Positions 1 through 64,000 of a stretch of DNA of 64,000 nt are shown here, one piece after another; within the stretch, counting starts at the first letter, position 1; each line of letters begins with the position of its first letter. The stretch spans positions 32,106 to 96,105 of the forward strand of contig CAJTTU010000002.1 of the NCBI GenBank assembly GCA_910579325.1, read 5' to 3'. A program made the translations under genes and the position numbers. The stretch is from an uncultured Lachnospiraceae bacterium. GTDB lineage: Bacteria; Bacillota; Clostridia; Lachnospirales; Lachnospiraceae. The notes below the pieces were generated by a model. It did no database searches. It was not told where the DNA came from and saw only the letters and a program-made list of their open reading frames with translations.

Positions 1-797
1 CCACCGGCATTACAGTTGCGGTAGACGCTTACGGCCCGATTGCCGACAATGCGGGCGGTATCGCCGAGATGAGCGGTCTGGATGATTCCGTGCGTGAAAT
101 CACAGACAAGCTGGATGCGGTGGGAAACACCACGGCGGCCATGGGAAAAGGCTTCGCTATCGGTTCCGCGGCGCTGACTGCGCTGGCTATGTTCGTATCT
201 TATGCGGAAGCGGTACAGCTCCAGTCGATCAGCATCCTGGAACCCAATGTGATTATTGGTCTGCTGGTAGGCGGTATGCTGCCTTTCCTGTTCTCCGCTT
301 TTACGATGGAGAGCGTGTCCAAGGCGGCATTTAAGATGATCGAGGAAGTCAGACGGCAGTTTAAGACCATTCCCGGCATTCTGGAAGGGACGGCGAAACC
401 GGATTACAAGTCTTGCGTGGCGATTTCCACTACCGCCGCGTTAAAGGAAATGCTGGTACCCGGTATCATGGCAGTGGCGGCGCCTCTTCTGATCGGTATC
501 CTGCTGGGCGTGGAAGCGCTGGGCGGCATGCTGGCCGGCGCGCTGGTGACCGGCGTTCTGATGGCCATCTTTATGTCCAATGCCGGCGGCGCATGGGATA
601 ACGCCAAAAAGTATATAGAGGAAGGAAACCACGGCGGCAAGGGCAGCGACGCTCATAAGGCGGCTGTCGTAGGCGACACGGTAGGCGATCCCTTTAAGGA
701 TACGTCAGGTCCTTCCATTAACATTCTGATTAAGCTGATGACAGTGGTATCTCTGGTATTTGCTCCGCTGTTCTTAAGCATCGGCGGACTGCTGTAG
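1..797 (+). CDS. hppA: Membrane-bound H+/Na+-translocating pyrophosphatase, C-terminal part (5' end lies outside the window)
   Basis: Frame is open from base 3. Encodes [28 protein letters not shown] and [23 protein letters not shown], which are hallmark V-PPase motifs. Confidence 0.9.
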
Positions 798-828
798 GAA
801 CCGGATTTTTAACTTTATAATGAAAGCT

Positions 829-890
829 GGGAGACAACGGATACGGCTATTCAGGTGGAGAACCCCTGACGTCCGCTGTCTCCTTTTTTG
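829..890 (+). terminator. Intrinsic terminator after hppA
   Basis: ggagacaacgg (830-840) pairs with ccgctgtctcc (873-883) with one mismatch, followed by TTTTTT (884-889). Confidence 0.6.
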
Positions 891-906
891 TATCATGGAA
901 AAGTCC
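884..906. repeat. Half copy of a terminator-proximal palindromic repeat family (ttttttgtatcatggaaaagtcc)
   Basis: Shares ttttttgtatcat(a)ggaaagtcc with 27368-27390. The left arm is also found at 59691-59703. Confidence 0.6.
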
Positions 907-921
907 GGCACTGCGGAATAC

Positions 922-1113
922 TTATATAACCAGCGGCCTGGTGGGGGGATCCTGAACCGGCGGGATATCGGGACCCGGTTCCGGCTGACGGAGAGGCTGT
1001 CCCGGAATCTCGATGATAGGCCGATCAGGTTCATAGACCGTATTTTTTCCCGGCAGTTCCATCGGTTGCTGAGACGGGAACCGCGCAGGGGAAGGTTCGT
1101 TTATTTTATCCAT
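922..1113 (-). CDS. Small proline-rich hypothetical protein (63 aa)
   Basis: ATG is preceded by AAGGAGGT about 12 nt upstream. The product is Pro/Gln/Glu-rich with no recognisable family. Overlapping plus-strand ORFs look like noise. Confidence 0.35.
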   Translation of the reverse strand: MDKINEPSPARFPSQQPMELPGKNTVYEPDRPIIEIPGQPLRQPEPGPDIPPVQDPPTRPLVI

Positions 1114-1218
1114 TTTTATTTTTTACCTCCTTATTTTTTAACCGCAGCTTTCATTCCATCTGTTTTTCAGACTCCCTGAACCGGGAGAGAAGCTGCCGTT
1201 TTCATAAAGTACATCTGT

Positions 1219-1266
1219 ATCAGCCCGTTTGACACAAGTTATGTGCCTGACGGGCTGATCTTTTTC
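1219..1266 (+). terminator. Orphan intrinsic-terminator-like hairpin upstream of the VTC gene
   Basis: Perfect 10-bp stem atcagcccgt (1219-1228) / acgggctgat (1250-1259), then cTTTTTc. No plus-strand ORF lies upstream of it. Confidence 0.5.
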
Positions 1267-1406
1267 TTCCGCTGTTAGTCTGCCCTGACAAAGCCTTTGT
1301 TATCCGATTATCATTGCAAAGCGGCGGAAAAACGATTATACTTACGGTGTGCGATGGTAAAATAAAGAGAAATGCAGCAAGTAAATCGGAATAGGAAGCT
1401 TAAGTG

Positions 1407-2114
1407 ATGAAAATCGATAAAGTTTATCGAAACGAGTGGAAGTATATCTGTGGCGCCGCCCCACTGGCGGTCCTGGAGCGGCGTCTGGCGGCAGTGCTGG
1501 AAAAAGATATCCACAGCGCGCCGTCCGGGAATTATGAAATACACAGCCTGTATTTTGACGATTATCAGGACATCTGTGCGAAAGAAAATGAAGCGGGGCT
1601 TCCCAGGCGTTTTAAATACCGGATTCGTTATTATGGAGCCTGTCCGGAGCAGCTTCGGCTGGAATATAAAGAAAAGCTTTATGGGAGATGCCATAAAGAA
1701 AGCTGTGTTCTGACGTCGGAGCAGTATCAGGAGATCATAGAGGGCAATGCCAGGGAGCTGTTCTGGAAAACGGAGCATCCCCTTTTGAAACGCTTTTGCG
1801 TGGATGTGATGACGAGAATGTTTGTTCCGAAAGCCATCGTGGATTATGAGCGGACCGCATACGTGGAGCCCATCGCGAATATACGGATCACGCTGGACAG
1901 AAATATTTCTGTGTCCGGGGATACGGTGCGTTTTCTGGACGGCGGCTATCAGAGATTTCCATTGCTTCCGAAGGGGCAGCATGTGCTGGAAGCCAAGTTC
2001 GATTATGTGCTGCCCCAATATCTGAAAAGACTGATTCCCGATCGAAACGGGCTGGTTCAGACCGCTTTTTCTAAATATTATCTGGGAAGGGTGGCGCTGC
2101 AAAGTCTGACGTAG
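1407..2114 (+). CDS. VTC-domain (polyphosphate polymerase domain) protein
   Basis: N-terminal YRNEWKY, then YEIHSLYFDD, KYRIRYY and EYKEK, which resembles bacterial VTC/CYTH-like domain proteins. Confidence 0.7.
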   Translation: MKIDKVYRNEWKYICGAAPLAVLERRLAAVLEKDIHSAPSGNYEIHSLYFDDYQDICAKENEAGLPRRFKYRIRYYGACPEQLRLEYKEKLYGRCHKESCVLTSEQYQEIIEGNARELFWKTEHPLLKRFCVDVMTRMFVPKAIVDYERTAYVEPIANIRITLDRNISVSGDTVRFLDGGYQRFPLLPKGQHVLEAKFDYVLPQYLKRLIPDRNGLVQTAFSKYYLGRVALQSLT

Positions 2115-2162
2115 TGAAACGAGACCGCGCCACCCTGATCCGGTCTGAAATTTCTGGTCTTA

Positions 2163-4055
2163 TTACAATAATAAAGAAATACCATGGACCAGAGCACATA
2201 ACGCAAAGCCGCATATGGTGGGAATCAGGATGCCAAGGAGCGTCCATTTCCAGCTTCCGGTTTCTTTGCGCATGGTAAGGCAGGTGGTGGAGCAGGGCCA
2301 GTGCATCAGGGAAAAGAGAATGGTGCACAGGGCCGTGACCCAGGTCCAGCCGTTTGCCGTGAAGATTTGCTGCAGCCGGGTATAATCGTCGATGCTTACC
2401 AGTGTTCCGGTGGACAGATAACACATCAGAATAATGGGCACAACGATCTCATTTGCCGGAAAGCCCAGAATAAAGGCTGTCAGAATCACGCCGTCCATGC
2501 CCATAAACCGACCCAGCGGATCCAGGAAAGTGGTTCCCCATTGGAGCAGGGACTGCTCTCCGGCGTATGTGTTCGCCAGAATCCAGATCAGAAGGCCGGC
2601 AGGCGCGGCGATGGCGACGGCCCTGCCCAGCACGAAAAGCGTACGGTCCAGTATGGAGCGGACCAGAATCTTTCCGATCTGCGGACGTCGGTAAGGCGGC
2701 AGTTCCAGCGTGAAGGAGGAGGGCATGCCTTTCAGAATCGTTCTGGACAAAATCCAGGAGACGCCAAAGGTCAAAAGGATGCCCAGACAGATCAGCAGGG
2801 CCAGCAACAGCGCTCCCGATAGGGAGGAGGCCGCGGCGGAACCGGTGAAGAAAATAGTGATCAGAGCCAGCAGCGTGGGAAAGCGCCCGTTGCAGGGCAT
2901 AAAGCTGTTGGTCAGGACAGCGATCAGCCGTTCTCTGGGGGAATCGATGATCCTGCATCCGGTCACGCCTACGGCGTTGCAGCCGAGGCCCATACACATG
3001 GTCAACGCCTGTTTCCCGCAGGCGGAACATTTTTTAAACAGATAATCCAGATTAAAAGCCACTCTGGGCAGGTAGCCCAGATCTTCGAGGATCGTAAAAA
3101 GAGGAAAGAAAATAGCCATCGGAGGCAGCATAACGGACACCACCCAGGCCAGCACCCGGTAAATGCCCAGGATCAGCGCCTCCCGGAGAAAAACGGGCAT
3201 TCCGGCAGCGACAGCGGTGTCCATCAGAATATCCTGAAGCCAGAAGAAAAAGCGGGACAAAAGCTGGCTGGGATAGTTGGAGCCGGTGATCGTCAGCCAG
3301 AAGATTCCCATCAGAAGCAGAAACATCATAAGGATGCCGGTTCGGGGGCCGGTGACCAGCCGGTCGATCCGGTAGTTGAAACGGCGCTTATCGCCGGGGT
3401 TCTGAGATACGGCCTGGGCTGTGATTTCTTCGGCTTCCCGGATAAAGGAGACGGCAAGGTGTTCGTCCTGGAGCGGAGGGAGAATGTTGTTGTCGTCAGA
3501 TACGGTAATTGTCGTTTTAGCGGCAGCTTTTTTATCTGTTACCGGTAACTGTGGGGGCGTCTCGCACATCCGGACAGCCGTCGCCGCCAGTTCTTTGATT
3601 CCCTTTTTCACGGACGCGCTGCAGGGAACGACAGGCATCCTGAGCAGATCGGACAGTAGAGTAAAATCAATTTCAATTCCTTTCCGCCGCGCTTCGTCGC
3701 ACAGATTGACACACAGAATTCCCCGGTCGGTTATCTGCCGGATCTGCAGCACCAGATTCAGGTTCCGTTCCAGGCAGGTGGCGTCGCAGACGACGATCAC
3801 GGCATCCGGATGTTCTTCACAGATAAAGTCCCTGGCGATCTCCTCCTCGGCGGAATGGGCCATAAGGGAGTAGGTGCCGGGCAGATCCACCAGCGTGTAA
3901 GTCTTTCCGTTCCGGATAAATTCACCTTTCGCACAGGCCACCGTCTTTCCCGGCCAGTTGCCGGTGTGCTGCCGCAGCCCGGTCAGCTCGTTAAATACCG
4001 TGCTCTTTCCCACATTGGGATTGCCCGCCAGCGCGATCACTGGTTTATGGTTCAT
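2163..4055 (-). CDS. feoB: Ferrous iron transport protein B
   Basis: MNHKPVIALAGNPNVGKSTVFNELTG is the G-domain P-loop, followed by a long polytopic membrane domain. Start chosen at the ATG at 4055, 6-8 nt after GGGAGGT. No feoA is seen nearby. Confidence 0.9.
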   Translation of the reverse strand: MNHKPVIALAGNPNVGKSTVFNELTGLRQHTGNWPGKTVACAKGEFIRNGKTYTLVDLPGTYSLMAHSAEEEIARDFICEEHPDAVIVVCDATCLERNLNLVLQIRQITDRGILCVNLCDEARRKGIEIDFTLLSDLLRMPVVPCSASVKKGIKELAATAVRMCETPPQLPVTDKKAAAKTTITVSDDNNILPPLQDEHLAVSFIREAEEITAQAVSQNPGDKRRFNYRIDRLVTGPRTGILMMFLLLMGIFWLTITGSNYPSQLLSRFFFWLQDILMDTAVAAGMPVFLREALILGIYRVLAWVVSVMLPPMAIFFPLFTILEDLGYLPRVAFNLDYLFKKCSACGKQALTMCMGLGCNAVGVTGCRIIDSPRERLIAVLTNSFMPCNGRFPTLLALITIFFTGSAAASSLSGALLLALLICLGILLTFGVSWILSRTILKGMPSSFTLELPPYRRPQIGKILVRSILDRTLFVLGRAVAIAAPAGLLIWILANTYAGEQSLLQWGTTFLDPLGRFMGMDGVILTAFILGFPANEIVVPIILMCYLSTGTLVSIDDYTRLQQIFTANGWTWVTALCTILFSLMHWPCSTTCLTMRKETGSWKWTLLGILIPTICGFALCALVHGISLLL

Positions 4056-4257
4056 GTGATACCTCCCATTATTGCTTATGCGCTCTTGAAGCCCCTTTTG
4101 CGCCTGTTTTTGCGGCAGATAAAAATTATTTCGCAAAATCAGACACAATGAGACAATGAGAACACATATTTTGCTCGTTATATTAGTGTATGAGAGGAAA
4201 CGAACAGTGTGAGTTGGCCGACTTGTTTTGGCGGAAGTATATTTTGGAATGACTTTA

Positions 4258-4803
4258 CTATTTCAGAAGCTCGGAGATATTAATGAGCAGATCCTGGTAG
4301 ATTCCTGCCTGAATCGGAAGGTCAAAAGGCACAATAATCGGAGCGGAATCTTCCTCATACCAGTATACGGTCGTACGTTCCTTCGCGGGATCCACAATCC
4401 AGTATTCCCGGACGCCGGATTCGGAATAAATTGCGTTTTTAATAGAATAATCCATCTTACGGCTGCTGGGAGATACCAACTCAATGATGAAATCCGGAGC
4501 GCCTTCACAGCCTCTGTCAGTGAGCTTGTCAGGATCGCAGATCACGCTGATATCCGGATCCACCCAGTTTTGATCATTGGCATCAAGATTAACGGCAAAA
4601 GGGGCAGGGATAATTTCGCAATTTCAGTCATGTTCTTTGATGTGCCGACCGATTATTTGTGTAAATTCAGAAATTAATTTCTGATGCCTGAAATTCGGCG
4701 GCGACATATCATATAAATGTCCGTTAATAAGCTCGGCTCTCTGTCCCTCAGGCAGGTTCCAGTAGTCTTCTGATTTATAAGATTTTCTTTTTGGTAATGG
4801 CAT
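4258..4803 (-). pseudogene. Uma2-family (DUF820) endonuclease gene interrupted by one in-frame TGA
   Basis: The frame reads MPLPKRKSYKSEDYWNLPEGQRAELINGHLYDMSPPNFRHQKLISEFTQIIGRHIKEHD-TGA(4624-4626)-NCEIIPAPFAV...PDFIIELVSPSS...EYWIVDP with no frame change. Confidence 0.75.
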
Positions 4804-4888
4804 AGATGTAGATCCTTTCCTGGTGCTGATTAATAATGTTTCTTTTCGGGGTAGTGTTTAAAGCAAATCAATCTTCTTGTATGCGCAA

Positions 4889-5140
4889 TTAATATTGATG
4901 ATATATTTCTCCTCTGTTTCCGGCATCTATGACAAATACAATACATTTTCCACTGTCAACAGTATAAATGATACGATAATTTCCTACTCGAAGCCGAAAC
5001 AGGTCGTTATGTCCTTTTAGCTTCTTTATATCTTCGCCATCAGGTAAACGCATAATAGCCGATACGACTCTGATTCTTTCGTTTTGCGGAAGCTTATCAA
5101 TAAATTTTTTGGCCTTTTTCTTGACGATGATTTGATACAT
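4889..5140 (-). CDS. RelE/ParE-family type II toxin
   Basis: MYQIIVKKKAKKFIDKLP...LKGHNDLFRLRVGNYRIIYTVD...IVFVIDAGNRGEIY. The start ATG overlaps the upstream stop as ATGA. Confidence 0.8.
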   Translation of the reverse strand: MYQIIVKKKAKKFIDKLPQNERIRVVSAIMRLPDGEDIKKLKGHNDLFRLRVGNYRIIYTVDSGKCIVFVIDAGNRGEIYHQY

Positions 5141-5355
5141 CAGCCAATCCCCCACTCTTTCATACATTCTTCTAATGTATAAGATTGGTCTTTTTCGGGG
5201 TCAGGGTCATTTTCATAGTTTTCAACCATTCTCTGGCAAAAGATATCATCAGCTTCTTCATCAGCGGTGATTCCCTGGACATACGCAAGGACATATCCCA
5301 TCTTATAGTCTGGAATGTTATCCAGTAAACTTATAATTCTTTCCTTATTACTCAT
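5140..5355 (-). CDS. Putative cognate antitoxin (71 aa)
   Basis: Small acidic ORF directly upstream of the toxin and translationally coupled to it. AAGGAG lies 8 nt before the ATG at 5355. Confidence 0.6.
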   Translation of the reverse strand: MSNKERIISLLDNIPDYKMGYVLAYVQGITADEEADDIFCQRMVENYENDPDPEKDQSYTLEECMKEWGIG

Positions 5356-5603
5356 AGCCAATTCTCCTTGCAGGTAAAGCTTTTTTGTACATGTGAATTT
5401 TCGTTGTTTGGTTTATGAGAAGTATATCATAAAATGCAAGTATGAACAATGCGCAATAGAGGCAAAAAATGTGAAAAATACAAACAAATGTTCGAAAGTG
5501 GTAAAATTTTGGAAGATGAAGAGAGGGTGAAAAATGAGGACAGTTAATTTGAAAAACCGTATTAGAAATGGCATCAAATCAAATACGGCTTATATGCAAA
5601 ACC

Positions 5604-5630
5604 TTCGTAGAATATTTCATTCTGCGAAAA
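5604..5630. repeat. Left copy of a 27-bp perfect inverted repeat (ttcgtagaatatttcattctgcgaaaa)
   Basis: Exact reverse complement of 6023-6049. It is itself an imperfect palindrome with a 10-bp stem and 5-nt loop. Confidence 0.95.
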
Positions 5631-6022
5631 TATTTTATCCAAAAGACATCATGCCAATTATATAGAATGTCTGAATCACTGTCAACCATTTTAAAAGATT
5701 TCAGAATTCGGTTCCAAATATTTAATAAAAGGTGTCAGAACCAAAAGGAATATCGGCTGTTAAATGCCTTTCTTACCTCTTATATCGGCAGTTTTCCCGA
5801 ATCCCTTAACCCGTTAGAAACAGTTTTTCCCTGAAAAAGATTTATTCGTCGTCAAAATCACCGTCAGAAGACTCTTTACTGCTGTCCCGTTGTCCGCCAA
5901 ACGAAGCAAAAGACCTATATTTTCCTGAAGTATTTGCGGACATATTCGTTTTCTGTCCATTTACCGTCAAAAAAGTGGTCAGACGCTCCCAAAAGTCCCG
6001 AAAAATCAGCTATATCGGGCCT

Positions 6023-6049
6023 TTTTCGCAGAATGAAATATTCTACGAA
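6023..6049. repeat. Right copy of the 27-bp inverted repeat, 58 nt upstream of the TnpB-like ORF
   Basis: ttttcgcagaatgaaatattctacgaa is the exact reverse complement of 5604-5630. Confidence 0.95.
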
Positions 6050-6106
6050 AATCGGTCCGGCCGAAAACAGAAAGGCCGGGCGTAGCCTGTTTAAGGGAAG
6101 ATAGGG

Positions 6107-7417
6107 ATGCCGCCGCAAACGATATTTAAAACGGTTTACCAATACAACAAGATTCCGGTCCCCTCCGGGGATATGACAAAGCTGCAGGAAATCGCAGGCG
6201 ATTGCCGCAGTGTCAGGAATTACGTGTATGAGCGTTACGGCGGAATCGGCGGTCTTTCAAAAATCTATCCGGGTTACGCCGTGCAGAACGAGATGACCCG
6301 AAGCGGATTACGGGAGCGGCTGGGATTGCCCTCCGTTTACTTCTATCTTTCCATTTTCGATGCGCTGGAAGATATCAGGAGCCAGTGGACACACACAAAA
6401 AGTCGGATCGAGCAGAATATCAGGGCAAACCATGAGCTGACGCCGAAAGACAGACATTACCTGCGTTTTGTGATGAAACAGAGAAGTTGTTTTGAAGCGA
6501 TTCTGACAGGCGGCAGGATGGAACTGTCCGGGGATTGGGAAAAGTCTTATGAGGCTCTCGGTGAAAAAGTCAATGTTCACAGGCTGAATCAATACCTCCG
6601 GCGGCAGGTGCGCAGGCATCTGCGAAAACCCCATACGGAAACGGCGGATGGATTTCCGGTTTCCGCGAAAGCGTACCGGTATGCGGATCACGGCATTTAC
6701 GTCGCAATGAAGGAGAAGCGGAAAAGGCTTTTTATCCTGCTGACAGATAATAACCGTTACGACAGGCAGATATATATCCGGCTTTATCCGAAAGATGGGA
6801 ATATCACCATCAATGTGCCGATCGAGGTAAGACAGAGAAAGCCTGCCGGCTATGACGGAGAGATCGGGCTTGCGATCGGAATGCGCCGCATGTTTGTGAC
6901 GGACAGAGGCAGCGTCTACGGGGAACGATATCTGGAATATCAGTCAGCCCTTACGGATTACGTACAAAAAAAGCTGCCGGGCCACCGCAGAAACGCAGAG
7001 AACAATCCCGGAACGAAAAAGTATGACGCAGGGAAAGCAAGACTGGAAGCTGCGCTGCGCACTTACGTAAATGCGGAAATCAACCGGATGCTGGAGACAG
7101 AAAAGCCGGGAACTGTATATTTTCCGAAATTGCCAGGCGTATCGAAGGCCGGGATAAATAAAAAGGTGAATACCGCTGTCAGCATGTGGCAGAAAGGCTA
7201 TGTAAAAAGCAGGCTGGCACAGAAGTGTAAAGAGCGCTCAGTGGAATTTGTCGAAGTGTTCGGAAAAGGGATCAGCGTCACGTGCAGTTACTGTGGAGCG
7301 GCGGGTAAAAAAGACGGAGAGATTTTCCGTTGTAACTCCTGCGGACTGGAAATGCCGGAGAAGCAGAATACGGCGGGGAATGTGATGAGAAAAGGACAGG
7401 AGCTGAAACGTTCATAA
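6107..7417 (+). CDS. TnpB-like (IS605 OrfB-type) protein with apparently substituted RuvC catalytic residues
   Basis: 436 aa with a C-terminal zinc ribbon CSYCG...CNSCG followed by NTAGNV (compare NAAxNI). A central GLAIG sits where GIDLG is expected and VYFPKL where hhhEDL is expected. No tnpA is adjacent. Confidence 0.7.
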   Translation: MPPQTIFKTVYQYNKIPVPSGDMTKLQEIAGDCRSVRNYVYERYGGIGGLSKIYPGYAVQNEMTRSGLRERLGLPSVYFYLSIFDALEDIRSQWTHTKSRIEQNIRANHELTPKDRHYLRFVMKQRSCFEAILTGGRMELSGDWEKSYEALGEKVNVHRLNQYLRRQVRRHLRKPHTETADGFPVSAKAYRYADHGIYVAMKEKRKRLFILLTDNNRYDRQIYIRLYPKDGNITINVPIEVRQRKPAGYDGEIGLAIGMRRMFVTDRGSVYGERYLEYQSALTDYVQKKLPGHRRNAENNPGTKKYDAGKARLEAALRTYVNAEINRMLETEKPGTVYFPKLPGVSKAGINKKVNTAVSMWQKGYVKSRLAQKCKERSVEFVEVFGKGISVTCSYCGAAGKKDGEIFRCNSCGLEMPEKQNTAGNVMRKGQELKRS

Positions 7418-7419
7418 TA

Positions 7420-7720
7420 GAAGGAACCATGGATGAATGCGCCGTCAGGCTGTATTTAACCGAAACCGGGGACGGGAAAAGGACTGTGGGGAATTCTTTT
7501 GATAAATCCGAAAAAATTTGTCACAGACACGTTTTGCCGGATGCGATATAAAAACAAGACGGCATTAGAAGCCGCTTTCGATTGAAGGTGGGTATTGGAT
7601 ATGCCAGGACCTGTGGGAACTCCGGGCGGGAAACCGTGTGGGAGAGGTACCGGGAGCGAAGCGGACAGGGACCAGATGTGCGGGAAATTACGCACAGAGG
7701 AACTGTAAGCAGCATCTGTA
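7420..7720 (+). ncRNA. Candidate structured non-coding RNA in the 3' tail of the TnpB-like gene (omega-RNA-like?)
   Basis: 300 nt with no credible ORF and GC-richer than the surrounding intergenic DNA. It has internal direct repeats (7466-7492 and 7622-7645) and nested hairpins: CAGATG 7673-7678 with CATCTG 7713-7718, and gtgcg 7678-7682 with cgcac 7691-7695. Confidence 0.3.
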
Positions 7721-7778
7721 ATTGATGTCCAAATATGTTTTATTAAATATGACACGGATAAAAGGAGGAACATCAGAG

Positions 7779-8300
7779 ATGGAAGAAATAGAGAAAACGG
7801 GAGAAAAGAAATCGAAGAAAAAAGTAATTATCATAGTGGTGATTGTGGCGCTGCTGGTGGTAATTGGGGCTTTGGGGTTTGTGATTTTTAATCTGTTAAA
7901 TAAAGAAGAACCCAAACCGCAGAGGGATGTCTCCCAGGGCCTTGTGGTGGATGGTGGTATGGAACAAAAGGCTAAAGATGCCAGGTTTACTACAGATATG
8001 AATATGATCTGGACATTCCCGTCAGGGAGCGTTACTTCCAACAATGCAATAATCGGGAATTCCGCCAGTAACCTTTATGAGTGTTATTTTGAGGTTTATC
8101 TGGATGATGAGGAGCAGACACTGCTTTACAGTTCACCGGTGATCCCGGTGGGGAAGAGGCTGGAGGAATTAAAGCTTGATAAAAGCTTACCTGATGGTAC
8201 TTATGATGCCATGTGTACCTACCATGTGCTGGATGATGAGGATCCTGAAAAAGAATTGGGATCAGTTTCCTTTGCGGTCAGTCTGGTGTTTGGCCAATGA
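7779..8300 (+). CDS. Membrane-anchored hypothetical protein (N-terminal TM helix, extracellular beta-rich domain)
   Basis: ATG at 7779 lies 8 nt after AAAGGAGGA. KKSKKK is followed by VIIIVVIVALLVVIGALGFVIF. Confidence 0.6.
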   Translation: MEEIEKTGEKKSKKKVIIIVVIVALLVVIGALGFVIFNLLNKEEPKPQRDVSQGLVVDGGMEQKAKDARFTTDMNMIWTFPSGSVTSNNAIIGNSASNLYECYFEVYLDDEEQTLLYSSPVIPVGKRLEELKLDKSLPDGTYDAMCTYHVLDDEDPEKELGSVSFAVSLVFGQ

Positions 8301-8419
8301 TTGATACATGATTCCCGGGGCAGGATGGGGACGGGAGTGAGGCAGAGCTTCTGGTACCGGATGCCACGGGGAATGTATATAGATTCAAATTCAAATTTTA
8401 TTAAATGGAGGAATGAAGT

Positions 8420-9541
8420 ATGAAGTTTAATGCTAAGAGAGCGGCAGCCTTTGCCATGGCAGCCTCGATGTGTCTTTCAGTTCCGGCTTTTGCGGCAGAA
8501 AACAGTGATAAGACAGCCGGCGATTTTACGACAAGCTTTGATATCTATTCACCTACGCTGACGGTCAGTGTGCCGCTCAATTTGGATGTTGAGGTGAATC
8601 CTTTTGCAGATAGCAGTGTTACTACACTGCAATACTACAGCGTAGCTTCTCAGAGCATGGATATTTGGAATGCTTCTACGGATACCAAGAAGGATATCGG
8701 TATTCCGGTAAATGTGGAGGTACAGGCCAGCATTGCGTCAAATGCTGAGGGTGTGGTGACGGAATATGGTACTTTCCAAGAAGATTCTAAATCCACAAAG
8801 AAGAGAATTCATCTGGATCTGGCAAGTCCGACAGCGCCGACAGTAGCACTGGTTACTGGTCAGACCCCTGCATGGAAAGACCCTGCTGCTACGGATAAAA
8901 AGCTGGATCTGAAAGTGGAAAATTATACATTAACTGCGATGGATTATAAAGCTGCTTCTAATAAAACGGCTATTACAAAGTTTGGCTCCTTGCTTTCTGT
9001 AGATATTGCGGCACCTACGACAAGTGCAACAGAAACGTCAACTGGTTCTAAAGATAAATTTTCTAAAGATCCCGAAAAAATTCTTCCTACCGTAGGTTCT
9101 TTTGCTGTAGTTGGTACAGCTAACAGCCATGCGGATTGGAAAGATACTGACGTGGCTGTGAATGTTAGCTATAAGATCACTGCAAGCAACCCGCTGGCGA
9201 TTACGACTCCTGGCGTAGACGGCGGTGCAGTGACAGTTGCGGCCGATACTGATGCCACAATTGTTATAAAAGACGTGGGCGAGGCTACCGTAGAAGCCAT
9301 TGCGGTTCATAATGACAAAGAAGGCGGATATGGGGATTATATTTGGGATGCTGACAGATATACTGTTACGTATGCCGAGGATAACAGTACTCCTGCCAAA
9401 ACAGATGCAACAATCACGATTTCCAAAGATGGAGAAGGCGGCCTTGCTTACCTTGCCTCTGCTTATAAAGGTGAAGCTCAAGATCTTTGCATCAAATTGT
9501 CTGATGGACGTATGGTTGTTAGTACACTGACTCAGAATTAA
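8420..9541 (+). CDS. Secreted surface or cell-wall-associated protein of unknown family
   Basis: Signal peptide MKFNAKRAAAFAMAASMCLSVPAFA|AE. The mature part is Thr/Ser/Ala/Val-rich. RBS is GGAGGA. Confidence 0.65.
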   Translation: MKFNAKRAAAFAMAASMCLSVPAFAAENSDKTAGDFTTSFDIYSPTLTVSVPLNLDVEVNPFADSSVTTLQYYSVASQSMDIWNASTDTKKDIGIPVNVEVQASIASNAEGVVTEYGTFQEDSKSTKKRIHLDLASPTAPTVALVTGQTPAWKDPAATDKKLDLKVENYTLTAMDYKAASNKTAITKFGSLLSVDIAAPTTSATETSTGSKDKFSKDPEKILPTVGSFAVVGTANSHADWKDTDVAVNVSYKITASNPLAITTPGVDGGAVTVAADTDATIVIKDVGEATVEAIAVHNDKEGGYGDYIWDADRYTVTYAEDNSTPAKTDATITISKDGEGGLAYLASAYKGEAQDLCIKLSDGRMVVSTLTQN

Positions 9542-9573
9542 TTATAGTAAAACCTTAAGAAATAATGTAAAAA

Positions 9574-9606
9574 AACAGGGCGTTTCTGCCACGCCCTGTT
9601 TTTCTC
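9574..9606 (+). terminator. Intrinsic terminator of the surface-protein operon
   Basis: cagggcg (9576-9582) pairs with cgccctg (9592-9598), followed by TTTTTC. Confidence 0.8.
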
Positions 9607-9708
9607 TTTATAGAAAATTGTATTTTCATAATGGAGGATCCGGTAAAAAATATGCTTAAATGTACATCACGCAGGCATATGTTCTGCCGGATGCGGAAAG
9701 GGGCTGTT

Positions 9709-10116
9709 ATGGATAGAAGGCGGGTATTGTTTTTGGCAGCGTCGTTTTTAGGGCTTGTTTGGGCTTTTCCTGCAAATGTGGCTTTGGGAGAAGGGACGGC
9801 AGGCACAAGTGTAAGCGGAGACATAATAACAAAGGAGACGGAACCGTATTCTGTAGATGGATCGGCTGCGGATAAAACAGAAACCGGAGAAATGGAAAAA
9901 TATGAGAACGACAAAAATGAAGTAAAAAACGTAGGAGTGACAAAAACTGAGGGAACGTTAGAAGATAAAGAAACTGTAAAAAATGAAGAAGAACGCAAAA
10001 TTGAAGATCTGGTAATTAACAAAGAAAACGTCAGGATGCGGACGGATATGGGCCGGGATACTGCCATATACCGTGTTTCATTGAGGAAAGTCGGGACGAC
10101 GGAGATAAAGAAGTAG
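9709..10116 (+). CDS. Secreted acidic low-complexity protein, possibly frame-disrupted at its 3' end
   Basis: MDRRRVLFLAASFLGLVWAFPANVALG is signal-peptide-like, followed by E/K/T-rich sequence. The acidic character continues in another frame from 10020 to 10316. Confidence 0.4.
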   Translation: MDRRRVLFLAASFLGLVWAFPANVALGEGTAGTSVSGDIITKETEPYSVDGSAADKTETGEMEKYENDKNEVKNVGVTKTEGTLEDKETVKNEEERKIEDLVINKENVRMRTDMGRDTAIYRVSLRKVGTTEIKK

Positions 10117-10322
10117 ATGGTGAAAAGAAAAGAATATCGGATACAGAGGAAGAAATGACAACAGAAACAAATCTATCCGGCGAAAAGACAGAGGAATTAT
10201 CATCGGAGAAAGAAACGACTGTGGAAGAAGAATCATCCGAAAGGGAAACTATATCGGAGGATATGCCGTCAGGGGAAGTAACATCAGCCGAGGGAACAGA
10301 CAAAAAAGAAGGGTAAGCTGAT

Positions 10323-11582
10323 ATGGACATGAGAAAAGGGCAGAAAAAAGAATGGAAGAGAAAACCATGGCCTCTGACAGTGGAAAACCTGTTTGATGAC
10401 GGCGTAAATTTCTGGTTTACGGAATTCACTTTTAACGGTTTGTTTCAAATGAATAAGAAAAATCGTATTCCTCGGTTCATTGGGGAATTTCCAGGGGAGG
10501 ATTTTTCTCAGGGGAGGCTATACACTTCCATGGTTATGTGTAATGGAAAGCTGTATTTTGCGCCTTTTTTTGCCAGAGAGATTGGCACATATGATTTGAG
10601 AACAGGGGAGTTTGGAAAAATCCCCATTCTTGTTCCTGAGAAAAGGGCAGGCTGGGACTGGAGTCGGGAAAAATTTTTTAAAGTTATGGCATCGGGAAAG
10701 CTGGTTTATTTTTTACCTTGTCATTATCCGGGGATTTTGTGTTATGACACGGAAACCGGCACATTCGACCTGTATGATCAGTGGGTGGATGAAGTGGAAA
10801 GGATGCGGATAAGCGAATGGTGGTATTTTTTTGATTATGAGCTGTCTGGCAGTACCTTATATCTTCCCTGTGGCTGCGCAGACAGTGTGGTTATGATTGA
10901 TATTGTTCAAAAGAAAACACGAATGTTGAAAGTGCCCGGAGGAGATTTTCCCTGTCGATTTTGCGGCATCTCCCAAAACGCAGGGTATTTTTATTTACTT
11001 CGAGGGGATGGGGTCGTGGTAAAACGGCGTTTGGAGACAGAGGAAGAGAATGAGAAGATAATCCGGTTGTCAGCGAAAAATGATGAAGAAGAGCAGGAGA
11101 TCACTTTTTATCCGGTATGCCAGGCAGGAAGATATCTGTATTTTTTCCCTTTTCTGGAAGGAAATTGTTTTCGGTTGGACATGGAGCACTGCAGAGTAGA
11201 GCCTGTAAAGGACTTTGACGATGAACAAAGCTTTGAAGGTTCTTGCTTTTTATTTCTCACGTCTCTTTGGGATGGAGAAACCTTGTATGCGACAGGGGGG
11301 AGAAGCCGTCTGTTTCTGGAGTGCCACCAGAAACAGAGAGAAGTCGTTTCGACTGGTTTGTTTTTGCGGGAGGATGAGCAGAGATTTCTGGAGGACAGAA
11401 AGAGGACGGATTTCCTTTTGCGAAACCGACAAAGGGAGATTTATGAAAATGAATGGGATTCTCTGGGGCTGTTGATGTCTGTGTTTGAGAAAGAAGAAGA
11501 TGCGCAGAATCTTTTTTTAGTGAAAAAATCGGTCACAGAATGTATCACATATGGAGAAGGAATATATCGGATTCTGATTTGA
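10323..11582 (+). CDS. Hypothetical protein with six Kelch-like or beta-propeller-like repeats
   Basis: Six spaced repeats of G..LY(F).P...(I/L).YD..T: GKLYFAPFF, GKLVYFLPC, GSTLYLPCG, AGYFYLLRG, GRYLYFFPF, GETLYATGG. Confidence 0.55.
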   Translation: MDMRKGQKKEWKRKPWPLTVENLFDDGVNFWFTEFTFNGLFQMNKKNRIPRFIGEFPGEDFSQGRLYTSMVMCNGKLYFAPFFAREIGTYDLRTGEFGKIPILVPEKRAGWDWSREKFFKVMASGKLVYFLPCHYPGILCYDTETGTFDLYDQWVDEVERMRISEWWYFFDYELSGSTLYLPCGCADSVVMIDIVQKKTRMLKVPGGDFPCRFCGISQNAGYFYLLRGDGVVVKRRLETEEENEKIIRLSAKNDEEEQEITFYPVCQAGRYLYFFPFLEGNCFRLDMEHCRVEPVKDFDDEQSFEGSCFLFLTSLWDGETLYATGGRSRLFLECHQKQREVVSTGLFLREDEQRFLEDRKRTDFLLRNRQREIYENEWDSLGLLMSVFEKEEDAQNLFLVKKSVTECITYGEGIYRILI

Positions 11583-11691
11583 TAAAAATATAAAAAACTG
11601 TTGCGGGATTTTTGTCACTGTATGACATGAAATAAACGACTTATGTGTTGGGAATGAGAAAGCGCTTTGATGGAATAAGGAGGTCAAGTGG

Positions 11692-14187
11692 ATGGAGCGG
11701 AACTTGTTAATCTCCGGAGATTTCGGACAGTGGAGGATAGAGGATCTGCGATGGGAGCGGGTATTCGACTATTTCTTTTGCGGTGACAGACGGATTTTGT
11801 ATGTTGTCGGTGAAAAGGGTAAGTTGCTGGGAATTATCACTTTAAAAGATTTTTTGGAGAATCCATTTCAGCTGGAAAAAGCGATAAACCGGAATTATTT
11901 TTTTGTGGAGGATGGTCCTGAAAGCAAAGTTCTTGCTCAGGCCAGAGATATCTATAAAAAACGAAAGATTTTGTCAGAGTTGCCTGTTATTGATAGCAGG
12001 CGTCATATGACAGGGTATGTGACATATGTACCCCAATGCCAGGAAGAAGCAGTTCCAAAGGTTCTTCAGGAGGTGAGGGAAAAAATAGAGGCCCTGAAAA
12101 CCAGCTATTATTTAAAAGAGGAGCTGGAGGCTTTTTACCAGATAGAAGATGGAACAGAGATTTTTATCAGGCAGTGTCCTATTGGTCTTGAGTTTGCTTC
12201 ACTTTTTGACGGAAATTTAAAGATGACCTTCCTTTCGGAACAGGAGTATCTGGATTTGATCAAGCGTTTGATGCGGAATGTAAATTGCCGTACGGAACAG
12301 GAAAAAACCTGTTTGCTGTTTGATCTGGATTCGGGAAAGCGACGGGAGCTGTGTCAACGATTTGGACTGGATTTTGTGTATGGACTGGAAACGTTTTTAC
12401 AAGAATTTCTGGAATTGGTGAACAAAGGAGTGTTTTCCATCCTGTTACGGATCACGCAGACAGCGAGATATACTCTGGAGGACTTTATCAGAGATAATGG
12501 TATGGAGGATATATCTTTTGCGACCAACAGGCTGCTGACAGGTTATTTATCCCGGTATATGAGGGAACGCCACATTCCTTTGGATATAAGGGCATCAGAT
12601 TATATTACAGTCATGCAGGTGGGGTGTCTGGTAAACGGAGTCAGGGGATGTCCTATTGATCCTATTGGATTTGAGTATTGCGATATGGTGGAGCAGCAAT
12701 ATTCTTTTATGGAAGAAGCCAAGAAAAAAGGAGTGTCCGTATTTTGCGTCAGCGCCGCTGTTCATGCGAAAACTACGGATACGGAAAAGCAAAGGATACA
12801 AAGGCTGGGCAGACTGGAAAATCTGCTTGCTGAGAAAAATGTGGAGTTTATACAGCAATTATATCAGGATGTATGCGAGGATCAATCACCATTGGAATAT
12901 GCGGAAGAATTGTTCTATCACTTTCCTGTAAGGAGAAGATTTGAGAATGATCTGGTTGTTAATGAGGATTATACCAGTCGTTATGTAAATATAGAAAATG
13001 GGATTCGTAGAACTTGCTATCAGCCGGAGAAATATGGGAATACCATATATTTTATAGGCCCCTGTTTTGCCATGGGTTCTTTTGTGGAAGACCGGCATAC
13101 GATTCCATCTTTGCTTGCGAAGTTGCTCAGGGAGAATGGTTACGCTTACAGAGTAGTAAATTTAGGTGTTTTGGCTTCTAATCAAAGCAAACGGATGATT
13201 CGGTCGCTGGAGTTGGAGAAGGGGGATATTATCATCTGCCTGATGTACAACGAGGGAGGGGGAGAAACGGGGAAGGTAATGGACCCCAGCCCGGCTTTTA
13301 ACCGACTTTGGCCCAGAAAAGATATGTTTTTGGACAAAGGAGTACATTGTAACGCAGAAGGAAATAAAGTTTATGCACAGGCGATTTATGACTACATTTA
13401 TCCGGCATTGAAAAAGAATGTGCCGGTTTTAAAAAAATTTAATATTTATAATGTGTTTAAACCTGATGTTCATGATTTTGGTTTATATGGAGCAAAAGAA
13501 TATTTAGAGATGCTTTTTCACAAAAGGGAAACAGTTCCCCAAAGCGCTAAAGTGATTGGAAGCATTGTGATGAATTGTAACCCTTTTACTTTAGGTCATG
13601 GGCATTTGGTAGAGTATGCCAGAGAAAACTGCGACTATCTTTTTATTTTTGTAGTTCAGGAGGACAAATCCTTTTTCCGGTTTGAGGATCGGTTTGCCAT
13701 AGCAAAGGCTTATTGTAAACAGTATGATGATGTAACGGTATTGCCCAGTGGGAAGATGATTGTTTCCGGCGTATCTTTTCCGGAATATTTTAAACGAGAA
13801 GTGGTACGAGATCAGGAAAGAGAGCATAAGCCTATTATGGTGACGCCGGCGATGGATTTTCGTCTGTTCGCTTATTATATTGCGCCGGCTTTGGGAATTC
13901 AAAAGCGGTTTGTGGCAGAAGAGCCTTTGGATTATGTAACCAGGGAATACAACGAGAGCATGAAACGGGTACTTTCCGCTTTTAATATCCAGGTAGAGGA
14001 AATTCCAAGAAAAGTTCTTCCCAGCGGGGAGATAATCAGTGCTTCCAGGGTGAGAAAATTATATCGAGAGCAGTGTTTTGAAAAGGTGAAAGAGCTGTTG
14101 CCAGATAGTACTTGGGAATATTTGGATGCAAAAGGTTTTTTTTGCGTCGGGAACTACTCCAGAAAAGAAAAATCGAGTTTGCGGTGA
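11692..14187 (+). CDS. Large multidomain protein: N-terminal CBS-like region, central unknown region, C-terminal citrate-lyase-ligase (CitC)-like cytidylyltransferase-fold domain
   Basis: ILYVVGEKGKLLGIITLKDF and ELPVIDSRRHMTGYV are CBS-like. The C-terminal MNCNPFTLGHGHLVEYA...YLFIFVVQEDKSFFRFEDR carries the (T/H)xGH nucleotidyltransferase motif. AAGGAGGT lies 7 nt before the ATG. Confidence 0.65.
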   Translation: MERNLLISGDFGQWRIEDLRWERVFDYFFCGDRRILYVVGEKGKLLGIITLKDFLENPFQLEKAINRNYFFVEDGPESKVLAQARDIYKKRKILSELPVIDSRRHMTGYVTYVPQCQEEAVPKVLQEVREKIEALKTSYYLKEELEAFYQIEDGTEIFIRQCPIGLEFASLFDGNLKMTFLSEQEYLDLIKRLMRNVNCRTEQEKTCLLFDLDSGKRRELCQRFGLDFVYGLETFLQEFLELVNKGVFSILLRITQTARYTLEDFIRDNGMEDISFATNRLLTGYLSRYMRERHIPLDIRASDYITVMQVGCLVNGVRGCPIDPIGFEYCDMVEQQYSFMEEAKKKGVSVFCVSAAVHAKTTDTEKQRIQRLGRLENLLAEKNVEFIQQLYQDVCEDQSPLEYAEELFYHFPVRRRFENDLVVNEDYTSRYVNIENGIRRTCYQPEKYGNTIYFIGPCFAMGSFVEDRHTIPSLLAKLLRENGYAYRVVNLGVLASNQSKRMIRSLELEKGDIIICLMYNEGGGETGKVMDPSPAFNRLWPRKDMFLDKGVHCNAEGNKVYAQAIYDYIYPALKKNVPVLKKFNIYNVFKPDVHDFGLYGAKEYLEMLFHKRETVPQSAKVIGSIVMNCNPFTLGHGHLVEYARENCDYLFIFVVQEDKSFFRFEDRFAIAKAYCKQYDDVTVLPSGKMIVSGVSFPEYFKREVVRDQEREHKPIMVTPAMDFRLFAYYIAPALGIQKRFVAEEPLDYVTREYNESMKRVLSAFNIQVEEIPRKVLPSGEIISASRVRKLYREQCFEKVKELLPDSTWEYLDAKGFFCVGNYSRKEKSSLR

Positions 14188-14202
14188 AAGGGTAAAAAGG
14201 GA

Positions 14203-15717
14203 ATGTCAAATATGGAATATATTATCGTCCAGGCAGGCGGCAAAGGAACCCGGCTGCAATATCTTACGAAAAATAAACCAAAGGCGCTTGTTCCGGTGGA
14301 AAACCTGCCGATGTTATTTCACTTGTTTCAAAAATATCCGGACAAGCGTTTTATTATCATAGCGGATTACCATAAAGAGGTTTTACATGAGTATCTGGCT
14401 GCCTTTGCGAAGGTCAAATACAGGATTGTTGATGCTCAGGGGACAGGGACCTGCGCTGGGGTGCGTCAGGCGGTAAGCCTGATTCCGGAAGGGCAGGCCT
14501 TTATGTTGATCTGGTCAGATCTGATTCTGCCGGACAGTTTTATGCTGCCCGACGAATATGGAGCCGATAATGGTTCAGCGAATAATTATATAGGAATCTC
14601 AAAAACTTTTCCATGCAGATGGAGTTATTGTGACGGTCTGTTTACGGAGGAACGATCCAGCGAACATGGCGTGGCGGGTTTCTTTTTGTTTTCCGATAAA
14701 AGTATATTGACGGATGTACCGGAGAGCGGAGAGCTGGTACGCTGGATGCAGCAGAAATCTTTTCGCTTTAAAGAGATCAGCCTTGCCGGAACAAAAGAAT
14801 TTGGCCTGTTGGAAGAATATCAGAAACTGGCACGTGAAAAATGCCGCCCTTTTAACCGGATTACTTTTGAGGGCGACTATTTGATTAAAGAACCGGTGGA
14901 TGATCAGGGAGAAAAGCTTGCGACGAAGGAACAGGCGTGGTATGAGAAGGCCGTCCGGAATAAAGTGGATATCATTCCAAAAATATATGAGAAATCCCCG
15001 TTAAAAATGGAGCGGATATCCGGAAAAAATATATATGAGTACCAGCTGTCATATAAAGAAAAAGCCGAGATTCTTGAAAAGCTGGTCGCTGCGCTGCGTC
15101 ATCTGCATCAATCTGACAGTATAGAAGCTGACGCTTTCAGCATGCGGGAGGCTTATTTTAATAAGACAATGGACAGGCTGTCGCGGATAGAGGATCTGGT
15201 GCCTTTCGCCCGGGAGCGGGAGATTGTGATTAATGGGAAGAAGTGCAAAAACGTTTATTTTCTTAAACGTAAGCTGGAAAAAATGCTGCAGCGGCTTTCC
15301 TGTGACAGGTTTTCTTTTATTCACGGGGACTGTACCTTTTCAAATTTAATGCTGAGGGATAACGGTGAGCCGGTATTGATTGACCCAAGGGGATATTTTG
15401 GGTATACGGACTTTTATGGGGACGTCCGGTATGACTGGGCGAAACTGTACTACTCAATCGTGGGCAATTATGACCGTTTTAATCTGAAACAGTTTAAATT
15501 GGAAATTGGTGAGAATGGTGTTTTTTTGGAAATACAGTCCAATGGCTGGGAGGATATGGAGGATGAGTTTTTCCGTCTTACCAGAGCGGAACCGGAAGAG
15601 ATCAGACTGATTCATGCGGTAATCTGGTTATCCCTGACGACTTATGCCTGGCAGGATTATGACTCCATATGCGGGGCGTTTTATAACGGGCTGTATTATC
15701 TGGAGGATCTGTGGTGA
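14203..15717 (+). CDS. Bifunctional nucleotidyltransferase / kinase (LicC-LicA-like architecture)
   Basis: The N-terminus IVQAGGKGTRLQYLTKNKPKALVPV matches the NTP-transferase G-x-G-t-R-l motif. The C-terminus FIHGDCTFSNLML...LIDPRGYFG matches the choline/aminoglycoside-kinase catalytic loop. Confidence 0.7.
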   Translation: MSNMEYIIVQAGGKGTRLQYLTKNKPKALVPVENLPMLFHLFQKYPDKRFIIIADYHKEVLHEYLAAFAKVKYRIVDAQGTGTCAGVRQAVSLIPEGQAFMLIWSDLILPDSFMLPDEYGADNGSANNYIGISKTFPCRWSYCDGLFTEERSSEHGVAGFFLFSDKSILTDVPESGELVRWMQQKSFRFKEISLAGTKEFGLLEEYQKLAREKCRPFNRITFEGDYLIKEPVDDQGEKLATKEQAWYEKAVRNKVDIIPKIYEKSPLKMERISGKNIYEYQLSYKEKAEILEKLVAALRHLHQSDSIEADAFSMREAYFNKTMDRLSRIEDLVPFAREREIVINGKKCKNVYFLKRKLEKMLQRLSCDRFSFIHGDCTFSNLMLRDNGEPVLIDPRGYFGYTDFYGDVRYDWAKLYYSIVGNYDRFNLKQFKLEIGENGVFLEIQSNGWEDMEDEFFRLTRAEPEEIRLIHAVIWLSLTTYAWQDYDSICGAFYNGLYYLEDLW

Positions 15718-15791
15718 TAAAGGATAAATTTGGAGAGTGGTTTTTTAATATATTTATATGACATGGCGGATACGCCAAGAAAGGGGAAAGC

Positions 15792-16388
15792 ATGCTGGCC
15801 TATTTTGAGGAGCAGATGAAAGAACTGGACAAATCCATACATTCCATAGATGAGCCTATGTTTCGGAAAATGTTGGACAAAGCGGTGGAGACTTTAGACG
15901 CAGGTCACAAAATCATAGTTTCGGGTCTGGGAAAGAATGTCCCGATCTGTGAGAAATTCGTTGGCTCAATGGTATCCATGGGGCTGGACGCTTATTTTTT
16001 ACATACCAATTCGGCGGTGCATGGCGATATGGGGCTGGTAAAAGACGGGGACATGGTAATCATCCTGACAAAGAGCGGCGAGACCTCGGAGTCTATTTAT
16101 CTGGCCAGGTTGTTGAGGGAAAGAGATATCCATATGTGGCTGTTGACGTTCTGCGGGCAGAGCACGTTGGCCAGGGAAATCCCGGACAGCATTATATTAG
16201 ATTTGAGCCATGAGGGAGATCCGTGGAATATCATGCCGAATAATTCCACAACGATGAACTTGATTGTGCTGCAGGGCCTGGCCATGATGATAGCGAGGAA
16301 GAAGGACTTGAGAATTGAGGATTTTAAAAGAAATCATCCGGGCGGGCATATTGGTGAGATTTTAAACAATAATGAGCGGGAACATTGA
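15792..16388 (+). CDS. SIS-domain sugar-phosphate isomerase (KpsF/GutQ-like SIS domain without CBS pair)
   Basis: IIVSGLGKNVPICEKFVGSMVSMGLDAYFLHTNSAVHGDMGLVKDGDMVIILTKSGETSE. Confidence 0.75.
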   Translation: MLAYFEEQMKELDKSIHSIDEPMFRKMLDKAVETLDAGHKIIVSGLGKNVPICEKFVGSMVSMGLDAYFLHTNSAVHGDMGLVKDGDMVIILTKSGETSESIYLARLLRERDIHMWLLTFCGQSTLAREIPDSIILDLSHEGDPWNIMPNNSTTMNLIVLQGLAMMIARKKDLRIEDFKRNHPGGHIGEILNNNEREH

Positions 16389-16443
16389 GGGGATTAAATT
16401 AAATCCTGAATAAAAAAGGAATCATGAGACATGGAGCAGGGTA

Positions 16444-16938
16444 ATGGGAAAACCGGGTATACGAATCGCGAGAGGCATGATTTACTGGTATCAATTGAGA
16501 TTGTTATTGCGAATCAACTATAAGAAAAGTGTTCTGGTTCTCGCCGGGGAGAGTGAGGAGCTGGATGACTGCTGTATTCTTCATCTTGGAGATTTTATGA
16601 GGAGGAAACATGTAGACGGCGCTATTATTATTTATGCGTCTGACAGGGAGATCCGTGTAAACCGGGAGAATGGCATGGAGAGGATACGGAAGTACAGAAT
16701 ATCAAAGTATCGGATGAGATTATTGTATGATGCGTATTGTTTCTATAAATTTTATGATAATATCGTTTTTACTTATACGGACACACCTGAGGATAACCTT
16801 TTGGGCAGGTATTTAAGAGAAACAAAGGTGAACACGGAGGATGCGGCGTGCCTTGCGCTTTATCATTTACGCCGCGTGCCGAAGCGAGAAACAGTTCAGG
16901 AGAAACAGATATGTATGACGCGGAACTCCGTAAAGTAA
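16444..16938 (+). CDS. Hypothetical protein, first gene of duplicated module 1
   Basis: The ORF overlaps the next gene by 28 nt. It has weak colinear similarity to 20325-20699 (LLYDAYCFYKFYD vs KKLYFMYEFSG). Confidence 0.4.
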   Translation: MGKPGIRIARGMIYWYQLRLLLRINYKKSVLVLAGESEELDDCCILHLGDFMRRKHVDGAIIIYASDREIRVNRENGMERIRKYRISKYRMRLLYDAYCFYKFYDNIVFTYTDTPEDNLLGRYLRETKVNTEDAACLALYHLRRVPKRETVQEKQICMTRNSVK

Positions 16939-18212
16939 CGAGAAAGCTGAGATTTCGTAATGCCCTTGGAACGCTGAGAAAAAAAACAGTGTATCTGTTC
17001 GGTGTAAGTGACAATACCAGGCAGGTAATTCAAATCCTGCGCGAATTAGGCATGGAGCCATGTAACGTAATCGATAATGACAGGACAAAGCAAAACAGCT
17101 ATTGCGCGAGACTGAGGGTTATTTCATTGGACGAGGCGGATTCGCCGGGAGCGTCGGAGAAAATCTATATGATATATTCGACATACTGGCGAGAAATGCT
17201 TCCGCAGTTAATGAAATACGGAGTGAAAAGACGGAATATATGGAAATTAAATCCCGCTCAGGATTGTCTGCCGGAATTATTGCTCAAAGCATATAGAGGG
17301 AAACGCTACAGAGAGCGTTTACGTAAAAAATATGGTGATATACCTGTTTTTCTGTGCCCATATACAGGCAGTGGGGATATTTACCTGATCGGAACCTTTT
17401 GGGACGAGTATATAAGGCGTAACCATATTGAGGATTATGTGTTCGTGGTGATAACAGGGGCGTGTAAAAAAGTGGCTTCGTTATTTGACATTAAAAATGT
17501 GGAGTTAGTAAAGAAAAAAGAATACGCACAGTATTTGATCGACTACTATCTGTACGATCCGGAAAAAGGAAAGATTAAGCTGCTTAATGATTGCTGGGCG
17601 CAGGTTCACACGAACCAGACGGAATGGTTCAGGGGATATAAAGGATTATATTTTACGGAATTGTTCAGAAGGTTTGTTTTTGATTTGCCGGACGATGTAA
17701 GGCCGCGGCATCCCGCCTATAAGGACGAGTCGGAGTGCGTGAGGGAGCTTTTTAACAAATATGGCCTGCCGCCGGGAAAGACAATTATTATATCGCCATA
17801 TTCGAATACGCTGTCAGATCTTCCGGAATGGTTTTGGGAGGGATTGGTTGAAAAGCTTTCGAGGAAAGGATATTGTGTCGGGACGAACAGCGGCGGGAAG
17901 ACGGAGCCGGCCATTGCCGGGAGCAAAGAAATATTTTTCCCATTAGACATCGCCCCACAGTTTATTGAGCGAGCGGGAGGGTTTATAGGGGTTCGGAGCG
18001 GGCTGTGCGATGTGATCAGCGGGACTTCCGCCAGGAAGGTAATATTATATGACGCCAGGAACAGGTTTTATATGGGAAGTGCGTATGAGTATTTCAGTTT
18101 AAGGCGGATGGGATTGTGTGAGGATGTGGAGGAAATAGAATACGCAGATATTGATATGGGGAACGTTATAGACAGAATACTGCGAATATTTATTGATCAG
18201 GAAGATATATGA
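16911..18212 (+). CDS. Putative GT-B/GT9-like glycosyltransferase, paralog 1
   Basis: AGGAGA lies 6 nt before the ATG at 16911. N-terminal Rossmann-like VYLFGVSDNTRQVIQIL...VIDND. The C-terminal ERAGGFIGVRSGLCDVISGTSARKVILY resembles the heptosyltransferase-type IG.DSG..H motif region. Confidence 0.55.
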   Translation: MYDAELRKVTRKLRFRNALGTLRKKTVYLFGVSDNTRQVIQILRELGMEPCNVIDNDRTKQNSYCARLRVISLDEADSPGASEKIYMIYSTYWREMLPQLMKYGVKRRNIWKLNPAQDCLPELLLKAYRGKRYRERLRKKYGDIPVFLCPYTGSGDIYLIGTFWDEYIRRNHIEDYVFVVITGACKKVASLFDIKNVELVKKKEYAQYLIDYYLYDPEKGKIKLLNDCWAQVHTNQTEWFRGYKGLYFTELFRRFVFDLPDDVRPRHPAYKDESECVRELFNKYGLPPGKTIIISPYSNTLSDLPEWFWEGLVEKLSRKGYCVGTNSGGKTEPAIAGSKEIFFPLDIAPQFIERAGGFIGVRSGLCDVISGTSARKVILYDARNRFYMGSAYEYFSLRRMGLCEDVEEIEYADIDMGNVIDRILRIFIDQEDI

Positions 18213-18244
18213 AATAAACAATTCAAACAGCGAGAGGTTATATT

Positions 18245-19453
18245 ATGACAACGACAATTAAAAGAAATAAACATTGGATCAATCGTCTGCCTCATATTTA
18301 TGAGTTGGATGATTTGCTGGATTTTTGTGGAAAACATGAGCGTATATATATATACGGAAGAGGTGAGGAACAGGAATATCTTTTAAAATTTCTTGATATG
18401 TGCGGCGTAAGAACGGAAGGCTATGTGGTTTCCTGTTCCCCGTGTGAGGAGAATTTTTATTACAGGAAGATACCGGTAAAACTGGCCGAGGACGTAACAG
18501 GAACGCCGGGCGTCGGGATTATCCTGGCCCTTCCGGACAGATATTATGACGAGATTATTCCCATGTTTCGGAAATTAAATTTCCAGAACTGGATCTCATT
18601 GACAGAGCACAGCAGGCTGGGAATCGCGGAGCAGATGGCCCCCAGGAAAAAGTCCGAGATGGCTTTTGAGATCAGCCTGGCCGACCATTGTAATCTCTCC
18701 TGTCAGATGTGTGACCATTTCTCCCAATTGTCAGAGGAATGGCTTGTGGATTTGGGTCAGCTGAAACGGGATGTGGAGCGTATGGGCGAATTGTTTGATC
18801 ATGAGATTGGCGCGATCACGTTATTGGGCGGGGAGCCGACACTGCATCCTGATTTATTGGAAATTATTCGATATACAAGAAAACAGTTCCCTCATACGGA
18901 ATTGATTCTGCTCACCAATGGGGTTCTGTTGGAGAAGCTTGAGAAGTCACCCAAAGGTAATTTGTGGGAAGTGATGAAAGAGAATGACACGCATGTAACG
19001 GTCACGGTGTATCCGTTGAGGCTTGATTACGCCAAAATGGAGGAAATGGCGAAGAAGTATGGCGTGATGTTAAAAATGTCGTCGGATATTCACGCAGTGG
19101 AAGCGACGAAAGTAACAAAGATCTCAGATAAGCACACAATGGATCTGAGCGGACAGGTACCAAAGGGACACTGCGTTCACTGTCTTTATTTTAATAAATT
19201 TAATGTGGTTAAGGATGGGAAATATTATATGTGCCCGATCCAGGCGCATATCAATATTTTTAACAGCCGCTTTAATAAAGAACTCGCTTATGTGGAGGGC
19301 GACTATTTGGATATCTATCAGGTAAAAAGCTGGGAGGAGTTCGCGGAATTCAGTTCCTGGTGGGTACCGTTTTGCCGCTACTGCGATCAAAAGAACTGGG
19401 GGCCTCACAGCCAATGGAAGCCGAGTAACAAAGAGTTAAGCGAGTATGTGTAA
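18245..19453 (+). CDS. Radical SAM enzyme with an N-terminal Rossmann-like extension
   Basis: ADHCNLSCQMCDHF is the CxxxCxxC motif. Further Cys residues near the C-terminus (HCVHC, MCP, FCRYC) suggest an auxiliary cluster. Confidence 0.75.
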   Translation: MTTTIKRNKHWINRLPHIYELDDLLDFCGKHERIYIYGRGEEQEYLLKFLDMCGVRTEGYVVSCSPCEENFYYRKIPVKLAEDVTGTPGVGIILALPDRYYDEIIPMFRKLNFQNWISLTEHSRLGIAEQMAPRKKSEMAFEISLADHCNLSCQMCDHFSQLSEEWLVDLGQLKRDVERMGELFDHEIGAITLLGGEPTLHPDLLEIIRYTRKQFPHTELILLTNGVLLEKLEKSPKGNLWEVMKENDTHVTVTVYPLRLDYAKMEEMAKKYGVMLKMSSDIHAVEATKVTKISDKHTMDLSGQVPKGHCVHCLYFNKFNVVKDGKYYMCPIQAHINIFNSRFNKELAYVEGDYLDIYQVKSWEEFAEFSSWWVPFCRYCDQKNWGPHSQWKPSNKELSEYV

Positions 19454-19466
19454 ACGGGGCGGGAAG

Positions 19467-20273
19467 ATGATAGGAGCAGTATCGATTGATAAAGACATGA
19501 ATGTCCCCATGATCGGGCTAGGAACCTTTGACCTGAAAGCGGAAGAGATTCTGGCGGGGATACAGGTGGGATACAGGCTGCTGGACACGGCCTGGCAATA
19601 TGGGAATGAAGCGGAAGTAGGGAAGGCAGTAAAAGAAAGCGGCGTTAAACGAGAGGAAATCATTATAACAACCAAGCTGTGGACGGATGATATACGGAAG
19701 CGCCGCGTAAGAGAGGCGTGTGAGGAAAGTCTCAGAGCGTTTCGGATGGATTACGTGGATTTGTATTTAATTCACTGGCCGGCGGAAGGATTTGAGTATG
19801 CGTGGGAAATCATGACGCAGTTAAAAGAAGAAGGGAAAATCAGGGCGGTGGGAGTGAGCAATTTTCAGGAACATCATTTGAAGGCGCTGGAGCGGGTTTC
19901 CGCAACGAGACCAGTACTGAATCAGATAGAGTGCCATCCGTATTTCCGGAATGAGGGATTGATCGCGTATTGCCGGGAATATGATATCGCGGCGCAGGCC
20001 TGGTGTCCCTTAGGAGGAAGTTACAGCCAGTTAGTGAACGATCATCGTTTGAGACCTCTGGCGGAAAAGCACCGGAAGGCATCGGCTCAGATCGTTCTGA
20101 GATGGCATCTGCAAAAGAATGTGTTAATCATTCCAAGAACGTCAAATCGGCAGCATCTTGTGTCTAATCAGGATATTTTTGATTTCTGGCTGGACAATCA
20201 TGATATGGAAGTGATTGACAGCATGGATACCGGACGCAGAATCGGAGCGGATCCGGACAGCTTTGATTTTTAA
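19467..20273 (+). CDS. Aldo/keto reductase
   Basis: PMIGLGTF...GYRLLDTAWQYGNEAEVG...IIITTKLW...DLYLIHWP...GVSNF are classic AKR motifs. Confidence 0.85.
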   Translation: MIGAVSIDKDMNVPMIGLGTFDLKAEEILAGIQVGYRLLDTAWQYGNEAEVGKAVKESGVKREEIIITTKLWTDDIRKRRVREACEESLRAFRMDYVDLYLIHWPAEGFEYAWEIMTQLKEEGKIRAVGVSNFQEHHLKALERVSATRPVLNQIECHPYFRNEGLIAYCREYDIAAQAWCPLGGSYSQLVNDHRLRPLAEKHRKASAQIVLRWHLQKNVLIIPRTSNRQHLVSNQDIFDFWLDNHDMEVIDSMDTGRRIGADPDSFDF

Positions 20274-20324
20274 ACGGCCGAGAATATAAAGGAAATATAT
20301 GGAAAAAGGATATCTTGCGCGCGA

Positions 20325-20699
20325 ATGAATAAACTGAATGAATTAATATTGCGATTGGAGAAGAATCTGAAACAATATGATAAAATATTATTGTTTGTTG
20401 CTGTAGATAAATTCCATTTGTTTTTAAAACATTGCGTTTCGGTTTTAAATGGAAATAGGGGGAAATCGATATTGGTGATATCCTCGGTCAGTTTGGATAA
20501 GGATGAACGAAAACTGCCATTTGCCTATAACCAGATGTCTGTTCAGGAAATAACACAGTTGAAAAAATTGTATTTTATGTACGAATTCTCAGGACGGTTT
20601 CAGATGATTGATAAAAATGACGGATTTGGAGATTTGTCGAATTATGTAGACACAAATCTGTTGAGTGACGAAGAGCTTTTCTTGACGATATTTCACTGA
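20325..20699 (+). CDS. Hypothetical protein, first gene of duplicated module 2
   Basis: Same position relative to GT-like paralog 2 as 16444-16938 has to paralog 1, with weak colinear similarity. Confidence 0.45.
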   Translation: MNKLNELILRLEKNLKQYDKILLFVAVDKFHLFLKHCVSVLNGNRGKSILVISSVSLDKDERKLPFAYNQMSVQEITQLKKLYFMYEFSGRFQMIDKNDGFGDLSNYVDTNLLSDEELFLTIFH

Positions 20700-20714
20700 G
20701 TAAAAATAGAAATT

Positions 20715-21953
20715 ATGGACCAATTACATTACAACGAAATGCTTTCCAATCTGACCCTTCTGACGCAGACAGCAGGTATTCGCGAAAAACGTTTTTATCT
20801 TTTTGGTCACTGCAACGCCACGGAAGCACTGGCGGATATTTTACTGGATCAGAAGTGTACCGTTTCCGGCATTCTGGATAATAATCCGGCTAAATATGAT
20901 ACGCGATACCGGGGTATTCCGGTAAAAGAACCGGAAACAGTTTTATCAGAGCGGACGGAGGATATTCTGATCTGCACTGTCGCGAGGGCTTACGCCGCGA
21001 TGGCGGATCAGTTAAAACGTCTGGGTTATGAAGGCGGATTGTATAAGCTGGTAGATTATAACAGCTATGCGGAATATTCTCTCTCTGAAGAAACCCGGCT
21101 CCGCATGAGCGTCCGGGTGGAACGGGGGATGGAGCTGCTGGAAAGCCTGTCCGGGAAATATCCGGGATGCTTCCGATTTTTGTGTCCGTTTTCGGCGTTG
21201 GGCGATATTTATTATATGATGTCGTATCTGCCTTATTTTATGAATAAAAGAGGCATAAAAAAATGCGTGATTGGCGTGATCGGCGCTGCCTGCGCTCAGA
21301 CGGTTGGGTTATTTGGCGGATATCCGGTGGAAGTATTTTCACAGAAAGATATGGATGAGACGATACAGGCGGCTTTATATACGCAGGACCGGCATACGTT
21401 CATTCCGCATCAGGACAGACCTTACGTGGTAAATCTGCATCGGGCTCTTTATGTAAAAAGAATCCCGCTGGAGAAGATTTACTGCTGTGGGGTATTCGGG
21501 CTTCCGGCGGATACCAGGCCGGTCAGCCCGGTATGGTTTCAGGCGTATCCGGAGCTGGAGCGGATCAGGCCGGGGAAGTCTGTGATTCTTGCGCCATACG
21601 CGAAGTCTGTTACGGCGCTGTGTCCTGAGATATGGAAACGGATTACGGAATATTATCTGGAAAAGGGATACACATGCTTTACGAATGTGGCATGCGGTGA
21701 GCTGCCTTTGCCGGATACTCAGCCGGTCAGCCCCCGGATAGCGGAAGTGAGATCAGTGGTGGAGCGGGCGGGAACATTTGTAGGGCTGCGCAGTGGTTTG
21801 TGTGATGTTTTGCGGACGGCCTGTGGAAAAAAGACGGCATTGTATCCGGATTACTATTATAGTGACACAAGATGGAAAGCGGTCGATATGTACCGGCTGG
21901 AAGACTGGGATAATATTGTGGTAAAGGATGATTTCACATGGGAGAAAAAATAA
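20715..21953 (+). CDS. Putative GT-B/GT9-like glycosyltransferase, paralog 2
   Basis: FYLFGHCNATEALADIL...ILDNN and ERAGTFVGLRSGLCDVLRTACGKKTALY are colinear with 16911-18212. Confidence 0.55.
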   Translation: MDQLHYNEMLSNLTLLTQTAGIREKRFYLFGHCNATEALADILLDQKCTVSGILDNNPAKYDTRYRGIPVKEPETVLSERTEDILICTVARAYAAMADQLKRLGYEGGLYKLVDYNSYAEYSLSEETRLRMSVRVERGMELLESLSGKYPGCFRFLCPFSALGDIYYMMSYLPYFMNKRGIKKCVIGVIGAACAQTVGLFGGYPVEVFSQKDMDETIQAALYTQDRHTFIPHQDRPYVVNLHRALYVKRIPLEKIYCCGVFGLPADTRPVSPVWFQAYPELERIRPGKSVILAPYAKSVTALCPEIWKRITEYYLEKGYTCFTNVACGELPLPDTQPVSPRIAEVRSVVERAGTFVGLRSGLCDVLRTACGKKTALYPDYYYSDTRWKAVDMYRLEDWDNIVVKDDFTWEKK

Positions 21954-22315
21954 TTGTGTCTGCGCTTCCGAAAACATGGATTTTGGATTTGGACGGAACA
22001 ATCGTAAAACATAATGGATATAAAGATGATGGGACGGATACGTTTTTGGACGGGGCGGAAGAATTTCTGTCAGGCATCGCAAAAGAGGACATGATCGTGT
22101 TTTTGACATCCCGGACGGACAGGGAGAAGGAGCTGACGGAGGCTTTTCTGGACGCGCATCATATCCGGTATGACGCAGTTATTTATAATGCGCCATATGG
22201 AGAGAGGATTCTGATCAATGACAAAAAACCTTCCGGACTGCGGACAGCGATTGCGGTTAACACGCAGAGGGATGTGTTTTTGGAGGAGATTTTTGAAGTG
22301 GAAGGAGATTTGTAA
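21938..22315 (+). CDS. Small HAD-superfamily phosphatase
   Basis: WILDLDGTIV is the DxDxT motif. Also VFLTSR and INDKKPSG. The start overlaps the upstream gene. Confidence 0.65.
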   Translation: MGEKIIVSALPKTWILDLDGTIVKHNGYKDDGTDTFLDGAEEFLSGIAKEDMIVFLTSRTDREKELTEAFLDAHHIRYDAVIYNAPYGERILINDKKPSGLRTAIAVNTQRDVFLEEIFEVEGDL

Positions 22316-22564
22316 AGCTTTTGAGTGAAAAGGTTTTTGCGCTTTTTTTTCGGCGGAAAACCGGTTATGGGAATGGCCACAGCCACAAACGGAAATTTGG
22401 ATGTGTTGTGGATATAAATTGAGGAAGTTGTGAATTTGGCACTGAATTGGCACGGGAATGGCGTTGGCTGGCGCAATGCGTCTCTTGTCTTGCGGTGCCA
22501 TTTTTAGTATAATGGATGGTGGATGAGATAAATGAGAGCCGTAGTAGGAAGGAGAACCGGCCAG

Positions 22565-23607
22565 ATGAGGAAATATTTCAACACGGAAGGCGTATGTATT
22601 CCTGAAAAGCATTATATGGTGCCGCTGGATGACAGGCTTCGTCAGATTAAAGAGAAGTATGTGGAACGGGGCAGTTATTTTATTATCAATAAGGGCAGGC
22701 AGTATGGGAAGACGACGACGCTTCGTTTATTGGCTCGGTATCTGAAGCCGGAGTATCTGGTCGTTTCTATGGATTTTCAGGGAATCGGAACGGAAGAGTT
22801 TCGGAATGAAGCCACGTTTTCCAGGGCTTTCGCGAAACTGTTTTCCAGAGCAGCCAAAATCTCAGATTCTGAAGCTGAAGCTGTGGCCGGAAGCGGAGCA
22901 TAAGTACAACAGTCCGTGGAATATTGCCGCCGAGTTTAAAATAGATATGAGTTTTTCGACCGGCCAGATATCACAGATGCTTGAGGAATATGGGCGGGAC
23001 CATCATGTGGTGGCTGATCTGGGGAAGGTGGCGGAAGAGATTTTTCAGTATACGTCAGGATACCCCTATCTGGTATCGGCAATCTGTAAGAGGATAGATG
23101 AAGATCTTCCGGAGAAATGGGGAACGGAGGTTTTGGAAAACATTTGGACAAAGGAAGGAGTCGCCATGCGGTCGGTCTGCTTTTGAAAGAGAATCTTTCG
23201 ATTTTCGACAGCATGGCCAGGCAGCTTGACAGATATCCGGATTTAAAAGCCGTGTTAGAAGATATTTTATTCTGTGGAAAACGGATCATTTTCAGGAGAT
23301 CTACAGTGAAAAAGATGAAAAATTCCAAGAAACCTATGGCAGGAAAATCTTTTTGCTCTATTTAAAGCCGATTATCAACGGAATCGGGAATTATTACCTG
23401 GAAGCCCAGACAAGGGACGCAAGGCGGACAGATGTGATCGTGGATTACCGGGGCGAACGGTTTATTGTTGAACTCAAGATATGGCGTGGGAATGAGTACA
23501 ATGAAAGAGGGGAAGCGCAGCTGATTGACTATCTGGATTATTATTATAAAGATAAGGGATATATGCTCAGCTTTAATTTCAATAAAAAGAAGAAGGAGGT
23601 TTCTGAT
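22565..23607 (+). pseudogene. AAA-ATPase / PD-(D/E)XK nuclease family gene broken into four frames
   Basis: The N-terminus MRKYFNTEG...IINKGRQYGKTTTL is a P-loop. The sequence continues in frames starting at 22806, 23117 and 23353. The C-terminal piece RRTDVIVDYRGERFIVELKIW is PD-(D/E)XK-like. Confidence 0.7.
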
Positions 23608-24168
23608 ATGTACACAACGGAGCGTTTTGAAACCACGGTTCCGGTTTCGGAATACGTAAAGAATTATGTGGATGTAGACACATTCCTGGAATGCTGCAAG
23701 GCATGTCCTAATTATGAAAAGGTGTGGTCCTGTCCGCCTTATGATTTTGACGTTTTGACGTATTGGAACGAATATACGACGCTGGAGCTGACGGCGGTGA
23801 AGATTGTGTTTGATGAGGAATATGCGGGAAAGGTGTTTTCACAGGAAGAGCTGCGGGAGATAATGGCGGCTTCTCTGGGAAAGGTGAAGCAAGCGCTTTC
23901 GGAGGAACTGTTTGAACGGGAGCAAAAGACGCCGGGCAGTATCAGCCTTTCGGCAGGGCCCTGCCTGCTGTGTAAGGGGAATTGCGGCCGAAAGGAAAAT
24001 GAACCATGCCGGTTCCCGGACAGGATGCGCTATTCCATCGAGTCTCTGGGCGGAAATGTGGGGCTGACTTTAAACAAGCTGATGGGGATCGAGCTGGAAT
24101 GGATGGAGGAAGGGAAGCTGCCCCGTTATTTTGTGCTGGTGTGTGGACTGCTGCGTCAGGGGGCATAA
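23608..24168 (+). CDS. DUF2284-like predicted metal-binding protein
   Basis: GAAGGAGG lies 7 nt before the ATG at 23608. Contains CCKACPNYEKVWSCPP and CLLCKGNCG...EPCRFP cysteine motifs. Confidence 0.7.
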   Translation: MYTTERFETTVPVSEYVKNYVDVDTFLECCKACPNYEKVWSCPPYDFDVLTYWNEYTTLELTAVKIVFDEEYAGKVFSQEELREIMAASLGKVKQALSEELFEREQKTPGSISLSAGPCLLCKGNCGRKENEPCRFPDRMRYSIESLGGNVGLTLNKLMGIELEWMEEGKLPRYFVLVCGLLRQGA

Positions 24169-24339
24169 ATATAACAAAATCCTGAAAAAAATACAGGAAC
24201 TGACCATCGTTTTATTGACTTTACAGGGCAATACCCTTATAATGTTAATACTTGTAATGTCGCAAAGAAGCGGTGTAACATCTGCGAATTTGTGATATTT
24301 TTTTGCAGCACAGTAAACTTCAGAGGAGGAAAAAGAAAT

Positions 24340-25320
24340 ATGAAGCATTCTATGAAAAAGCTGACAGCGTTTCTGTTAGCCATGATTTGCGTATGTGCGA
24401 TGACCGCCTGCGGTTCCAAAGGGGATACGCCTGCCACGACTGCGGCGAACCAGGAAACCGGCGGCGCAGATGCCAAGGAGACGGCGCAGGAAGCGGGAAC
24501 GACCGCTGCGGCAGGAGAAGCGGACACGAAGGCAGCGGAAGATGACGGCACCACAGCGGCAGCGGAAGACGGAAAAGTATTAAAAGTCGCCATGGAGTGC
24601 GGCTATGCGCCTTATAACTGGACCCAGCCCACGGATGCCAACGGCGCGCTGCCGATTTCCGGAAGCTCTGATTTCGCTTACGGATATGACGTGATGATGG
24701 CAAAGCATATCGCGGACAAGCTGGGGTATGAGCTGGAAATTGTGAAGCTGGACTGGGATTCCCTGGTTCCTGCCGTACAGTCCGGTACCGTTGACTGCGT
24801 AATCGCGGGACAGTCCATTACCGCGGAGCGGATGCAGTCCGTAGATTTCACGGAGCCTTATTACTATGCTTCTATCGTGACGCTGGTAAAGAGCGACGGA
24901 AAATATGCGGATGCGGCCAGCGTTGCCGATCTGAAAGGGGCGACCTGTACCTCACAGCTGAACACCGTATGGTATGATGTCTGCCTGCCTCAGATTGAGG
25001 AGGCGAATATTCTGCCCGCTCAAGAATCTGCTCCGGCTATGCTGGTGGCGCTGAATTCCGACAGATGCGATCTGGTAGTGACGGATATGCCCACCGCTAT
25101 GGCGGCCTGCGTGGCTTATCCTGATTTTAAGCTGCTGGACTTCTCCGATACGGAGGGCGCTTTTGAGGTTTCCGAAGAGGAAATCAATATCGGTATCTCT
25201 TTACAGAAAGGAAATACGGAGCTGAAGGATGCCATCAACAGCGTTTTGGCAGAGATGACGCCGGAGGACTACACGAAAATGATGGATGACGCCATCTCCG
25301 TGCAGCCTTTGTCTAACTAA
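24340..25320 (+). CDS. Amino-acid ABC transporter substrate-binding lipoprotein
   Basis: Lipobox MTAC|GS, a low-complexity linker, then a family-3 SBP core (LDWDSLVPAVQSGTVDCVIAGQSITAERM). Confidence 0.85.
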   Translation: MKHSMKKLTAFLLAMICVCAMTACGSKGDTPATTAANQETGGADAKETAQEAGTTAAAGEADTKAAEDDGTTAAAEDGKVLKVAMECGYAPYNWTQPTDANGALPISGSSDFAYGYDVMMAKHIADKLGYELEIVKLDWDSLVPAVQSGTVDCVIAGQSITAERMQSVDFTEPYYYASIVTLVKSDGKYADAASVADLKGATCTSQLNTVWYDVCLPQIEEANILPAQESAPAMLVALNSDRCDLVVTDMPTAMAACVAYPDFKLLDFSDTEGAFEVSEEEINIGISLQKGNTELKDAINSVLAEMTPEDYTKMMDDAISVQPLSN

Positions 25321-25543
25321 TTAAAGAAATTTAATCCGGGTGGACACAGACGCATTATGTGATATGCCCTTTGGGTATTCATGGGAGCAGCTGTGTCCGC
25401 TTTTGTTACGATCGTATCCGGAAAGCAGCGCCGCACCATTATGATTCAGGACAAATTTTTTTGCCTGATCTGAACGGTAAGGTATGTTGCGCCGAATTTT
25501 ATGCGGCGTTATATACGGCCGGATTTTAAAAAGGAGTACAGTC

Positions 25544-26344
25544 ATGAGTTTGCCACAGGATTTTATGGGAAGAATCGGTTATCTTCTTTCCATGTACGGC
25601 GAATCCTTTCTGATCGGAGCAGGCAAGACGATGATTATTGCCCTGGTGGGCACCCTGATCGGCTGCCTGATTGGATTTGCCGTCGGCATCGTGCAGACGA
25701 TACCGGTTTCAAAAGAAGATCACATCGTAAAACGAATTCTGTTGTGGGGCATAAAACTGATTTTAAATATTTATGTGGAAGTGTTCCGGGGAACGCCCAT
25801 GATGGCCCAGGCCATGTTTATCTATTTTGGGGCGTCCGCTATTTTTCATTATAATATGTCGACATGGTTCGCCGCGTTTTTCATTGTGTCCATCAATACC
25901 GGGGCCTACATGTCCGAGACAGTGCGGGGCGGTATTCTTTCCATCGATCCGGGCCAGACGGAGGGAGCGATGGCCATCGGCATGACCCACGTACAGACGA
26001 TGATGAATGTGATTCTGCCTCAGGCGCTGAGAAATATTATGCCCCAAATCGGCAATAACCTGATTATCAATATCAAGGACACCTGCGTTTTGTCCATTAT
26101 CGGCGTGGTGGAGCTGTTCTACACGACCAAGGGCGTGGCGGGAGCGCTGTATACGTATTTTGAGGCATTTACCATTGCCATGGTCATTTACTTTATTCTG
26201 ACCTTTACTTGTTCCCGGATTCTGCGGTTCTGGGAGAGCAAGCTGGATGGCCCGGACAATTATGACCTGGCCACCACGGATACGCTGGCTCATACCAGCG
26301 GTATGTACAGATACCCGGATACCAGAAAGGGGGAAGATGCGTGA
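25544..26344 (+). CDS. Amino-acid ABC transporter permease (His/Glu/Gln/Arg/opine family)
   Basis: [17 protein letters not shown], the EAA-like loop [32 protein letters not shown], and an AAAGGAG RBS. Confidence 0.85.
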
Positions 26345-27084
26345 GTGACGGCAATATTTTGGAAATTCATCATTTGAGCAAAACCTTCGGCAAAAATGTG
26401 GTGCTGCGGGATATCGACTTTTCGGTGAAGCCAAAGGACGTGACCTGTATTATCGGGGCTTCTGGTTCCGGAAAATCCACGCTGCTGCGTTGCGTCAATC
26501 TGCTGGAGACGCCTACCTCGGGACAGATTCTGTACCACGGGGCCGATATCACGGACCGGAAAATGAATGCCCCCGCTTACCGGGCGAAGGTGGGAATGGT
26601 ATTTCAGAATTTTAACCTGTTCAGCAATATGACCGTACTGGATAACTGTATGGTGGGCCAGGTTAAGGTGCTGAAAAAAGATAAGGCCGAGGCCAGGAAA
26701 AATGCCATGATGTTTCTGGAAAAGGTAGATATGGCTCCTTATATCAACGCAAAACCCAGACAGCTTTCCGGCGGCCAGAAGCAGCGGGTGGCCATCGCCA
26801 GGGCGCTGGCCATGGAGCCGGAGCTTTTGCTGTTTGATGAGCCTACCTCGGCGCTGGACCCCCAGATGGTGGGCGAGGTACTAAGCGTCATGCGGGCGCT
26901 GGCGAAGGAGGGGCTTACGATGATCATCGTGACCCATGAGATGGCCTTTGCCCGGGATGTGTCCAGCCATGTGGTGTTTATGGCGGACGGCGTGATTGTG
27001 GAAGAAGGAAAGCCGGAACAGATTTTTGAAGCGCCCAGGAATCAGCGGACCCAGGAATTTTTAAGCCGTTTCCGTCAGGGTTGA
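26341..27084 (+). CDS. Amino-acid ABC transporter ATP-binding protein
   Basis: Walker [10 protein letters not shown], signature [15 protein letters not shown], Walker [16 protein letters not shown] start overlaps the permease stop. Confidence 0.9.
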
Positions 27085-27343
27085 CAGAAGCAGGTGTTTT
27101 GTGGTAAGATAAGGATACCAAAAAAATACAATATAAAAGGTGAATCCAAAGAAGCTTCTGCGGATAAACCTTGGAAAAGATCTTAAATTTTTGCGCTGAG
27201 TGGATGATGATATGTTCGGAGTCGGAAGGCAGAAAGGCAGAGAAGCCGCCGCGAATCGTGGGGTGGATTTTCTGTAAAGGGTCCAGCAGGAGTGTGCCTG
27301 TGGCACATTTTGTTGGGTTGTTCTGTGATACATGGAATTATGG

Positions 27344-27373
27344 AAGCCTTCACCATTTGGTGAGGGCTTTTTT
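27344..27373 (+). terminator. Intrinsic terminator inside the long intergenic region upstream of the nif-like operon
   Basis: aagccttcacc pairs with ggtgagggctt (11 bp including one G-U), with a 4-nt loop, then TTTTT. Confidence 0.7.
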
Positions 27374-27414
27374 GTATCATAGGAAAGTCCTCCGAACTTT
27401 CCTATGATACAAAA
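27370..27414. repeat. Palindromic repeat element, full copy
   Basis: ttttgtatcataggaaagt-cctccga-actttcctatgatacaaaa is a perfect 19-bp inverted repeat. Its arms are shared with 59693-59738 and 884-906. Confidence 0.85.
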
Positions 27415-27626
27415 ATGCTCCGCAAGGATGCACACGCAAACGCAGAGGAAGTTGTCGCTTGAAAGCGACGCGTTCACAGTGTGCGCTATTGCACTAAGCT
27501 CGAAAAAACCTCGCTAAGTGCAATATGTGTGCGGCGCAGAATCCTGCGAAGCAGGCTTCCTATTTTATGATTGAAAGAGTCTCTCCGGGCAAGCAGTCGT
27601 TTCAGCTTCATTTGGGAGGAACAGAG

Positions 27627-28394
27627 ATGATCAAGATAGCGGTATACGGAAAAGGCGGAATCGGCAAGTCCACCACGGTTTCCAACCTGGCGGCGGTGTT
27701 CGCGGAAAACGGGATGACGGTGATGCAGATTGGCTGCGACCCGAAAGCGGACTCCACCTTTAATCTTCATGGCGGGATGAAAAAACAGACGGTACTGGAG
27801 CTGATCCGGGAAAAGGGAAAGGCAGTTACGCTGGAAGAGATGGTGACGGCGGGTTATAAAGGTGTCTTATGTGTGGAGGCCGGCGGTCCGGTGCCGGGCA
27901 TGGGATGCGCGGGCCGGGGCATTATCGCCGCGCTGGAAACGCTGGAGGAAAAGGACGCGTTCCGGATTTACAAGCCGGATATCGTTCTTTATGATGTGCT
28001 GGGCGACGTGGTATGCGGCGGTTTCGCCATGCCGATTCGGGAGGGATATGCCGAGAAGGTATTTGTGGTGACTTCCGGCGAGAACATGGCCATTTATGCG
28101 GCGGCCAACATCGCTATGGCGGTGGACAATTTTGCGGAGCGGGGCTACGCTACTTTAGGCGGTATCATCTTAAACCGCAGGAATGTGGAGCGGGAGACCG
28201 AGAAGGTGGAGGAGCTGGCGAAGGACATTCATTCACAGATTACGGGGACGCTGGAATTCAGCTCTGTGGTACAGAAAGCGGATGAACAGCGCAAAACAGT
28301 GATAGAGGCTTTTGGAGACAGCGACATGGCGGGGCAATACAGAACTTTGGCAAAGCAGGTACTGGAAGCCTGCGGAAAGGGCGGCAATGATTGA
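27627..28394 (+). CDS. NifH-like ATPase / Fe-protein homolog (nitrogenase-like reductase component)
   Basis: [23 protein letters not shown], and the cluster cysteines in GCAGRGI and [18 protein letters not shown]. Confidence 0.85.
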
Positions 28395-28425
28395 TTTAAG
28401 GAATCCTGACGCAAAGGGAGCGCAA

Positions 28426-29715
28426 ATGACAATAAAGGATGCCGGATCGCTTACCCCTTTTGACAGCGGCGTGGAATATTCCGCGCCGGCCAGAGGGCCC
28501 TGGAATATCGTGCATGTGGGTACGCTGGTTCCGGAAAGCCACCAGGTTTTTGTATGCGCCCAGAGCTGTCTGCGGGGCGTGGTGCTGACGGCGGCGGAGA
28601 TGAACGCCATGGACCGTTTTTCCACAATCGCCATCCAGGAGCGAAATATCTTAAAGGGCGATATGGAAAAGCTGATAATAAACGGCGTAACGGATATATT
28701 GAATAAACTGCCGAAGCTGCCCCGGGCGGTGGAGGTGTTCAGCAGCTGCATTCATGATTTTATCGGCTGCGATATGGAATTCGTATTCGGAAAGCTGCGG
28801 CGGGAATTCCCTAACGTGGATTTTACCGATTGCTATATGACGCCGATTTTGCGGAAAACGAAATTTACGCCGGACGCGAAAATGCGTCAGCAGCTGTACA
28901 GTCTTCTAAAGCCGGTTCCCCTGGAAGAAAAAATGGTTAATGTGGTGGGGAATCTGGAGCCTTTCTATGAAAAGTGCGAGATTCTTTCCATGCTGGAACA
29001 GGGAGGCTGGCAGCTGCGGGATATCAATTATTGCGGCGATTACGACGAATATCAGAAAATGGCGGCCAGCAGCGTCAATATCGTGACCCAGTCCGACACA
29101 TTGTCGGCCGGGGAGGCGCTGGAACAGCGGCTGAAGCAGAAGCTGCTCTATCTGCCTGTCTCCTATCGTTATGAGGAAATCGACGGGGAGCTTAAGCTGG
29201 CGGCCGAAACCATGGGACTGCCGCTGCCGGATTTACAGGAGTTAAAGAATCGAACGGATCAGGCGCTGGCCCATGCGGCAGAGGTTCTTGCCGGGATGCC
29301 GGTGGCCATCGATTTTAACGCTACCACCAGACCTCTGGGACTGGCCAGGCTGCTGATCTCCCACGGTATTCGGGTGATTACGGTTTACGCCGACAGCTTC
29401 GGGAAGGAAGAGGAACCGAATTTTTACTGGCTGAAAGAGCATGCGCCGGAGCTGAAAATCAGCGCTACGGTTCATGGAAAGATGGTGGTGCTTCCCAGAA
29501 ACGAGGCGGAGCAATATGGAGGAAGGCTGCTGGCCATCGGTCAGAAGGCGGCTTACTTTACCGGGACCAGGCATTTCCTGAATATGCTGGAAAACAGTGG
29601 ACTTCACGGCTATGAAGGAATCATCCGGCTGGCCCGGTGGATGGAAGAAGAGGCGGTCAGAGAGCAGGATGTTCCTTCGATTATTCAGGTAAAGGGATGG
29701 GGGTGCTGCGGATGA
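28426..29715 (+). CDS. Nitrogenase component-1-type oxidoreductase, NifD/E-like subunit
   Basis: Sits after the NifH-like gene. Cys-containing segments VCAQSCLRG and SSCIHDFIGCD. Start at 28426 follows AAGGGAG, with an alternative ATG at 28387. Confidence 0.65.
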   Translation: MTIKDAGSLTPFDSGVEYSAPARGPWNIVHVGTLVPESHQVFVCAQSCLRGVVLTAAEMNAMDRFSTIAIQERNILKGDMEKLIINGVTDILNKLPKLPRAVEVFSSCIHDFIGCDMEFVFGKLRREFPNVDFTDCYMTPILRKTKFTPDAKMRQQLYSLLKPVPLEEKMVNVVGNLEPFYEKCEILSMLEQGGWQLRDINYCGDYDEYQKMAASSVNIVTQSDTLSAGEALEQRLKQKLLYLPVSYRYEEIDGELKLAAETMGLPLPDLQELKNRTDQALAHAAEVLAGMPVAIDFNATTRPLGLARLLISHGIRVITVYADSFGKEEEPNFYWLKEHAPELKISATVHGKMVVLPRNEAEQYGGRLLAIGQKAAYFTGTRHFLNMLENSGLHGYEGIIRLARWMEEEAVREQDVPSIIQVKGWGCCG

Positions 29716-30965
29716 GACAGGTATCGAGAGTGCTGTCCACCTATACGGCGGATGTGTCGGGGGTCTGCTCGGCGCTGTATGAGATGGGCGGTATGGTGAT
29801 TATGCATGACGCCTCCGGCTGTAATTCTACATACAATACCCATGACGAACCCCGCTGGTACGATATGCCCAGTATGGTATATGTTTCCGGGCTGTCGGAG
29901 CTGGAGGCGGTGATGGGGGACGATGATAAGCTGCTCCGGGATGTGGAGCGGGCGGCGAAGGAGCTGCATCCCCGTTTCGTGGCCATTGCCGGCACGCCGA
30001 TTCCCATGATGATGGGGACGGATTTTAAAGGGATTGCCAGGCTGTTAGAGCGCAGGCTGGGGATTCCGGTATTCGGGTTTGCCACCAACGGCACCCATTC
30101 TTATGTGTCCGGTGTCGGGATGGCGCTGGCTCAGGCGGCGAAAAAGTTCTGTCTGCCGAAGGAGCAGCTGTCAGGAGCAGACGGAGGTCAGAAGCCTTGT
30201 GTAAACCTTCTGGGCGTAACTCCTCTTGATTTCTCCGTGACAGGCAATGTGGAGGCGTTAAAAGAGGTTTTTCAGTCTGAGGGATATCAGGTGAAAAGCT
30301 GCTGGGCCATGGGAAGTGATTTCGAAGCGCTGATCCGGGCCGGCGAAGCCGATGTGAATGTGGCGGTGTCCGTGGCCGGGATTGAGACGGCGATAGTTTT
30401 GGAAGAAATGTATGGGACGCCATGGGTTCTGGGGCTTCCGGTAGGGCCGAAGCTGACCCGCAGGGTACTGGAAGCGGTGGACCTGGCGTCGGCTACAGGA
30501 AAGAATCAGCTGCCGCTGGCGTTGGCGACAGACGGGGTGGACGGAAAAACGGAACGAAACCACCGGCAGACTTACATTATCGGCGAGTGGGTCTGGGCTA
30601 TGGCTCTGCGCTGCAGCCTGATTGCGGAGTACGGATATGACAGGGTATCGGTGATCTGCCCGCTGGAATCAGAAGAGTTGTTTGCGGACCGCCTGCTGAC
30701 AGGACGGGAAGAACGGATTTCGGGTGTGCTGGATGCCGCCGTCCGGGCCGGAGCATTTTTGGAGGATGAAGACCAGATCGAAGAACGGCTGAAGGATGCC
30801 GAACTGGTAATTGCAGACCCTATTTACCGCAGAGCGCTGCCGAAGGACAGGGCGGTGGACTTTATCGAATTTCCCCATGAGGGATATTCGGGGAGGATTT
30901 ACCGTAAGGATATTCCGGTATTTATCGGAGAGCAGTGGAATCAGTGGTTTGAAAGTAGAGAGTAA
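29712..30965 (+). CDS. Nitrogenase component-1-type oxidoreductase, NifK/N-like subunit
   Basis: ATGA overlap with the upstream gene. VIMHDASGCNSTYNTHDEPRW and FVAIAGTPIPMMMGTD are typical of the family. Confidence 0.65.
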   Translation: MRQVSRVLSTYTADVSGVCSALYEMGGMVIMHDASGCNSTYNTHDEPRWYDMPSMVYVSGLSELEAVMGDDDKLLRDVERAAKELHPRFVAIAGTPIPMMMGTDFKGIARLLERRLGIPVFGFATNGTHSYVSGVGMALAQAAKKFCLPKEQLSGADGGQKPCVNLLGVTPLDFSVTGNVEALKEVFQSEGYQVKSCWAMGSDFEALIRAGEADVNVAVSVAGIETAIVLEEMYGTPWVLGLPVGPKLTRRVLEAVDLASATGKNQLPLALATDGVDGKTERNHRQTYIIGEWVWAMALRCSLIAEYGYDRVSVICPLESEELFADRLLTGREERISGVLDAAVRAGAFLEDEDQIEERLKDAELVIADPIYRRALPKDRAVDFIEFPHEGYSGRIYRKDIPVFIGEQWNQWFESRE

Positions 30966-30984
30966 AATAGCGGCGGACCTGAAG

Positions 30985-31034
30985 AGGGGAGTTGCGGAAC
31001 TAAAACAGCAACGGACCGTACAGGCCCCGGGAGG
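30985..31034. repeat. Operon-junction repeats B1 (30985-31003) and A1 (31006-31034)
   Basis: B is aggggagttgcggaactaa. A is cagcaacggaccgtacaggccccgggagg. Identical copies occur elsewhere in the operon. Confidence 0.9.
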
Positions 31035-31086
31035 ATTTACAGACACTTTAGTGGCTGGAAATTCTCCCAGTTCAAGGGGGCCTGGA

Positions 31087-31105
31087 AGGGGAGTTGCGGA
31101 ACTAA
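31087..31105. repeat. Operon-junction repeat B2
   Basis: 19/19 identical to 30985-31003, and 17 nt upstream of the SBP start codon. Confidence 0.9.
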
Positions 31106-31121
31106 TTTAGGAGTAAAGGTA

Positions 31122-32378
31122 ATGAAAAAGCGAATGAAACAATGGATAGCATGTTTACTGGTTCTGTCTCTGACAGCGGTGGCGCTGGCAGGCTGCTCGG
31201 GAAACGGAGGCGGTAAGGAGACCCAGGCGCCGGTGCAGACGAAGGGGACGGAGGCGGCAACCGGGGCCGCGAATGAAACGGCGGATGTGGAAGCGACAAC
31301 GGCGGGAACCGAGGCAGGATCGGAAGCAGCGGCGAATGGCCAGGAGGGCCAGATCGTGGTGACAGACCATGCCGGGCGTCAGGTAACTCTGCCGGCGGAG
31401 ATCAACCGGGTAGTGGTTGCGGATATTTACCCGATGGCGTCGGTGATCACCGTATACTTAGGCTCTGCCGAGAAGCTGGTGGGAATTCATCCCGTATGTA
31501 TGAGCGCGGCGAAAAGCGGTCTTCTGGGAGAAATCTTCCCTGAGATTCTGGAAGCGGACACCAGTTTTATGACGGGCAGCGACCTGAATGTGGAACAGCT
31601 TCTGAATCTGGACCCTGACGTGGTATTCTGCGGCGCGGGCAATTCCGAGCTGATGAGCGCCCTGGAGAATGCCGGAATCCCGGCGGTGGGCGTTTCTCCC
31701 AGCAAATGGCAATATGACATTCTGGAAACCTATGATCAGTGGGCAGCTCTGCTTGGCCAGATGTTCCCGGAGAGCGACAAGAGTAAAGAAATTTCCGCTT
31801 ACAGTCAGGAAGTATATGACATGATTCAGGACAGGGTAAAGGACATCCCGGAGGAAGATAAAAGGGATATTCTGTTCCTGTTCCAGTATGACGATCAGGA
31901 AATCGTGACTTCGGGTAAAAGCTTTTTCGGCCAGTTCTGGTGCGAGGCCGTAGGCGGCAGAAATGTGGCGGAGGTAGTCGAAGCCGATAATTCCAATGCG
32001 ATTATCAGTATGGAACAGATCTATGAGTGGGACCCGGAACTGATTTTCGTGACGAATTTCACCTCGGTTCAGCCCGATGACCTTTACAAGAATGCCATTG
32101 GCGGCGACGATTGGAGTACGGTTACGGCCGTAAAAGATAAGGAAGTATATAAACTGCCCCTGGGCAGCTACAGAAGCTATACGCCCAGTGCGGATACGCC
32201 CGTAACCCTGCTCTGGATGGCCCAGAAGGTGTATCCTGATCTGTTTTCCGATATCGATATGACCCAGGAGGTAAAAGACTACTATCAGGAGCTTTATGGG
32301 ATTCAGCTGACTGACGAGCAGGTAGAGCGGATGTACAATCCTTCGACGGAAGGCTCGGGAAATACAAATCATATTTGA
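31122..32378 (+). CDS. ABC importer substrate-binding lipoprotein, FecB/BtuF (iron-chelate / corrinoid) class
   Basis: Lipobox LAGC|SG and a T/A/E-rich linker. The core (VVVADIYPMASVI..., DPDVVFC, WDPELIFV) is typical of periplasmic-binding-protein family 2. Confidence 0.8.
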   Translation: MKKRMKQWIACLLVLSLTAVALAGCSGNGGGKETQAPVQTKGTEAATGAANETADVEATTAGTEAGSEAAANGQEGQIVVTDHAGRQVTLPAEINRVVVADIYPMASVITVYLGSAEKLVGIHPVCMSAAKSGLLGEIFPEILEADTSFMTGSDLNVEQLLNLDPDVVFCGAGNSELMSALENAGIPAVGVSPSKWQYDILETYDQWAALLGQMFPESDKSKEISAYSQEVYDMIQDRVKDIPEEDKRDILFLFQYDDQEIVTSGKSFFGQFWCEAVGGRNVAEVVEADNSNAIISMEQIYEWDPELIFVTNFTSVQPDDLYKNAIGGDDWSTVTAVKDKEVYKLPLGSYRSYTPSADTPVTLLWMAQKVYPDLFSDIDMTQEVKDYYQELYGIQLTDEQVERMYNPSTEGSGNTNHI

Positions 32379-32434
32379 TGACAGGGTATTCTGGCAGAGT
32401 CGTGTCAAGTGACGTATGAAAAATCAGCAATGAT

Positions 32435-32481
32435 CAGCAACGGACCGTACAGGCCCCGGGAGGGGAACTGCGGAACTGTAA
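32435..32481. repeat. Operon-junction repeats A2 (32435-32463) and B3 (32461-32481, variant)
   Basis: A2 is 29/29 identical to A1. B3 is aggggaactgcggaactgtaa. Confidence 0.9.
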
Positions 32482-32497
32482 ATAAAAGGGAAATGGA

Positions 32498-33502
32498 ATG
32501 AAAGGTAAAGAAAGAATCTGGGCCGCGGCCATGACCGCGGCGGTCATCATACTGGCGGTTCTGGCGATGACCATGGGGCGGTATCACATATCCGTACGGG
32601 AGATTCTTGCGGTGGTGTTTCCCGGTCTGATGCCGGGCGTGGAAGTGTCCGATACGATGCGGACCGTAATCTTTAATGTCCGTATCCCCCGGGTGCTGCT
32701 CTCACTGCTGGCCGGCGCCGGCATGGCTGTGGCCGGCGCTGCCTTTCAGGCATTGTTTTCGAATCCGCTGGCTACGCCGGATACGCTGGGGGTAGCCACA
32801 GGCGCTTCTTTTGGAGCGGTGCTGGGGATTCTGTGGGGGCTGCCCTCCATGATGGTGCAGGGCTCGGCTCTGGCGATGGGCATTCTGGCGGTGGTTCTGG
32901 TGTATACGCTGAGCTATAGCCGGGAGCAGTCTATCATTATGGTGGTTCTGGCCGGCATGGTGATCGGCGCCCTCTTTTCGGCGCTGGTATCTCTGGTAAA
33001 GTATGTGGCTGACCCGCAGGATATGCTGCCTGCCGTTACCTTCTGGCTGATGGGAAACCTGTCAGGTACCCGCCGGGAAAGCCTGTTGCTGGGAGCGCCG
33101 CTGATTCTGACCGGGATTTTCGTGATCTGGCTGCTTCGGTGGAAGCTGAATGCCATGACGCTGCCGGAGGACGAGGCGAAAGCGCTGGGCATTCCGGTAA
33201 AGCAGATCCGGTATGCGGTGATCGCGTCGGCGGCCATGATCACGGCCTCCGTGGTGTCCATGTGCGGGCTGATTCAGTGGGTGGGTCTTCTAATTCCCCA
33301 TGTGGCCAGGATGATTTTTGGAAATGACAACCGGAGCGTGATACCGGCCAGTCTGGGGCTGGGAGCGATTTTTATGGTGATCATCGATACGGTGGCCCGA
33401 TGCGCCACCGCCTCGGAGATTCCGGTATCGATTTTAACGGCGGTGATCGGCGCGCCGGTGTTTATCATATTGCTGAGAAAGACAGGAGGGATTAAGCTGT
33501 GA
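32498..33502 (+). CDS. FecCD/BtuC-family ABC permease
   Basis: RIPRVLLSLLAGAGMAVAGAAFQALFSNPLATPDTLGV is the family signature region. About 9-10 TM segments. Confidence 0.85.
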   Translation: MKGKERIWAAAMTAAVIILAVLAMTMGRYHISVREILAVVFPGLMPGVEVSDTMRTVIFNVRIPRVLLSLLAGAGMAVAGAAFQALFSNPLATPDTLGVATGASFGAVLGILWGLPSMMVQGSALAMGILAVVLVYTLSYSREQSIIMVVLAGMVIGALFSALVSLVKYVADPQDMLPAVTFWLMGNLSGTRRESLLLGAPLILTGIFVIWLLRWKLNAMTLPEDEAKALGIPVKQIRYAVIASAAMITASVVSMCGLIQWVGLLIPHVARMIFGNDNRSVIPASLGLGAIFMVIIDTVARCATASEIPVSILTAVIGAPVFIILLRKTGGIKL

Positions 33503-34287
33503 AATTCGAAGTGAAAAACGGAGCCTTCGCTTACGGAAGAAAGAAACGTGTTTTCAACAATGTCAGCTTTACGCTGGAAGAACCGCAGATTTTGTCCGTC
33601 CTGGGGGCGAACGGAGCCGGAAAGACCACAATGATGCGGTGTATGCTGGGGCTTCTGCCCTGGACCGAGGGTGCTTCTTATCTGGACGGAACGGACATTC
33701 GCCGCATCCCCTCAAAAAAACTGTGGAAAACCATTGGCTATGTACCCCAGGCGAAGCTGTCCTCCTTTGTGTATACGGTGGAGGAAATGGTAGTTCTCGG
33801 CCGCAGCAGTCATTTGGGACATTTCGGACAGCCGGGGAAAAAGGACTGGGAGATCGTGGAGGAATGCCTGGAGATGACAGGCATCGCCCATTTAAGAGGA
33901 AAACTGTGCAGCCGTTTAAGCGGCGGCGAGTTTCAGATGGTCATGATTGCCAGGGCGCTGGCGGGGGAACCGTCTCTGCTGGTGCTGGATGAACCGGAAT
34001 CCAATCTGGATTTTAAAAACCAGCAGGTGGTGCTGGAGACGATTCGCGGTCTCTGCGAACAGCGGGGGATCGCCGCGATCATCAATACCCATTTTCCGGA
34101 GCATGCGCTGGAAATTTCCCATAAATCGCTGCTCCTGTTTTCCGACGGCACCGCATTGGCAGGAGAGACTGCCCAGGTGATCACGGAAGAGAATATGACC
34201 CGGGCTTTTGACATTAACGTCCGGATTCGGGACGTCCAGGTGGCCGGAAGAGGGCATACCTGCGTGTTCCCGGTGCTGAATGCGTGA
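33499..34287 (+). CDS. Iron-chelate/corrinoid-type ABC ATP-binding protein
   Basis: GANGAGKTT, LSGGEFQMVMIARAL, LLVLDEPESNLD. GTG start overlaps the permease stop. Confidence 0.85.
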   Translation: MKFEVKNGAFAYGRKKRVFNNVSFTLEEPQILSVLGANGAGKTTMMRCMLGLLPWTEGASYLDGTDIRRIPSKKLWKTIGYVPQAKLSSFVYTVEEMVVLGRSSHLGHFGQPGKKDWEIVEECLEMTGIAHLRGKLCSRLSGGEFQMVMIARALAGEPSLLVLDEPESNLDFKNQQVVLETIRGLCEQRGIAAIINTHFPEHALEISHKSLLLFSDGTALAGETAQVITEENMTRAFDINVRIRDVQVAGRGHTCVFPVLNA

Positions 34288-34467
34288 AAGCGGGAAGCCG
34301 GTAAAAATTGATAATGGCAATACACTCCAAACATATATGGAAAGGCTCTCCCATACCGGGGAGCTTTTCTGTTTTATGGGACACTGCGTCACAGGAGAAC
34401 AGGGGAGGAGTTGTATTTTCAGCGGCGGTATGTTACAATCATTGGCAGTGGCAGCATTGAGTGAAAA

Positions 34468-34553
34468 ACAGCAGCGGACCGCAGTATAGAATAGTAAGCG
34501 GCTCCAAAAGAGCCGTTACGTGCTTAAAGCGATGGAGGGTAGCTGCGGAATTT
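34468..34553. repeat. Degenerate A3 (34468-34486) and B4 (34534-34553) junction repeats
   Basis: acagcagcggaccgcagta and ggagggtagctgcggaattt resemble the A and B units. A hairpin cggctc-caaaa-gagccg lies between them. Confidence 0.55.
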
Positions 34554-34568
34554 ATGTGGGAGGCAGAC

Positions 34569-35264
34569 ATGATAGAGGTTGACCGGATCAGCAAGGCATA
34601 TGGCCGCAGGCAGGTGCTGTCTCAGATTTCTTTTCATATTGAGGCGGGGCAGTGCGTGGGTATCGCTGGCGCCAATGGGTGCGGGAAATCCACGCTGCTG
34701 GCGATTCTGGCAGGGGCTATGAAGCCGGACGGAGGAAAAATTCTGTATCAGGGAAAACCTGTGGACAACGGGCGATACAGGAGAGAAACAGGGTATGTCC
34801 CCCAGGGAAATCCACTGCTGGAAGAACTTACCGTACAGGATAATCTGAAATTATGGTATAAAGGTAGCGAAAAGGAATGGAAACGGGAGCGGGATTCTGG
34901 TATAATAGCAGTACTGGAGCTGGGGCCGCTGTTAAAAACGGCCGCAGGAAAGCTGTCAGGCGGCATGAAGCGGCGTCTGAGCCTGGCCTGCGCCCTGGTT
35001 AACCATCCCCGGTTTCTGATTCTGGACGAGCCGGGGGCGGCGCTGGACGTGGTGTGCAAGGAGGAGATCCGACAGTATCTTGCGGATTACTTAAAGCAGG
35101 GAGGCACGGCGCTTATGACCAGCCACGAGGAGCGGGAGCTGTCCCTGTGCGACCGGCTGCTTTTGATGAGCGGCGGCAGGCTGAAACAGATTCCGGCCGA
35201 TACGCCGGCCAGAGAGCTGGCGGTTATGATTGTGGCCGGGAGGACTGTAGCGGAACTAAAATAG
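34569..35264 (+). CDS. ABC transporter ATP-binding protein (ABC-2 exporter type)
   Basis: GANGCGKST, LSGGMKRRLSLACAL, FLILDEPGAALD. GGGAGG RBS before the ATG at 34569. Confidence 0.8.
   Translation: MIEVDRISKAYGRRQVLSQISFHIEAGQCVGIAGANGCGKSTLLAILAGAMKPDGGKILYQGKPVDNGRYRRETGYVPQGNPLLEELTVQDNLKLWYKGSEKEWKRERDSGIIAVLELGPLLKTAAGKLSGGMKRRLSLACALVNHPRFLILDEPGAALDVVCKEEIRQYLADYLKQGGTALMTSHEERELSLCDRLLLMSGGRLKQIPADTPARELAVMIVAGRTVAELK
35238..35261. repeat. Junction repeat B5 (gggaggactgtagcggaactaaaa), overlapping the last codons of the ABC ATPase
   Basis: Shares the gcggaactaa core and the upstream ggga with B1-B3. Confidence 0.7.
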
Positions 35265-35277
35265 GGGGAATTGCAAT

Positions 35278-36930
35278 ATGGATGAAACAAACGGAATGAA
35301 CAGTATGGAAAACAGTACGGTAACACCTTACGAGGGAGTATCCCCGGATTTATTTGAACCGCCGAAAAACAATAAGAAAAAATGGCTTCTGGCCGGCGGC
35401 GCGGCGGTGATTCTGATTGCGGTGATCGGGGTCATAGCAGTGGCAGGTTCTTTCTTTTTTCAGAACAGCCAGAAAAGGTTTGTGACGGCGCTTGTAAAAG
35501 CCATGACCAGCGCGCCCGAAGAGTCGGAGGACCTGTTCGGCTTTGAGCAGATGGCCGAGGCGGTGAAAGAGACGCCCTATCATTACGGCGGTTCTCTGGT
35601 GCTGGAGGACAGCAATCTCACCGATCTGGCGGCATTCAGCGGACTGGGATTTTCGGCGGAGATCGGCGTGGACTATAATACGGAACGGCGCGGTATGGCC
35701 GAGTTTATGGTATCTTACGGCGGCATGGATGTGGCAGGGCTTTCTTATTATCTGGACCCCAAAGGGCTTGCGCTGTTTCTGCCGGGGCTGTCGGAACGCC
35801 TTCTGGAATTGGATTATCAGGAGGGCTTTGAACAGCGGCTGTATTCGTCTTACATGATGGAAAGTATGGGAATGGATCAGTATGAGATGGAAGAATTTGC
35901 CGCTATGCTGATTGCCGTGAGGGAAATGATGGAAGGGGCAGAGACGGCGGAGCAGACCGGCTCCCAAGAAATCGCGAAACGTTTTCAGAATACGGTGGAT
36001 CTGGCAAAGCGGCTGGAAGATGAAATGGAGGTTGAGCGCTCCGACAGCAAAAGCTTTACCATAAACGGAAAGGAAACCACCTGTACCGGATACACGGCCG
36101 TTATTTCCCATGACACGCTGATGGCCATGTTTGAGGATGTGAAGGATTTTATTGTGGCGGATGAAGAAGCCGGACAGATGGTATATGAGTTTATGAGCCA
36201 GATGGATGTGCTGACGGGGGGCGGCCTGATCAGCGGGGACAGGGAAGATCTGGAAGCGGATCTGGATCGTCTGCTGGACCGTCTGGACGAGTCTTTTGAT
36301 GACATTAAAATGAAGGGCTATATCGACCATTCCGGAAATATGGCTTCTCTGACCATAGAGACTGGTTTTGAAGCTGACGGGGATCAGGTGGATTTCAGTG
36401 AGGAAATCCTCTTTAAAGGCGGTTCTTATCTGGCGGAGAACATGGAAGTTACCGTGGAAATGGACGACGGCTACAGCGATGTGGAATGTAAAGTGACCAG
36501 AGAGGGCAGCACGGAGGATGAAGTAACGGATACATCATACAAGCTGTCTGTGCGGGTAGACGGAGAGAAGCTTCTGACTTCCACCTTTGGCAGTACCCTG
36601 AACCGGGATACGAAGGAAGCCTCCATGGATGCCATGATCAGGGCTGACAGTATGTATGTTTCTCTGGACATGAAAGCGGACGGCGTATTTGATCAGATCG
36701 ACAAAGGAAAAGGCTTCCATTTTGATATGGATAATCTGCGGCTGCGGGCGGTGGGCGCCACGCTGAATTTCTCCGGCGAGGTGTACTGCGGACCGATGGA
36801 TGCCCTTGAGAAGCCGGAAGGGGAAACCTTTGATATGCTTACGGACAGCGAGATGGACTGGGAGATTCTGGCCATGGAGATTGTCGATAAGCTGTACGAA
36901 CTGGAAGACAAGCTGGAGCTTGGCTGGTAA
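35278..36930 (+). CDS. Membrane-anchored hypothetical protein (550 aa)
   Basis: One N-terminal TM helix (WLLAGGAAVILIAVIGVIAVAG) and a large acidic extracytoplasmic domain. No family recognised. Confidence 0.55.
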   Translation: MDETNGMNSMENSTVTPYEGVSPDLFEPPKNNKKKWLLAGGAAVILIAVIGVIAVAGSFFFQNSQKRFVTALVKAMTSAPEESEDLFGFEQMAEAVKETPYHYGGSLVLEDSNLTDLAAFSGLGFSAEIGVDYNTERRGMAEFMVSYGGMDVAGLSYYLDPKGLALFLPGLSERLLELDYQEGFEQRLYSSYMMESMGMDQYEMEEFAAMLIAVREMMEGAETAEQTGSQEIAKRFQNTVDLAKRLEDEMEVERSDSKSFTINGKETTCTGYTAVISHDTLMAMFEDVKDFIVADEEAGQMVYEFMSQMDVLTGGGLISGDREDLEADLDRLLDRLDESFDDIKMKGYIDHSGNMASLTIETGFEADGDQVDFSEEILFKGGSYLAENMEVTVEMDDGYSDVECKVTREGSTEDEVTDTSYKLSVRVDGEKLLTSTFGSTLNRDTKEASMDAMIRADSMYVSLDMKADGVFDQIDKGKGFHFDMDNLRLRAVGATLNFSGEVYCGPMDALEKPEGETFDMLTDSEMDWEILAMEIVDKLYELEDKLELGW

Positions 36931-36931
36931 G

Positions 36932-38140
36932 ATGAGACAAATCTGCGAATATCAATTTCTTCAGATTAAACGGGCGTTAAAGCTGCTGCCTGCTGTTGTG
37001 GCCGTATCTCTTTTGTTCGGGGTTCTGGCGGCAGGGGCGGCCTTTGGCGGCGCCAGACTGCTGTATCAGGATCAGGCGGCAGGGAGAATTACGGTGGCGG
37101 TCGTGACGGAGGCGGACGACGCTGCGGGGCAGATGGCGCTGTCCATGCTTGGCAGTATGGACAGTGTGGAAAGCATCTGTGATTTTGTGGAGACAACTGA
37201 GCCGGAAGCAAGAGAAGGATTGAAAGGGGGCCGCTATTACGCGGCCCTGTTGATTCCGCCCCGGATGGTGGAAGGGATTATGGACGGCACAAATACGCCG
37301 GTCAGGGTACTCCTTTCCGGACAGGGGGGACTGGAAACGCTGCTTTTGCGGCAGCTGACAGAGTCCGGCGCCCAGATGCTTGACGCGGCCCAGGCCGGAA
37401 TCTACGCGGCTGACTTTTACTGTGGGGAGCAGGGGATGGAACAGCTGATTCCCCAGGTAGAGCTGTTTTTAAATAAGGTTTATCTGGATTACGCGATGAA
37501 CAGGGAAAGCTGGTTTAGAAAGATCACGGTTTCGGCGTTGGGAGAAATGGACCTTTTGGGATATTATGGGACGACAGCGATCGCGCTGCTGCTGTTTCTG
37601 ATGGGCATACCCTGCGCCGCTTTCTGCTGTCGGGAGCCGCTGGCCCTTGATGAAAAGCTGCGGGCAGAGGGCATAGGACCCTGTGTACAGCTCTTGGTGA
37701 AGATTCTGGCGGCAGCGGCGCTGCTTCTGGCTTCCGTGCTGCTTTTGGCCATTCCGGTGTCGGCAGGACTCTCGCGATGGGGGATGCGAAGGCTGGCGCT
37801 GAACGGATATTCGGCGCTCTGCGCAGCGGCGGCTATCCTGGTCTGCGCTTCGGTAATTGTCTTTTGTTTTGAGGCTGCCGGCAGACTGCTGGCGGGGACA
37901 TTGCTGCTGTTTGTCCTGACAGGAGCGTTGATTTTCCTTTCCGGGGGACTTCTGCCCGCAGCGTTTTTGCCCGGGATATTAAGACAGTTCTCATGCTGGA
38001 ATCCGGCGTCGGCGGTCAGAGGGCTGCTGGGGCCTCTGTTCGGATATGGCGTTGGCTGGCAGGCGGGCGCGGCTGCCATTGGCAGTTTTTTTGTGTTTTT
38101 CAGCCTGGGACTTTGGAGCAGGAGACGGATGCGGCAATGA
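36932..38140 (+). CDS. Putative ABC-2-type permease
   Basis: One N-terminal TM helix, a large loop, then about 5 C-terminal TM helices. The start is 2 nt after the upstream stop. Confidence 0.5.
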   Translation: MRQICEYQFLQIKRALKLLPAVVAVSLLFGVLAAGAAFGGARLLYQDQAAGRITVAVVTEADDAAGQMALSMLGSMDSVESICDFVETTEPEAREGLKGGRYYAALLIPPRMVEGIMDGTNTPVRVLLSGQGGLETLLLRQLTESGAQMLDAAQAGIYAADFYCGEQGMEQLIPQVELFLNKVYLDYAMNRESWFRKITVSALGEMDLLGYYGTTAIALLLFLMGIPCAAFCCREPLALDEKLRAEGIGPCVQLLVKILAAAALLLASVLLLAIPVSAGLSRWGMRRLALNGYSALCAAAAILVCASVIVFCFEAAGRLLAGTLLLFVLTGALIFLSGGLLPAAFLPGILRQFSCWNPASAVRGLLGPLFGYGVGWQAGAAAIGSFFVFFSLGLWSRRRMRQ

Positions 38141-39192
38141 AATTAGGATTCTGGTTTTGGCTATGTGTGAAAAGGCAGATCAAAAAGCTGACGTTCTGGA
38201 TGCAGCTGATGATTCTGCCTCTGGCTGCGTTTGTATACAACGGGGCGGCAGGGCGGGAGGAAGGACTTCTTAAAGTGGCGCTGGCGGTGGAGACAGACGA
38301 GACAGGACTTTCTGAGCAGGCGGCCCGGCTGCTGATCTCGCGGGAGGGCCCTCTGAAATTTTACCGCTGCGACAGCAGAGAACAGCTGCTGCGTGACGTG
38401 GAATCCGGACGGGCAGAGTGCGGGTTTGTATTCCGGGAAGGTTTTGGGGAAGGAATTGAGGACGGGGATCTGAAAAAAACCGTTGAGCTGGTTCAGTCCC
38501 CATCCACGGTGGCCGGAGAGCTGGCGGCCGAGTCGGTCAGCGGGGCGGTCATGTCTCTGGTGGGGCCAGATGGCCTGAAGAAACTGGCTTCTCAGGATTT
38601 TTTCCGGCAGTCAGGCGCAGACGCCGAAGGGGCCCGTGTGAGAATGATGGAGCTTTACGACCGGTTTTTAACGGACGGCAGTACCTTTTCCTTTCTTTAT
38701 GAGACGGCTGACGGAACAGAGACAGACCCTCGCCGGTGGGAGCGCCAGGTTTTTCCGGCAAGGGGATTGGGCGCGGTATATATCTGGGCGGCGGCTCTGT
38801 TCGCGGCGGCGGCTGTTTATGGGGATGAAAAAAAAGGGGTTTACGGCAGTATGCCGGGAAGCTGGAAATATGCGGCGGTTTATCTGTCGACGCTGACGCC
38901 GGCGCTGCCGGCGGCCGGCTCCTGTCTGCTGGCGACTGCGCTGTCGGGCGCCTGGACGTCAGCGGGCCGGGAGTTGTCCGCCGTTATACTTTATTCCATG
39001 GCGGCGGCGCTGACGGCGGTTTTGCTGTGGCTGATTGCGCGCCGGGAGAAGCTGTTATGTGCCGTGATTCCGGCGCTGCTGTTCGGCAGCCTGGTGCTCT
39101 GTCCGACTGTGATCGACTTAGGGCAGTGGATTCCGGCCGTTGCCTTTTTACAGAGGCTGTTTCCGCCTTATTATTACCTGGCTTTGTTTTAA
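38137..39192 (+). CDS. Putative ABC-2-type permease, second subunit
   Basis: ATGA overlap with the upstream gene and the same topology pattern. Confidence 0.5.
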   Translation: MKLGFWFWLCVKRQIKKLTFWMQLMILPLAAFVYNGAAGREEGLLKVALAVETDETGLSEQAARLLISREGPLKFYRCDSREQLLRDVESGRAECGFVFREGFGEGIEDGDLKKTVELVQSPSTVAGELAAESVSGAVMSLVGPDGLKKLASQDFFRQSGADAEGARVRMMELYDRFLTDGSTFSFLYETADGTETDPRRWERQVFPARGLGAVYIWAAALFAAAAVYGDEKKGVYGSMPGSWKYAAVYLSTLTPALPAAGSCLLATALSGAWTSAGRELSAVILYSMAAALTAVLLWLIARREKLLCAVIPALLFGSLVLCPTVIDLGQWIPAVAFLQRLFPPYYYLALF

Positions 39193-39312
39193 TATACTTT
39201 TCAAGCGGCAGGATTAATGGTATAATGTCAAAAGACATTATGCCGGTCTATGGCAGAGCGAAGCGTATGTTCGCCCGAAGACATGGCATAGTACCGACAG
39301 AGGTATCCAATT

Positions 39313-41358
39313 ATGAAAAAAGGCAAACAATCCATAAATCGGCTGCAAAGCTATCTGATCACCCCTTTTTTATGTTCCGCGGTGATTATTGTGGCGAATG
39401 TGGCGATGCTGGCGTTGGACCGGAGGGCGGCAGCGCTGATGCTTCCGGCCAGCTGTATCTGTCTGATTCTCTCCGTCGTCCTTTATCTTTACCGGAAGCC
39501 CCTTCTCCTGAAAGACCTGGTGAATTTTTCCATGGAACATGCCCAGGTGCAGAATCAGCTTTTGCGGGCGCTGCCGATGCCTTATGCGATTATTGACGAG
39601 GCGGGAAAGATTCTGTGGATCAATTACGCGTTTCAGCGGGAGATCGGAAAAGAAAAAAATAAAAATATCAGGACCCTGTTTCCCGAGGTGAAGCGAAAGG
39701 ATATTCCGGTTGACGACGAGCATAGGATTATTAACGTGCGGCATGGGGACCGATACCTGCGGCTGGAGCTGGTAAATGTGGTTCTGCCCGGAGAATTTAC
39801 GGACAGCGGTTTTGCGGGAATGGGGGAGGAAGGGGGGCTCCCCCGCCTGCTGGCCCTCTATATTTTTGACGAGACAGAGAGCATTGGCCTGCGAAAAACC
39901 ATGGAAGAGGAACAGATGGTGGCCGGGCTGATCTATCTGGACAATTATGAGGAGGCTATGGCGCTGGTGGACGAGGTGCGAGTCACCGTGATTTCCGCCC
40001 TGGTGGACCGGAAAATTACCCGCTATTTTGCCCAGATGGGAGCCGTGATCAAAAAGCTGGAAAAAGACCGGTATTTTGTGGCGGTCAAGCAAAAGTATCT
40101 TCCTGTCATGACGGAGGATCATTTCCGGATTCTGGAGGATGTAAGAACCATGAATACCGGAACAGAAATTGCCTTTACACTAAGTATTGGTCTTGGCTGC
40201 GGTGCGGCCACTTATGAAGGGAATTATGAGTATGCCCGTACCGCCATCGATATGGCGCTGGGCCGGGGCGGCGATCAGGCGGTCATTAAGGATGGGGAGA
40301 ATATTTCCTATCACGGCGGAAAGTCCCAGGCCACGGAGAAAAATACCCGGGTGAAGGCCAGGGTAAAAGCCCATGCGTTAAAAGAGCTGCTGTTAAGCAA
40401 AGAGGAAGTGCTGATCATGGGCCATAAGCTGGGAGACGTGGATTCTCTGGGGGCAGCCATCGGCCTTTACCGGGCGGCGACTACGCTGGACCGCAAAACG
40501 CACATCGTGATCAATGATATCACCGCTCCGCTGCGTCCGGTGATCGAAAAGTTTAAAAACGACAGCGAATATCCGGAGGATCTGTTTTTAAACAGCAGTC
40601 AGGCCATGGAGGCGGTTACCCGCAATACGGTGGTGATTGTGGCGGATGTGAATCGCCCCAGCGTTACGGAGTGCCCGGAGCTGCTTGATATGTCGGACTA
40701 TATCGTGATTCTTGACCATCACAGACAGACCAGGGACAGTATCACCAATGCCGTTTTGTCCTATGTGGAGCCTTATGCTTCCTCTACCTGCGAGCTGGTG
40801 GCCGAGATTCTGCAGTATATCGGCGACGACATCAAAATCAGGGGAGTCGAGGCGGATGTGATGTACGGCGGCATTATTCTGGATACGGACAGCTTTTTGA
40901 GCAGGACGGGCGTCCGTACCTTTGAGGCGGCTGCCTTCCTGAGAAGAAGCGGCGCCGATATGACCAGGGTGAGAAAAATCTTCCGTGATAAGATGGAGGA
41001 TCATAAGGCCCAGGCCGAGGCGGTGCGCAGCGCAGAGATTTTTGAGAATGTATTTGCCATCACCACCTGCCCGGCGGAAGGGGTGGAAAGTCCTACGATC
41101 GTGGGCGCGAAGGCGGCCAATGAGCTGTTGAATGTGGTGGGCGTGGACGCTTCAATCGTGCTCACGGACTATCAGAATAAGATTTATGTCAGCGCCCGTT
41201 CCGGCGGAGAGATCAATGTGCAGCTGGTGATGGAAAAGCTGGGAGGCGGCGGCCACAGTACGATGGCCGGCGCTCAGCTGACCGGATGTACCGTCCAGGA
41301 AGCGCTGCAATATGTAAAGGTGACAATCAAACAAATGCTGGATGAGGGAGAAATTTAA
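39313..41358 (+). CDS. gdpP: Cyclic-di-AMP phosphodiesterase GdpP (DHH/DHHA1 with N-terminal TM, PAS-like and degenerate GGDEF regions)
   Basis: Two N-terminal TM helices. [16 protein letters not shown] and ILDHHR are DHH motifs, and [12 protein letters not shown] is DHHA1. Conserved position before rplI-dnaB. Confidence 0.85.
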
Positions 41359-41359
41359 G

Positions 41360-41806
41360 ATGAAAGTAGTATTATTGGAAGATGTAAAAGCGCTGGGGAA
41401 AAAAGGCGAGCTGGTGGAAGTCAGCGACGGCTATGCCAGGAATTTTATCCTGCCGAAGAAAAAGGGCATGGAAGCCACGGCTAAGAATCTGAACGATTTA
41501 AAATTGCAGAAGCAGCATCAGGACAAGCTGGCGGCAGAGCAGCTGGCGGAGGCGAAAGCGCTGGCGGAGAAGATTGATGCGGCTATAGTGGTGATGAAGG
41601 TGAAAACCGGCGAGGGCGGAAAGGTGTTCGGTTCCGTTTCCACAAAAGAAATCGCCCAGGCGGCGAAGGAACAGTGCGGTTTTGATCTGGACAAGAAGAA
41701 AATGGTATTGGAGGAGCCCATTAAAAGCTGCGGAAACCATATCATTCCTGTTAAGCTGCACCGGGAAGTGACGGCGAAGCTGACGGTGAAGGTGACGGAA
41801 GGCTGA
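41360..41806 (+). CDS. rplI: 50S ribosomal protein L9
   Basis: [34 protein letters not shown]. Confidence 0.92.
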
Positions 41807-41869
41807 CGAAAAAATATCCCTTTGTTATTTTTCGGGAGAGTTTCGGAATTCAATGCGAAAGAGGAGAAG

Positions 41870-43207
41870 ATGGAAGAAGCATTGATTAAACGGGTACAGC
41901 CCCATGACGCGGATGCGGAGCGGGCGGTGATCGGCGCTATGCTGATGGACAGAGAAGCCATCGTGATCGCGGCGGAATCTCTGCGGAAGGAGGATTTTTA
42001 CCAGCCGCAGCTGGGCGTTGTATTTGAAGCGATTGTGGAGATAAACAATGAGGGCAAGCCTGTTGACATGGTCATTCTCCAGGATCGTTTAAAGGAAAAG
42101 GATGTGCCGCCGGAGATCAGCAGCCTGGATTTCGTCAGGGGCCTGATGGATTTGCACCTGACTTCGGCGAATATTGATCATTATGTGCGGATTGTATATG
42201 AGAAAGCTCTGCTGCGCCGGCTGATCAGAGTGAACGAATCCATAGCGGACAGCTGTTACGCGGGAAATGAAAAGGTGGAGGATATTCTGGAAATGACAGA
42301 GAAGAATATCTTCGACCTTTTAAAACAGCGCGCGGCCAGCGATTATGTGCCGGTGGCCCAGATCGCGCTGAATACGCTGGAGCGCATCGAGCAGGCGGCC
42401 AGGGACAAAAGCTCCGTCACGGGCATTCCCACGGGATTTTCTGATCTGGACTATAAGCTGTCCGGGCTGCAGCCCTCTGACCTTGTGCTTGTGGCGGCCA
42501 GGCCCTCCATGGGAAAGACGGCATTTGTGCTGAATATCGCCCAGTATACCACGTTGCGGAAGGACTATCCCTGCGCCATATTCAGTCTGGAGATGTCAAA
42601 AGAACAGCTGATGAACCGTCTGTTCGCCATGGAGTCCCGTGTGGATTCCCAGGCGCTTCGGATCGGAAATCTGACAGATACGGACTGGGAAAAACTGGTG
42701 GAAAGCGTGGGCCTGATCGGAAATTCCGGTTTGATTATTGATGATACGCCGGGCATTTCCGTCAGTGAGCTGCGCAGTAAATGCCGGAAGTTTAAGCTGG
42801 AATTTGGCATTAAGCTGGTGATTATCGATTATCTGCAGCTGATGTCCGGCTCCGGCGCAAGAAGTTCTGATAGCAGGCAGCAGGAGATTTCCGACATTTC
42901 CCGGTCCTTAAAGGCGCTGGCCAGGGAGATCGAGTGTCCGGTGATCGCTCTTTCCCAGTTAAGCCGTGCCTGTGAGTCCCGCCAGGATCACCGGCCGATG
43001 CTGTCGGATTTGAGAGAGTCCGGGGCCATCGAGCAGGATGCGGATGTGGTGATGTTTATTTACCGGGACGATTATTATAATCATGACAGCGATAAAAAAG
43101 ATGTGGCGGAAATTATTATCGCCAAGCAGAGAAACGGTCCAATCGGGACCGTGGAGCTGAAATGGCTGCCCGACTACACGAAATTTGCGAATTTGGAAAG
43201 GGCATAA
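41870..43207 (+). CDS. dnaB: Replicative DNA helicase
   Basis: PHDADAERAVIGAML, Walker A ARPSMGKTAF, IIDYLQLM, LSQLSRA, QDADVVMFIYRDDYY. Confidence 0.93.
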   Translation: MEEALIKRVQPHDADAERAVIGAMLMDREAIVIAAESLRKEDFYQPQLGVVFEAIVEINNEGKPVDMVILQDRLKEKDVPPEISSLDFVRGLMDLHLTSANIDHYVRIVYEKALLRRLIRVNESIADSCYAGNEKVEDILEMTEKNIFDLLKQRAASDYVPVAQIALNTLERIEQAARDKSSVTGIPTGFSDLDYKLSGLQPSDLVLVAARPSMGKTAFVLNIAQYTTLRKDYPCAIFSLEMSKEQLMNRLFAMESRVDSQALRIGNLTDTDWEKLVESVGLIGNSGLIIDDTPGISVSELRSKCRKFKLEFGIKLVIIDYLQLMSGSGARSSDSRQQEISDISRSLKALAREIECPVIALSQLSRACESRQDHRPMLSDLRESGAIEQDADVVMFIYRDDYYNHDSDKKDVAEIIIAKQRNGPIGTVELKWLPDYTKFANLERA

Positions 43208-43208
43208 G

Positions 43209-43787
43209 ATGGCGAAACAGATCTGGAAACCGGGAAATATGCTGTATCCCCTTCCGGCGGTGCTGGTGAGCGTATCGGACGGGGAAGGACATGACAATCT
43301 GGCGACGGTGGCCTGGACCGGTACGGTATGCACCAATCCGCCCATGGTCTATATTTCTCTGCGCCCTTCCCGCTATTCCTGGCAGATGGTAAAGAAGACG
43401 GGAGAGTTTGTCATTAACCTGACCACGGAAGCGCTGGTCAGGGCCACGGACTGGTGCGGCGTCAAATCGGGCCGGGATGTGGATAAATGGAAGGAAGCGG
43501 GACTGACCAGGGGAAAGCCGGCAGCAGTATCCGTGCCAATCGTGGAGGAAAGCCCGGTGAATATCGAGTGCCGGGTCACTCAGGTTTTGGAGCTTGGCTC
43601 TCACCATATGTTTCTGGCGCAGGTGGAGGCGGTTCAGGTATCTTCCGAGTACCTGGATGCAAAGGGAAAATTCCACCTGAACCGATGCGAACCGCTGGTA
43701 TATTCCCACGGAGACTACTACGGATTGGGGAAATGGCGGGGAAATTTTGGATATAGCGTGAAAAAGAAAGGAAAGAGTCGAAAATAA
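43209..43787 (+). CDS. Flavin reductase-like (flavoredoxin) domain protein
   Basis: LYPLPAVLVSV...NLATVAWTGTVCTNPPMVYISLRPSRYS...EFVINL. Confidence 0.75.
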   Translation: MAKQIWKPGNMLYPLPAVLVSVSDGEGHDNLATVAWTGTVCTNPPMVYISLRPSRYSWQMVKKTGEFVINLTTEALVRATDWCGVKSGRDVDKWKEAGLTRGKPAAVSVPIVEESPVNIECRVTQVLELGSHHMFLAQVEAVQVSSEYLDAKGKFHLNRCEPLVYSHGDYYGLGKWRGNFGYSVKKKGKSRK

Positions 43788-43905
43788 ATTCCAAAAAATG
43801 GGATATCCATTATTGCAAATGGGGGTTTATGTGTTATAATGTTGGAGTAAGCAACTGTGGCACGGAGAACGTTGCAAAATTGAATATCTTATCCAGAAAG
43901 GGGAC

Positions 43906-44544
43906 ATGAGGATGGGGGACAACCATTACCGTATCTCGGAGGCTTCGAAGAAGCTGAACGTAGAGGATCATGTTTTACGATACTGGGAAGAAGATTTAGG
44001 GATGGATATTCCCCGGAATGAGATGGGCCATCGCTATTATACCGATGTACATATCGAGACATTTCAGAGAATCAAGGAGATGAAGGAGCTGGGGTGCCAG
44101 CTGAAGGAAATCCGCCAGAGACTGTTGGACGAGGGAAATGAAACGCTGTTTCGGGAGCTGGGCGACGAGGTAGCCATGACAGACGCCAGGGCGCTGCCGG
44201 CGGACCGGTTGGAGCAGTTTCAGAATCTGATGGTTCATGTGGTGGCCCAGGCCATCGAAACCAGCAATGAACGGCTGGGCGAGCAGGTCAGCGAACAGGT
44301 CAGCCAGAGAGTGTTAAAGGAGATGAACTACCAGCTGCGTATGCGGGAGGAGCGGGAAGAAGAGCGCTATAAAAAGCTGGACGAGGCATTGCGGAACGTA
44401 CAGAAGAGTCGCAAGCTGCAGGCAGAGATGCCGGACCAGAGCCGCATCGTGCAAATGAAAAAGAAAAGAGGTTTGTTCGGACGGAACCGGAAAGAAGCGG
44501 AGAAAGAGAACAGAAAGACCCGGTTTGCGGACATGCTTTCATAA
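43906..44544 (+). CDS. MerR-family transcriptional regulator with a long charged C-terminal region
   Basis: YRISEASKKLNVEDHVLRYWEE...GHRYYTDVHIETFQRIKEMKELG is a MerR HTH. Confidence 0.75.
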   Translation: MRMGDNHYRISEASKKLNVEDHVLRYWEEDLGMDIPRNEMGHRYYTDVHIETFQRIKEMKELGCQLKEIRQRLLDEGNETLFRELGDEVAMTDARALPADRLEQFQNLMVHVVAQAIETSNERLGEQVSEQVSQRVLKEMNYQLRMREEREEERYKKLDEALRNVQKSRKLQAEMPDQSRIVQMKKKRGLFGRNRKEAEKENRKTRFADMLS

Positions 44545-44606
44545 ATAAATGCCCTTGTCGTTTTCACGGTCCTACAATAGGAAGTTCAGAAGATTTTCCT
44601 GTGGTA

Positions 44607-44644
44607 TAAAAAATAGCCCGGCTTGACAGCCAGGCTATTTTAAT
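44607..44644. terminator. Bidirectional terminator between the MerR gene and the ferredoxin gene
   Basis: aaatagcccggct pairs with agccaggctattt (one mismatch), flanked by an A-run and a T-run. Confidence 0.7.
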
Positions 44645-44665
44645 GTGCTCCGATTGGAGTCAGTC

Positions 44666-44839
44666 TCATTCGCCAGCGGAGATTGCATCGTTGGGACATG
44701 CGTCAGCGCAGCTACCGCAATCTACACACTCATCAGCGTTGATCACATACTTGCCATCGCCTTCGGTGATCGCGTCGTTAGGACACTCATCAGCGCAAGA
44801 ACCACAAGCTACACACTCATCACTAATTACATATGCCAT
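44666..44839 (-). CDS. 2x[4Fe-4S] clostridial-type ferredoxin (57 aa, below the ORF-track cutoff)
   Basis: Hand translation gives [57 protein letters not shown], with two CxxCxxCxxxCP motifs. Confidence 0.88.
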
Positions 44840-45157
44840 TGGTCTGATCCTCCTTTTAGACTTTTTATGTACGCAGGGGGCGGTAGGCCCTCCTTAATAC
44901 CTGGTTACATTGTAATACAGAAAGGTATATAATTCAAGTGGAATTTTCTTGTTTCACAGGAAAGTTCTTTAAACTGTTCAATCGTAAACGGACCAGCGCC
45001 GACCAATCGCAAAAGTGGGCTTGCCAAGAAATCAGTGTTATACTATAATATCTCATAGAGTTAAAAAACAGACAGGGCATTCCGGCAGGCTTACCCGTAA
45101 AAGATAGCCGTAAGGTAATTTCAGGATGCCCGGATAAAACAATGGAGGTATCTCATA

Positions 45158-45367
45158 ATGGCAAAACAGGTTTCAAAAGATATGCTGATCAGCGAGCTTC
45201 TGGAGGTTGACCCCGGCATCGTTCCGATTCTGATGGCTGCGGGCATGGGCTGCATCGGCTGCCCTTCCGCGCAGGGCGAGTCTCTGGAAGAGGCGGCTGC
45301 GGTACACGGCATTGACGGCGAGGCGCTGGTAGCGAGGATTAATGAATATCTGACGTTAAAAGGCTGA
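45158..45367 (+). CDS. DUF1858 (hybrid-cluster-protein-associated redox disulfide) domain protein
   Basis: [60 protein letters not shown]-17-TATAAT promoter lies at 45021-45049. Confidence 0.7.
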
Positions 45368-45432
45368 AAAAGCGTAATAAAAAATGGGGGCGGAATGCTC
45401 CCATTTTTTTATATCAAACCGGCTGCGTCTCT

Positions 45433-46212
45433 TTAGATCAGTGCCAGCCGCTGTAAAGCCACATCCGCAATGAACTTTTCATAGTGCTCTTCATAATAAG
45501 CGTTTGTCGCGTAAGCGCTCTTCACTCTCCTGCCGTATTCCAGCAAAATATTGCACACTCGGTTAAATTCCTCCGGGCTGTGGGAGGATTTGTTGATGAC
45601 CAGGAAATATGCGCCGTCGGGAGAGCGGTAAAGGGTGTTTAAGCCAAAATAAGTATCGGACAGGACCGCCGCTACCCTGGTGATATCCTCCAGATTTTTG
45701 AAGGAGTAAATGCGCACCAGGTTTACCCTGTCTACGCTGTCCTTGATGGCTTCAGGCTGCAGCAGGTCGTGTTCCTGAACCACCTCAGTGCTTTGCTTTG
45801 TCTTGCTCTGCTGATTTTTCCGGTTTTCCAGAAGCATGTTGAAGATATCCAGTATGTCGTCTGCGCCTTCCGGAGGTTCTCTGTCCGATTTCCCGAAGCC
45901 GCCCGTGCCGTCAGGAAAAGCCTGGGAGGGGGCAAATTTGGAAAATCGGCTGTCCAGCTCGTCGGGATCGTCAATTTTTGTTATGATTAATATGATTTTT
46001 TCACCGGTTAAGGGGATTGCCTCCACCATAAGCGGCATATCGTTGACTTCGAAGCCGCATTGCTCGTATGCTGTCTGAATCATCTCCTGAAACAGGGAAC
46101 GGGCTTTTTCGCTTCCATATGCCAATTCGCTTAGATTCAGCTCCCGGGAATTCAGATCCTCCCGGTTTAAGGTGCAGCGAATCTGGTTGTCGCTGATTTT
46201 TTCTATATCCAA
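45433..46212 (-). CDS. mecA: Adaptor protein MecA
   Basis: MDIEKISDNQIRCTLNREDL...SLFQEMI...LMVEAIPLTGEKIILIITK is colinear with the MecA N-domain. Acidic linker and C-terminal domain follow. Confidence 0.8.
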   Translation of the reverse strand: MDIEKISDNQIRCTLNREDLNSRELNLSELAYGSEKARSLFQEMIQTAYEQCGFEVNDMPLMVEAIPLTGEKIILIITKIDDPDELDSRFSKFAPSQAFPDGTGGFGKSDREPPEGADDILDIFNMLLENRKNQQSKTKQSTEVVQEHDLLQPEAIKDSVDRVNLVRIYSFKNLEDITRVAAVLSDTYFGLNTLYRSPDGAYFLVINKSSHSPEEFNRVCNILLEYGRRVKSAYATNAYYEEHYEKFIADVALQRLALI

Positions 46213-46785
46213 GATCTCACTCCCATTCTGCGATAAGTATAATCCGGCTCTGTGTCCTGCCGGGTTTTTATAAGGAAGAATTCACTCATTCATTATACCT
46301 TATATAGATTTGATATGTAAAGCTATATTTTTGGTTTTTCAGAGGCTTTTTCAGGAACTTTTACCAGATGCTTGTTCTGGCGCAGAGCTGGCACAAAATC
46401 GGCTCGAATTTGGCTTTAACTGGCACGAAGCAGGTCTTGAAAAATGGAAAAAATTCCTTTATAATAATGTCATCGAGCTCGAATTAAGGAAAAGTCAAAA
46501 TAATATATCACGAAACCTTCAAAGCTTCTGAAAAAGGAGAGACCTTTCCGAAAACCATTCTTAAGAAGTCCTTATGCGCATCAGGCTTTTATGTCACCAT
46601 TAAAAGTAGCAGAAACACAGATTCCCGATTCAAACGCCGCTTCAATGTAAAAAACAGGACGGTTATGGTATTGTCCGAGAATTCCCCATCAGGTTGTAGG
46701 AAGAATGTTAATGTGGTATAATGTGAACACTTATGTTACCAGACATTTATTTAGCAGTATTTTTACAACAGGAGGAATTTCTGAA

Positions 46786-48525
46786 ATGAGAAGAAGACCG
46801 GCGCCTGTGGCCCGCATATTTTTAATTGTGATTCTGATCGTCTGCCTGTTTGGCGGATTTACCCTGTACAAGAGATTTTCTCCTTCCAGGGAAATGGCGG
46901 ATTTAAACCAGGTCTATGACGTGAGCGGCGATCAGGCTGCGTTGGTGGTCAATGGCGAGTTGTCTTTATATAAAGGCGTGCTGTCAGAAGGAACCGTTTA
47001 TCTGGAACTGGATACGGTTAAGGTTCTGTTGAATTCCGGTTTTTACTGGGACAGAGAGAACGGACAGCTTCTCTATACCAATGCGCTGTCCACCTATACC
47101 GCGCAAGTCGGCGGCAATGCCTGCAGTGAAGCAGGGGGAGAGCCCCGGGTTATGGCCCATACCATTGCCTATGAAAACGGGGACACCCTCTATGTTTCGG
47201 TTGAGTATGCGGCCCTGTTTACAGATATGGATTATAGCATCTATGAGGAACCGGCCCGTCTGGTAATCGGTCTGGGGAACGGGGAACGAACCAGGGCTGT
47301 AGTCAGCAAGGATGCCGCAATCCGCAGACTGGGAGGGATTAAAAGTGAAGTTGTCCGAAAAGCGCCTGCCGGGACGCCGGTAACTGTTCTCTATGAGATG
47401 GAGAACTGGTCGGAGGTATGCACGGATGACGGATACATGGGATATATTCAGAACAAGGTTCTGAAAGAATATACGCAGAGTGTCAGAGAAAGCAGTTTTT
47501 ATGAGCCAGAGTATACCAGTATTTCTTTTGATCATAAAATTACCCTTGTCTGGCATCAGGTATTTGAGGCCGGAGAGAATGAAAAACTGTCAGAGCTGAT
47601 CGGGCAGACTCAGGGGGTTACTGTCGTCTCGCCCACCTGGTTTGCCGTAGATCGCAATGACGGAACCTTTACCTCCATAGCCGACGCTTCCTATGTGGAG
47701 CAGGCTCATGCCATGGGAATCGATGTCTGGGTGCTGATCAATGACTTTAATCATGAGATCAGTATCCAACAGGTGCTGGCATCCAGGGCTTCCCGGGATC
47801 ATTTGCGGGAAGAACTGGTGCGCCAGGTTAAAGTGCTGGGAGCCGACGGGATCAACATCGATTTCGAGTATATTACCCAGGCCTGCGCAGATGATTTTAT
47901 ACAGTTTTTAAGAGAACTGTCCGCAGATTGCCGAAGGGAGTCCCTGGTTCTCTCCATAGATAATTACATGCCTACCGGCGGTAACGCTTTTTATGATATG
48001 GAAACACAGGGGAAAATTGCGGATTATGTGATCCTGATGGGGTATGATGAACACTGGGACGGCTCCGAGGCCGGCTCCGGCGCTTCCATTTCCTTTGTGG
48101 ACAGGGGAATTTCCACCTCATTGCAGATGGTTCCGGCCGAAAAGCTGATCGGCGGCGTGCCCTTTTTCACCCGGATCTGGACCGAAACGCCGGAGGAGCA
48201 GGCACAGCCGGGAGCGGAGATCAGAGAGGATGGAAATTCAGTTTACGCGCGATATGCGCTGTCTTCGGAGGCCTGCGGCATGGAACGGGCATTTCGGGTC
48301 CTGGATGAGAACGGCGTCGTTCCTGAGTGGAATGCCGAATTGGGGCAGTATTATGGCGAATACCAGACAGAACAGGGAATAGTGAGAATCTGGCTGGAAG
48401 ACGAAAGGTCCCTGGAGGAGAAATTAAAGTTGATTTCTCAGAATCAGCTGGCCGGCGTGGCCGGCTGGAAGCTGGGGCTGGAAACCAGCGGCGTGTGGCC
48501 TGTGATCAGTCAGTATAACCATTGA
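46786..48525 (+). CDS. Membrane-anchored glycoside hydrolase family 18 protein with an SH3b-like domain (YaaH/YdhD-like)
   Basis: AGGAGG lies before the ATG at 46786. One TM helix, then SPTWF and the GH18 catalytic region GADGINIDFEYI. Confidence 0.75.
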   Translation: MRRRPAPVARIFLIVILIVCLFGGFTLYKRFSPSREMADLNQVYDVSGDQAALVVNGELSLYKGVLSEGTVYLELDTVKVLLNSGFYWDRENGQLLYTNALSTYTAQVGGNACSEAGGEPRVMAHTIAYENGDTLYVSVEYAALFTDMDYSIYEEPARLVIGLGNGERTRAVVSKDAAIRRLGGIKSEVVRKAPAGTPVTVLYEMENWSEVCTDDGYMGYIQNKVLKEYTQSVRESSFYEPEYTSISFDHKITLVWHQVFEAGENEKLSELIGQTQGVTVVSPTWFAVDRNDGTFTSIADASYVEQAHAMGIDVWVLINDFNHEISIQQVLASRASRDHLREELVRQVKVLGADGINIDFEYITQACADDFIQFLRELSADCRRESLVLSIDNYMPTGGNAFYDMETQGKIADYVILMGYDEHWDGSEAGSGASISFVDRGISTSLQMVPAEKLIGGVPFFTRIWTETPEEQAQPGAEIREDGNSVYARYALSSEACGMERAFRVLDENGVVPEWNAELGQYYGEYQTEQGIVRIWLEDERSLEEKLKLISQNQLAGVAGWKLGLETSGVWPVISQYNH

Positions 48526-49401
48526 ACGAAACCCCAGACGGCGGGCCAGTTTCAGAGAATCCGAATTGTCCGCCGGGACAGCGCAGAAAACCTCCCGGTA
48601 GTCCGTGCAATCAGAGAGATATTCCAGGCAGGCCCGGCAGGCTTCCAGCGCGTAGCCCTGCCGGCGGCAGCCTTCGGATAGGATATATCCGAGAAAAGGA
48701 ACCTCCTCAGCAGAGGAAGAAAGGGGTGATGATTTAAAATCGAATCCGCAGTGTCCGATGACGGCATTGTCTAAGCAGCGAAGGACTGTGTACATACCCA
48801 GCTGATAAAGGCCGTACATGGTCCGGATGTAGGCGTCTAAGAACGCTTCCGGTTCATGGGCGGGGAAAAACCAGTGTGCCGTGTGGTTTTCTCTATAGAT
48901 TTTGGCCAGCGGCGGCAGATCCGCCAGGCAGGTTTCCCGCAGAATCAGGCGGGGCGTGTGCGCGATCGTAAAAGGCAGGCCGTGAAAACGGCAGTAGGCC
49001 AGCCGCAGATAATCACCGAGGTCTTCGGTAAAATCCTGAAACAAATAAGGGGCCGGCAGATCAGGCGCGTCGGCTCTCTGAAATCCGGCGGCGGCTATGG
49101 AATATTTCCTGGCCGCCGCCAGTGTTTCCTCATTGTCTGAGATCAGCAGCAGGTGTTCCGGGGAAAAACGATGCCGGGAAAGATAATCAGTTGATGTTTC
49201 GCAATGGTCCATAAAACGGCCGGCAGATGCCTCGGAAGATTCCGTGAAGCAGCTGACCAGCGTTTTGGACGGTTCCATAAGATGGACGATGACGCCCTGG
49301 GATTTTTGCTGGCGTATAAATGCAGGCAGGGTGTCCGGAAGGCCGCCCTGCAAATGAATCAGCAGGGCATGGAATGTGTGGAAAGTTGTAGTATTTGCCA
49401 T
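48424..49401 (-). CDS. GNAT-family N-acetyltransferase with an N-terminal extension
   Basis: RLILRE...IGHCGF...LGYILSEGCRRQGYALEACRACLEY...NSDSLKLARRLGF. The 3' end overlaps the GH18 3' end by 102 nt. Confidence 0.6.
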   Translation of the reverse strand: MANTTTFHTFHALLIHLQGGLPDTLPAFIRQQKSQGVIVHLMEPSKTLVSCFTESSEASAGRFMDHCETSTDYLSRHRFSPEHLLLISDNEETLAAARKYSIAAAGFQRADAPDLPAPYLFQDFTEDLGDYLRLAYCRFHGLPFTIAHTPRLILRETCLADLPPLAKIYRENHTAHWFFPAHEPEAFLDAYIRTMYGLYQLGMYTVLRCLDNAVIGHCGFDFKSSPLSSSAEEVPFLGYILSEGCRRQGYALEACRACLEYLSDCTDYREVFCAVPADNSDSLKLARRLGFRSMVILTDHRPHAAGFQPQLPAGHAGQLILRNQL

Positions 49402-49485
49402 ATGTTTTTTATATTGTCCATCTATCGCTAATATAATGAATTTCTGAGCGGTTTACAATTGCCGCATTCCTGATTTACCGGCCAA

Positions 49486-49620
49486 TTAACACTTTTTTCC
49501 CTGGAACGCAAAGCCGCATTCCCAACATTCTTTAATAAAGGCTGTTTGATCGATATAGAAGTATCTCTCCCGGCGGATTGTCTCATAGTTCTGACGTCCG
49601 ATGCTTATGGCTCTTGCCAT
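49486..49620 (-). pseudogene. N-terminal fragment of an AAA-ATPase (PF09820-like) gene
   Basis: MARAISIGRQNYETIRRERYFYIDQTAFIKE matches the N-terminus of the predicted AAA-ATPase family, but the ORF ends after 44 aa. GGAGGGAAGG RBS. Confidence 0.5.
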
Positions 49621-49751
49621 GGTCCTTCCCTCCTTCTTCTGCCGCTGTTTTGTTGAAACAACAGAAATCTGCTGGCAAATCATCCGGCTCATGAGTGTAT
49701 CTTAAGTATAACGAGTAATTGAACAATTTACAATGATTACTTGTTGATCAT

Positions 49752-50435
49752 TTACGATAATTTTTGTATAAATGCATCGAACAGCTTCATGCCGTCCACC
49801 GTGTCGGAGCGGCTGTGGGTCATGCACATGCGCTCCGGGTGCCACTGGACTGCGATGATGGGCAGGCTGTCGTGTATGAGGGCTTCCGGGACATGATCGG
49901 TAGTTTCCTGGATGATATGAAGACCCCGTCCCAACCGGCCGACCGCCTGGTGGTGCGCGCTGTTGGTGATAAAACGGGAACCGTACACTTCATACAGGAA
50001 AGAATTTTTGGCGGTCCAGGTCTGGTGAATCAGATCGCCCTGATCAGACTGGTGGATGGCCGCCGTTCTGATGTGCTGAATCAGTGTACCGCCAAAATAG
50101 ATATTGATAATCTGCATGCCCTTGCAGATGCCCAGAACCGGTTTGCCTGCTTTTACAAAGGCGTCCAGCGTCTGCAACTGCCGCAGGTCGACGGTTCGGT
50201 CAATATTTTTGGCGCCTTTCGGCGGCTGATGGAAAAGTGCCGGATCGATATCCGCGCCGCCGGGCAGCAGCAGGGCGTTAAACTGCCCTATGGAGGATGC
50301 CGGGATATTTCCTTCGGATGCGTTTTCAGCCATAAATCCGATTGCAATGTCAACGCCGGCTCCTTTCAGAGCTTCTTCATAATTCCGGGTTTTTTCCGGA
50401 AGGCCGGCAATTAAAAATTTGGGGGTGGTTTTCAT
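49752..50435 (-). CDS. Class-I glutamine amidotransferase / peptidase C26 (gamma-glutamyl-GABA hydrolase family)
   Basis: PVLGICKGMQIINIYFGG, NSAHHQAV, VQWHPE. Confidence 0.8.
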   Translation of the reverse strand: MKTTPKFLIAGLPEKTRNYEEALKGAGVDIAIGFMAENASEGNIPASSIGQFNALLLPGGADIDPALFHQPPKGAKNIDRTVDLRQLQTLDAFVKAGKPVLGICKGMQIINIYFGGTLIQHIRTAAIHQSDQGDLIHQTWTAKNSFLYEVYGSRFITNSAHHQAVGRLGRGLHIIQETTDHVPEALIHDSLPIIAVQWHPERMCMTHSRSDTVDGMKLFDAFIQKLS

Positions 50436-50660
50436 TGCGATGCTCCTTATATAAAAACGATTAGTGATAGGTCAGTATACTAAACTATGAAGAGCATAGC
50501 ACAATTATGACAGGAAGGACAGAAAAATTTGAATTGTACTTTGCGGCGATAAGGTTTAAAATAGATACAAGTTTGAAACTAAACGGTCAAACCTTCCCGA
50601 AATGACGCGGCAGGCTGCGTCAGGGAAAAGGGGAATATAAAAGAAGAGGAGACATTGACG

Positions 50661-51080
50661 ATGAGAGACGAAAATTGCATTTTCTGTAAAATTGCTAACG
50701 GTGAGATTCCGTCCGCTACGGTTTACGAGGACGAAAAGTTCCGGGTGATTCTGGATCTGGGCCCGGCCACGAAAGGCCATGCGCTGATTTTACCGAAAGA
50801 GCATTTTGACGACGTATGCCAATTGAACGAAGTCTATGCTGGAGGCGTACTGCCGTTAGCGGCAAAAATCGGTCGGGCGATGAAGCAGGGGCTTGGATGC
50901 GACGGCTTTAACCTGGTTCAGAATAATGGCGGGGCGGCAGGGCAGACCGTGCGCCACTTCCATATGCATGTGATTCCCAGATATGCGGGGGGACCCAAAG
51001 GCATCGCCGCATGGGAACCCGGGTCAGCCGACGGCAAAGAGCTGGAAGAACTGGCGGATAAAATCAGAACAAATATTTAA
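50661..51080 (+). CDS. HIT-family (histidine triad) protein
   Basis: CIFCKI...GHALILPKEH...HFHMHVIPRY. Confidence 0.88.
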   Translation: MRDENCIFCKIANGEIPSATVYEDEKFRVILDLGPATKGHALILPKEHFDDVCQLNEVYAGGVLPLAAKIGRAMKQGLGCDGFNLVQNNGGAAGQTVRHFHMHVIPRYAGGPKGIAAWEPGSADGKELEELADKIRTNI

Positions 51081-51109
51081 GATAACCCGGTGCGAAGGGG
51101 AGCTGGAGA

Positions 51110-52183
51110 TCAGCTCCCGATTCCGGCCAGTTTTTTCAAAAGCGCCGTAATCTGTCCTGAGGCGTCGGAAAGCTGGCTGCTTTTCATGGCGTGGATATAT
51201 TGGCTGCGGTTCTCGTAGAGCTTCAGGACATCCTGATAAAGTCTGTCGGAGGTCATCTCCTCTTCTTCCAGAACTTCGGAAAACCCCTGCTTTTTAAAGG
51301 AACGGGCGTTTAGGATCTGGTCGCCGCGGCTGGCGGCAGTGGAGAGGGGAATCAGCAGCGCGGGCTTTCTAAGCGCCAGCAGTTCGCAGATCGCATTGGC
51401 CCCCGCCCGGGAGATTACCAAGTCTGCCGCTGCGAACAGGTGGCGCAGCGGTTCGTTCATGTATTCATACTGCACATAGTTTGCCAGATGGTCAAGCGTG
51501 TGGTCCAGGTTCCCTTTACCGCACAGGTGCACGACCTGAAAGGTGTCCAGGAGCCTTGGCAGAATGGAGCGGACCGCCTCGTTTACCTTCACGGAGCCGG
51601 AGCTGCCGCCGATAATCAGAAGAACGGGTCTTGAGGCGGAGAAGCCGGTCATTTTCAATCCGGTCAGCCGGTCCCCGGTCAGCAATTCTTCTCTGATCGG
51701 ACAGCCGGTCAGCACCGCCTTTTCTTTTGGCAGGCAGTCTAATGTTTCGGGGAAGTTGCAGCATATGAAGGAAGCGCCCGGCAGGCACAGCCTGTTCGCC
51801 AGCCCAGGCGTCATGTCGGATTCATGGAGCACTGCCGGGATTCTTCGCTTTTTGGCGGCCAGAACCACAGGGACAGAGACAAAACCGCCTTTGGAAAAGA
51901 TGACGTCAGGCTTATGTTTTTTTAACAGCGCGTCGGCCTCAAAAAAGCCTTTGATTACCCGGAATGGGTCCGTCAGGTTTTTCAGATCGAAATAGCGGCG
52001 CAGCTTTCCCGAGGAAATGCCGTCATAGGAAATACCGGCCTGTCTGACCAGTTCCTTTTCGATCCCTTCATAAGAACCGATATATCTGATATCAAATCCA
52101 GCTTCTTTTAAACCGGGCAGCAGGGCCAGATTCGGGGTCACATGACCCGCAGTGCCGCCCCCTGTCAGAATAATCCGTTTCAT
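51110..52183 (-). CDS. murG: UDP-GlcNAc:lipid I N-acetylglucosaminyltransferase
   Basis: MKRIILTGGGTAGHVTPNLAL, and the C-terminal LVISRAGANAICELLALRKPALLIP. Confidence 0.9.
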   Translation of the reverse strand: MKRIILTGGGTAGHVTPNLALLPGLKEAGFDIRYIGSYEGIEKELVRQAGISYDGISSGKLRRYFDLKNLTDPFRVIKGFFEADALLKKHKPDVIFSKGGFVSVPVVLAAKKRRIPAVLHESDMTPGLANRLCLPGASFICCNFPETLDCLPKEKAVLTGCPIREELLTGDRLTGLKMTGFSASRPVLLIIGGSSGSVKVNEAVRSILPRLLDTFQVVHLCGKGNLDHTLDHLANYVQYEYMNEPLRHLFAAADLVISRAGANAICELLALRKPALLIPLSTAASRGDQILNARSFKKQGFSEVLEEEEMTSDRLYQDVLKLYENRSQYIHAMKSSQLSDASGQITALLKKLAGIGS

Positions 52184-52208
52184 ACAATCCTCCGTTAACA
52201 GTTTCGTT

Positions 52209-52454
52209 TCAGCTTCTTGCCAGGTATTGTTTCAGCACCCGGGCCAGCTGGTCGGGGCAGGATGTGTCTTTGGACCCACAGCGGATTCCGCCAAGTTTTG
52301 AGATCACTTCCTGTACCTCCATGCCTTCTACCAGACGGCTGATGCCCTGAAGATTTCCGTGGCAGCCGCCATAGTAGGTGACGCCGTTTAATTTTCCGTC
52401 CACAACGTTAAATTCAATTTCGCTGGAGCAGACGCCCTGTGTCTTATAAAGCAT
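52209..52454 (-). CDS. TIGR03905-like TSCPD-domain small protein
   Basis: GVCSSEIEFNV.DGKL..V.YYGGCHGNLQGISRLVEGM...GIRCGSKDTSCPDQLA. Confidence 0.75.
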   Translation of the reverse strand: MLYKTQGVCSSEIEFNVVDGKLNGVTYYGGCHGNLQGISRLVEGMEVQEVISKLGGIRCGSKDTSCPDQLARVLKQYLARS

Positions 52455-52589
52455 ATGATTAACCTCCTGTATTCTTTCATATATTTATGGGGTTGGGTTG
52501 GTAGTGGATTTATCAAACCGTAATCTGGTAAATCCGCCTGCGAACAGTCGGCTTTCCCATCTTACGGTTTGGCACTGCTCATTGCCTGC
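52455..52589 (-). promoter_or_regulatory. Structured 5' leader, copy 1 of a paralogous pair (candidate unclassified riboswitch)
   Basis: Promoter TTGATT-17-TATAAT lies at 52624-52596. P1 is CAAACCGUAA/UUACGGUUUG enclosing P2 and P3. It aligns colinearly with the 56.6-kb copy and shows compensatory changes. Confidence 0.5.
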
Positions 52590-52853
52590 GTGGATATTAT
52601 ACCTCACCCCGAAAGCGTAATCAAGTTGTAAAACTTGAAGTTTTTGTATATAATAAGGTAGTGAAGCAATCGATGGATGTGAAATCGGAGAAATCCGGAT
52701 ATGAAATCGTGTAATGGTACATGCCCGGAAGGGTGGATGAAGACGGCGGCGGACCGGTCTGAGAAGCAGCAGGGGGTTGAGATATGGACCCGAAATGCTT
52801 ATGGAATGGGAACGGAGTCGCGAGGCTTTAGTAAAATGATCAGGAGGATACAT

Positions 52854-53546
52854 ATGATTGGAATCATTGGAGCGATGGATGAGGAAGTAGGCAGGCTGAA
52901 AGAGGTTATGACGGATGTGGAGATATCGAAGAAGGCCGGCATGGATTTCTGTAAAGGGAGGCTTCAGGGAAAAGATGCCGTGGTAGTGCGCAGCGGAATC
53001 GGCAAGGTGAATGCCGGAATCTGTACGCAGATACTTGCGGATGATTTTCATGTGGACTGTGTGGTGAACACAGGCATAGCCGGCTCCCTGAATACACAGA
53101 TCGATATCGGGGATATCGTCTTATCTTCCGACGCCCTGCAGCATGATATGGACGCTACGGGCTTTGGCTATGAGATGGGGGTGATTCCCAGGATGTCAAG
53201 ATCAGTATTTCCGGCAGACGGTCATCTGATCCAGCTGGCGAAACAGGCCTGCCAGAAAGTGAATCCGGATATCAAGACTTTCGTGGGCAGGGTGGTAAGC
53301 GGCGACCAGTTTATCTCAAATAAAGAAAAGAAGAACTGGCTGGAAGAAAAGTTCCATGGGTTTTGTACGGAGATGGAAGGGGCGGCAATCGCCCAGGCGG
53401 CTTATCTGAACGAGATTCCTTTTTTGATTATCCGCGCCATTTCCGATAAAGCGGACGACAGCGCGGGCATGGATTACAGCGTATTCGAGGCCCAGGCCAT
53501 CGAGCACAGTGTGAATCTGCTGCTGGAGATGTGCGCGCAATTATAA
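52854..53546 (+). CDS. mtnN: 5'-methylthioadenosine / S-adenosylhomocysteine nucleosidase
   Basis: AGGAGG lies before the ATG at 52854. MIGIIGAMDEEV, GIGKVNA, TEMEGAAIAQ, IRAISD. Confidence 0.87.
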   Translation: MIGIIGAMDEEVGRLKEVMTDVEISKKAGMDFCKGRLQGKDAVVVRSGIGKVNAGICTQILADDFHVDCVVNTGIAGSLNTQIDIGDIVLSSDALQHDMDATGFGYEMGVIPRMSRSVFPADGHLIQLAKQACQKVNPDIKTFVGRVVSGDQFISNKEKKNWLEEKFHGFCTEMEGAAIAQAAYLNEIPFLIIRAISDKADDSAGMDYSVFEAQAIEHSVNLLLEMCAQL

Positions 53547-53723
53547 GGATGTACGCGTAACGTCAAAAATGAGTTTTCTGTGAGTCTGCGGCGTTGTTTT
53601 GTGATACGCCAAATGAATTGCCCGGCAAAATCTGTCGAACGATTTTTCATATTTGATCTTTACAAATTCCAAATCCTGTGCCTATAATGTCTGTAAAAAT
53701 ATGGAATACAGGAGGGAGCTTTT

Positions 53724-54647
53724 ATGTTGGGATTTTTAGAAGCGGGATATGGAAACATTTTATTGGCAGTGATTTGTTTATTGGGGATTGCGGGCACATG
53801 GATGGCCGGCCGCCGCTACCGTCGTCTGACCCGGGAAATGGAAAGCCTGTCAGGAGGGCAGAGCAAATACCTGAAACAAATGAGGAATAAATTTGAGACA
53901 AGCTATCGGGTCAACAGGGGAGTCAATAACGTAGGGCTGTTTGTGGAGAGAAATGTGGCAGAATTCCGGCTCCTTGGCGTCAGGCTGAGCAAATTGGAGA
54001 ATATGGCCGCCGGGGCCGGCAGCCTGGCCTTTCTGTTGGGCTGTGGAGCCGCATTGTTTTGTTACCGGGCGGGGACGGCGATGGACACGGTGCGTGTGAA
54101 TCTGGCGCTGAGCCTGCTGATTTCGGCGGCTGCTATGCTTTATTGGAAGAATGCGGATGTGGGCCGAAGGGCCAGAGACTTTTGTATACATATCCAGGAC
54201 TACCTGGAGAATGTGCTGGCGAGCCGCCTTGCCGCCACGGCGCCCAGAGAAACCGGCGGGGCGGACATGCCTGTAAAGGAATATGGGGAGAAACCTGCCG
54301 GAGAAACCGTGCAGGCGGCAGAGGAGGTAACGAGAGTTTCCGGGGAACCAGTAAGGTTTTCCGGGGAGGAGTCAATGTCCGCCGGAAAGGGCTTAAAGCC
54401 CGCGGAAGGGGGTGGTCTGTCTGCTTCCGGGGCGGCATCCTTTAAAGAACCGGCGGATTATGAGCCGGCATATGGCGACAGGGAATCCCACAGGGAGGAA
54501 ATTGATTATCTGAGACAGAGCCTGGACCGGATCGCTTCCGGGAGAGAACCCCAGGCGGAGGAAGAGCGGCGGAAGCGTAAAAAACCCAGGTTATCCCCTG
54601 AGGAGCAGGGGCTGATTGAGGACATATTGAGGGAGTATTTTGCGTAA
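53724..54647 (+). CDS. Hypothetical membrane protein with a charged C-terminal tail
   Basis: TTTACA-18-TATAAT lies upstream (53659-53688) with an AGGAGGGAG RBS. At least 3 TM segments. No family recognised. Confidence 0.5.
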   Translation: MLGFLEAGYGNILLAVICLLGIAGTWMAGRRYRRLTREMESLSGGQSKYLKQMRNKFETSYRVNRGVNNVGLFVERNVAEFRLLGVRLSKLENMAAGAGSLAFLLGCGAALFCYRAGTAMDTVRVNLALSLLISAAAMLYWKNADVGRRARDFCIHIQDYLENVLASRLAATAPRETGGADMPVKEYGEKPAGETVQAAEEVTRVSGEPVRFSGEESMSAGKGLKPAEGGGLSASGAASFKEPADYEPAYGDRESHREEIDYLRQSLDRIASGREPQAEEERRKRKKPRLSPEEQGLIEDILREYFA

Positions 54648-54688
54648 AATGGTCCTATCATACAATATATAACAAAGGAGAATGAGAA

Positions 54689-56038
54689 ATGCAGGGAAAA
54701 GTGAGTTTTGATTATTCAAAGGCGGCAGGATTTATTTCTGAGGAAGAACTGGGTTATATGAAGGGGCTGGCGCTGACAGCAAAAGAGACGCTGGTGTCAA
54801 AAAACGGCGCCGGAAATGATTTTCTGGGCTGGATCGATCTGCCGGTGGACTATGACAAGGAAGAGTTTGCCCGGATCAAAAAGGCGGCCGACAAGATCCG
54901 GTCAGATTCCGATGTGCTGCTGGTAATTGGCATTGGCGGCTCTTATCTGGGAGCCCGGGCCGCAATCGAATTTTTAGGCCACAATTTCTACAATTGCCTT
55001 TCCAAAGAGCAGCGGAAAACGCCGGAAATTTATTTTGTGGGAAACAGCATCAGCAGCACCTATATCGCCCATCTGTGCCAGGTGCTTGAGGGCAAGGATT
55101 TCTCCGTGAACGTGATTTCCAAATCCGGGACTACCACGGAGCCTGCCATCGCGTTCCGTGTGTTTAAAAAGCTGCTGACTGAAAAATACGGCAGAGAAGA
55201 GGCGGCGAAGAGAATCTATGCCACCACGGACCGGGCCAAAGGCGCGCTGAAAAATCTGGCCGATACGGAAGGCTATGAGACTTTTGTGGTACCGGACGAC
55301 GTGGGAGGGCGTTTCTCCGTGCTGACTGCGGTAGGTTTGCTGCCGATCGCGGCCAGCGGAGCAGATATCGACGCATTGATGGAAGGGGCCGCTGCCGGAA
55401 GAAAGCATGCGCTGGAAGCTCCTTTTGAAGAGAACGACGCGGTAAAATATGCGGCTGTCAGAAATATTTTGCTGCGTAAAGGAAAATCAGTGGAAATCGT
55501 GGCGAATTACGAGCCCAGCCTTCATTATATTTCCGAGTGGTGGAAGCAGCTTTACGGAGAGAGCGAGGGAAAGGACCAGAAAGGAATCTTCCCGGCCGCC
55601 GTGGATCTGACTACAGACCTTCATTCTATGGGACAATTTATCCAGGATGGGGCCAGAATCATGTTCGAGACGGTATTAGAGGTGGAAAAACCCACTTGCC
55701 AGCTGACGCTGGAAGCAGAGGAGACCGATCTGGACGGACTGAATTATCTGGCCGGAAAGACCGTGGATTTTGTAAATAAAAGCGCTATGAACGGGACGAT
55801 TCTGGCGCATACGGACGGCAATGTTCCAAACCTGATGGTTCATATTGAGGAACAGTCCGCCTACTGCCTGGGCAAGCTGTTTTATTTCTTTGAGTTTGCC
55901 TGCGGCGTCAGCGGCTACCTTCTGGGTGTCAATCCCTTTAACCAGCCAGGCGTGGAAAGCTATAAGAAAAATATGTTTGCCCTTCTCGGCAAGCCCGGCT
56001 ATGAGGCGGAGCGGGAAGAACTGCTGAAACGGCTGTAA
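54689..56038 (+). CDS. pgi: Glucose-6-phosphate isomerase (449-aa Firmicutes type)
   Basis: [51 protein letters not shown]. Confidence 0.93.
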
Positions 56039-56218
56039 AAAGAGAACCTGAGGGCAGACAGTTAAAAAAATAAAATAAAAACTGAATATAGATAATGAAA
56101 ACTGAATATAAAGAATGAAATAAAGAAAACAGAATATAGACGAAACAGACGTAAAAAATCCCGGAAGGCCGAAAATGCGGCGTTCCGGGATTTTGCTATG
56201 AGAGCGCTTCGATTTTGA

Positions 56219-56488
56219 TCAGTCTTCTTCGATCACATGGATTTCCAGGTAATCGAAAGGAATCTTTTCGATAAAGCTGTCCTGATGGAACCGGGTTTTG
56301 GCATGGCGTTTGAATTCGGAGATATTCTGGTTCAGCCAGATCGGGTTACCCAGGTCAAACTGGTTACAGATATCCTCTAATCCCTGGAATACTTTCCGGG
56401 TCCGGTTCAGCTCCCTGTTATCATTTTCGATTACCGTATCCTGTAAAAGATGGTTGTCTTTGAAAATTTTTCCCCATAAACGAAACAT
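56219..56488 (-). CDS. Hypothetical small protein (89 aa)
   Basis: GGAGG lies 8 nt before the ATG. No family recognised. It follows leader copy 2. Confidence 0.5.
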   Translation of the reverse strand: MFRLWGKIFKDNHLLQDTVIENDNRELNRTRKVFQGLEDICNQFDLGNPIWLNQNISEFKRHAKTRFHQDSFIEKIPFDYLEIHVIEED

Positions 56489-56650
56489 ATGATGGTTCCT
56501 CCGTATTATTGTGCTAAACCCGTTACTTTGCAGTGCGAAGAAGGAAAGCCGGGGCTTTCCTCCTTCCCGGGCTTCGCCCTATCAAACTGCAATCCGGTGA
56601 ATTTGCCTGCGGGCAGTGGTTTCACCATCTTACAGTTTGGCATTGTTCAT
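56489..56650 (-). promoter_or_regulatory. Structured 5' leader, copy 2 of the paralogous pair, with an extra 14-bp platform hairpin
   Basis: TATAAT lies at 56662-56657. P1 is CAAACUGUAA/UUGCAGUUUG and P2 is GGUGAA/UUCACC. The platform hairpin GAAGGAGGAAAGCC/GGCUUUCCUUCUUC is at 56537-56566. Confidence 0.5.
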
Positions 56651-56775
56651 GGGGATATTATAGCATGAACTTTTTATTCCCACAACATTGCAATCATTTT
56701 GGATATCATCTATAATAAGGTGATATACTGATAGGAAAAGAATTGAGAGAAGGTTTACTGACGGAGGAAACCGGA

Positions 56776-57867
56776 ATGAGAGAGGAATATGCTGATTTGG
56801 TGGAGTTTTTAAATGACGCCAAACAATCGGTAATCGACCTGGGTGTTTTGCAGAAAAATGTGAACGCTGCGGAGATAGAGGGGAAGAAACTTGAGAAGGC
56901 GCTGGGCGCGGAACGGAAAGCCGTGGCGGATCAGATCGCTCTGACTGTGAAAAAGCGGAAGGATGAGATTGCGGAGGCTTATGACCGGGAAATCAGGGGA
57001 GATCAGGAGAAGCTGAAAAAGGCCAGGGCGAAACGGGAAAAGGCGAAAAACAAAGGGATGAAGCTGCGCATAGAGGAGGAGACTGCCGAGCTGAACGAGG
57101 AAAACCGCCAGCTGCGTACCCGGCTGACTACGTTATTTAAGCAGAATCATCTGCCTGGCTTTTGCAACACCACCTTCTATTATGCGTTGTTTTTCACCAG
57201 GGGTCCGAAGGATTTTCTGATTTTGCTTCTGACGGCGCTGGTTTGCTTTCTGGCCATCCCCTGGGGCATTTATTTTGCCCTGCCGGAAAGGGTCATGTGG
57301 TATCTGGCCGTGATCTATCCGGCCGTGATTCTCGTGTTTGTGGGATTATACATTATCATTGCGAACCGGACGAAGGTGGATAATATCGGCGTGCTGCGCG
57401 AAGGCCGGAAGCTGCGCATGATGATCAAGGCTAATGAGCGGAAGATGGACGCCATTAAAAATTCCATCGAAAAAGACCGGAATGAGGATCTCTATGACCT
57501 GGATAAGTATGACAGGGAGATCGAGGAGATCGAGGAGGAGCTGGCAGATATTGGTTCCCGCAAAGAGGATGCCCTCTATGTGTTTGAAAATGAGACGGCG
57601 CTGATTATCACGAAGGAGATCAGGCAGAATTATCAGGGGCGGATTGACAGCCTGTCCGAACAGAAACAGGAATGCGAGGAACGGTATAAGGAGCTGTCCG
57701 GCCAGTTAAAACGGATGACAATCAATGTGACAGATGAATTTGAAAGCCGGATTGGCCGGGAATTCATGGTTCCGGAAAAGCTGGACGCGCTGGCGAAAAT
57801 CCTTGAGGAGGAGAGGGCGGACAGCTTGTCGGAGGCGCAGGAGATGTACCGCAATAAGTTAAGTTAG
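56776..57867 (+). CDS. Hypothetical coiled-coil membrane protein
   Basis: ACGGAGGAAAC lies before the ATG at 56776. Charged coiled-coil segments flank about 2-3 TM helices. Confidence 0.5.
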   Translation: MREEYADLVEFLNDAKQSVIDLGVLQKNVNAAEIEGKKLEKALGAERKAVADQIALTVKKRKDEIAEAYDREIRGDQEKLKKARAKREKAKNKGMKLRIEEETAELNEENRQLRTRLTTLFKQNHLPGFCNTTFYYALFFTRGPKDFLILLLTALVCFLAIPWGIYFALPERVMWYLAVIYPAVILVFVGLYIIIANRTKVDNIGVLREGRKLRMMIKANERKMDAIKNSIEKDRNEDLYDLDKYDREIEEIEEELADIGSRKEDALYVFENETALIITKEIRQNYQGRIDSLSEQKQECEERYKELSGQLKRMTINVTDEFESRIGREFMVPEKLDALAKILEEERADSLSEAQEMYRNKLS

Positions 57868-57921
57868 TGTGGAGTACGACTGCGCCATATACAGGCAGGG
57901 CAGACCCTCCATGCCAGTTTT

Positions 57922-58620
57922 TTAAATGCCTCGCAAAAAGGTATTGGGAATGAACTCCCGCAAGACCGCAGCGGCGGCGTTCAGCTCCGCCTCCGTATAT
58001 GGCGTAAAGTGGAGGCCGGATAAAGTTTCACAGTCCCGGTAGGATTGAAGATAGTAAGCCTGGGAGCCTGCCAGCCATTCCCCTATGACGGCGAAGTCCT
58101 CCATGGACTGGAACTCTCTGGCTGTGGTGGTGCGGAATTCATAAGGAATGCCGCTTTGCCGGATCAGGCGGACGCTTTCCTCGATGCGGTTCATATCTAC
58201 CTGCGCCATGCCGCTGGCAAAGGCATAGCGGGAGGGCGCGGCTTTGATATCCATGGCGATATAATCCGGACTGTGGCGGTCAAACAGAATACGAAGCTGA
58301 TCCGGCCGGTAGCCGTTGGTATCCAGCTTGACCAGATAGCCCAGAGAATGGATCAGGTTGATCCACTCTCCCAGGTCGGGCGTCAGGGTTGGTTCGCCGC
58401 CGGTGACGCAGACACCTTCCAGGATGTTCTGCCGTTTTTTTAGAAAGCGGATAAATTCTTCATCTGAAATTGTTTCCGCCGCCGTCGTGCTGTCTGGGAG
58501 AACGATGTCCCGATTTTGGCAAAAGGGGCAGTGGAAATTGCAGCCGCCTAAAAATATGGTGCAGGCCACATGGCCGGGAAAGTCCAGTAAGGTTGTTTTT
58601 TGCAGACCGTATATATGCAT
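57922..58620 (-). CDS. nrdG: Anaerobic ribonucleoside-triphosphate reductase activating protein-type radical SAM activase
   Basis: TTLLDFPGHVACTIFLGGCNFHCPFCQN (CxxxCxxC), GVCVTGGEPTL. Confidence 0.72.
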   Translation of the reverse strand: MHIYGLQKTTLLDFPGHVACTIFLGGCNFHCPFCQNRDIVLPDSTTAAETISDEEFIRFLKKRQNILEGVCVTGGEPTLTPDLGEWINLIHSLGYLVKLDTNGYRPDQLRILFDRHSPDYIAMDIKAAPSRYAFASGMAQVDMNRIEESVRLIRQSGIPYEFRTTTAREFQSMEDFAVIGEWLAGSQAYYLQSYRDCETLSGLHFTPYTEAELNAAAAVLREFIPNTFLRGI

Positions 58621-58748
58621 AGTATATATCTACCTCATTAAAAATTTATAACACTCTGGCTGTTGGCGCGCTGCCCCGACATAGGGCAGAAATTCCTTTG
58701 TACGGCAGCCGAGTGTTCATATCATATCACATATCAGGAGTTTCTGCC

Positions 58749-59312
58749 ATGGAGATACAGGAAAAATACATGAAGGAGGCTTTAAAGCAGGCCAGAAAAG
58801 CTTATAAGCTGGGAGAGGTTCCCATTGGCTGCGTCATAGTCTATGGGGATAAAATTATTGCCAGAGGGTATAACAGAAGGAAGACCGATAAGAATACCCT
58901 GTCCCATGCCGAGCTGCAGGCTATCAGAAAGGCCAGCCGGGTGATGGGCGACTGGCGTTTGGAGGAGTGCGACATGTATGTGACGCTGGAGCCCTGCCAG
59001 ATGTGTTCCGGCGCCATCGTCCAGGCACGGATTCCTCGGGTGGTGATCGGCTGTATGAACCCCAAGGCCGGCTGTGCGGGTTCGATTCTGAACCTGCTGC
59101 AGATGCCGCAATTTAACCACCAGGTGGAAATCGTCCGGGGGGTCATGGAGGAAGAATGTTCGTCCGTGCTGAAAACCTTTTTCAAAGAACTGCGCGTAAA
59201 GGTAAAAGAAGAAAAAGCTGCCAGGAAGGCCATAGAATCGGAAGGGAAGCCAGCAGAAAGCACGGAGATGGAAACAGAAAAACCGGACCGGGCAACCAAT
59301 AAAAAAATTTGA
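58749..59312 (+). CDS. tadA: tRNA adenosine(34) deaminase with a charged C-terminal extension
   Basis: EVPIGCVIV, HAELQAI, TLEPCQMCSGAI. Confidence 0.87.
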   Translation: MEIQEKYMKEALKQARKAYKLGEVPIGCVIVYGDKIIARGYNRRKTDKNTLSHAELQAIRKASRVMGDWRLEECDMYVTLEPCQMCSGAIVQARIPRVVIGCMNPKAGCAGSILNLLQMPQFNHQVEIVRGVMEEECSSVLKTFFKELRVKVKEEKAARKAIESEGKPAESTEMETEKPDRATNKKI

Positions 59313-59361
59313 CAAACGTTCCGGGAACGGTTATACTATGAAAGTCAAAGTAGTTTTCAAG

Positions 59362-59628
59362 TTTCCGCGCAGCCGGGGAGATAGCGGTGCCCTGTACCTG
59401 CAATCCGCTACAGCAGGGGTGATGCCTCCGCTGAGGATTCCCATTGCATGGCTGCCCTGTATAAGTGGCGTTGACGTCTGGGTCTTACGCAACAGGAACC
59501 TGTGAACCGTGTCAGGTCAGGAATGGAGCAGCACTAAGCAGGACCTTCTGTGTGCCGTGAGGGCGCCTGGGCCGAGTTAACTGTACAGGTAACGCATGTG
59601 ATGTGTCTTCGAGGCGAGGCGCGCGGAT
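59362..59628 (+). ncRNA. ffs: Signal recognition particle RNA (long Bacillus/Clostridium type)
   Basis: The domain IV core gtcaggtcaggaatggagcagc is present. The 5' ccgcgc and 3' gcgcgg ends are complementary. Canonical position directly after tadA. End coordinates are approximate. Confidence 0.8.
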
Positions 59629-59663
59629 TAAATATTAAAATTTAACAGGTGATTTTCACCGAA

Positions 59664-59696
59664 CCGGAGGATACAAAAGTACCTCCGGTATTTTTG
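59664..59696 (+). terminator. Intrinsic terminator after the SRP RNA
   Basis: ccggagg pairs with cctccgg across an 11-nt loop, followed by tATTTTT. Confidence 0.8.
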
Positions 59697-59738
59697 TATC
59701 ATAAGAGCGTTTTGCAGTGAACGCCCCTATGATACAAA
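59693..59738. repeat. Palindromic repeat element, second full copy (different loop)
   Basis: tttgtatcata...tatgatacaaa arms match the 27370-27414 arms. Confidence 0.75.
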
Positions 59739-59765
59739 GATGTTTTTTCGGTCGGAAATCGGCTG

Positions 59766-60233
59766 TTACGCTTCGATTTCCCGGATTACATTCACCATTT
59801 CAATGGCGCTCAAAGCGCAGTCATAACCTTTATTTCCCGCTTTTGTCCCGGCTCGCTCGATGGCCTGCTCGATATTTTCGGTGGTGAGGATACCGAAAAG
59901 GACAGGGATGCCGGTCTCTAAAGAAACGGCGGCGATGCCCTTTGACACTTCGTTGCACACATAATCATAATGGCTGGTAGCGCCCCGGATCACCGCGCCC
60001 AGGCAGATAACGGCGTCATATTTTCCGCTTTTGGCCATCTTGGAGGCGATCAGCGGAATCTCGAAGGCGCCGGGAACCCAGGCCAGATGGATGCTGTCCT
60101 CTGGCACGTCGTGGCGGATCAGGCCGTCCATGGCGCCGCTGATCAGCTTTGAGGTGATAAATTCATTGAAACGGGAGGCGACGATGCCGATTTTGATGTT
60201 GTTGGATGTCAGTTTTCCTTCAAATGTTCTCAT
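59766..60233 (-). CDS. ribH: 6,7-dimethyl-8-ribityllumazine synthase
   Basis: MRTFEGKL...[16 protein letters not shown]...L, and [27 protein letters not shown] before the ATG at 60233. Confidence 0.9.
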
Positions 60234-60356
60234 AGTGGTTGATCTCCTTTTATATTTGGTGATGTCCGCGCGGGCAGACATGTCTGTTAAATTTCCATTT
60301 TCAGTCATTGCGGATCAGCGTTTCAAATTCCGCGTTTTACGGGGCGGAACTGCTTT

Positions 60357-61556
60357 CTAATAATTCAGGATATGCCCCATCCGGTTCTGCTTGGTTTTCA
60401 GATAGAACAGATCATGGGCGGTCGCGTTCATCTGGATGGGAACCCGCTGCGTGATCTCCAGGCCGAAATCCGCCAGCTGGTACACCTTGTCCGGGTTATT
60501 GGTCAAAAGCCGCATGGTCTTGACACCCAGATCCTTAAGAATCTGCGCGCCGATATAGTATTCCCGCTGGTCTCCGGCAAAGCCCAGGGCCAGGTTGGCT
60601 TCCAGGGTATCCATGCCCTGTTCCTGCAGTTCATAGGCCCGCAGCTTATTGATCAGGCCGATGCCTCTGCCCTCCTGGCGCATATACAGCAGAATGCCCC
60701 GTCCTTCCTCCTCGATCTGTGTCATGGCGGCGGCAAACTGCTGGCCGCAGTCGCAGCGCAGGGAGCCGAAGGTATCTCCGGTCAGGCATTCGGAGTGGAC
60801 TCTGCACAGAACATCCTGCCCGTCACCGATGTCTCCTTTCACCAGCGCCACATGATGTTCGCCGTTTAACAGGTTGATATAGCCGTACGCTGTAAAATCG
60901 CCGTATTTTGTGGGCATTTTATTTCTAGTTACCCGTTCCACCAGCTTTTCGTGCCGTTTCCGGTACTGCTGCAGGTCATGGATGGTAATGAATTTCAGCC
61001 CCCACCTGTTTGCCACCTCCCATAACTGAGGCGTGCGCATCATGGTTCCGTCTTCTTTCATGATTTCACAGCAGAGGCCGCATTGCTTTAACCCTGCCAG
61101 GCGCATCAGGTCCACGGTGGCTTCCGTGTGCCCGTTCCGTTCCAGCACGCCATTGGGCTTGGCCAGCAGCGGAAACATGTGCCCGGGCCGCCGGAAATCC
61201 TCGGGGCGGACATCGTCTTCCACACATTTCATGGCGGTGACGGAGCGTTCTGCGGCGGAAATGCCTGTGGTGGTGTCCACATGGTCGATGGACACGGTAA
61301 ATGCCGTCTCATGATTGTCCGTATTGTCGGCGACCATCTGGGGAAACTGGAGCTTCCTCACATATTCCTCCGCCATGGGCATACAGATCAGCCCTTTGCC
61401 GTGGGTGGCCATAAAATTGATGTTTTCCGTGGTGGCAAACTGGGCGGCGCAGATAAAGTCGCCCTCATTTTCCCGGTCCGGGTCGTCTGTCACCAGAATG
61501 ATTTTGCCCTGCCGCAGATCCTCAAGGGCTTCTTCGATGGTGTTGAATTGGTTCAT
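60357..61556 (-). CDS. ribBA: Bifunctional 3,4-dihydroxy-2-butanone-4-phosphate synthase / GTP cyclohydrolase II
   Basis: [24 protein letters not shown], and [21 protein letters not shown]. Confidence 0.93.
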
Positions 61557-61706
61557 ATGGTGTGTTCCTTTCTGTCAATTGCAAAAGCGTATAACGATGC
61601 GCTGCATGCGTTTGATGGTAATGATTAAAAATCATTAGCTTTTACGATAATTTTTTATGGCAAGAATGATAAAGGTTTTTTGAAGGGTTTTCCTACCATT
61701 CCCCTG

Positions 61707-62354
61707 CTAAAAACCATATTTCTCCAAAAAATCCCGGGTAATTTTACTGCCGTTCGGCTGCGGCTGTACAGGCGCCATCAGCTTTTCCACATATTTCCCG
61801 ATGATATCCGTCTCCAGATTCACCGGATCGCCGGGTCCTTTCTGGCAGAGGGTGGTGGCGCGGACCGTATGGGGAATGGCGGAGATGGCGAAGCTGTCCT
61901 CCGATACCCGGGCCACGGTCAGGCTGATGCCGTCGATGGCGACGGAGCCTTTTTCCACGATATAGCGCAGGATGTCCGGGGCGGCTTTTATGGTGTACCA
62001 GATGGCATTGTCATCTTTTGCGACCTGTGAGATCCGGCCCAATCCGTCCACATGTCCGGCTACGATGTGCCCGCCGAAGCGCCCGTCTGCCGCCATGGCC
62101 CGTTCCAGGTTTACCTGGCTGCCGATCAGCAGGGCGGCCAGGCTGGAGCGGTTCAGCGTTTCGTGCATCACGTCGGCGCAGAAGCCGTGGCTGTGTACCT
62201 GGGTGGCCGTCAGGCATACGCCGTTGACGGCCACACTGTCCCCTACCTTCAGGTCGCCCAAAATGGTTTCGGCCTGTAGATGCAGAACGGCGGAATGGGG
62301 TCCTTTTTTGATCTGTTTTATGGTGCCTACTTCTTCTATGATTCCTGTGAACGT
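61707..62354 (-). CDS. ribE: Riboflavin synthase alpha chain. The expected Met1 codon reads ACG.
   Basis: The frame upstream of the track ORF reads (ACG)FTGIIEEVGTIKQIKKG..., colinear with MFTGIIEE of RibE. GAGGTGA lies 6 nt before the ACG, and an in-frame TGA lies 2 codons further upstream. Confidence 0.75.
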   Translation of the reverse strand, partial: TFTGIIEEVGTIKQIKKGPHSAVLHLQAETILGDLKVGDSVAVNGVCLTATQVHSHGFCADVMHETLNRSSLAALLIGSQVNLERAMAADGRFGGHIVAGHVDGLGRISQVAKDDNAIWYTIKAAPDILRYIVEKGSVAIDGISLTVARVSEDSFAISAIPHTVRATTLCQKGPGDPVNLETDIIGKYVEKLMAPVQPQPNGSKITRDFLEKYGF

Positions 62355-62390
62355 AACTGTTCACCTCTTTTCTTTTTGATATTTTTAAAT

Positions 62391-63497
62391 TTATTTAAGG
62401 GAATTCCTTACGCCAGTCACATCATATTCCAGCAGCAAATCCTCCCCCAGCGGGGTAACGGTACCGTTTTCCAGCGTGACAGCTTCATCGGGGGAGGGGA
62501 AGCCTTCTCCTTCTACGGGAGATTTGGCGTCTTTGCCGCCCAATAGTTTCGGCGCGATATATGCCAGTATTTTATTTACGATGCCTGCCTTTAGCGCGGC
62601 CCAGTTCAGTGTGCCGCCGCCCTCCAGCAGGACGCTGTCAATCTGCCGTTTCCCCAGCTCCGCCATCAGCGCCTGCAAGTCCACATGCCCCTTCTGCTGA
62701 GGTAAAACAAGAACGGTGCAGCCGGCATCCTGGAAAGGCTGTGCGGCCTGCAAGTCCGTATTGCAGGTGGCAAGAATCGTGGGAACGTCCTTTGCGGTCT
62801 GCACAATCTGGGATGTCAGGGGCGTTCTTAGCCCGGAATCGCAGATAACGCGGATCGGGTTCTTCCCTCCTTCGGCCCGGCAGGTTAAAAGCGGGTCGTC
62901 TGCCAGCACGGTTCCCACGCCGGCCATAATGGCGCTGTACCGGTGGCGCTGCAAATGTACGTGGTTTCTGGCGGCTTCCCCGGTAATCCATTTGGAAGCG
63001 CCGGTGCAGGCGGCGATCTTTCCATCCAGGGTCATGGCGTATTTCATGGCTACAAAGGGAAGCCCGGTGCGGATGAAATGAAAGAATACCTGATTTAGTT
63101 CCATACATTCCTGTTCCAGCACATGCTCGTCCACCGTGACGCCATGCTGACGCAGCAGGCCGATGCCTTTGCCGGCTACCAGAGGGTTCGGGTCTCCGGC
63201 TCCTACAACCACCCTGCCGACGCCTGCCTCCAGCAAAGCCTGGGTGCAGGGAGGCTGCCTGCCCTGATGGCAGCAGGGCTCTAATGTTACATAAATGGTG
63301 GCTCCGGCCGGGTCTTCCCGGCAGGCGGCCAGCGCCTCCCGCTCAGCGTGAAGCTCACCGCAGCGCCGGTGCCAGCCTTCGCCGATGATTCGTCCGTTTT
63401 TTACGATTACGGCTCCCACCATTGGGTTGGGAGAGGTCCATCCCATCCCGTTGCGGGCCAGTGCAAGCGCCCGGGCCATATATTCCTGGTCATTCAA
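62391..63497 (-). CDS. ribD: Bifunctional diaminohydroxyphosphoribosylaminopyrimidine deaminase / 5-amino-6-(5-phosphoribosylamino)uracil reductase
   Basis: EYMARALALA, NPMVGAVIV, HAEREAL, TLEPCCHQGRQPPC. Probable TTG start at 63497, 9 nt after GGAGG. Confidence 0.9.
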   Translation of the reverse strand: MNDQEYMARALALARNGMGWTSPNPMVGAVIVKNGRIIGEGWHRRCGELHAEREALAACREDPAGATIYVTLEPCCHQGRQPPCTQALLEAGVGRVVVGAGDPNPLVAGKGIGLLRQHGVTVDEHVLEQECMELNQVFFHFIRTGLPFVAMKYAMTLDGKIAACTGASKWITGEAARNHVHLQRHRYSAIMAGVGTVLADDPLLTCRAEGGKNPIRVICDSGLRTPLTSQIVQTAKDVPTILATCNTDLQAAQPFQDAGCTVLVLPQQKGHVDLQALMAELGKRQIDSVLLEGGGTLNWAALKAGIVNKILAYIAPKLLGGKDAKSPVEGEGFPSPDEAVTLENGTVTPLGEDLLLEYDVTGVRNSLK

Positions 63498-63585
63498 TAT
63501 GTTTCGCCTCCTTTTTGAACGTTATTCGGAAATGTTTTGAAAATATAAAATCAAGGCAAAAGCCGGCAGGCCGACATAATTTTGT

Positions 63586-63617
63586 ATAAAAAATGCCCTG
63601 AAATGTTTCAGGGCAGG
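63586..63617 (-). terminator. Second terminator-like hairpin in the rib leader
   Basis: On the minus strand, UGCCCUGAAA-CAUU-UCAGGGCA is followed by UUUUUU. Confidence 0.6.
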
Positions 63618-63682
63618 CATAAACCTGTGGGAGAATCCTGCATTGCAGACGCATTGCTCTGATGATCATATTGCTTCTGATA

Positions 63683-63717
63683 TATAAAAAACTCTGAAAT
63701 GAAAAACATTTCAGAGC
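63683..63717 (-). terminator. Terminator of the FMN riboswitch expression platform
   Basis: On the minus strand, CUCUGAAAUG-UUUUU-CAUUUCAGAG is followed by UUUUUU. Confidence 0.75.
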
Positions 63718-63763
63718 AGCCTTTATACTGGTATATACGATCCGCGCGAAACCTGCGCGTAGT

Positions 63764-63872
63764 CATCTTCTTCCATCCAGACTTTACTGTTGGCCCCGGA
63801 ATCTCACCGGATCTTGCCTTGCGGCTTGCGGGCTGTACCGCCAGTCAGGAATTTCACCCTGCCCTGAAGATT
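63764..63872 (-). promoter_or_regulatory. FMN riboswitch (RFN element) aptamer
   Basis: On the minus strand: CUUCAGGGCAGGGUGAAAUUCCUGACUGGCGGUACAGCCCGC...GGUGAGAUUCCGGGGCCAACAGUAAAGUCUGGAUGGAAGAAG. This matches the conserved RFN core, upstream of ribD. Confidence 0.88.
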
Positions 63873-64000
63873 TAGTTGTGTTGTATTGGTTATTATAACC
63901 TGTTTTGGGTCGGTTTGCAAGTGGTTTTTTGGAAAAATTGTATATGAAAAAAGAATATCCATAAGAATCCATAAAAAATCCCCGGATTCATTTTCCGGGG

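Follow-up and report, generated by a model that had tools for sequence, protein, structure and literature searches.

Most clades of nitrogenase-like (NFL) enzymes are still listed as uncharacterised in a July 2026 review (PMC13474568). A precedent for the locus described here is the set of NifHEN-like clades of Firmicutes reported by Dos Santos et al. in 2012 from Coprococcus catus, Dorea longicatena, Clostridium botulinum and others (PMC3464626). In these clades the D/E-like subunit has two conserved Cys and the K/N-like subunit one, FeMo-co ligands are absent, hosts include human-gut Lachnospiraceae, and the genes, sometimes in two linked copies, were noted in passing to be associated with ABC transporters and hydrogenase maturation genes; no function was assigned there, and the linkage was mentioned without being analysed (PMC3464626). 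Our locus shares these features, and we infer that it belongs to the same clade, the match being by description and not by the named reference proteins.

We analysed a 64,000-nucleotide stretch of DNA (the window) from a gut Lachnospiraceae bacterium, in which six intact open reading frames occupy positions 27627-34287 of the + strand (Table 1). This gene set, a NifH/D/K-like trio followed by an importer on the same strand, agrees with a preliminary description of the DNA, as do the short D-like and K-like subunits, whose genes overlap in an ATGA at 29712-29715 that provides the D stop and the K start; the permease and ATPase genes overlap likewise. No terminator-like site was found on the + strand between the six genes; one lies after the ATPase gene. 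No NifB-type radical SAM gene and no second PF00148 or NifH homologue was found within the 64-kb window, and nifE and nifN are also missing nearby, which bears out the preliminary view of a nitrogenase-like enzyme that is not a dinitrogenase. Two generic radical SAM ORFs lie in the window, 9 and 24 kb from the operon. We read the locus as a single operon that encodes a two-component NFL enzyme from an uncharacterised clade and a dedicated type II ABC importer. We propose that a small metal complex may be imported and then processed by the enzyme in an ATP-driven reaction that feeds [FeFe]-hydrogenase cofactor assembly; we give this joint reading a probability of roughly 0.4.

Table 1 Features of the operon and its leader, by position in the window.
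Feature	Position	Strand	Details
Sigma-70-like promoter at leader start	27081..27110	+	TTGACA, 18 nt, TAAGAT, TG extension
Conserved leader RNA motif	27183..27243	+	Core CTGAGTGGATGATGATATGTTCGGAGTCGGAAGGC at 27196-27230; covariance model R1 71 bits
Intrinsic terminator of leader	27346..27373	+	GCCTTCACC-ATTT-GGTGAGGGC then TTTTTT
23-nt near-perfect inverted repeat I1, directly 3' of leader terminator	27366..27418	+	96% complementary
NifH-like Fe protein (ATP-dependent electron donor)	27627..28394	+	255 aa; PF00142 301 bits
D-like component-1 subunit	28426..29715	+	429 aa; PF00148 68 bits
K-like component-1 subunit	29712..30965	+	417 aa; PF00148 105 bits
Structured intercistronic element	30975..31110	+	
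Lipoprotein substrate-binding protein of importer (Peripla_BP_2)	31122..32378	+	418 aa; PF01497 81 bits
FecCD/BtuC-type permease, type II ABC importer	32498..33502	+	PF01032 276 bits
Importer ABC ATPase	33499..34287	+	262 aa; PF00005 101 bits
Terminator-like hairpin and T-rich tail, operon end	34348..34373	+	

The gap between the K-like and binding-protein genes holds a structured intercistronic element marked by direct repeats D3, D8 and D10 (fold z-score of the first copy, -4.5). A related copy lies at 32431-32477, and more are found beyond the operon, at 34465-34555 and 35238-35277; the pattern occurs three times in 64 kb, all at this locus. We rejected the element as a terminator because no T-run follows it.

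Judged from its sequence, the Fe protein carries all motifs needed to deliver electrons from a [4Fe-4S] cluster at the expense of MgATP. Across 82 orthologues, conservation is 100% for the Walker A motif (GKGGIGKS), switch I (DPKADS), a further switch motif and the cluster cysteines C94 and C130 (C97 and C132 of NifH); the P-loop and both cysteines had been noted earlier. The best solved match is NifH of C. pasteurianum (247 bits), and the protein scores below the cut-offs of the curated models for NifH (329 against 394 bits), CfbC (317 against 402) and BchL (192 against 345).

D and K adopt the component-1 fold of nitrogenase and share only about 15% identity with any solved nitrogenase-family subunit. 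Against the PDB, the D-like profile matched NifE at 36 bits, VnfD at 26, 9fmg_A at 22 and BchN at 15, and the K-like profile matched NifD at 40, NifE at 37 and BchB at 30. Foldseek aligned the D-like AlphaFold model (pLDDT 85.8) to VnfK, AnfK, NifEN, NifDK and BchN with a TM of about 0.6 and 14-17% identity. Curated models again went unmatched (BchB 49 against a cut-off of 490 bits, CfbD 29 against 268), and no operon protein reached the cut-off of a characterised Nif, DPOR/COR or CfbCD family; by model scores and by PDB and structure matches alike, the locus falls in no characterised clade of the superfamily, the placement that the preliminary description had proposed to check. H30, C44, C48, C108, H110 and C136 are invariant in the D-like subunit, with C427 95% conserved, and the K-like subunit has the invariant motif H32-D33-x-S-G-C37-N-S-T-Y-x-T-H44-D-E-P-R-W-Y; where it aligns to the NifD C154 motif (AGTPIPMMMGTD), it has no Cys. 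In these alignments, the pair lacks any Cys aligned to a FeMo-co ligand and most P-cluster ligand positions. The Cys pattern is that expected when the interface holds one [4Fe-4S]-type cluster, the situation in NifEN and in DPOR, and the additional invariant His, Cys and Asp residues could make a substrate or metal site.

These ligand positions bear on the idea that the enzyme is a reductase for a small organic or organosulfur nutrient imported by the ABC system, with the hyd adjacency described below functionally meaningless. By analogy with MarBHDK and IsrBHDK, such an activity would fit the C-S bond cleavage of characterised Group IV NFL systems, and ABC transporter genes for sulfonate and taurine that lie near the isr genes are induced together with them (PMC13474568). 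The incomplete P-cluster ligands, the lack of a Cys aligned to a FeMo-co/L-cluster ligand and the lack of a NifB-like partner all argue against it, and no sulfur-metabolism gene is conserved nearby. Similarity to 9fmg_A, a 519-aa chain labelled 'Nitrogenase' that we take to be MarD, amounts to only 22 bits. We consider this explanation very improbable.

The dominant genomic signal is the embedding of the module in a hydE/hydF/TM1266 [FeFe]-hydrogenase maturation cluster. The species-representative collection gave at least 572 genome matches, with hosts in Lachnospiraceae, Oscillospiraceae, Clostridium, Peptococcaceae, Christensenellales, Synergistaceae and Lentisphaeria. Neighbourhoods were counted in 36 loci with full flanks: binding protein, permease and ATPase were each present in 30, HydE in 28, HydF in 15, a TM1266-like gene in 30 and any hyd marker in 33. 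The importer linkage thus proved to be co-conserved, and it is often translationally coupled; the importer-coupled version that the preliminary description called unassigned is still unexplained, but the linkage itself is not new, given the 2012 remark. In most relatives, the module sits between bona fide hydE and hydF together with a TM1266-family gene, and these neighbours score as true equivalogs (HydE 547-577 bits against a cut-off of 255, HydF 539-577 against 326, TM1266 104-121 against 61). Gene order, compared across 85 loci, takes the forms HydE-H-D-K-S-P-A-(HydF)-Tm, Tm-P-A-HydE-H-D-K-S-(HydF) and further permutations, and 4-nt gene overlaps run from hydE through the ATPase gene in Blautia hydrogenotrophica. 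A TM1266-like domain is fused to the importer ATPase in 35 loci of the scan, and a separate locus (L084) has PF21699 on a 370-aa ATPase; the window ATPase lacks this C-terminal domain. Persistence of the hyd linkage through many rearrangements in three phyla, and the fusion of the TM1266-like domain to the ATPase, also speak against an organosulfur reductase.

Because the same six genes nest between hydE and hydF beside a TM1266-family gene in most other lineages, and because gene order has been reshuffled while the linkage was kept, the arrangement points to an unrecognised step in making the [FeFe]-hydrogenase iron cofactor. The NFL enzyme would use ATP-driven low-potential electrons to reduce or rebuild an imported metal species, and its product would serve assembly of the H-cluster. 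The TM1266-like domain, often ATPase-fused, would be a cytoplasmic ligand sensor that throttles import. The hydrogenase link is drawn from orthology (55-60% identity, same gene order) and not from the window locus itself. No hydE, hydF, hydG or TM1266 gene, nor a remnant of one, was found in the window, which counts against a role in hydrogenase cofactor assembly. However, the window clade is nested within the hydE-linked clade, and we infer that its lineage kept the six genes and the leader and lost the adjacent hyd and TM1266 genes, so that the embedding is invisible here. Also against this role, some lineages (the Clostridium ljungdahlii group, Lentisphaeria) have H-D-K without the importer. 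Furthermore, HydE, HydF and HydG suffice for H-cluster assembly in E. coli. They are also sufficient in vitro when joined by the glycine-cleavage H-protein and an iron carrier, as set out in two reports on the newest defined system (PMC12752695, PMC12501116). An NFL enzyme is not generally required for H-cluster assembly, which weighs against the proposed step.

The same neighbourhood could be read differently, with D/K as a NifEN-like scaffold or recipient for an organometallic Fe-CO/CN unit supplied by HydE/HydF or, for a paralogous trio, by HypC/D/E/F; the outcome would be a new metalloenzyme with an importer-delivered substrate or a HydG-free route to the H-cluster synthon. The invariant Cys, His and Asp residues of D and K exceed the needs of one [4Fe-4S] cluster, and a second trio, H'D'K', directly adjoins HypF, HypD and HypE in C. 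ljungdahlii, C. ragsdalei, C. thailandense and Lentisphaeria. The NifH/D/K-like trio itself is flanked in relatives by hydE and hydF, and hydG occurs within the 10-kb flanks of none of 86 loci; its absence there proves little, since Firmicutes often carry hydG away from hydE and hydF. A motif-based survey lends slight support, in that C. ljungdahlii, C. ragsdalei and relatives reportedly have no canonical HydG and carry HypCDEF without HypAB, although it also lists atypical HydG candidates in the same species (PMC9431212). A role in metallocluster assembly was raised by Dos Santos et al. in 2012 (PMC3464626). The scaffold idea does not itself explain the need for an importer, and the maturase genes are all absent from the window; on balance, we think it unlikely.

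The binding protein has a lipobox, LAGC, at residues 22-25 and a low-complexity linker at residues 26-75. Its closest solved relative is 4ovk (182 bits), an orphan that is itself an uncharacterised Veillonella protein, followed by MolA (HI_1472; 85 bits) and H. pylori CeuE (66 bits); Foldseek returned the same order and then YiuA. MolA binds molybdate/tungstate, H. pylori CeuE Ni-(His)2 and YiuA iron. Most conserved residues of the binding protein are Tyr, Trp, Arg, Asp or Glu, with no conserved Cys or His besides the lipobox Cys, and the permease scores far under the cut-offs of the BtuC, FecC and FhuB models. By its sequence and structure matches, the binding protein groups with MolA, H. pylori CeuE and YiuA, binders of small metal species, and not with corrinoid or haem binders. 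Because of this grouping, the cargo of the importer would be small and metal-containing, with an iron complex as the likeliest candidate, and not a tetrapyrrole; being of the metal-chelate class and not Ssu/Tau, the importer also disfavours organosulfur import.

The preliminary description had favoured import of a tetrapyrrole, corrinoid or metallophore. In that scheme, a tetrapyrrole, corrinoid or large metallophore would be reduced by the NFL enzyme much as DPOR, COR and CfbCD reduce ring double bonds, and hydrogenase maturation would not be involved. The characterised NFL enzymes that have a simple [4Fe-4S] cluster all reduce tetrapyrroles (PMC13474568), which counts against a cofactor-assembly step, and D/K resemble them in lacking FeMo-co and P-cluster ligands and a NifB partner. 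Haem and B12 systems occur among FecCD/Peripla_BP_2 importers, HmuT is Foldseek rank 28 for the binding protein, and some public records give the Blautia orthologue the automatic name 'corrinoid ABC transporter substrate-binding protein'. The data nevertheless brought this idea no gain: the binding protein scores 22 bits on the BtuF model against a cut-off of 234 and 37 on IsdE against 299, BtuF is not among its top 50 structural matches, and the characterised proteins closest to it are binders of oxyanions, of Ni-(His)2 or of iron with small ligands. In the window and in nine related loci, the operon has no cobalamin riboswitch ahead of it, and genes for making or degrading tetrapyrroles do not recur in the conserved neighbourhood. 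With the nesting among hydE, hydF and TM1266 also left unexplained, we regard tetrapyrrole or corrinoid reduction as quite unlikely.

The operon is preceded by a leader whose promoter block is kept in loci L001-L004 despite different upstream genes. The leader motif is a candidate aptamer or protein-binding element; base pairing is 100% in its helices P1 and P2, where compensatory changes occur, and it has no match in Rfam 15. Covariance model R1 gave 24 matches, all on the + strand immediately 5' of the cluster's first gene, and model R2 added four loci. Among 19 matches in a metagenome scan, 17 were followed by hydE or a nifH-like gene; one of the others was cut off after the motif and one is likely a chance match. 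Of 39 distinct motif instances, 38 have a terminator within the next 170 nt, and the motif-terminator combination was found almost only upstream of this cluster. An antiterminator alternative is possible, since GAAGGC in the motif complements GCCTTC in the 5' arm of the terminator. The inverted repeat after the terminator is a candidate second hairpin or operator; L004 has a hairpin of other sequence at the equivalent place. In the presence of its ligand or binding protein, the leader would stop transcription.

Compared with known systems, NifEN with NifH, the nitrogenase cofactor maturase, shares the component-1 fold, short subunits, a NifH-type ATPase partner and a Cys pattern fitting one interfacial [4Fe-4S], with D C108 aligned to the Cys of the NifE motif CvpaliGdD; NifE is also the best match of the D-like profile. 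The proteins share only about 15% identity, however, D/K have no Cys aligned to NifE's L-cluster/FeMo-co Cys, and the partners here are an ABC importer and, in relatives, hydE/hydF instead of nif genes, with no NifB, NifX or NifV context. DPOR (BchLNB), COR (BchXYZ) and CfbCD are likewise NFLs with simple Fe-S clusters and no NifB, and the Fe protein scores nearly equally on the CfbC and NifH models. All their curated cut-offs were missed, though, the conserved neighbourhood has no pigment or F430 genes, hosts here are gut fermenters and acetogens, and the two large subunits are distinct whereas CfbD is homomeric. MarBHDK and IsrBHDK (Groups IV-C and IV-F) also put an NFL to a non-N2 task, but a NifB-type radical SAM protein belongs to those systems, and the clusters of MAR are of the P and L types (PMC13474568). 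MolBC-A (HI1470-72), H. pylori FecDE-CeuE and Yersinia YiuABC have the same permease and ATPase classes, and none is linked to an NFL enzyme; MolA, CeuE and YiuA are the nearest solved relatives after 4ovk (target-normalised TM 0.74-0.78), with an identity of 24-26% that is too low for their ligand to be transferred to this binding protein. The known HydE/HydF/HydG pathway includes no NFL enzyme or importer, yet it is between true hydE and hydF, with a gene or domain of the putative TM1266-family regulator, that the module of the relatives resides.

We identified all six genes of the operon as the preliminary description had laid them out: a NifH-like Fe protein (H), two component-1-like subunits (D and K), and the binding protein (S), permease (P) and ATPase (A) of an importer. 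The D stop and K start codons share the predicted ATGA, the permease and ATPase genes overlap as well, and no terminator-like site was found on the forward strand between the six genes, one lying downstream of the ATPase gene. All three components of a type II ABC importer (BtuCD-F/FecBCDE/MolBC-A class) are encoded in one operon. The nearest public relative, at 99% identity, is a mouse-gut Lachnospiraceae MAG (L001 among our numbered related loci). The amino-acid ABC importer upstream and the ABC-2 exporter-like genes downstream were examined and judged unrelated to the operon. A repeated intercistronic element (CAGCARCGGACCG ... GNWGCGGAAYT) stands immediately 5' of four consecutive start codons, two of them in genes past the operon; its first copy has a stable fold (z = -4.5), and its core pattern occurs three times in the 64 kb, all of them here. 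Farther upstream, three overlapping ORFs in different frames resemble a frameshifted ATPase gene and lead into a further ORF, which has a PDDEXK_3 domain and a predicted metal-binding domain, DUF2284. The stretch of lower G+C content at 4-24 kb may be acquired DNA, and Rfam matches in the window include one RNA gene and one riboswitch.

Features of the operon and its surroundings, by window coordinates
Feature	Position	Strand	Support or remark
NifH-like Fe protein (H)	27627-28394	+	Pfam Fer4_NifH, PF00142, 301 bits
D-like subunit, 429 aa	28426-29715	+	Pfam Oxidored_nitro, PF00148, 68 bits
K-like subunit, 417 aa	29712-30965	+	Pfam Oxidored_nitro, PF00148, 105 bits
Binding protein (S)	31122-32378	+	Peripla_BP_2, PF01497, 81 bits; signal peptide and lipobox LAGC at start
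FecCD permease (P)	32498-33502	+	PF01032, 276 bits
ABC ATPase (A)	33499-34287	+	ABC_tran, PF00005, 101 bits
Leader, whole	27081-27373		
Leader, sigma-70-like promoter	27081-27110		
Leader, core motif	27196-27230		
Leader, intrinsic terminator	27346-27373		
Inverted repeat	27366-27418		23 nt, near-perfect
Intercistronic element, four copies	30975-31110, 32431-32477, 34465-34555, 35238-35277		
Amino-acid ABC importer	24337-27084		
ABC-2 exporter-like genes	34569-39192		
Three overlapping ORFs	22532-23365		
PDDEXK_3 and DUF2284 ORF	23353-24168		
Lower-G+C stretch	4001-24000		G+C 39-46%
Stretch compared with it	24001-44000		G+C 50-56%
Bacterial large SRP RNA	59365-59626	+	Rfam
FMN riboswitch	63761-63875	-	Rfam

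To place H, D and K, we relied on curated HMM cut-offs together with sequence and fold comparisons against the PDB. Along its whole length the Fe protein can be aligned with NifH of Clostridium pasteurianum (1cp2, 247 bits), and it keeps switch I and II along with the P-loop and both [4Fe-4S] cluster cysteines that had been read from the sequence. P-loop, switches and cysteines (C94 and C130) do not vary among 82 orthologues. These motifs, and two paralogous PF00148 subunits encoded next to the Fe-protein gene, are those of the nitrogenase superfamily. None of the proteins reached a curated equivalog cut-off. The Fe protein scored 329 bits with the NifH model (cut-off 394), 317 with CfbC (402) and 192 with BchL (345); the best match of D was NifE at 23 bits (505), and K scored 57 bits with NifE (505), 49 with BchB (490) and 29 with the CfbD model methan_mark_13 (268). 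The BchX and NifD models gave 170 bits (cut-off 331) and 44 bits (654). When every solved structure was searched, the profile built from D orthologues matched NifE at 36 bits, VnfD at 26, 9fmg_A (labelled only 'Nitrogenase', which we take to be MarD) at 22 and BchN at 15, and K matched NifD (40 bits), NifE (37) and BchB (30). The AlphaFold model of D (pLDDT 85.8) matched VnfK, AnfK, NifEN, NifDK and BchN at E values of 1e-14 to 1e-11, fitting every branch of the superfamily about equally well (TM about 0.6, 14-17% identity). Because the cut-offs are missed and the structural matches are even and of low identity, we assign H, D and K to the superfamily but to none of its characterised clades.

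Among the metal-site residues, Cys108 of D aligns with the cysteine of the NifE motif CvpaliGdD, which is the NifD C154 position, and K has Thr-Pro there. Positions aligned to the FeMo-co cysteine (NifD Cys275 and its NifE counterpart) hold Ser or Asn/Pro in D and K, and His442 falls outside the confident alignments. Invariant residues are H30, C44, C48, C108, H110 and C136 in D and H32, D33, C37, H44, D45 and E46 in K, of which only C44/C48 and C108 (D) and C37 (K) lie at candidate cluster positions. Judged from the alignments, this pattern fits one interfacial [4Fe-4S]-type site and a further conserved site. The earlier judgment that the system is not a dinitrogenase is borne out, as Cys275 and the set of six P-cluster cysteines are missing, the NifD cut-off is not reached, and the 64-kb window holds no nifB, nifE or nifN: outside the operon it contains neither a PF00148 protein nor a NifH homologue, and radical SAM genes of the NifB type are absent. 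Nor is any of these three genes conserved among 85 related loci.

We then asked what accompanies these genes in other genomes. Scanning a single genome for each species, we recovered at least 572 encoded relatives, and the best 80 loci were fetched along with six from contig look-ups; relatives also make up thousands of protein clusters, many of them from gut bacteria of humans, mice and ruminants whose way of life depends on [FeFe]-hydrogenases. Architectures were derived by profile searches of all ORFs per locus, with leftover ORFs clustered. The binding-protein gene directly follows K in most loci, and the permease and ATPase genes come either after it (H-D-K-S-P-A, as in the window) or upstream (P-A-...-H-D-K-S). 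Amongst the 36 loci with full flanks, binding protein, permease and ATPase are each present in 30, so that the importer linkage, singled out for checking in the preliminary description, proved to be conserved. Three further neighbours recur by NCBIfam: the [FeFe]-hydrogenase maturases HydE (547-577 bits, cut-off 255; 28 of the 36 loci) and HydF (539-577 bits, cut-off 326; 15 loci), and a putative regulator of the TM1266 family (Tm; 104-121 bits, cut-off 61), found as gene or domain in 30 loci. At least one hyd marker occurs in 33 of the 36. The usual orders are HydE-H-D-K-S-P-A-(HydF)-Tm and Tm-P-A-HydE-H-D-K-S-(HydF), with other permutations such as P-A-HydF-HydE-H-D-K-S and Tm-HydE-HydF-H-D-K-S-P-A, and in Blautia hydrogenotrophica each gene of the run from hydE through the ATPase gene overlaps or touches the next. 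This linkage has been kept through repeated reshuffling across Bacillota, Synergistota and Lentisphaerota, which argues for functional coupling. In one Merdivicinus MAG (L085), a NUDIX hydrolase gene (12507-12980 of that locus) lies between the K-like and binding-protein genes.

The ancestral place of the module is within the hydE-hydF-TM1266 cluster. In a neighbour-joining tree, the window and its four closest relatives (L001-L004) form a clade inside the hydE-linked clade, beside Blautia; the stand-alone state of the window is therefore derived. Neither phmmer on the window's ORFs nor tblastn, which took in the 280-nt gap behind the ATPase gene, detected remnants of hydE, hydF or TM1266. The importer is missing in Clostridium ljungdahlii, C. 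ragsdalei, C. thailandense and Lentisphaeria. No hydG was found in the flanks of 86 loci when unassigned ORFs of at least 300 aa were searched for the CxxxCxxC motif, which matched only two unrelated ORFs. In the Clostridium species and Lentisphaeria that have no importer, a second, divergent paralogous H/D/K trio directly adjoins HypF, HypD and HypE. A motif survey of clostridial acetogens reported HypCDEF without HypAB and no canonical HydG, at least in C. ljungdahlii and C. ragsdalei, and is silent on neighbouring nitrogenase-like (NFL) genes (PMC9431212). Both the HypFDE-linked paralogue and the missing hydG would be covered by one of the two main rival explanations, in which D and K act as a scaffold or in connection with a novel cofactor.

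Related loci sharing particular features (L numbers denote loci from other genomes)
Feature	Loci
ATPase-TM1266 fusion	L008, L009, L012, L017, L025, L026, L028, L031, L033, L034, L038-L040, L043, L046, L048-L051, L053-L055, L057, L059, L063, L064, L067, L068, L070-L072, L074-L076, L080
Second H/D/K trio beside HypF, HypD, HypE	Clostridium: L042, L045, L073, L079; Lentisphaeria: L065, L066, L069
Conserved leader	L001-L005, L008-L011, L013-L017, L019, L021-L024, L029, L030, L032, L038, L075, L076, L081, L085, L087-L105

The importer's binding protein is more conserved than D (65% versus 55% identity to the B. hydrogenotrophica orthologues), and its solved relatives rank identically by sequence and by structure: an orphan of Veillonella parvula (4ovk, 30% identity), the molybdate and tungstate binder MolA of Haemophilus influenzae, the Ni-(His)2 binder CeuE of Helicobacter pylori, a Eubacterium eligens orphan, and YiuA, a binder of iron with small ligands. 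Proteins that bind haem or siderophores rank lower. Tyr, Trp, Arg, Asp and Glu make up most of the conserved residues of the binding protein; beyond the lipobox no Cys or His is conserved. The other main rival is the initial proposal that an imported tetrapyrrole or corrinoid is processed. All solved simple-cluster NFL enzymes are tetrapyrrole reducers, a point against a part in hydrogenase maturation. The corrinoid version gained no support: the BtuF and BtuC models gave 22 versus 234 and 195 versus 461 bits, BtuF lies outside the top 50 structural matches, and an Rfam search of the window and nine related loci revealed no cobalamin riboswitch controlling the operon. As for haem, IsdE scored 37 bits against a cut-off of 299 and HmuT was the 28th Foldseek match (TM 0.53); an importer of this type would be expected to conserve an axial Tyr/His/Met ligand pair, and the binding protein has many conserved Tyr, though no conserved His.

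The ATPase of 35 loci extends at its C terminus into a TM1266-like domain (PF21699), which elsewhere is encoded by a separate gene beside the ATPase gene. The so-called iron-only hydrogenase system regulator family is thus physically tied to an ABC importer. Strictly conserved in this domain are a GRMGxPY motif and N22, H26, D53, K75 and Y78. The importer ATPases MetN and ModC carry regulatory domains, and analogy with them suggests that the TM1266-like domain may be a cytoplasmic sensor that inhibits import.

Expression of the unit appears to be governed by a conserved leader, an RNA region upstream of the cluster's first gene, which became apparent in an alignment of upstream sequence from the window and L001-L004, where the block is kept despite differing upstream genes. 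From 5' to 3' it comprises a promoter, a structured motif of roughly 45 nt and a terminator; the core, CTGA-N2-3-GAYGATGAT-NN-GTTCGGAGTCRGAAGGC, is present in distant loci too. Among the fetched loci a first covariance model detected 24 instances, each on the forward strand and directly 5' of the cluster's first gene, and a second added four, including B. hydrogenotrophica and two loci in which the TM1266 gene comes first. RNAalifold's first structure, pairing CUGA with UCRG, was rejected, having six broken cells and no compensatory change, in favor of one whose inner helix GAY/GUC is paired in every instance, with two compensatory changes (AAC/GUU and GGC/GCC, each in single sequences). Its closing helix YGY/RCR (CG 17, UA 5, GC 1, UG 1) is set apart from the inner one by large, highly conserved internal loops. 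In this best-supported fold, 96% of cells are paired, and none of 500 shuffles equalled the paired fraction or the covariation score. A strong terminator follows within 170 nt in 38 of 39 distinct leader instances, and its 5' arm is complementary to the motif end (C)RGAAGGC, as in an attenuator or riboswitch. Rfam 15 (4227 covariance models) yielded no relevant leader match at gathering score on the window and nine loci or at E values up to 1 on 27000-34700.

An exact-pattern metagenome scan returned 19 matches, 17 of them followed by hydE or by the nifH-like gene of the present family; of the other two, one ends right after the motif but has the window's synteny and one is likely a chance match. 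The leader therefore appears dedicated to the cluster, and, since the scan placed it upstream of no other gene family, its regulon offers no independent clue to the ligand. We regard it as a candidate new riboswitch or protein-dependent attenuator, in which the (GAU)3 repeat could, from its sequence, be a protein-binding site. Directly 3' of the terminator lies the inverted repeat, possibly an operator or else a second regulatory hairpin; the hairpin at this place in L004 differs in sequence.

Taken together, the operon encodes an ATP-dependent Fe protein, D and K subunits whose ligand pattern is that of a simple cluster, and a dedicated type II importer co-conserved with them, under attenuator-type control. 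In the mechanism we propose, the importer would supply a small metal species, iron being the most economical guess, the NFL enzyme would reduce or rebuild it with ATP-driven electrons, and the product would feed assembly of the H-cluster, the [FeFe]-hydrogenase cofactor. Counting against such a role in hydrogenase maturation, the window has no hyd genes and HydEFG suffice for maturation in defined systems. We give a chance of about 15% to the most novel form of the proposal, namely that the NFL ATPase/reductase and importer are a lineage-specific part of H-cluster biogenesis in gut and rumen anaerobes, possibly delivering or pre-assembling iron or an Fe-CO/CN unit and supplementing or replacing HydG, with the TM1266 domain sensing the imported species and a new riboswitch-like leader class controlling the unit.

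According to a 2026 Chemical Reviews article, functions are known only for Nfa, CfbCD, MAR, ISR and DPOR/COR, Group VI, like most clades of Group IV, is uncharacterised, and assigning functions to orphan clades is the main challenge of the field; HydE, HydF and HydG go unmentioned (PMC13474568). Dos Santos et al. had observed in 2012 that nitrogenase-like genes of Firmicutes adjoin ABC transporters or hydrogenase maturation genes, and suggested metal transport coupled to cofactor assembly (PMC3464626). Our full-text literature searches found no assigned function, no tie of NFL proteins to HydE or HydF beyond this remark and no experimental test. The system is a real, widespread and unexplained variant of the nitrogenase-like kind whose importer linkage was already in the literature; new here are how widely and persistently the module is linked to hydrogenase maturation genes, the fusion of TM1266 with the ATPase, the dedicated leader and, as judged by sequence and structure comparisons, the apparent affinity of the binding protein to binders of small metal complexes. 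NFL enzymes are few, and each solved so far revealed unusual chemistry. Were the hydE/hydF/TM1266 link functional, a cofactor pathway believed defined would gain an extra component and the TM1266 family a role, and the link could bear on where anaerobes obtain the iron and diatomic ligands of hydrogenase cofactors. The leader is a direct experimental handle, as its ligand or binding protein should reveal what the system handles.

Comparison with known NFL systems sets this one apart from most of them. DPOR and COR differ in that the BchL, BchX and BchB cut-offs are missed here and the hosts are non-phototrophic gut anaerobes. CfbCD has a single homomeric large subunit, whereas two distinct large subunits occur here and both Cfb cut-offs are missed. 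MarBHDK and IsrBHDK combine a NifB-like partner, P- and L-type ligands and a sulfur context; the window has no NifB-like gene, 9fmg_A matched at only 22 bits, and sulfur genes are absent from the conserved neighbours. Group VI of Elusimicrobia, for which Meheust et al. (2020) proposed tetrapyrrole reduction from context, has a NifH sister to group V, at most four P-cluster cysteines and many radical SAM neighbours. Compared by description, D and K are likewise divergent and Cys-poor, but the Fe protein scores far nearer NifH and CfbC than BchL, and HydE is the sole recurrent radical SAM neighbour. The D/K pattern agrees, again by description, with the NifHEN-like clades that Dos Santos et al. 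reported from human-gut Firmicutes (PMC3464626).
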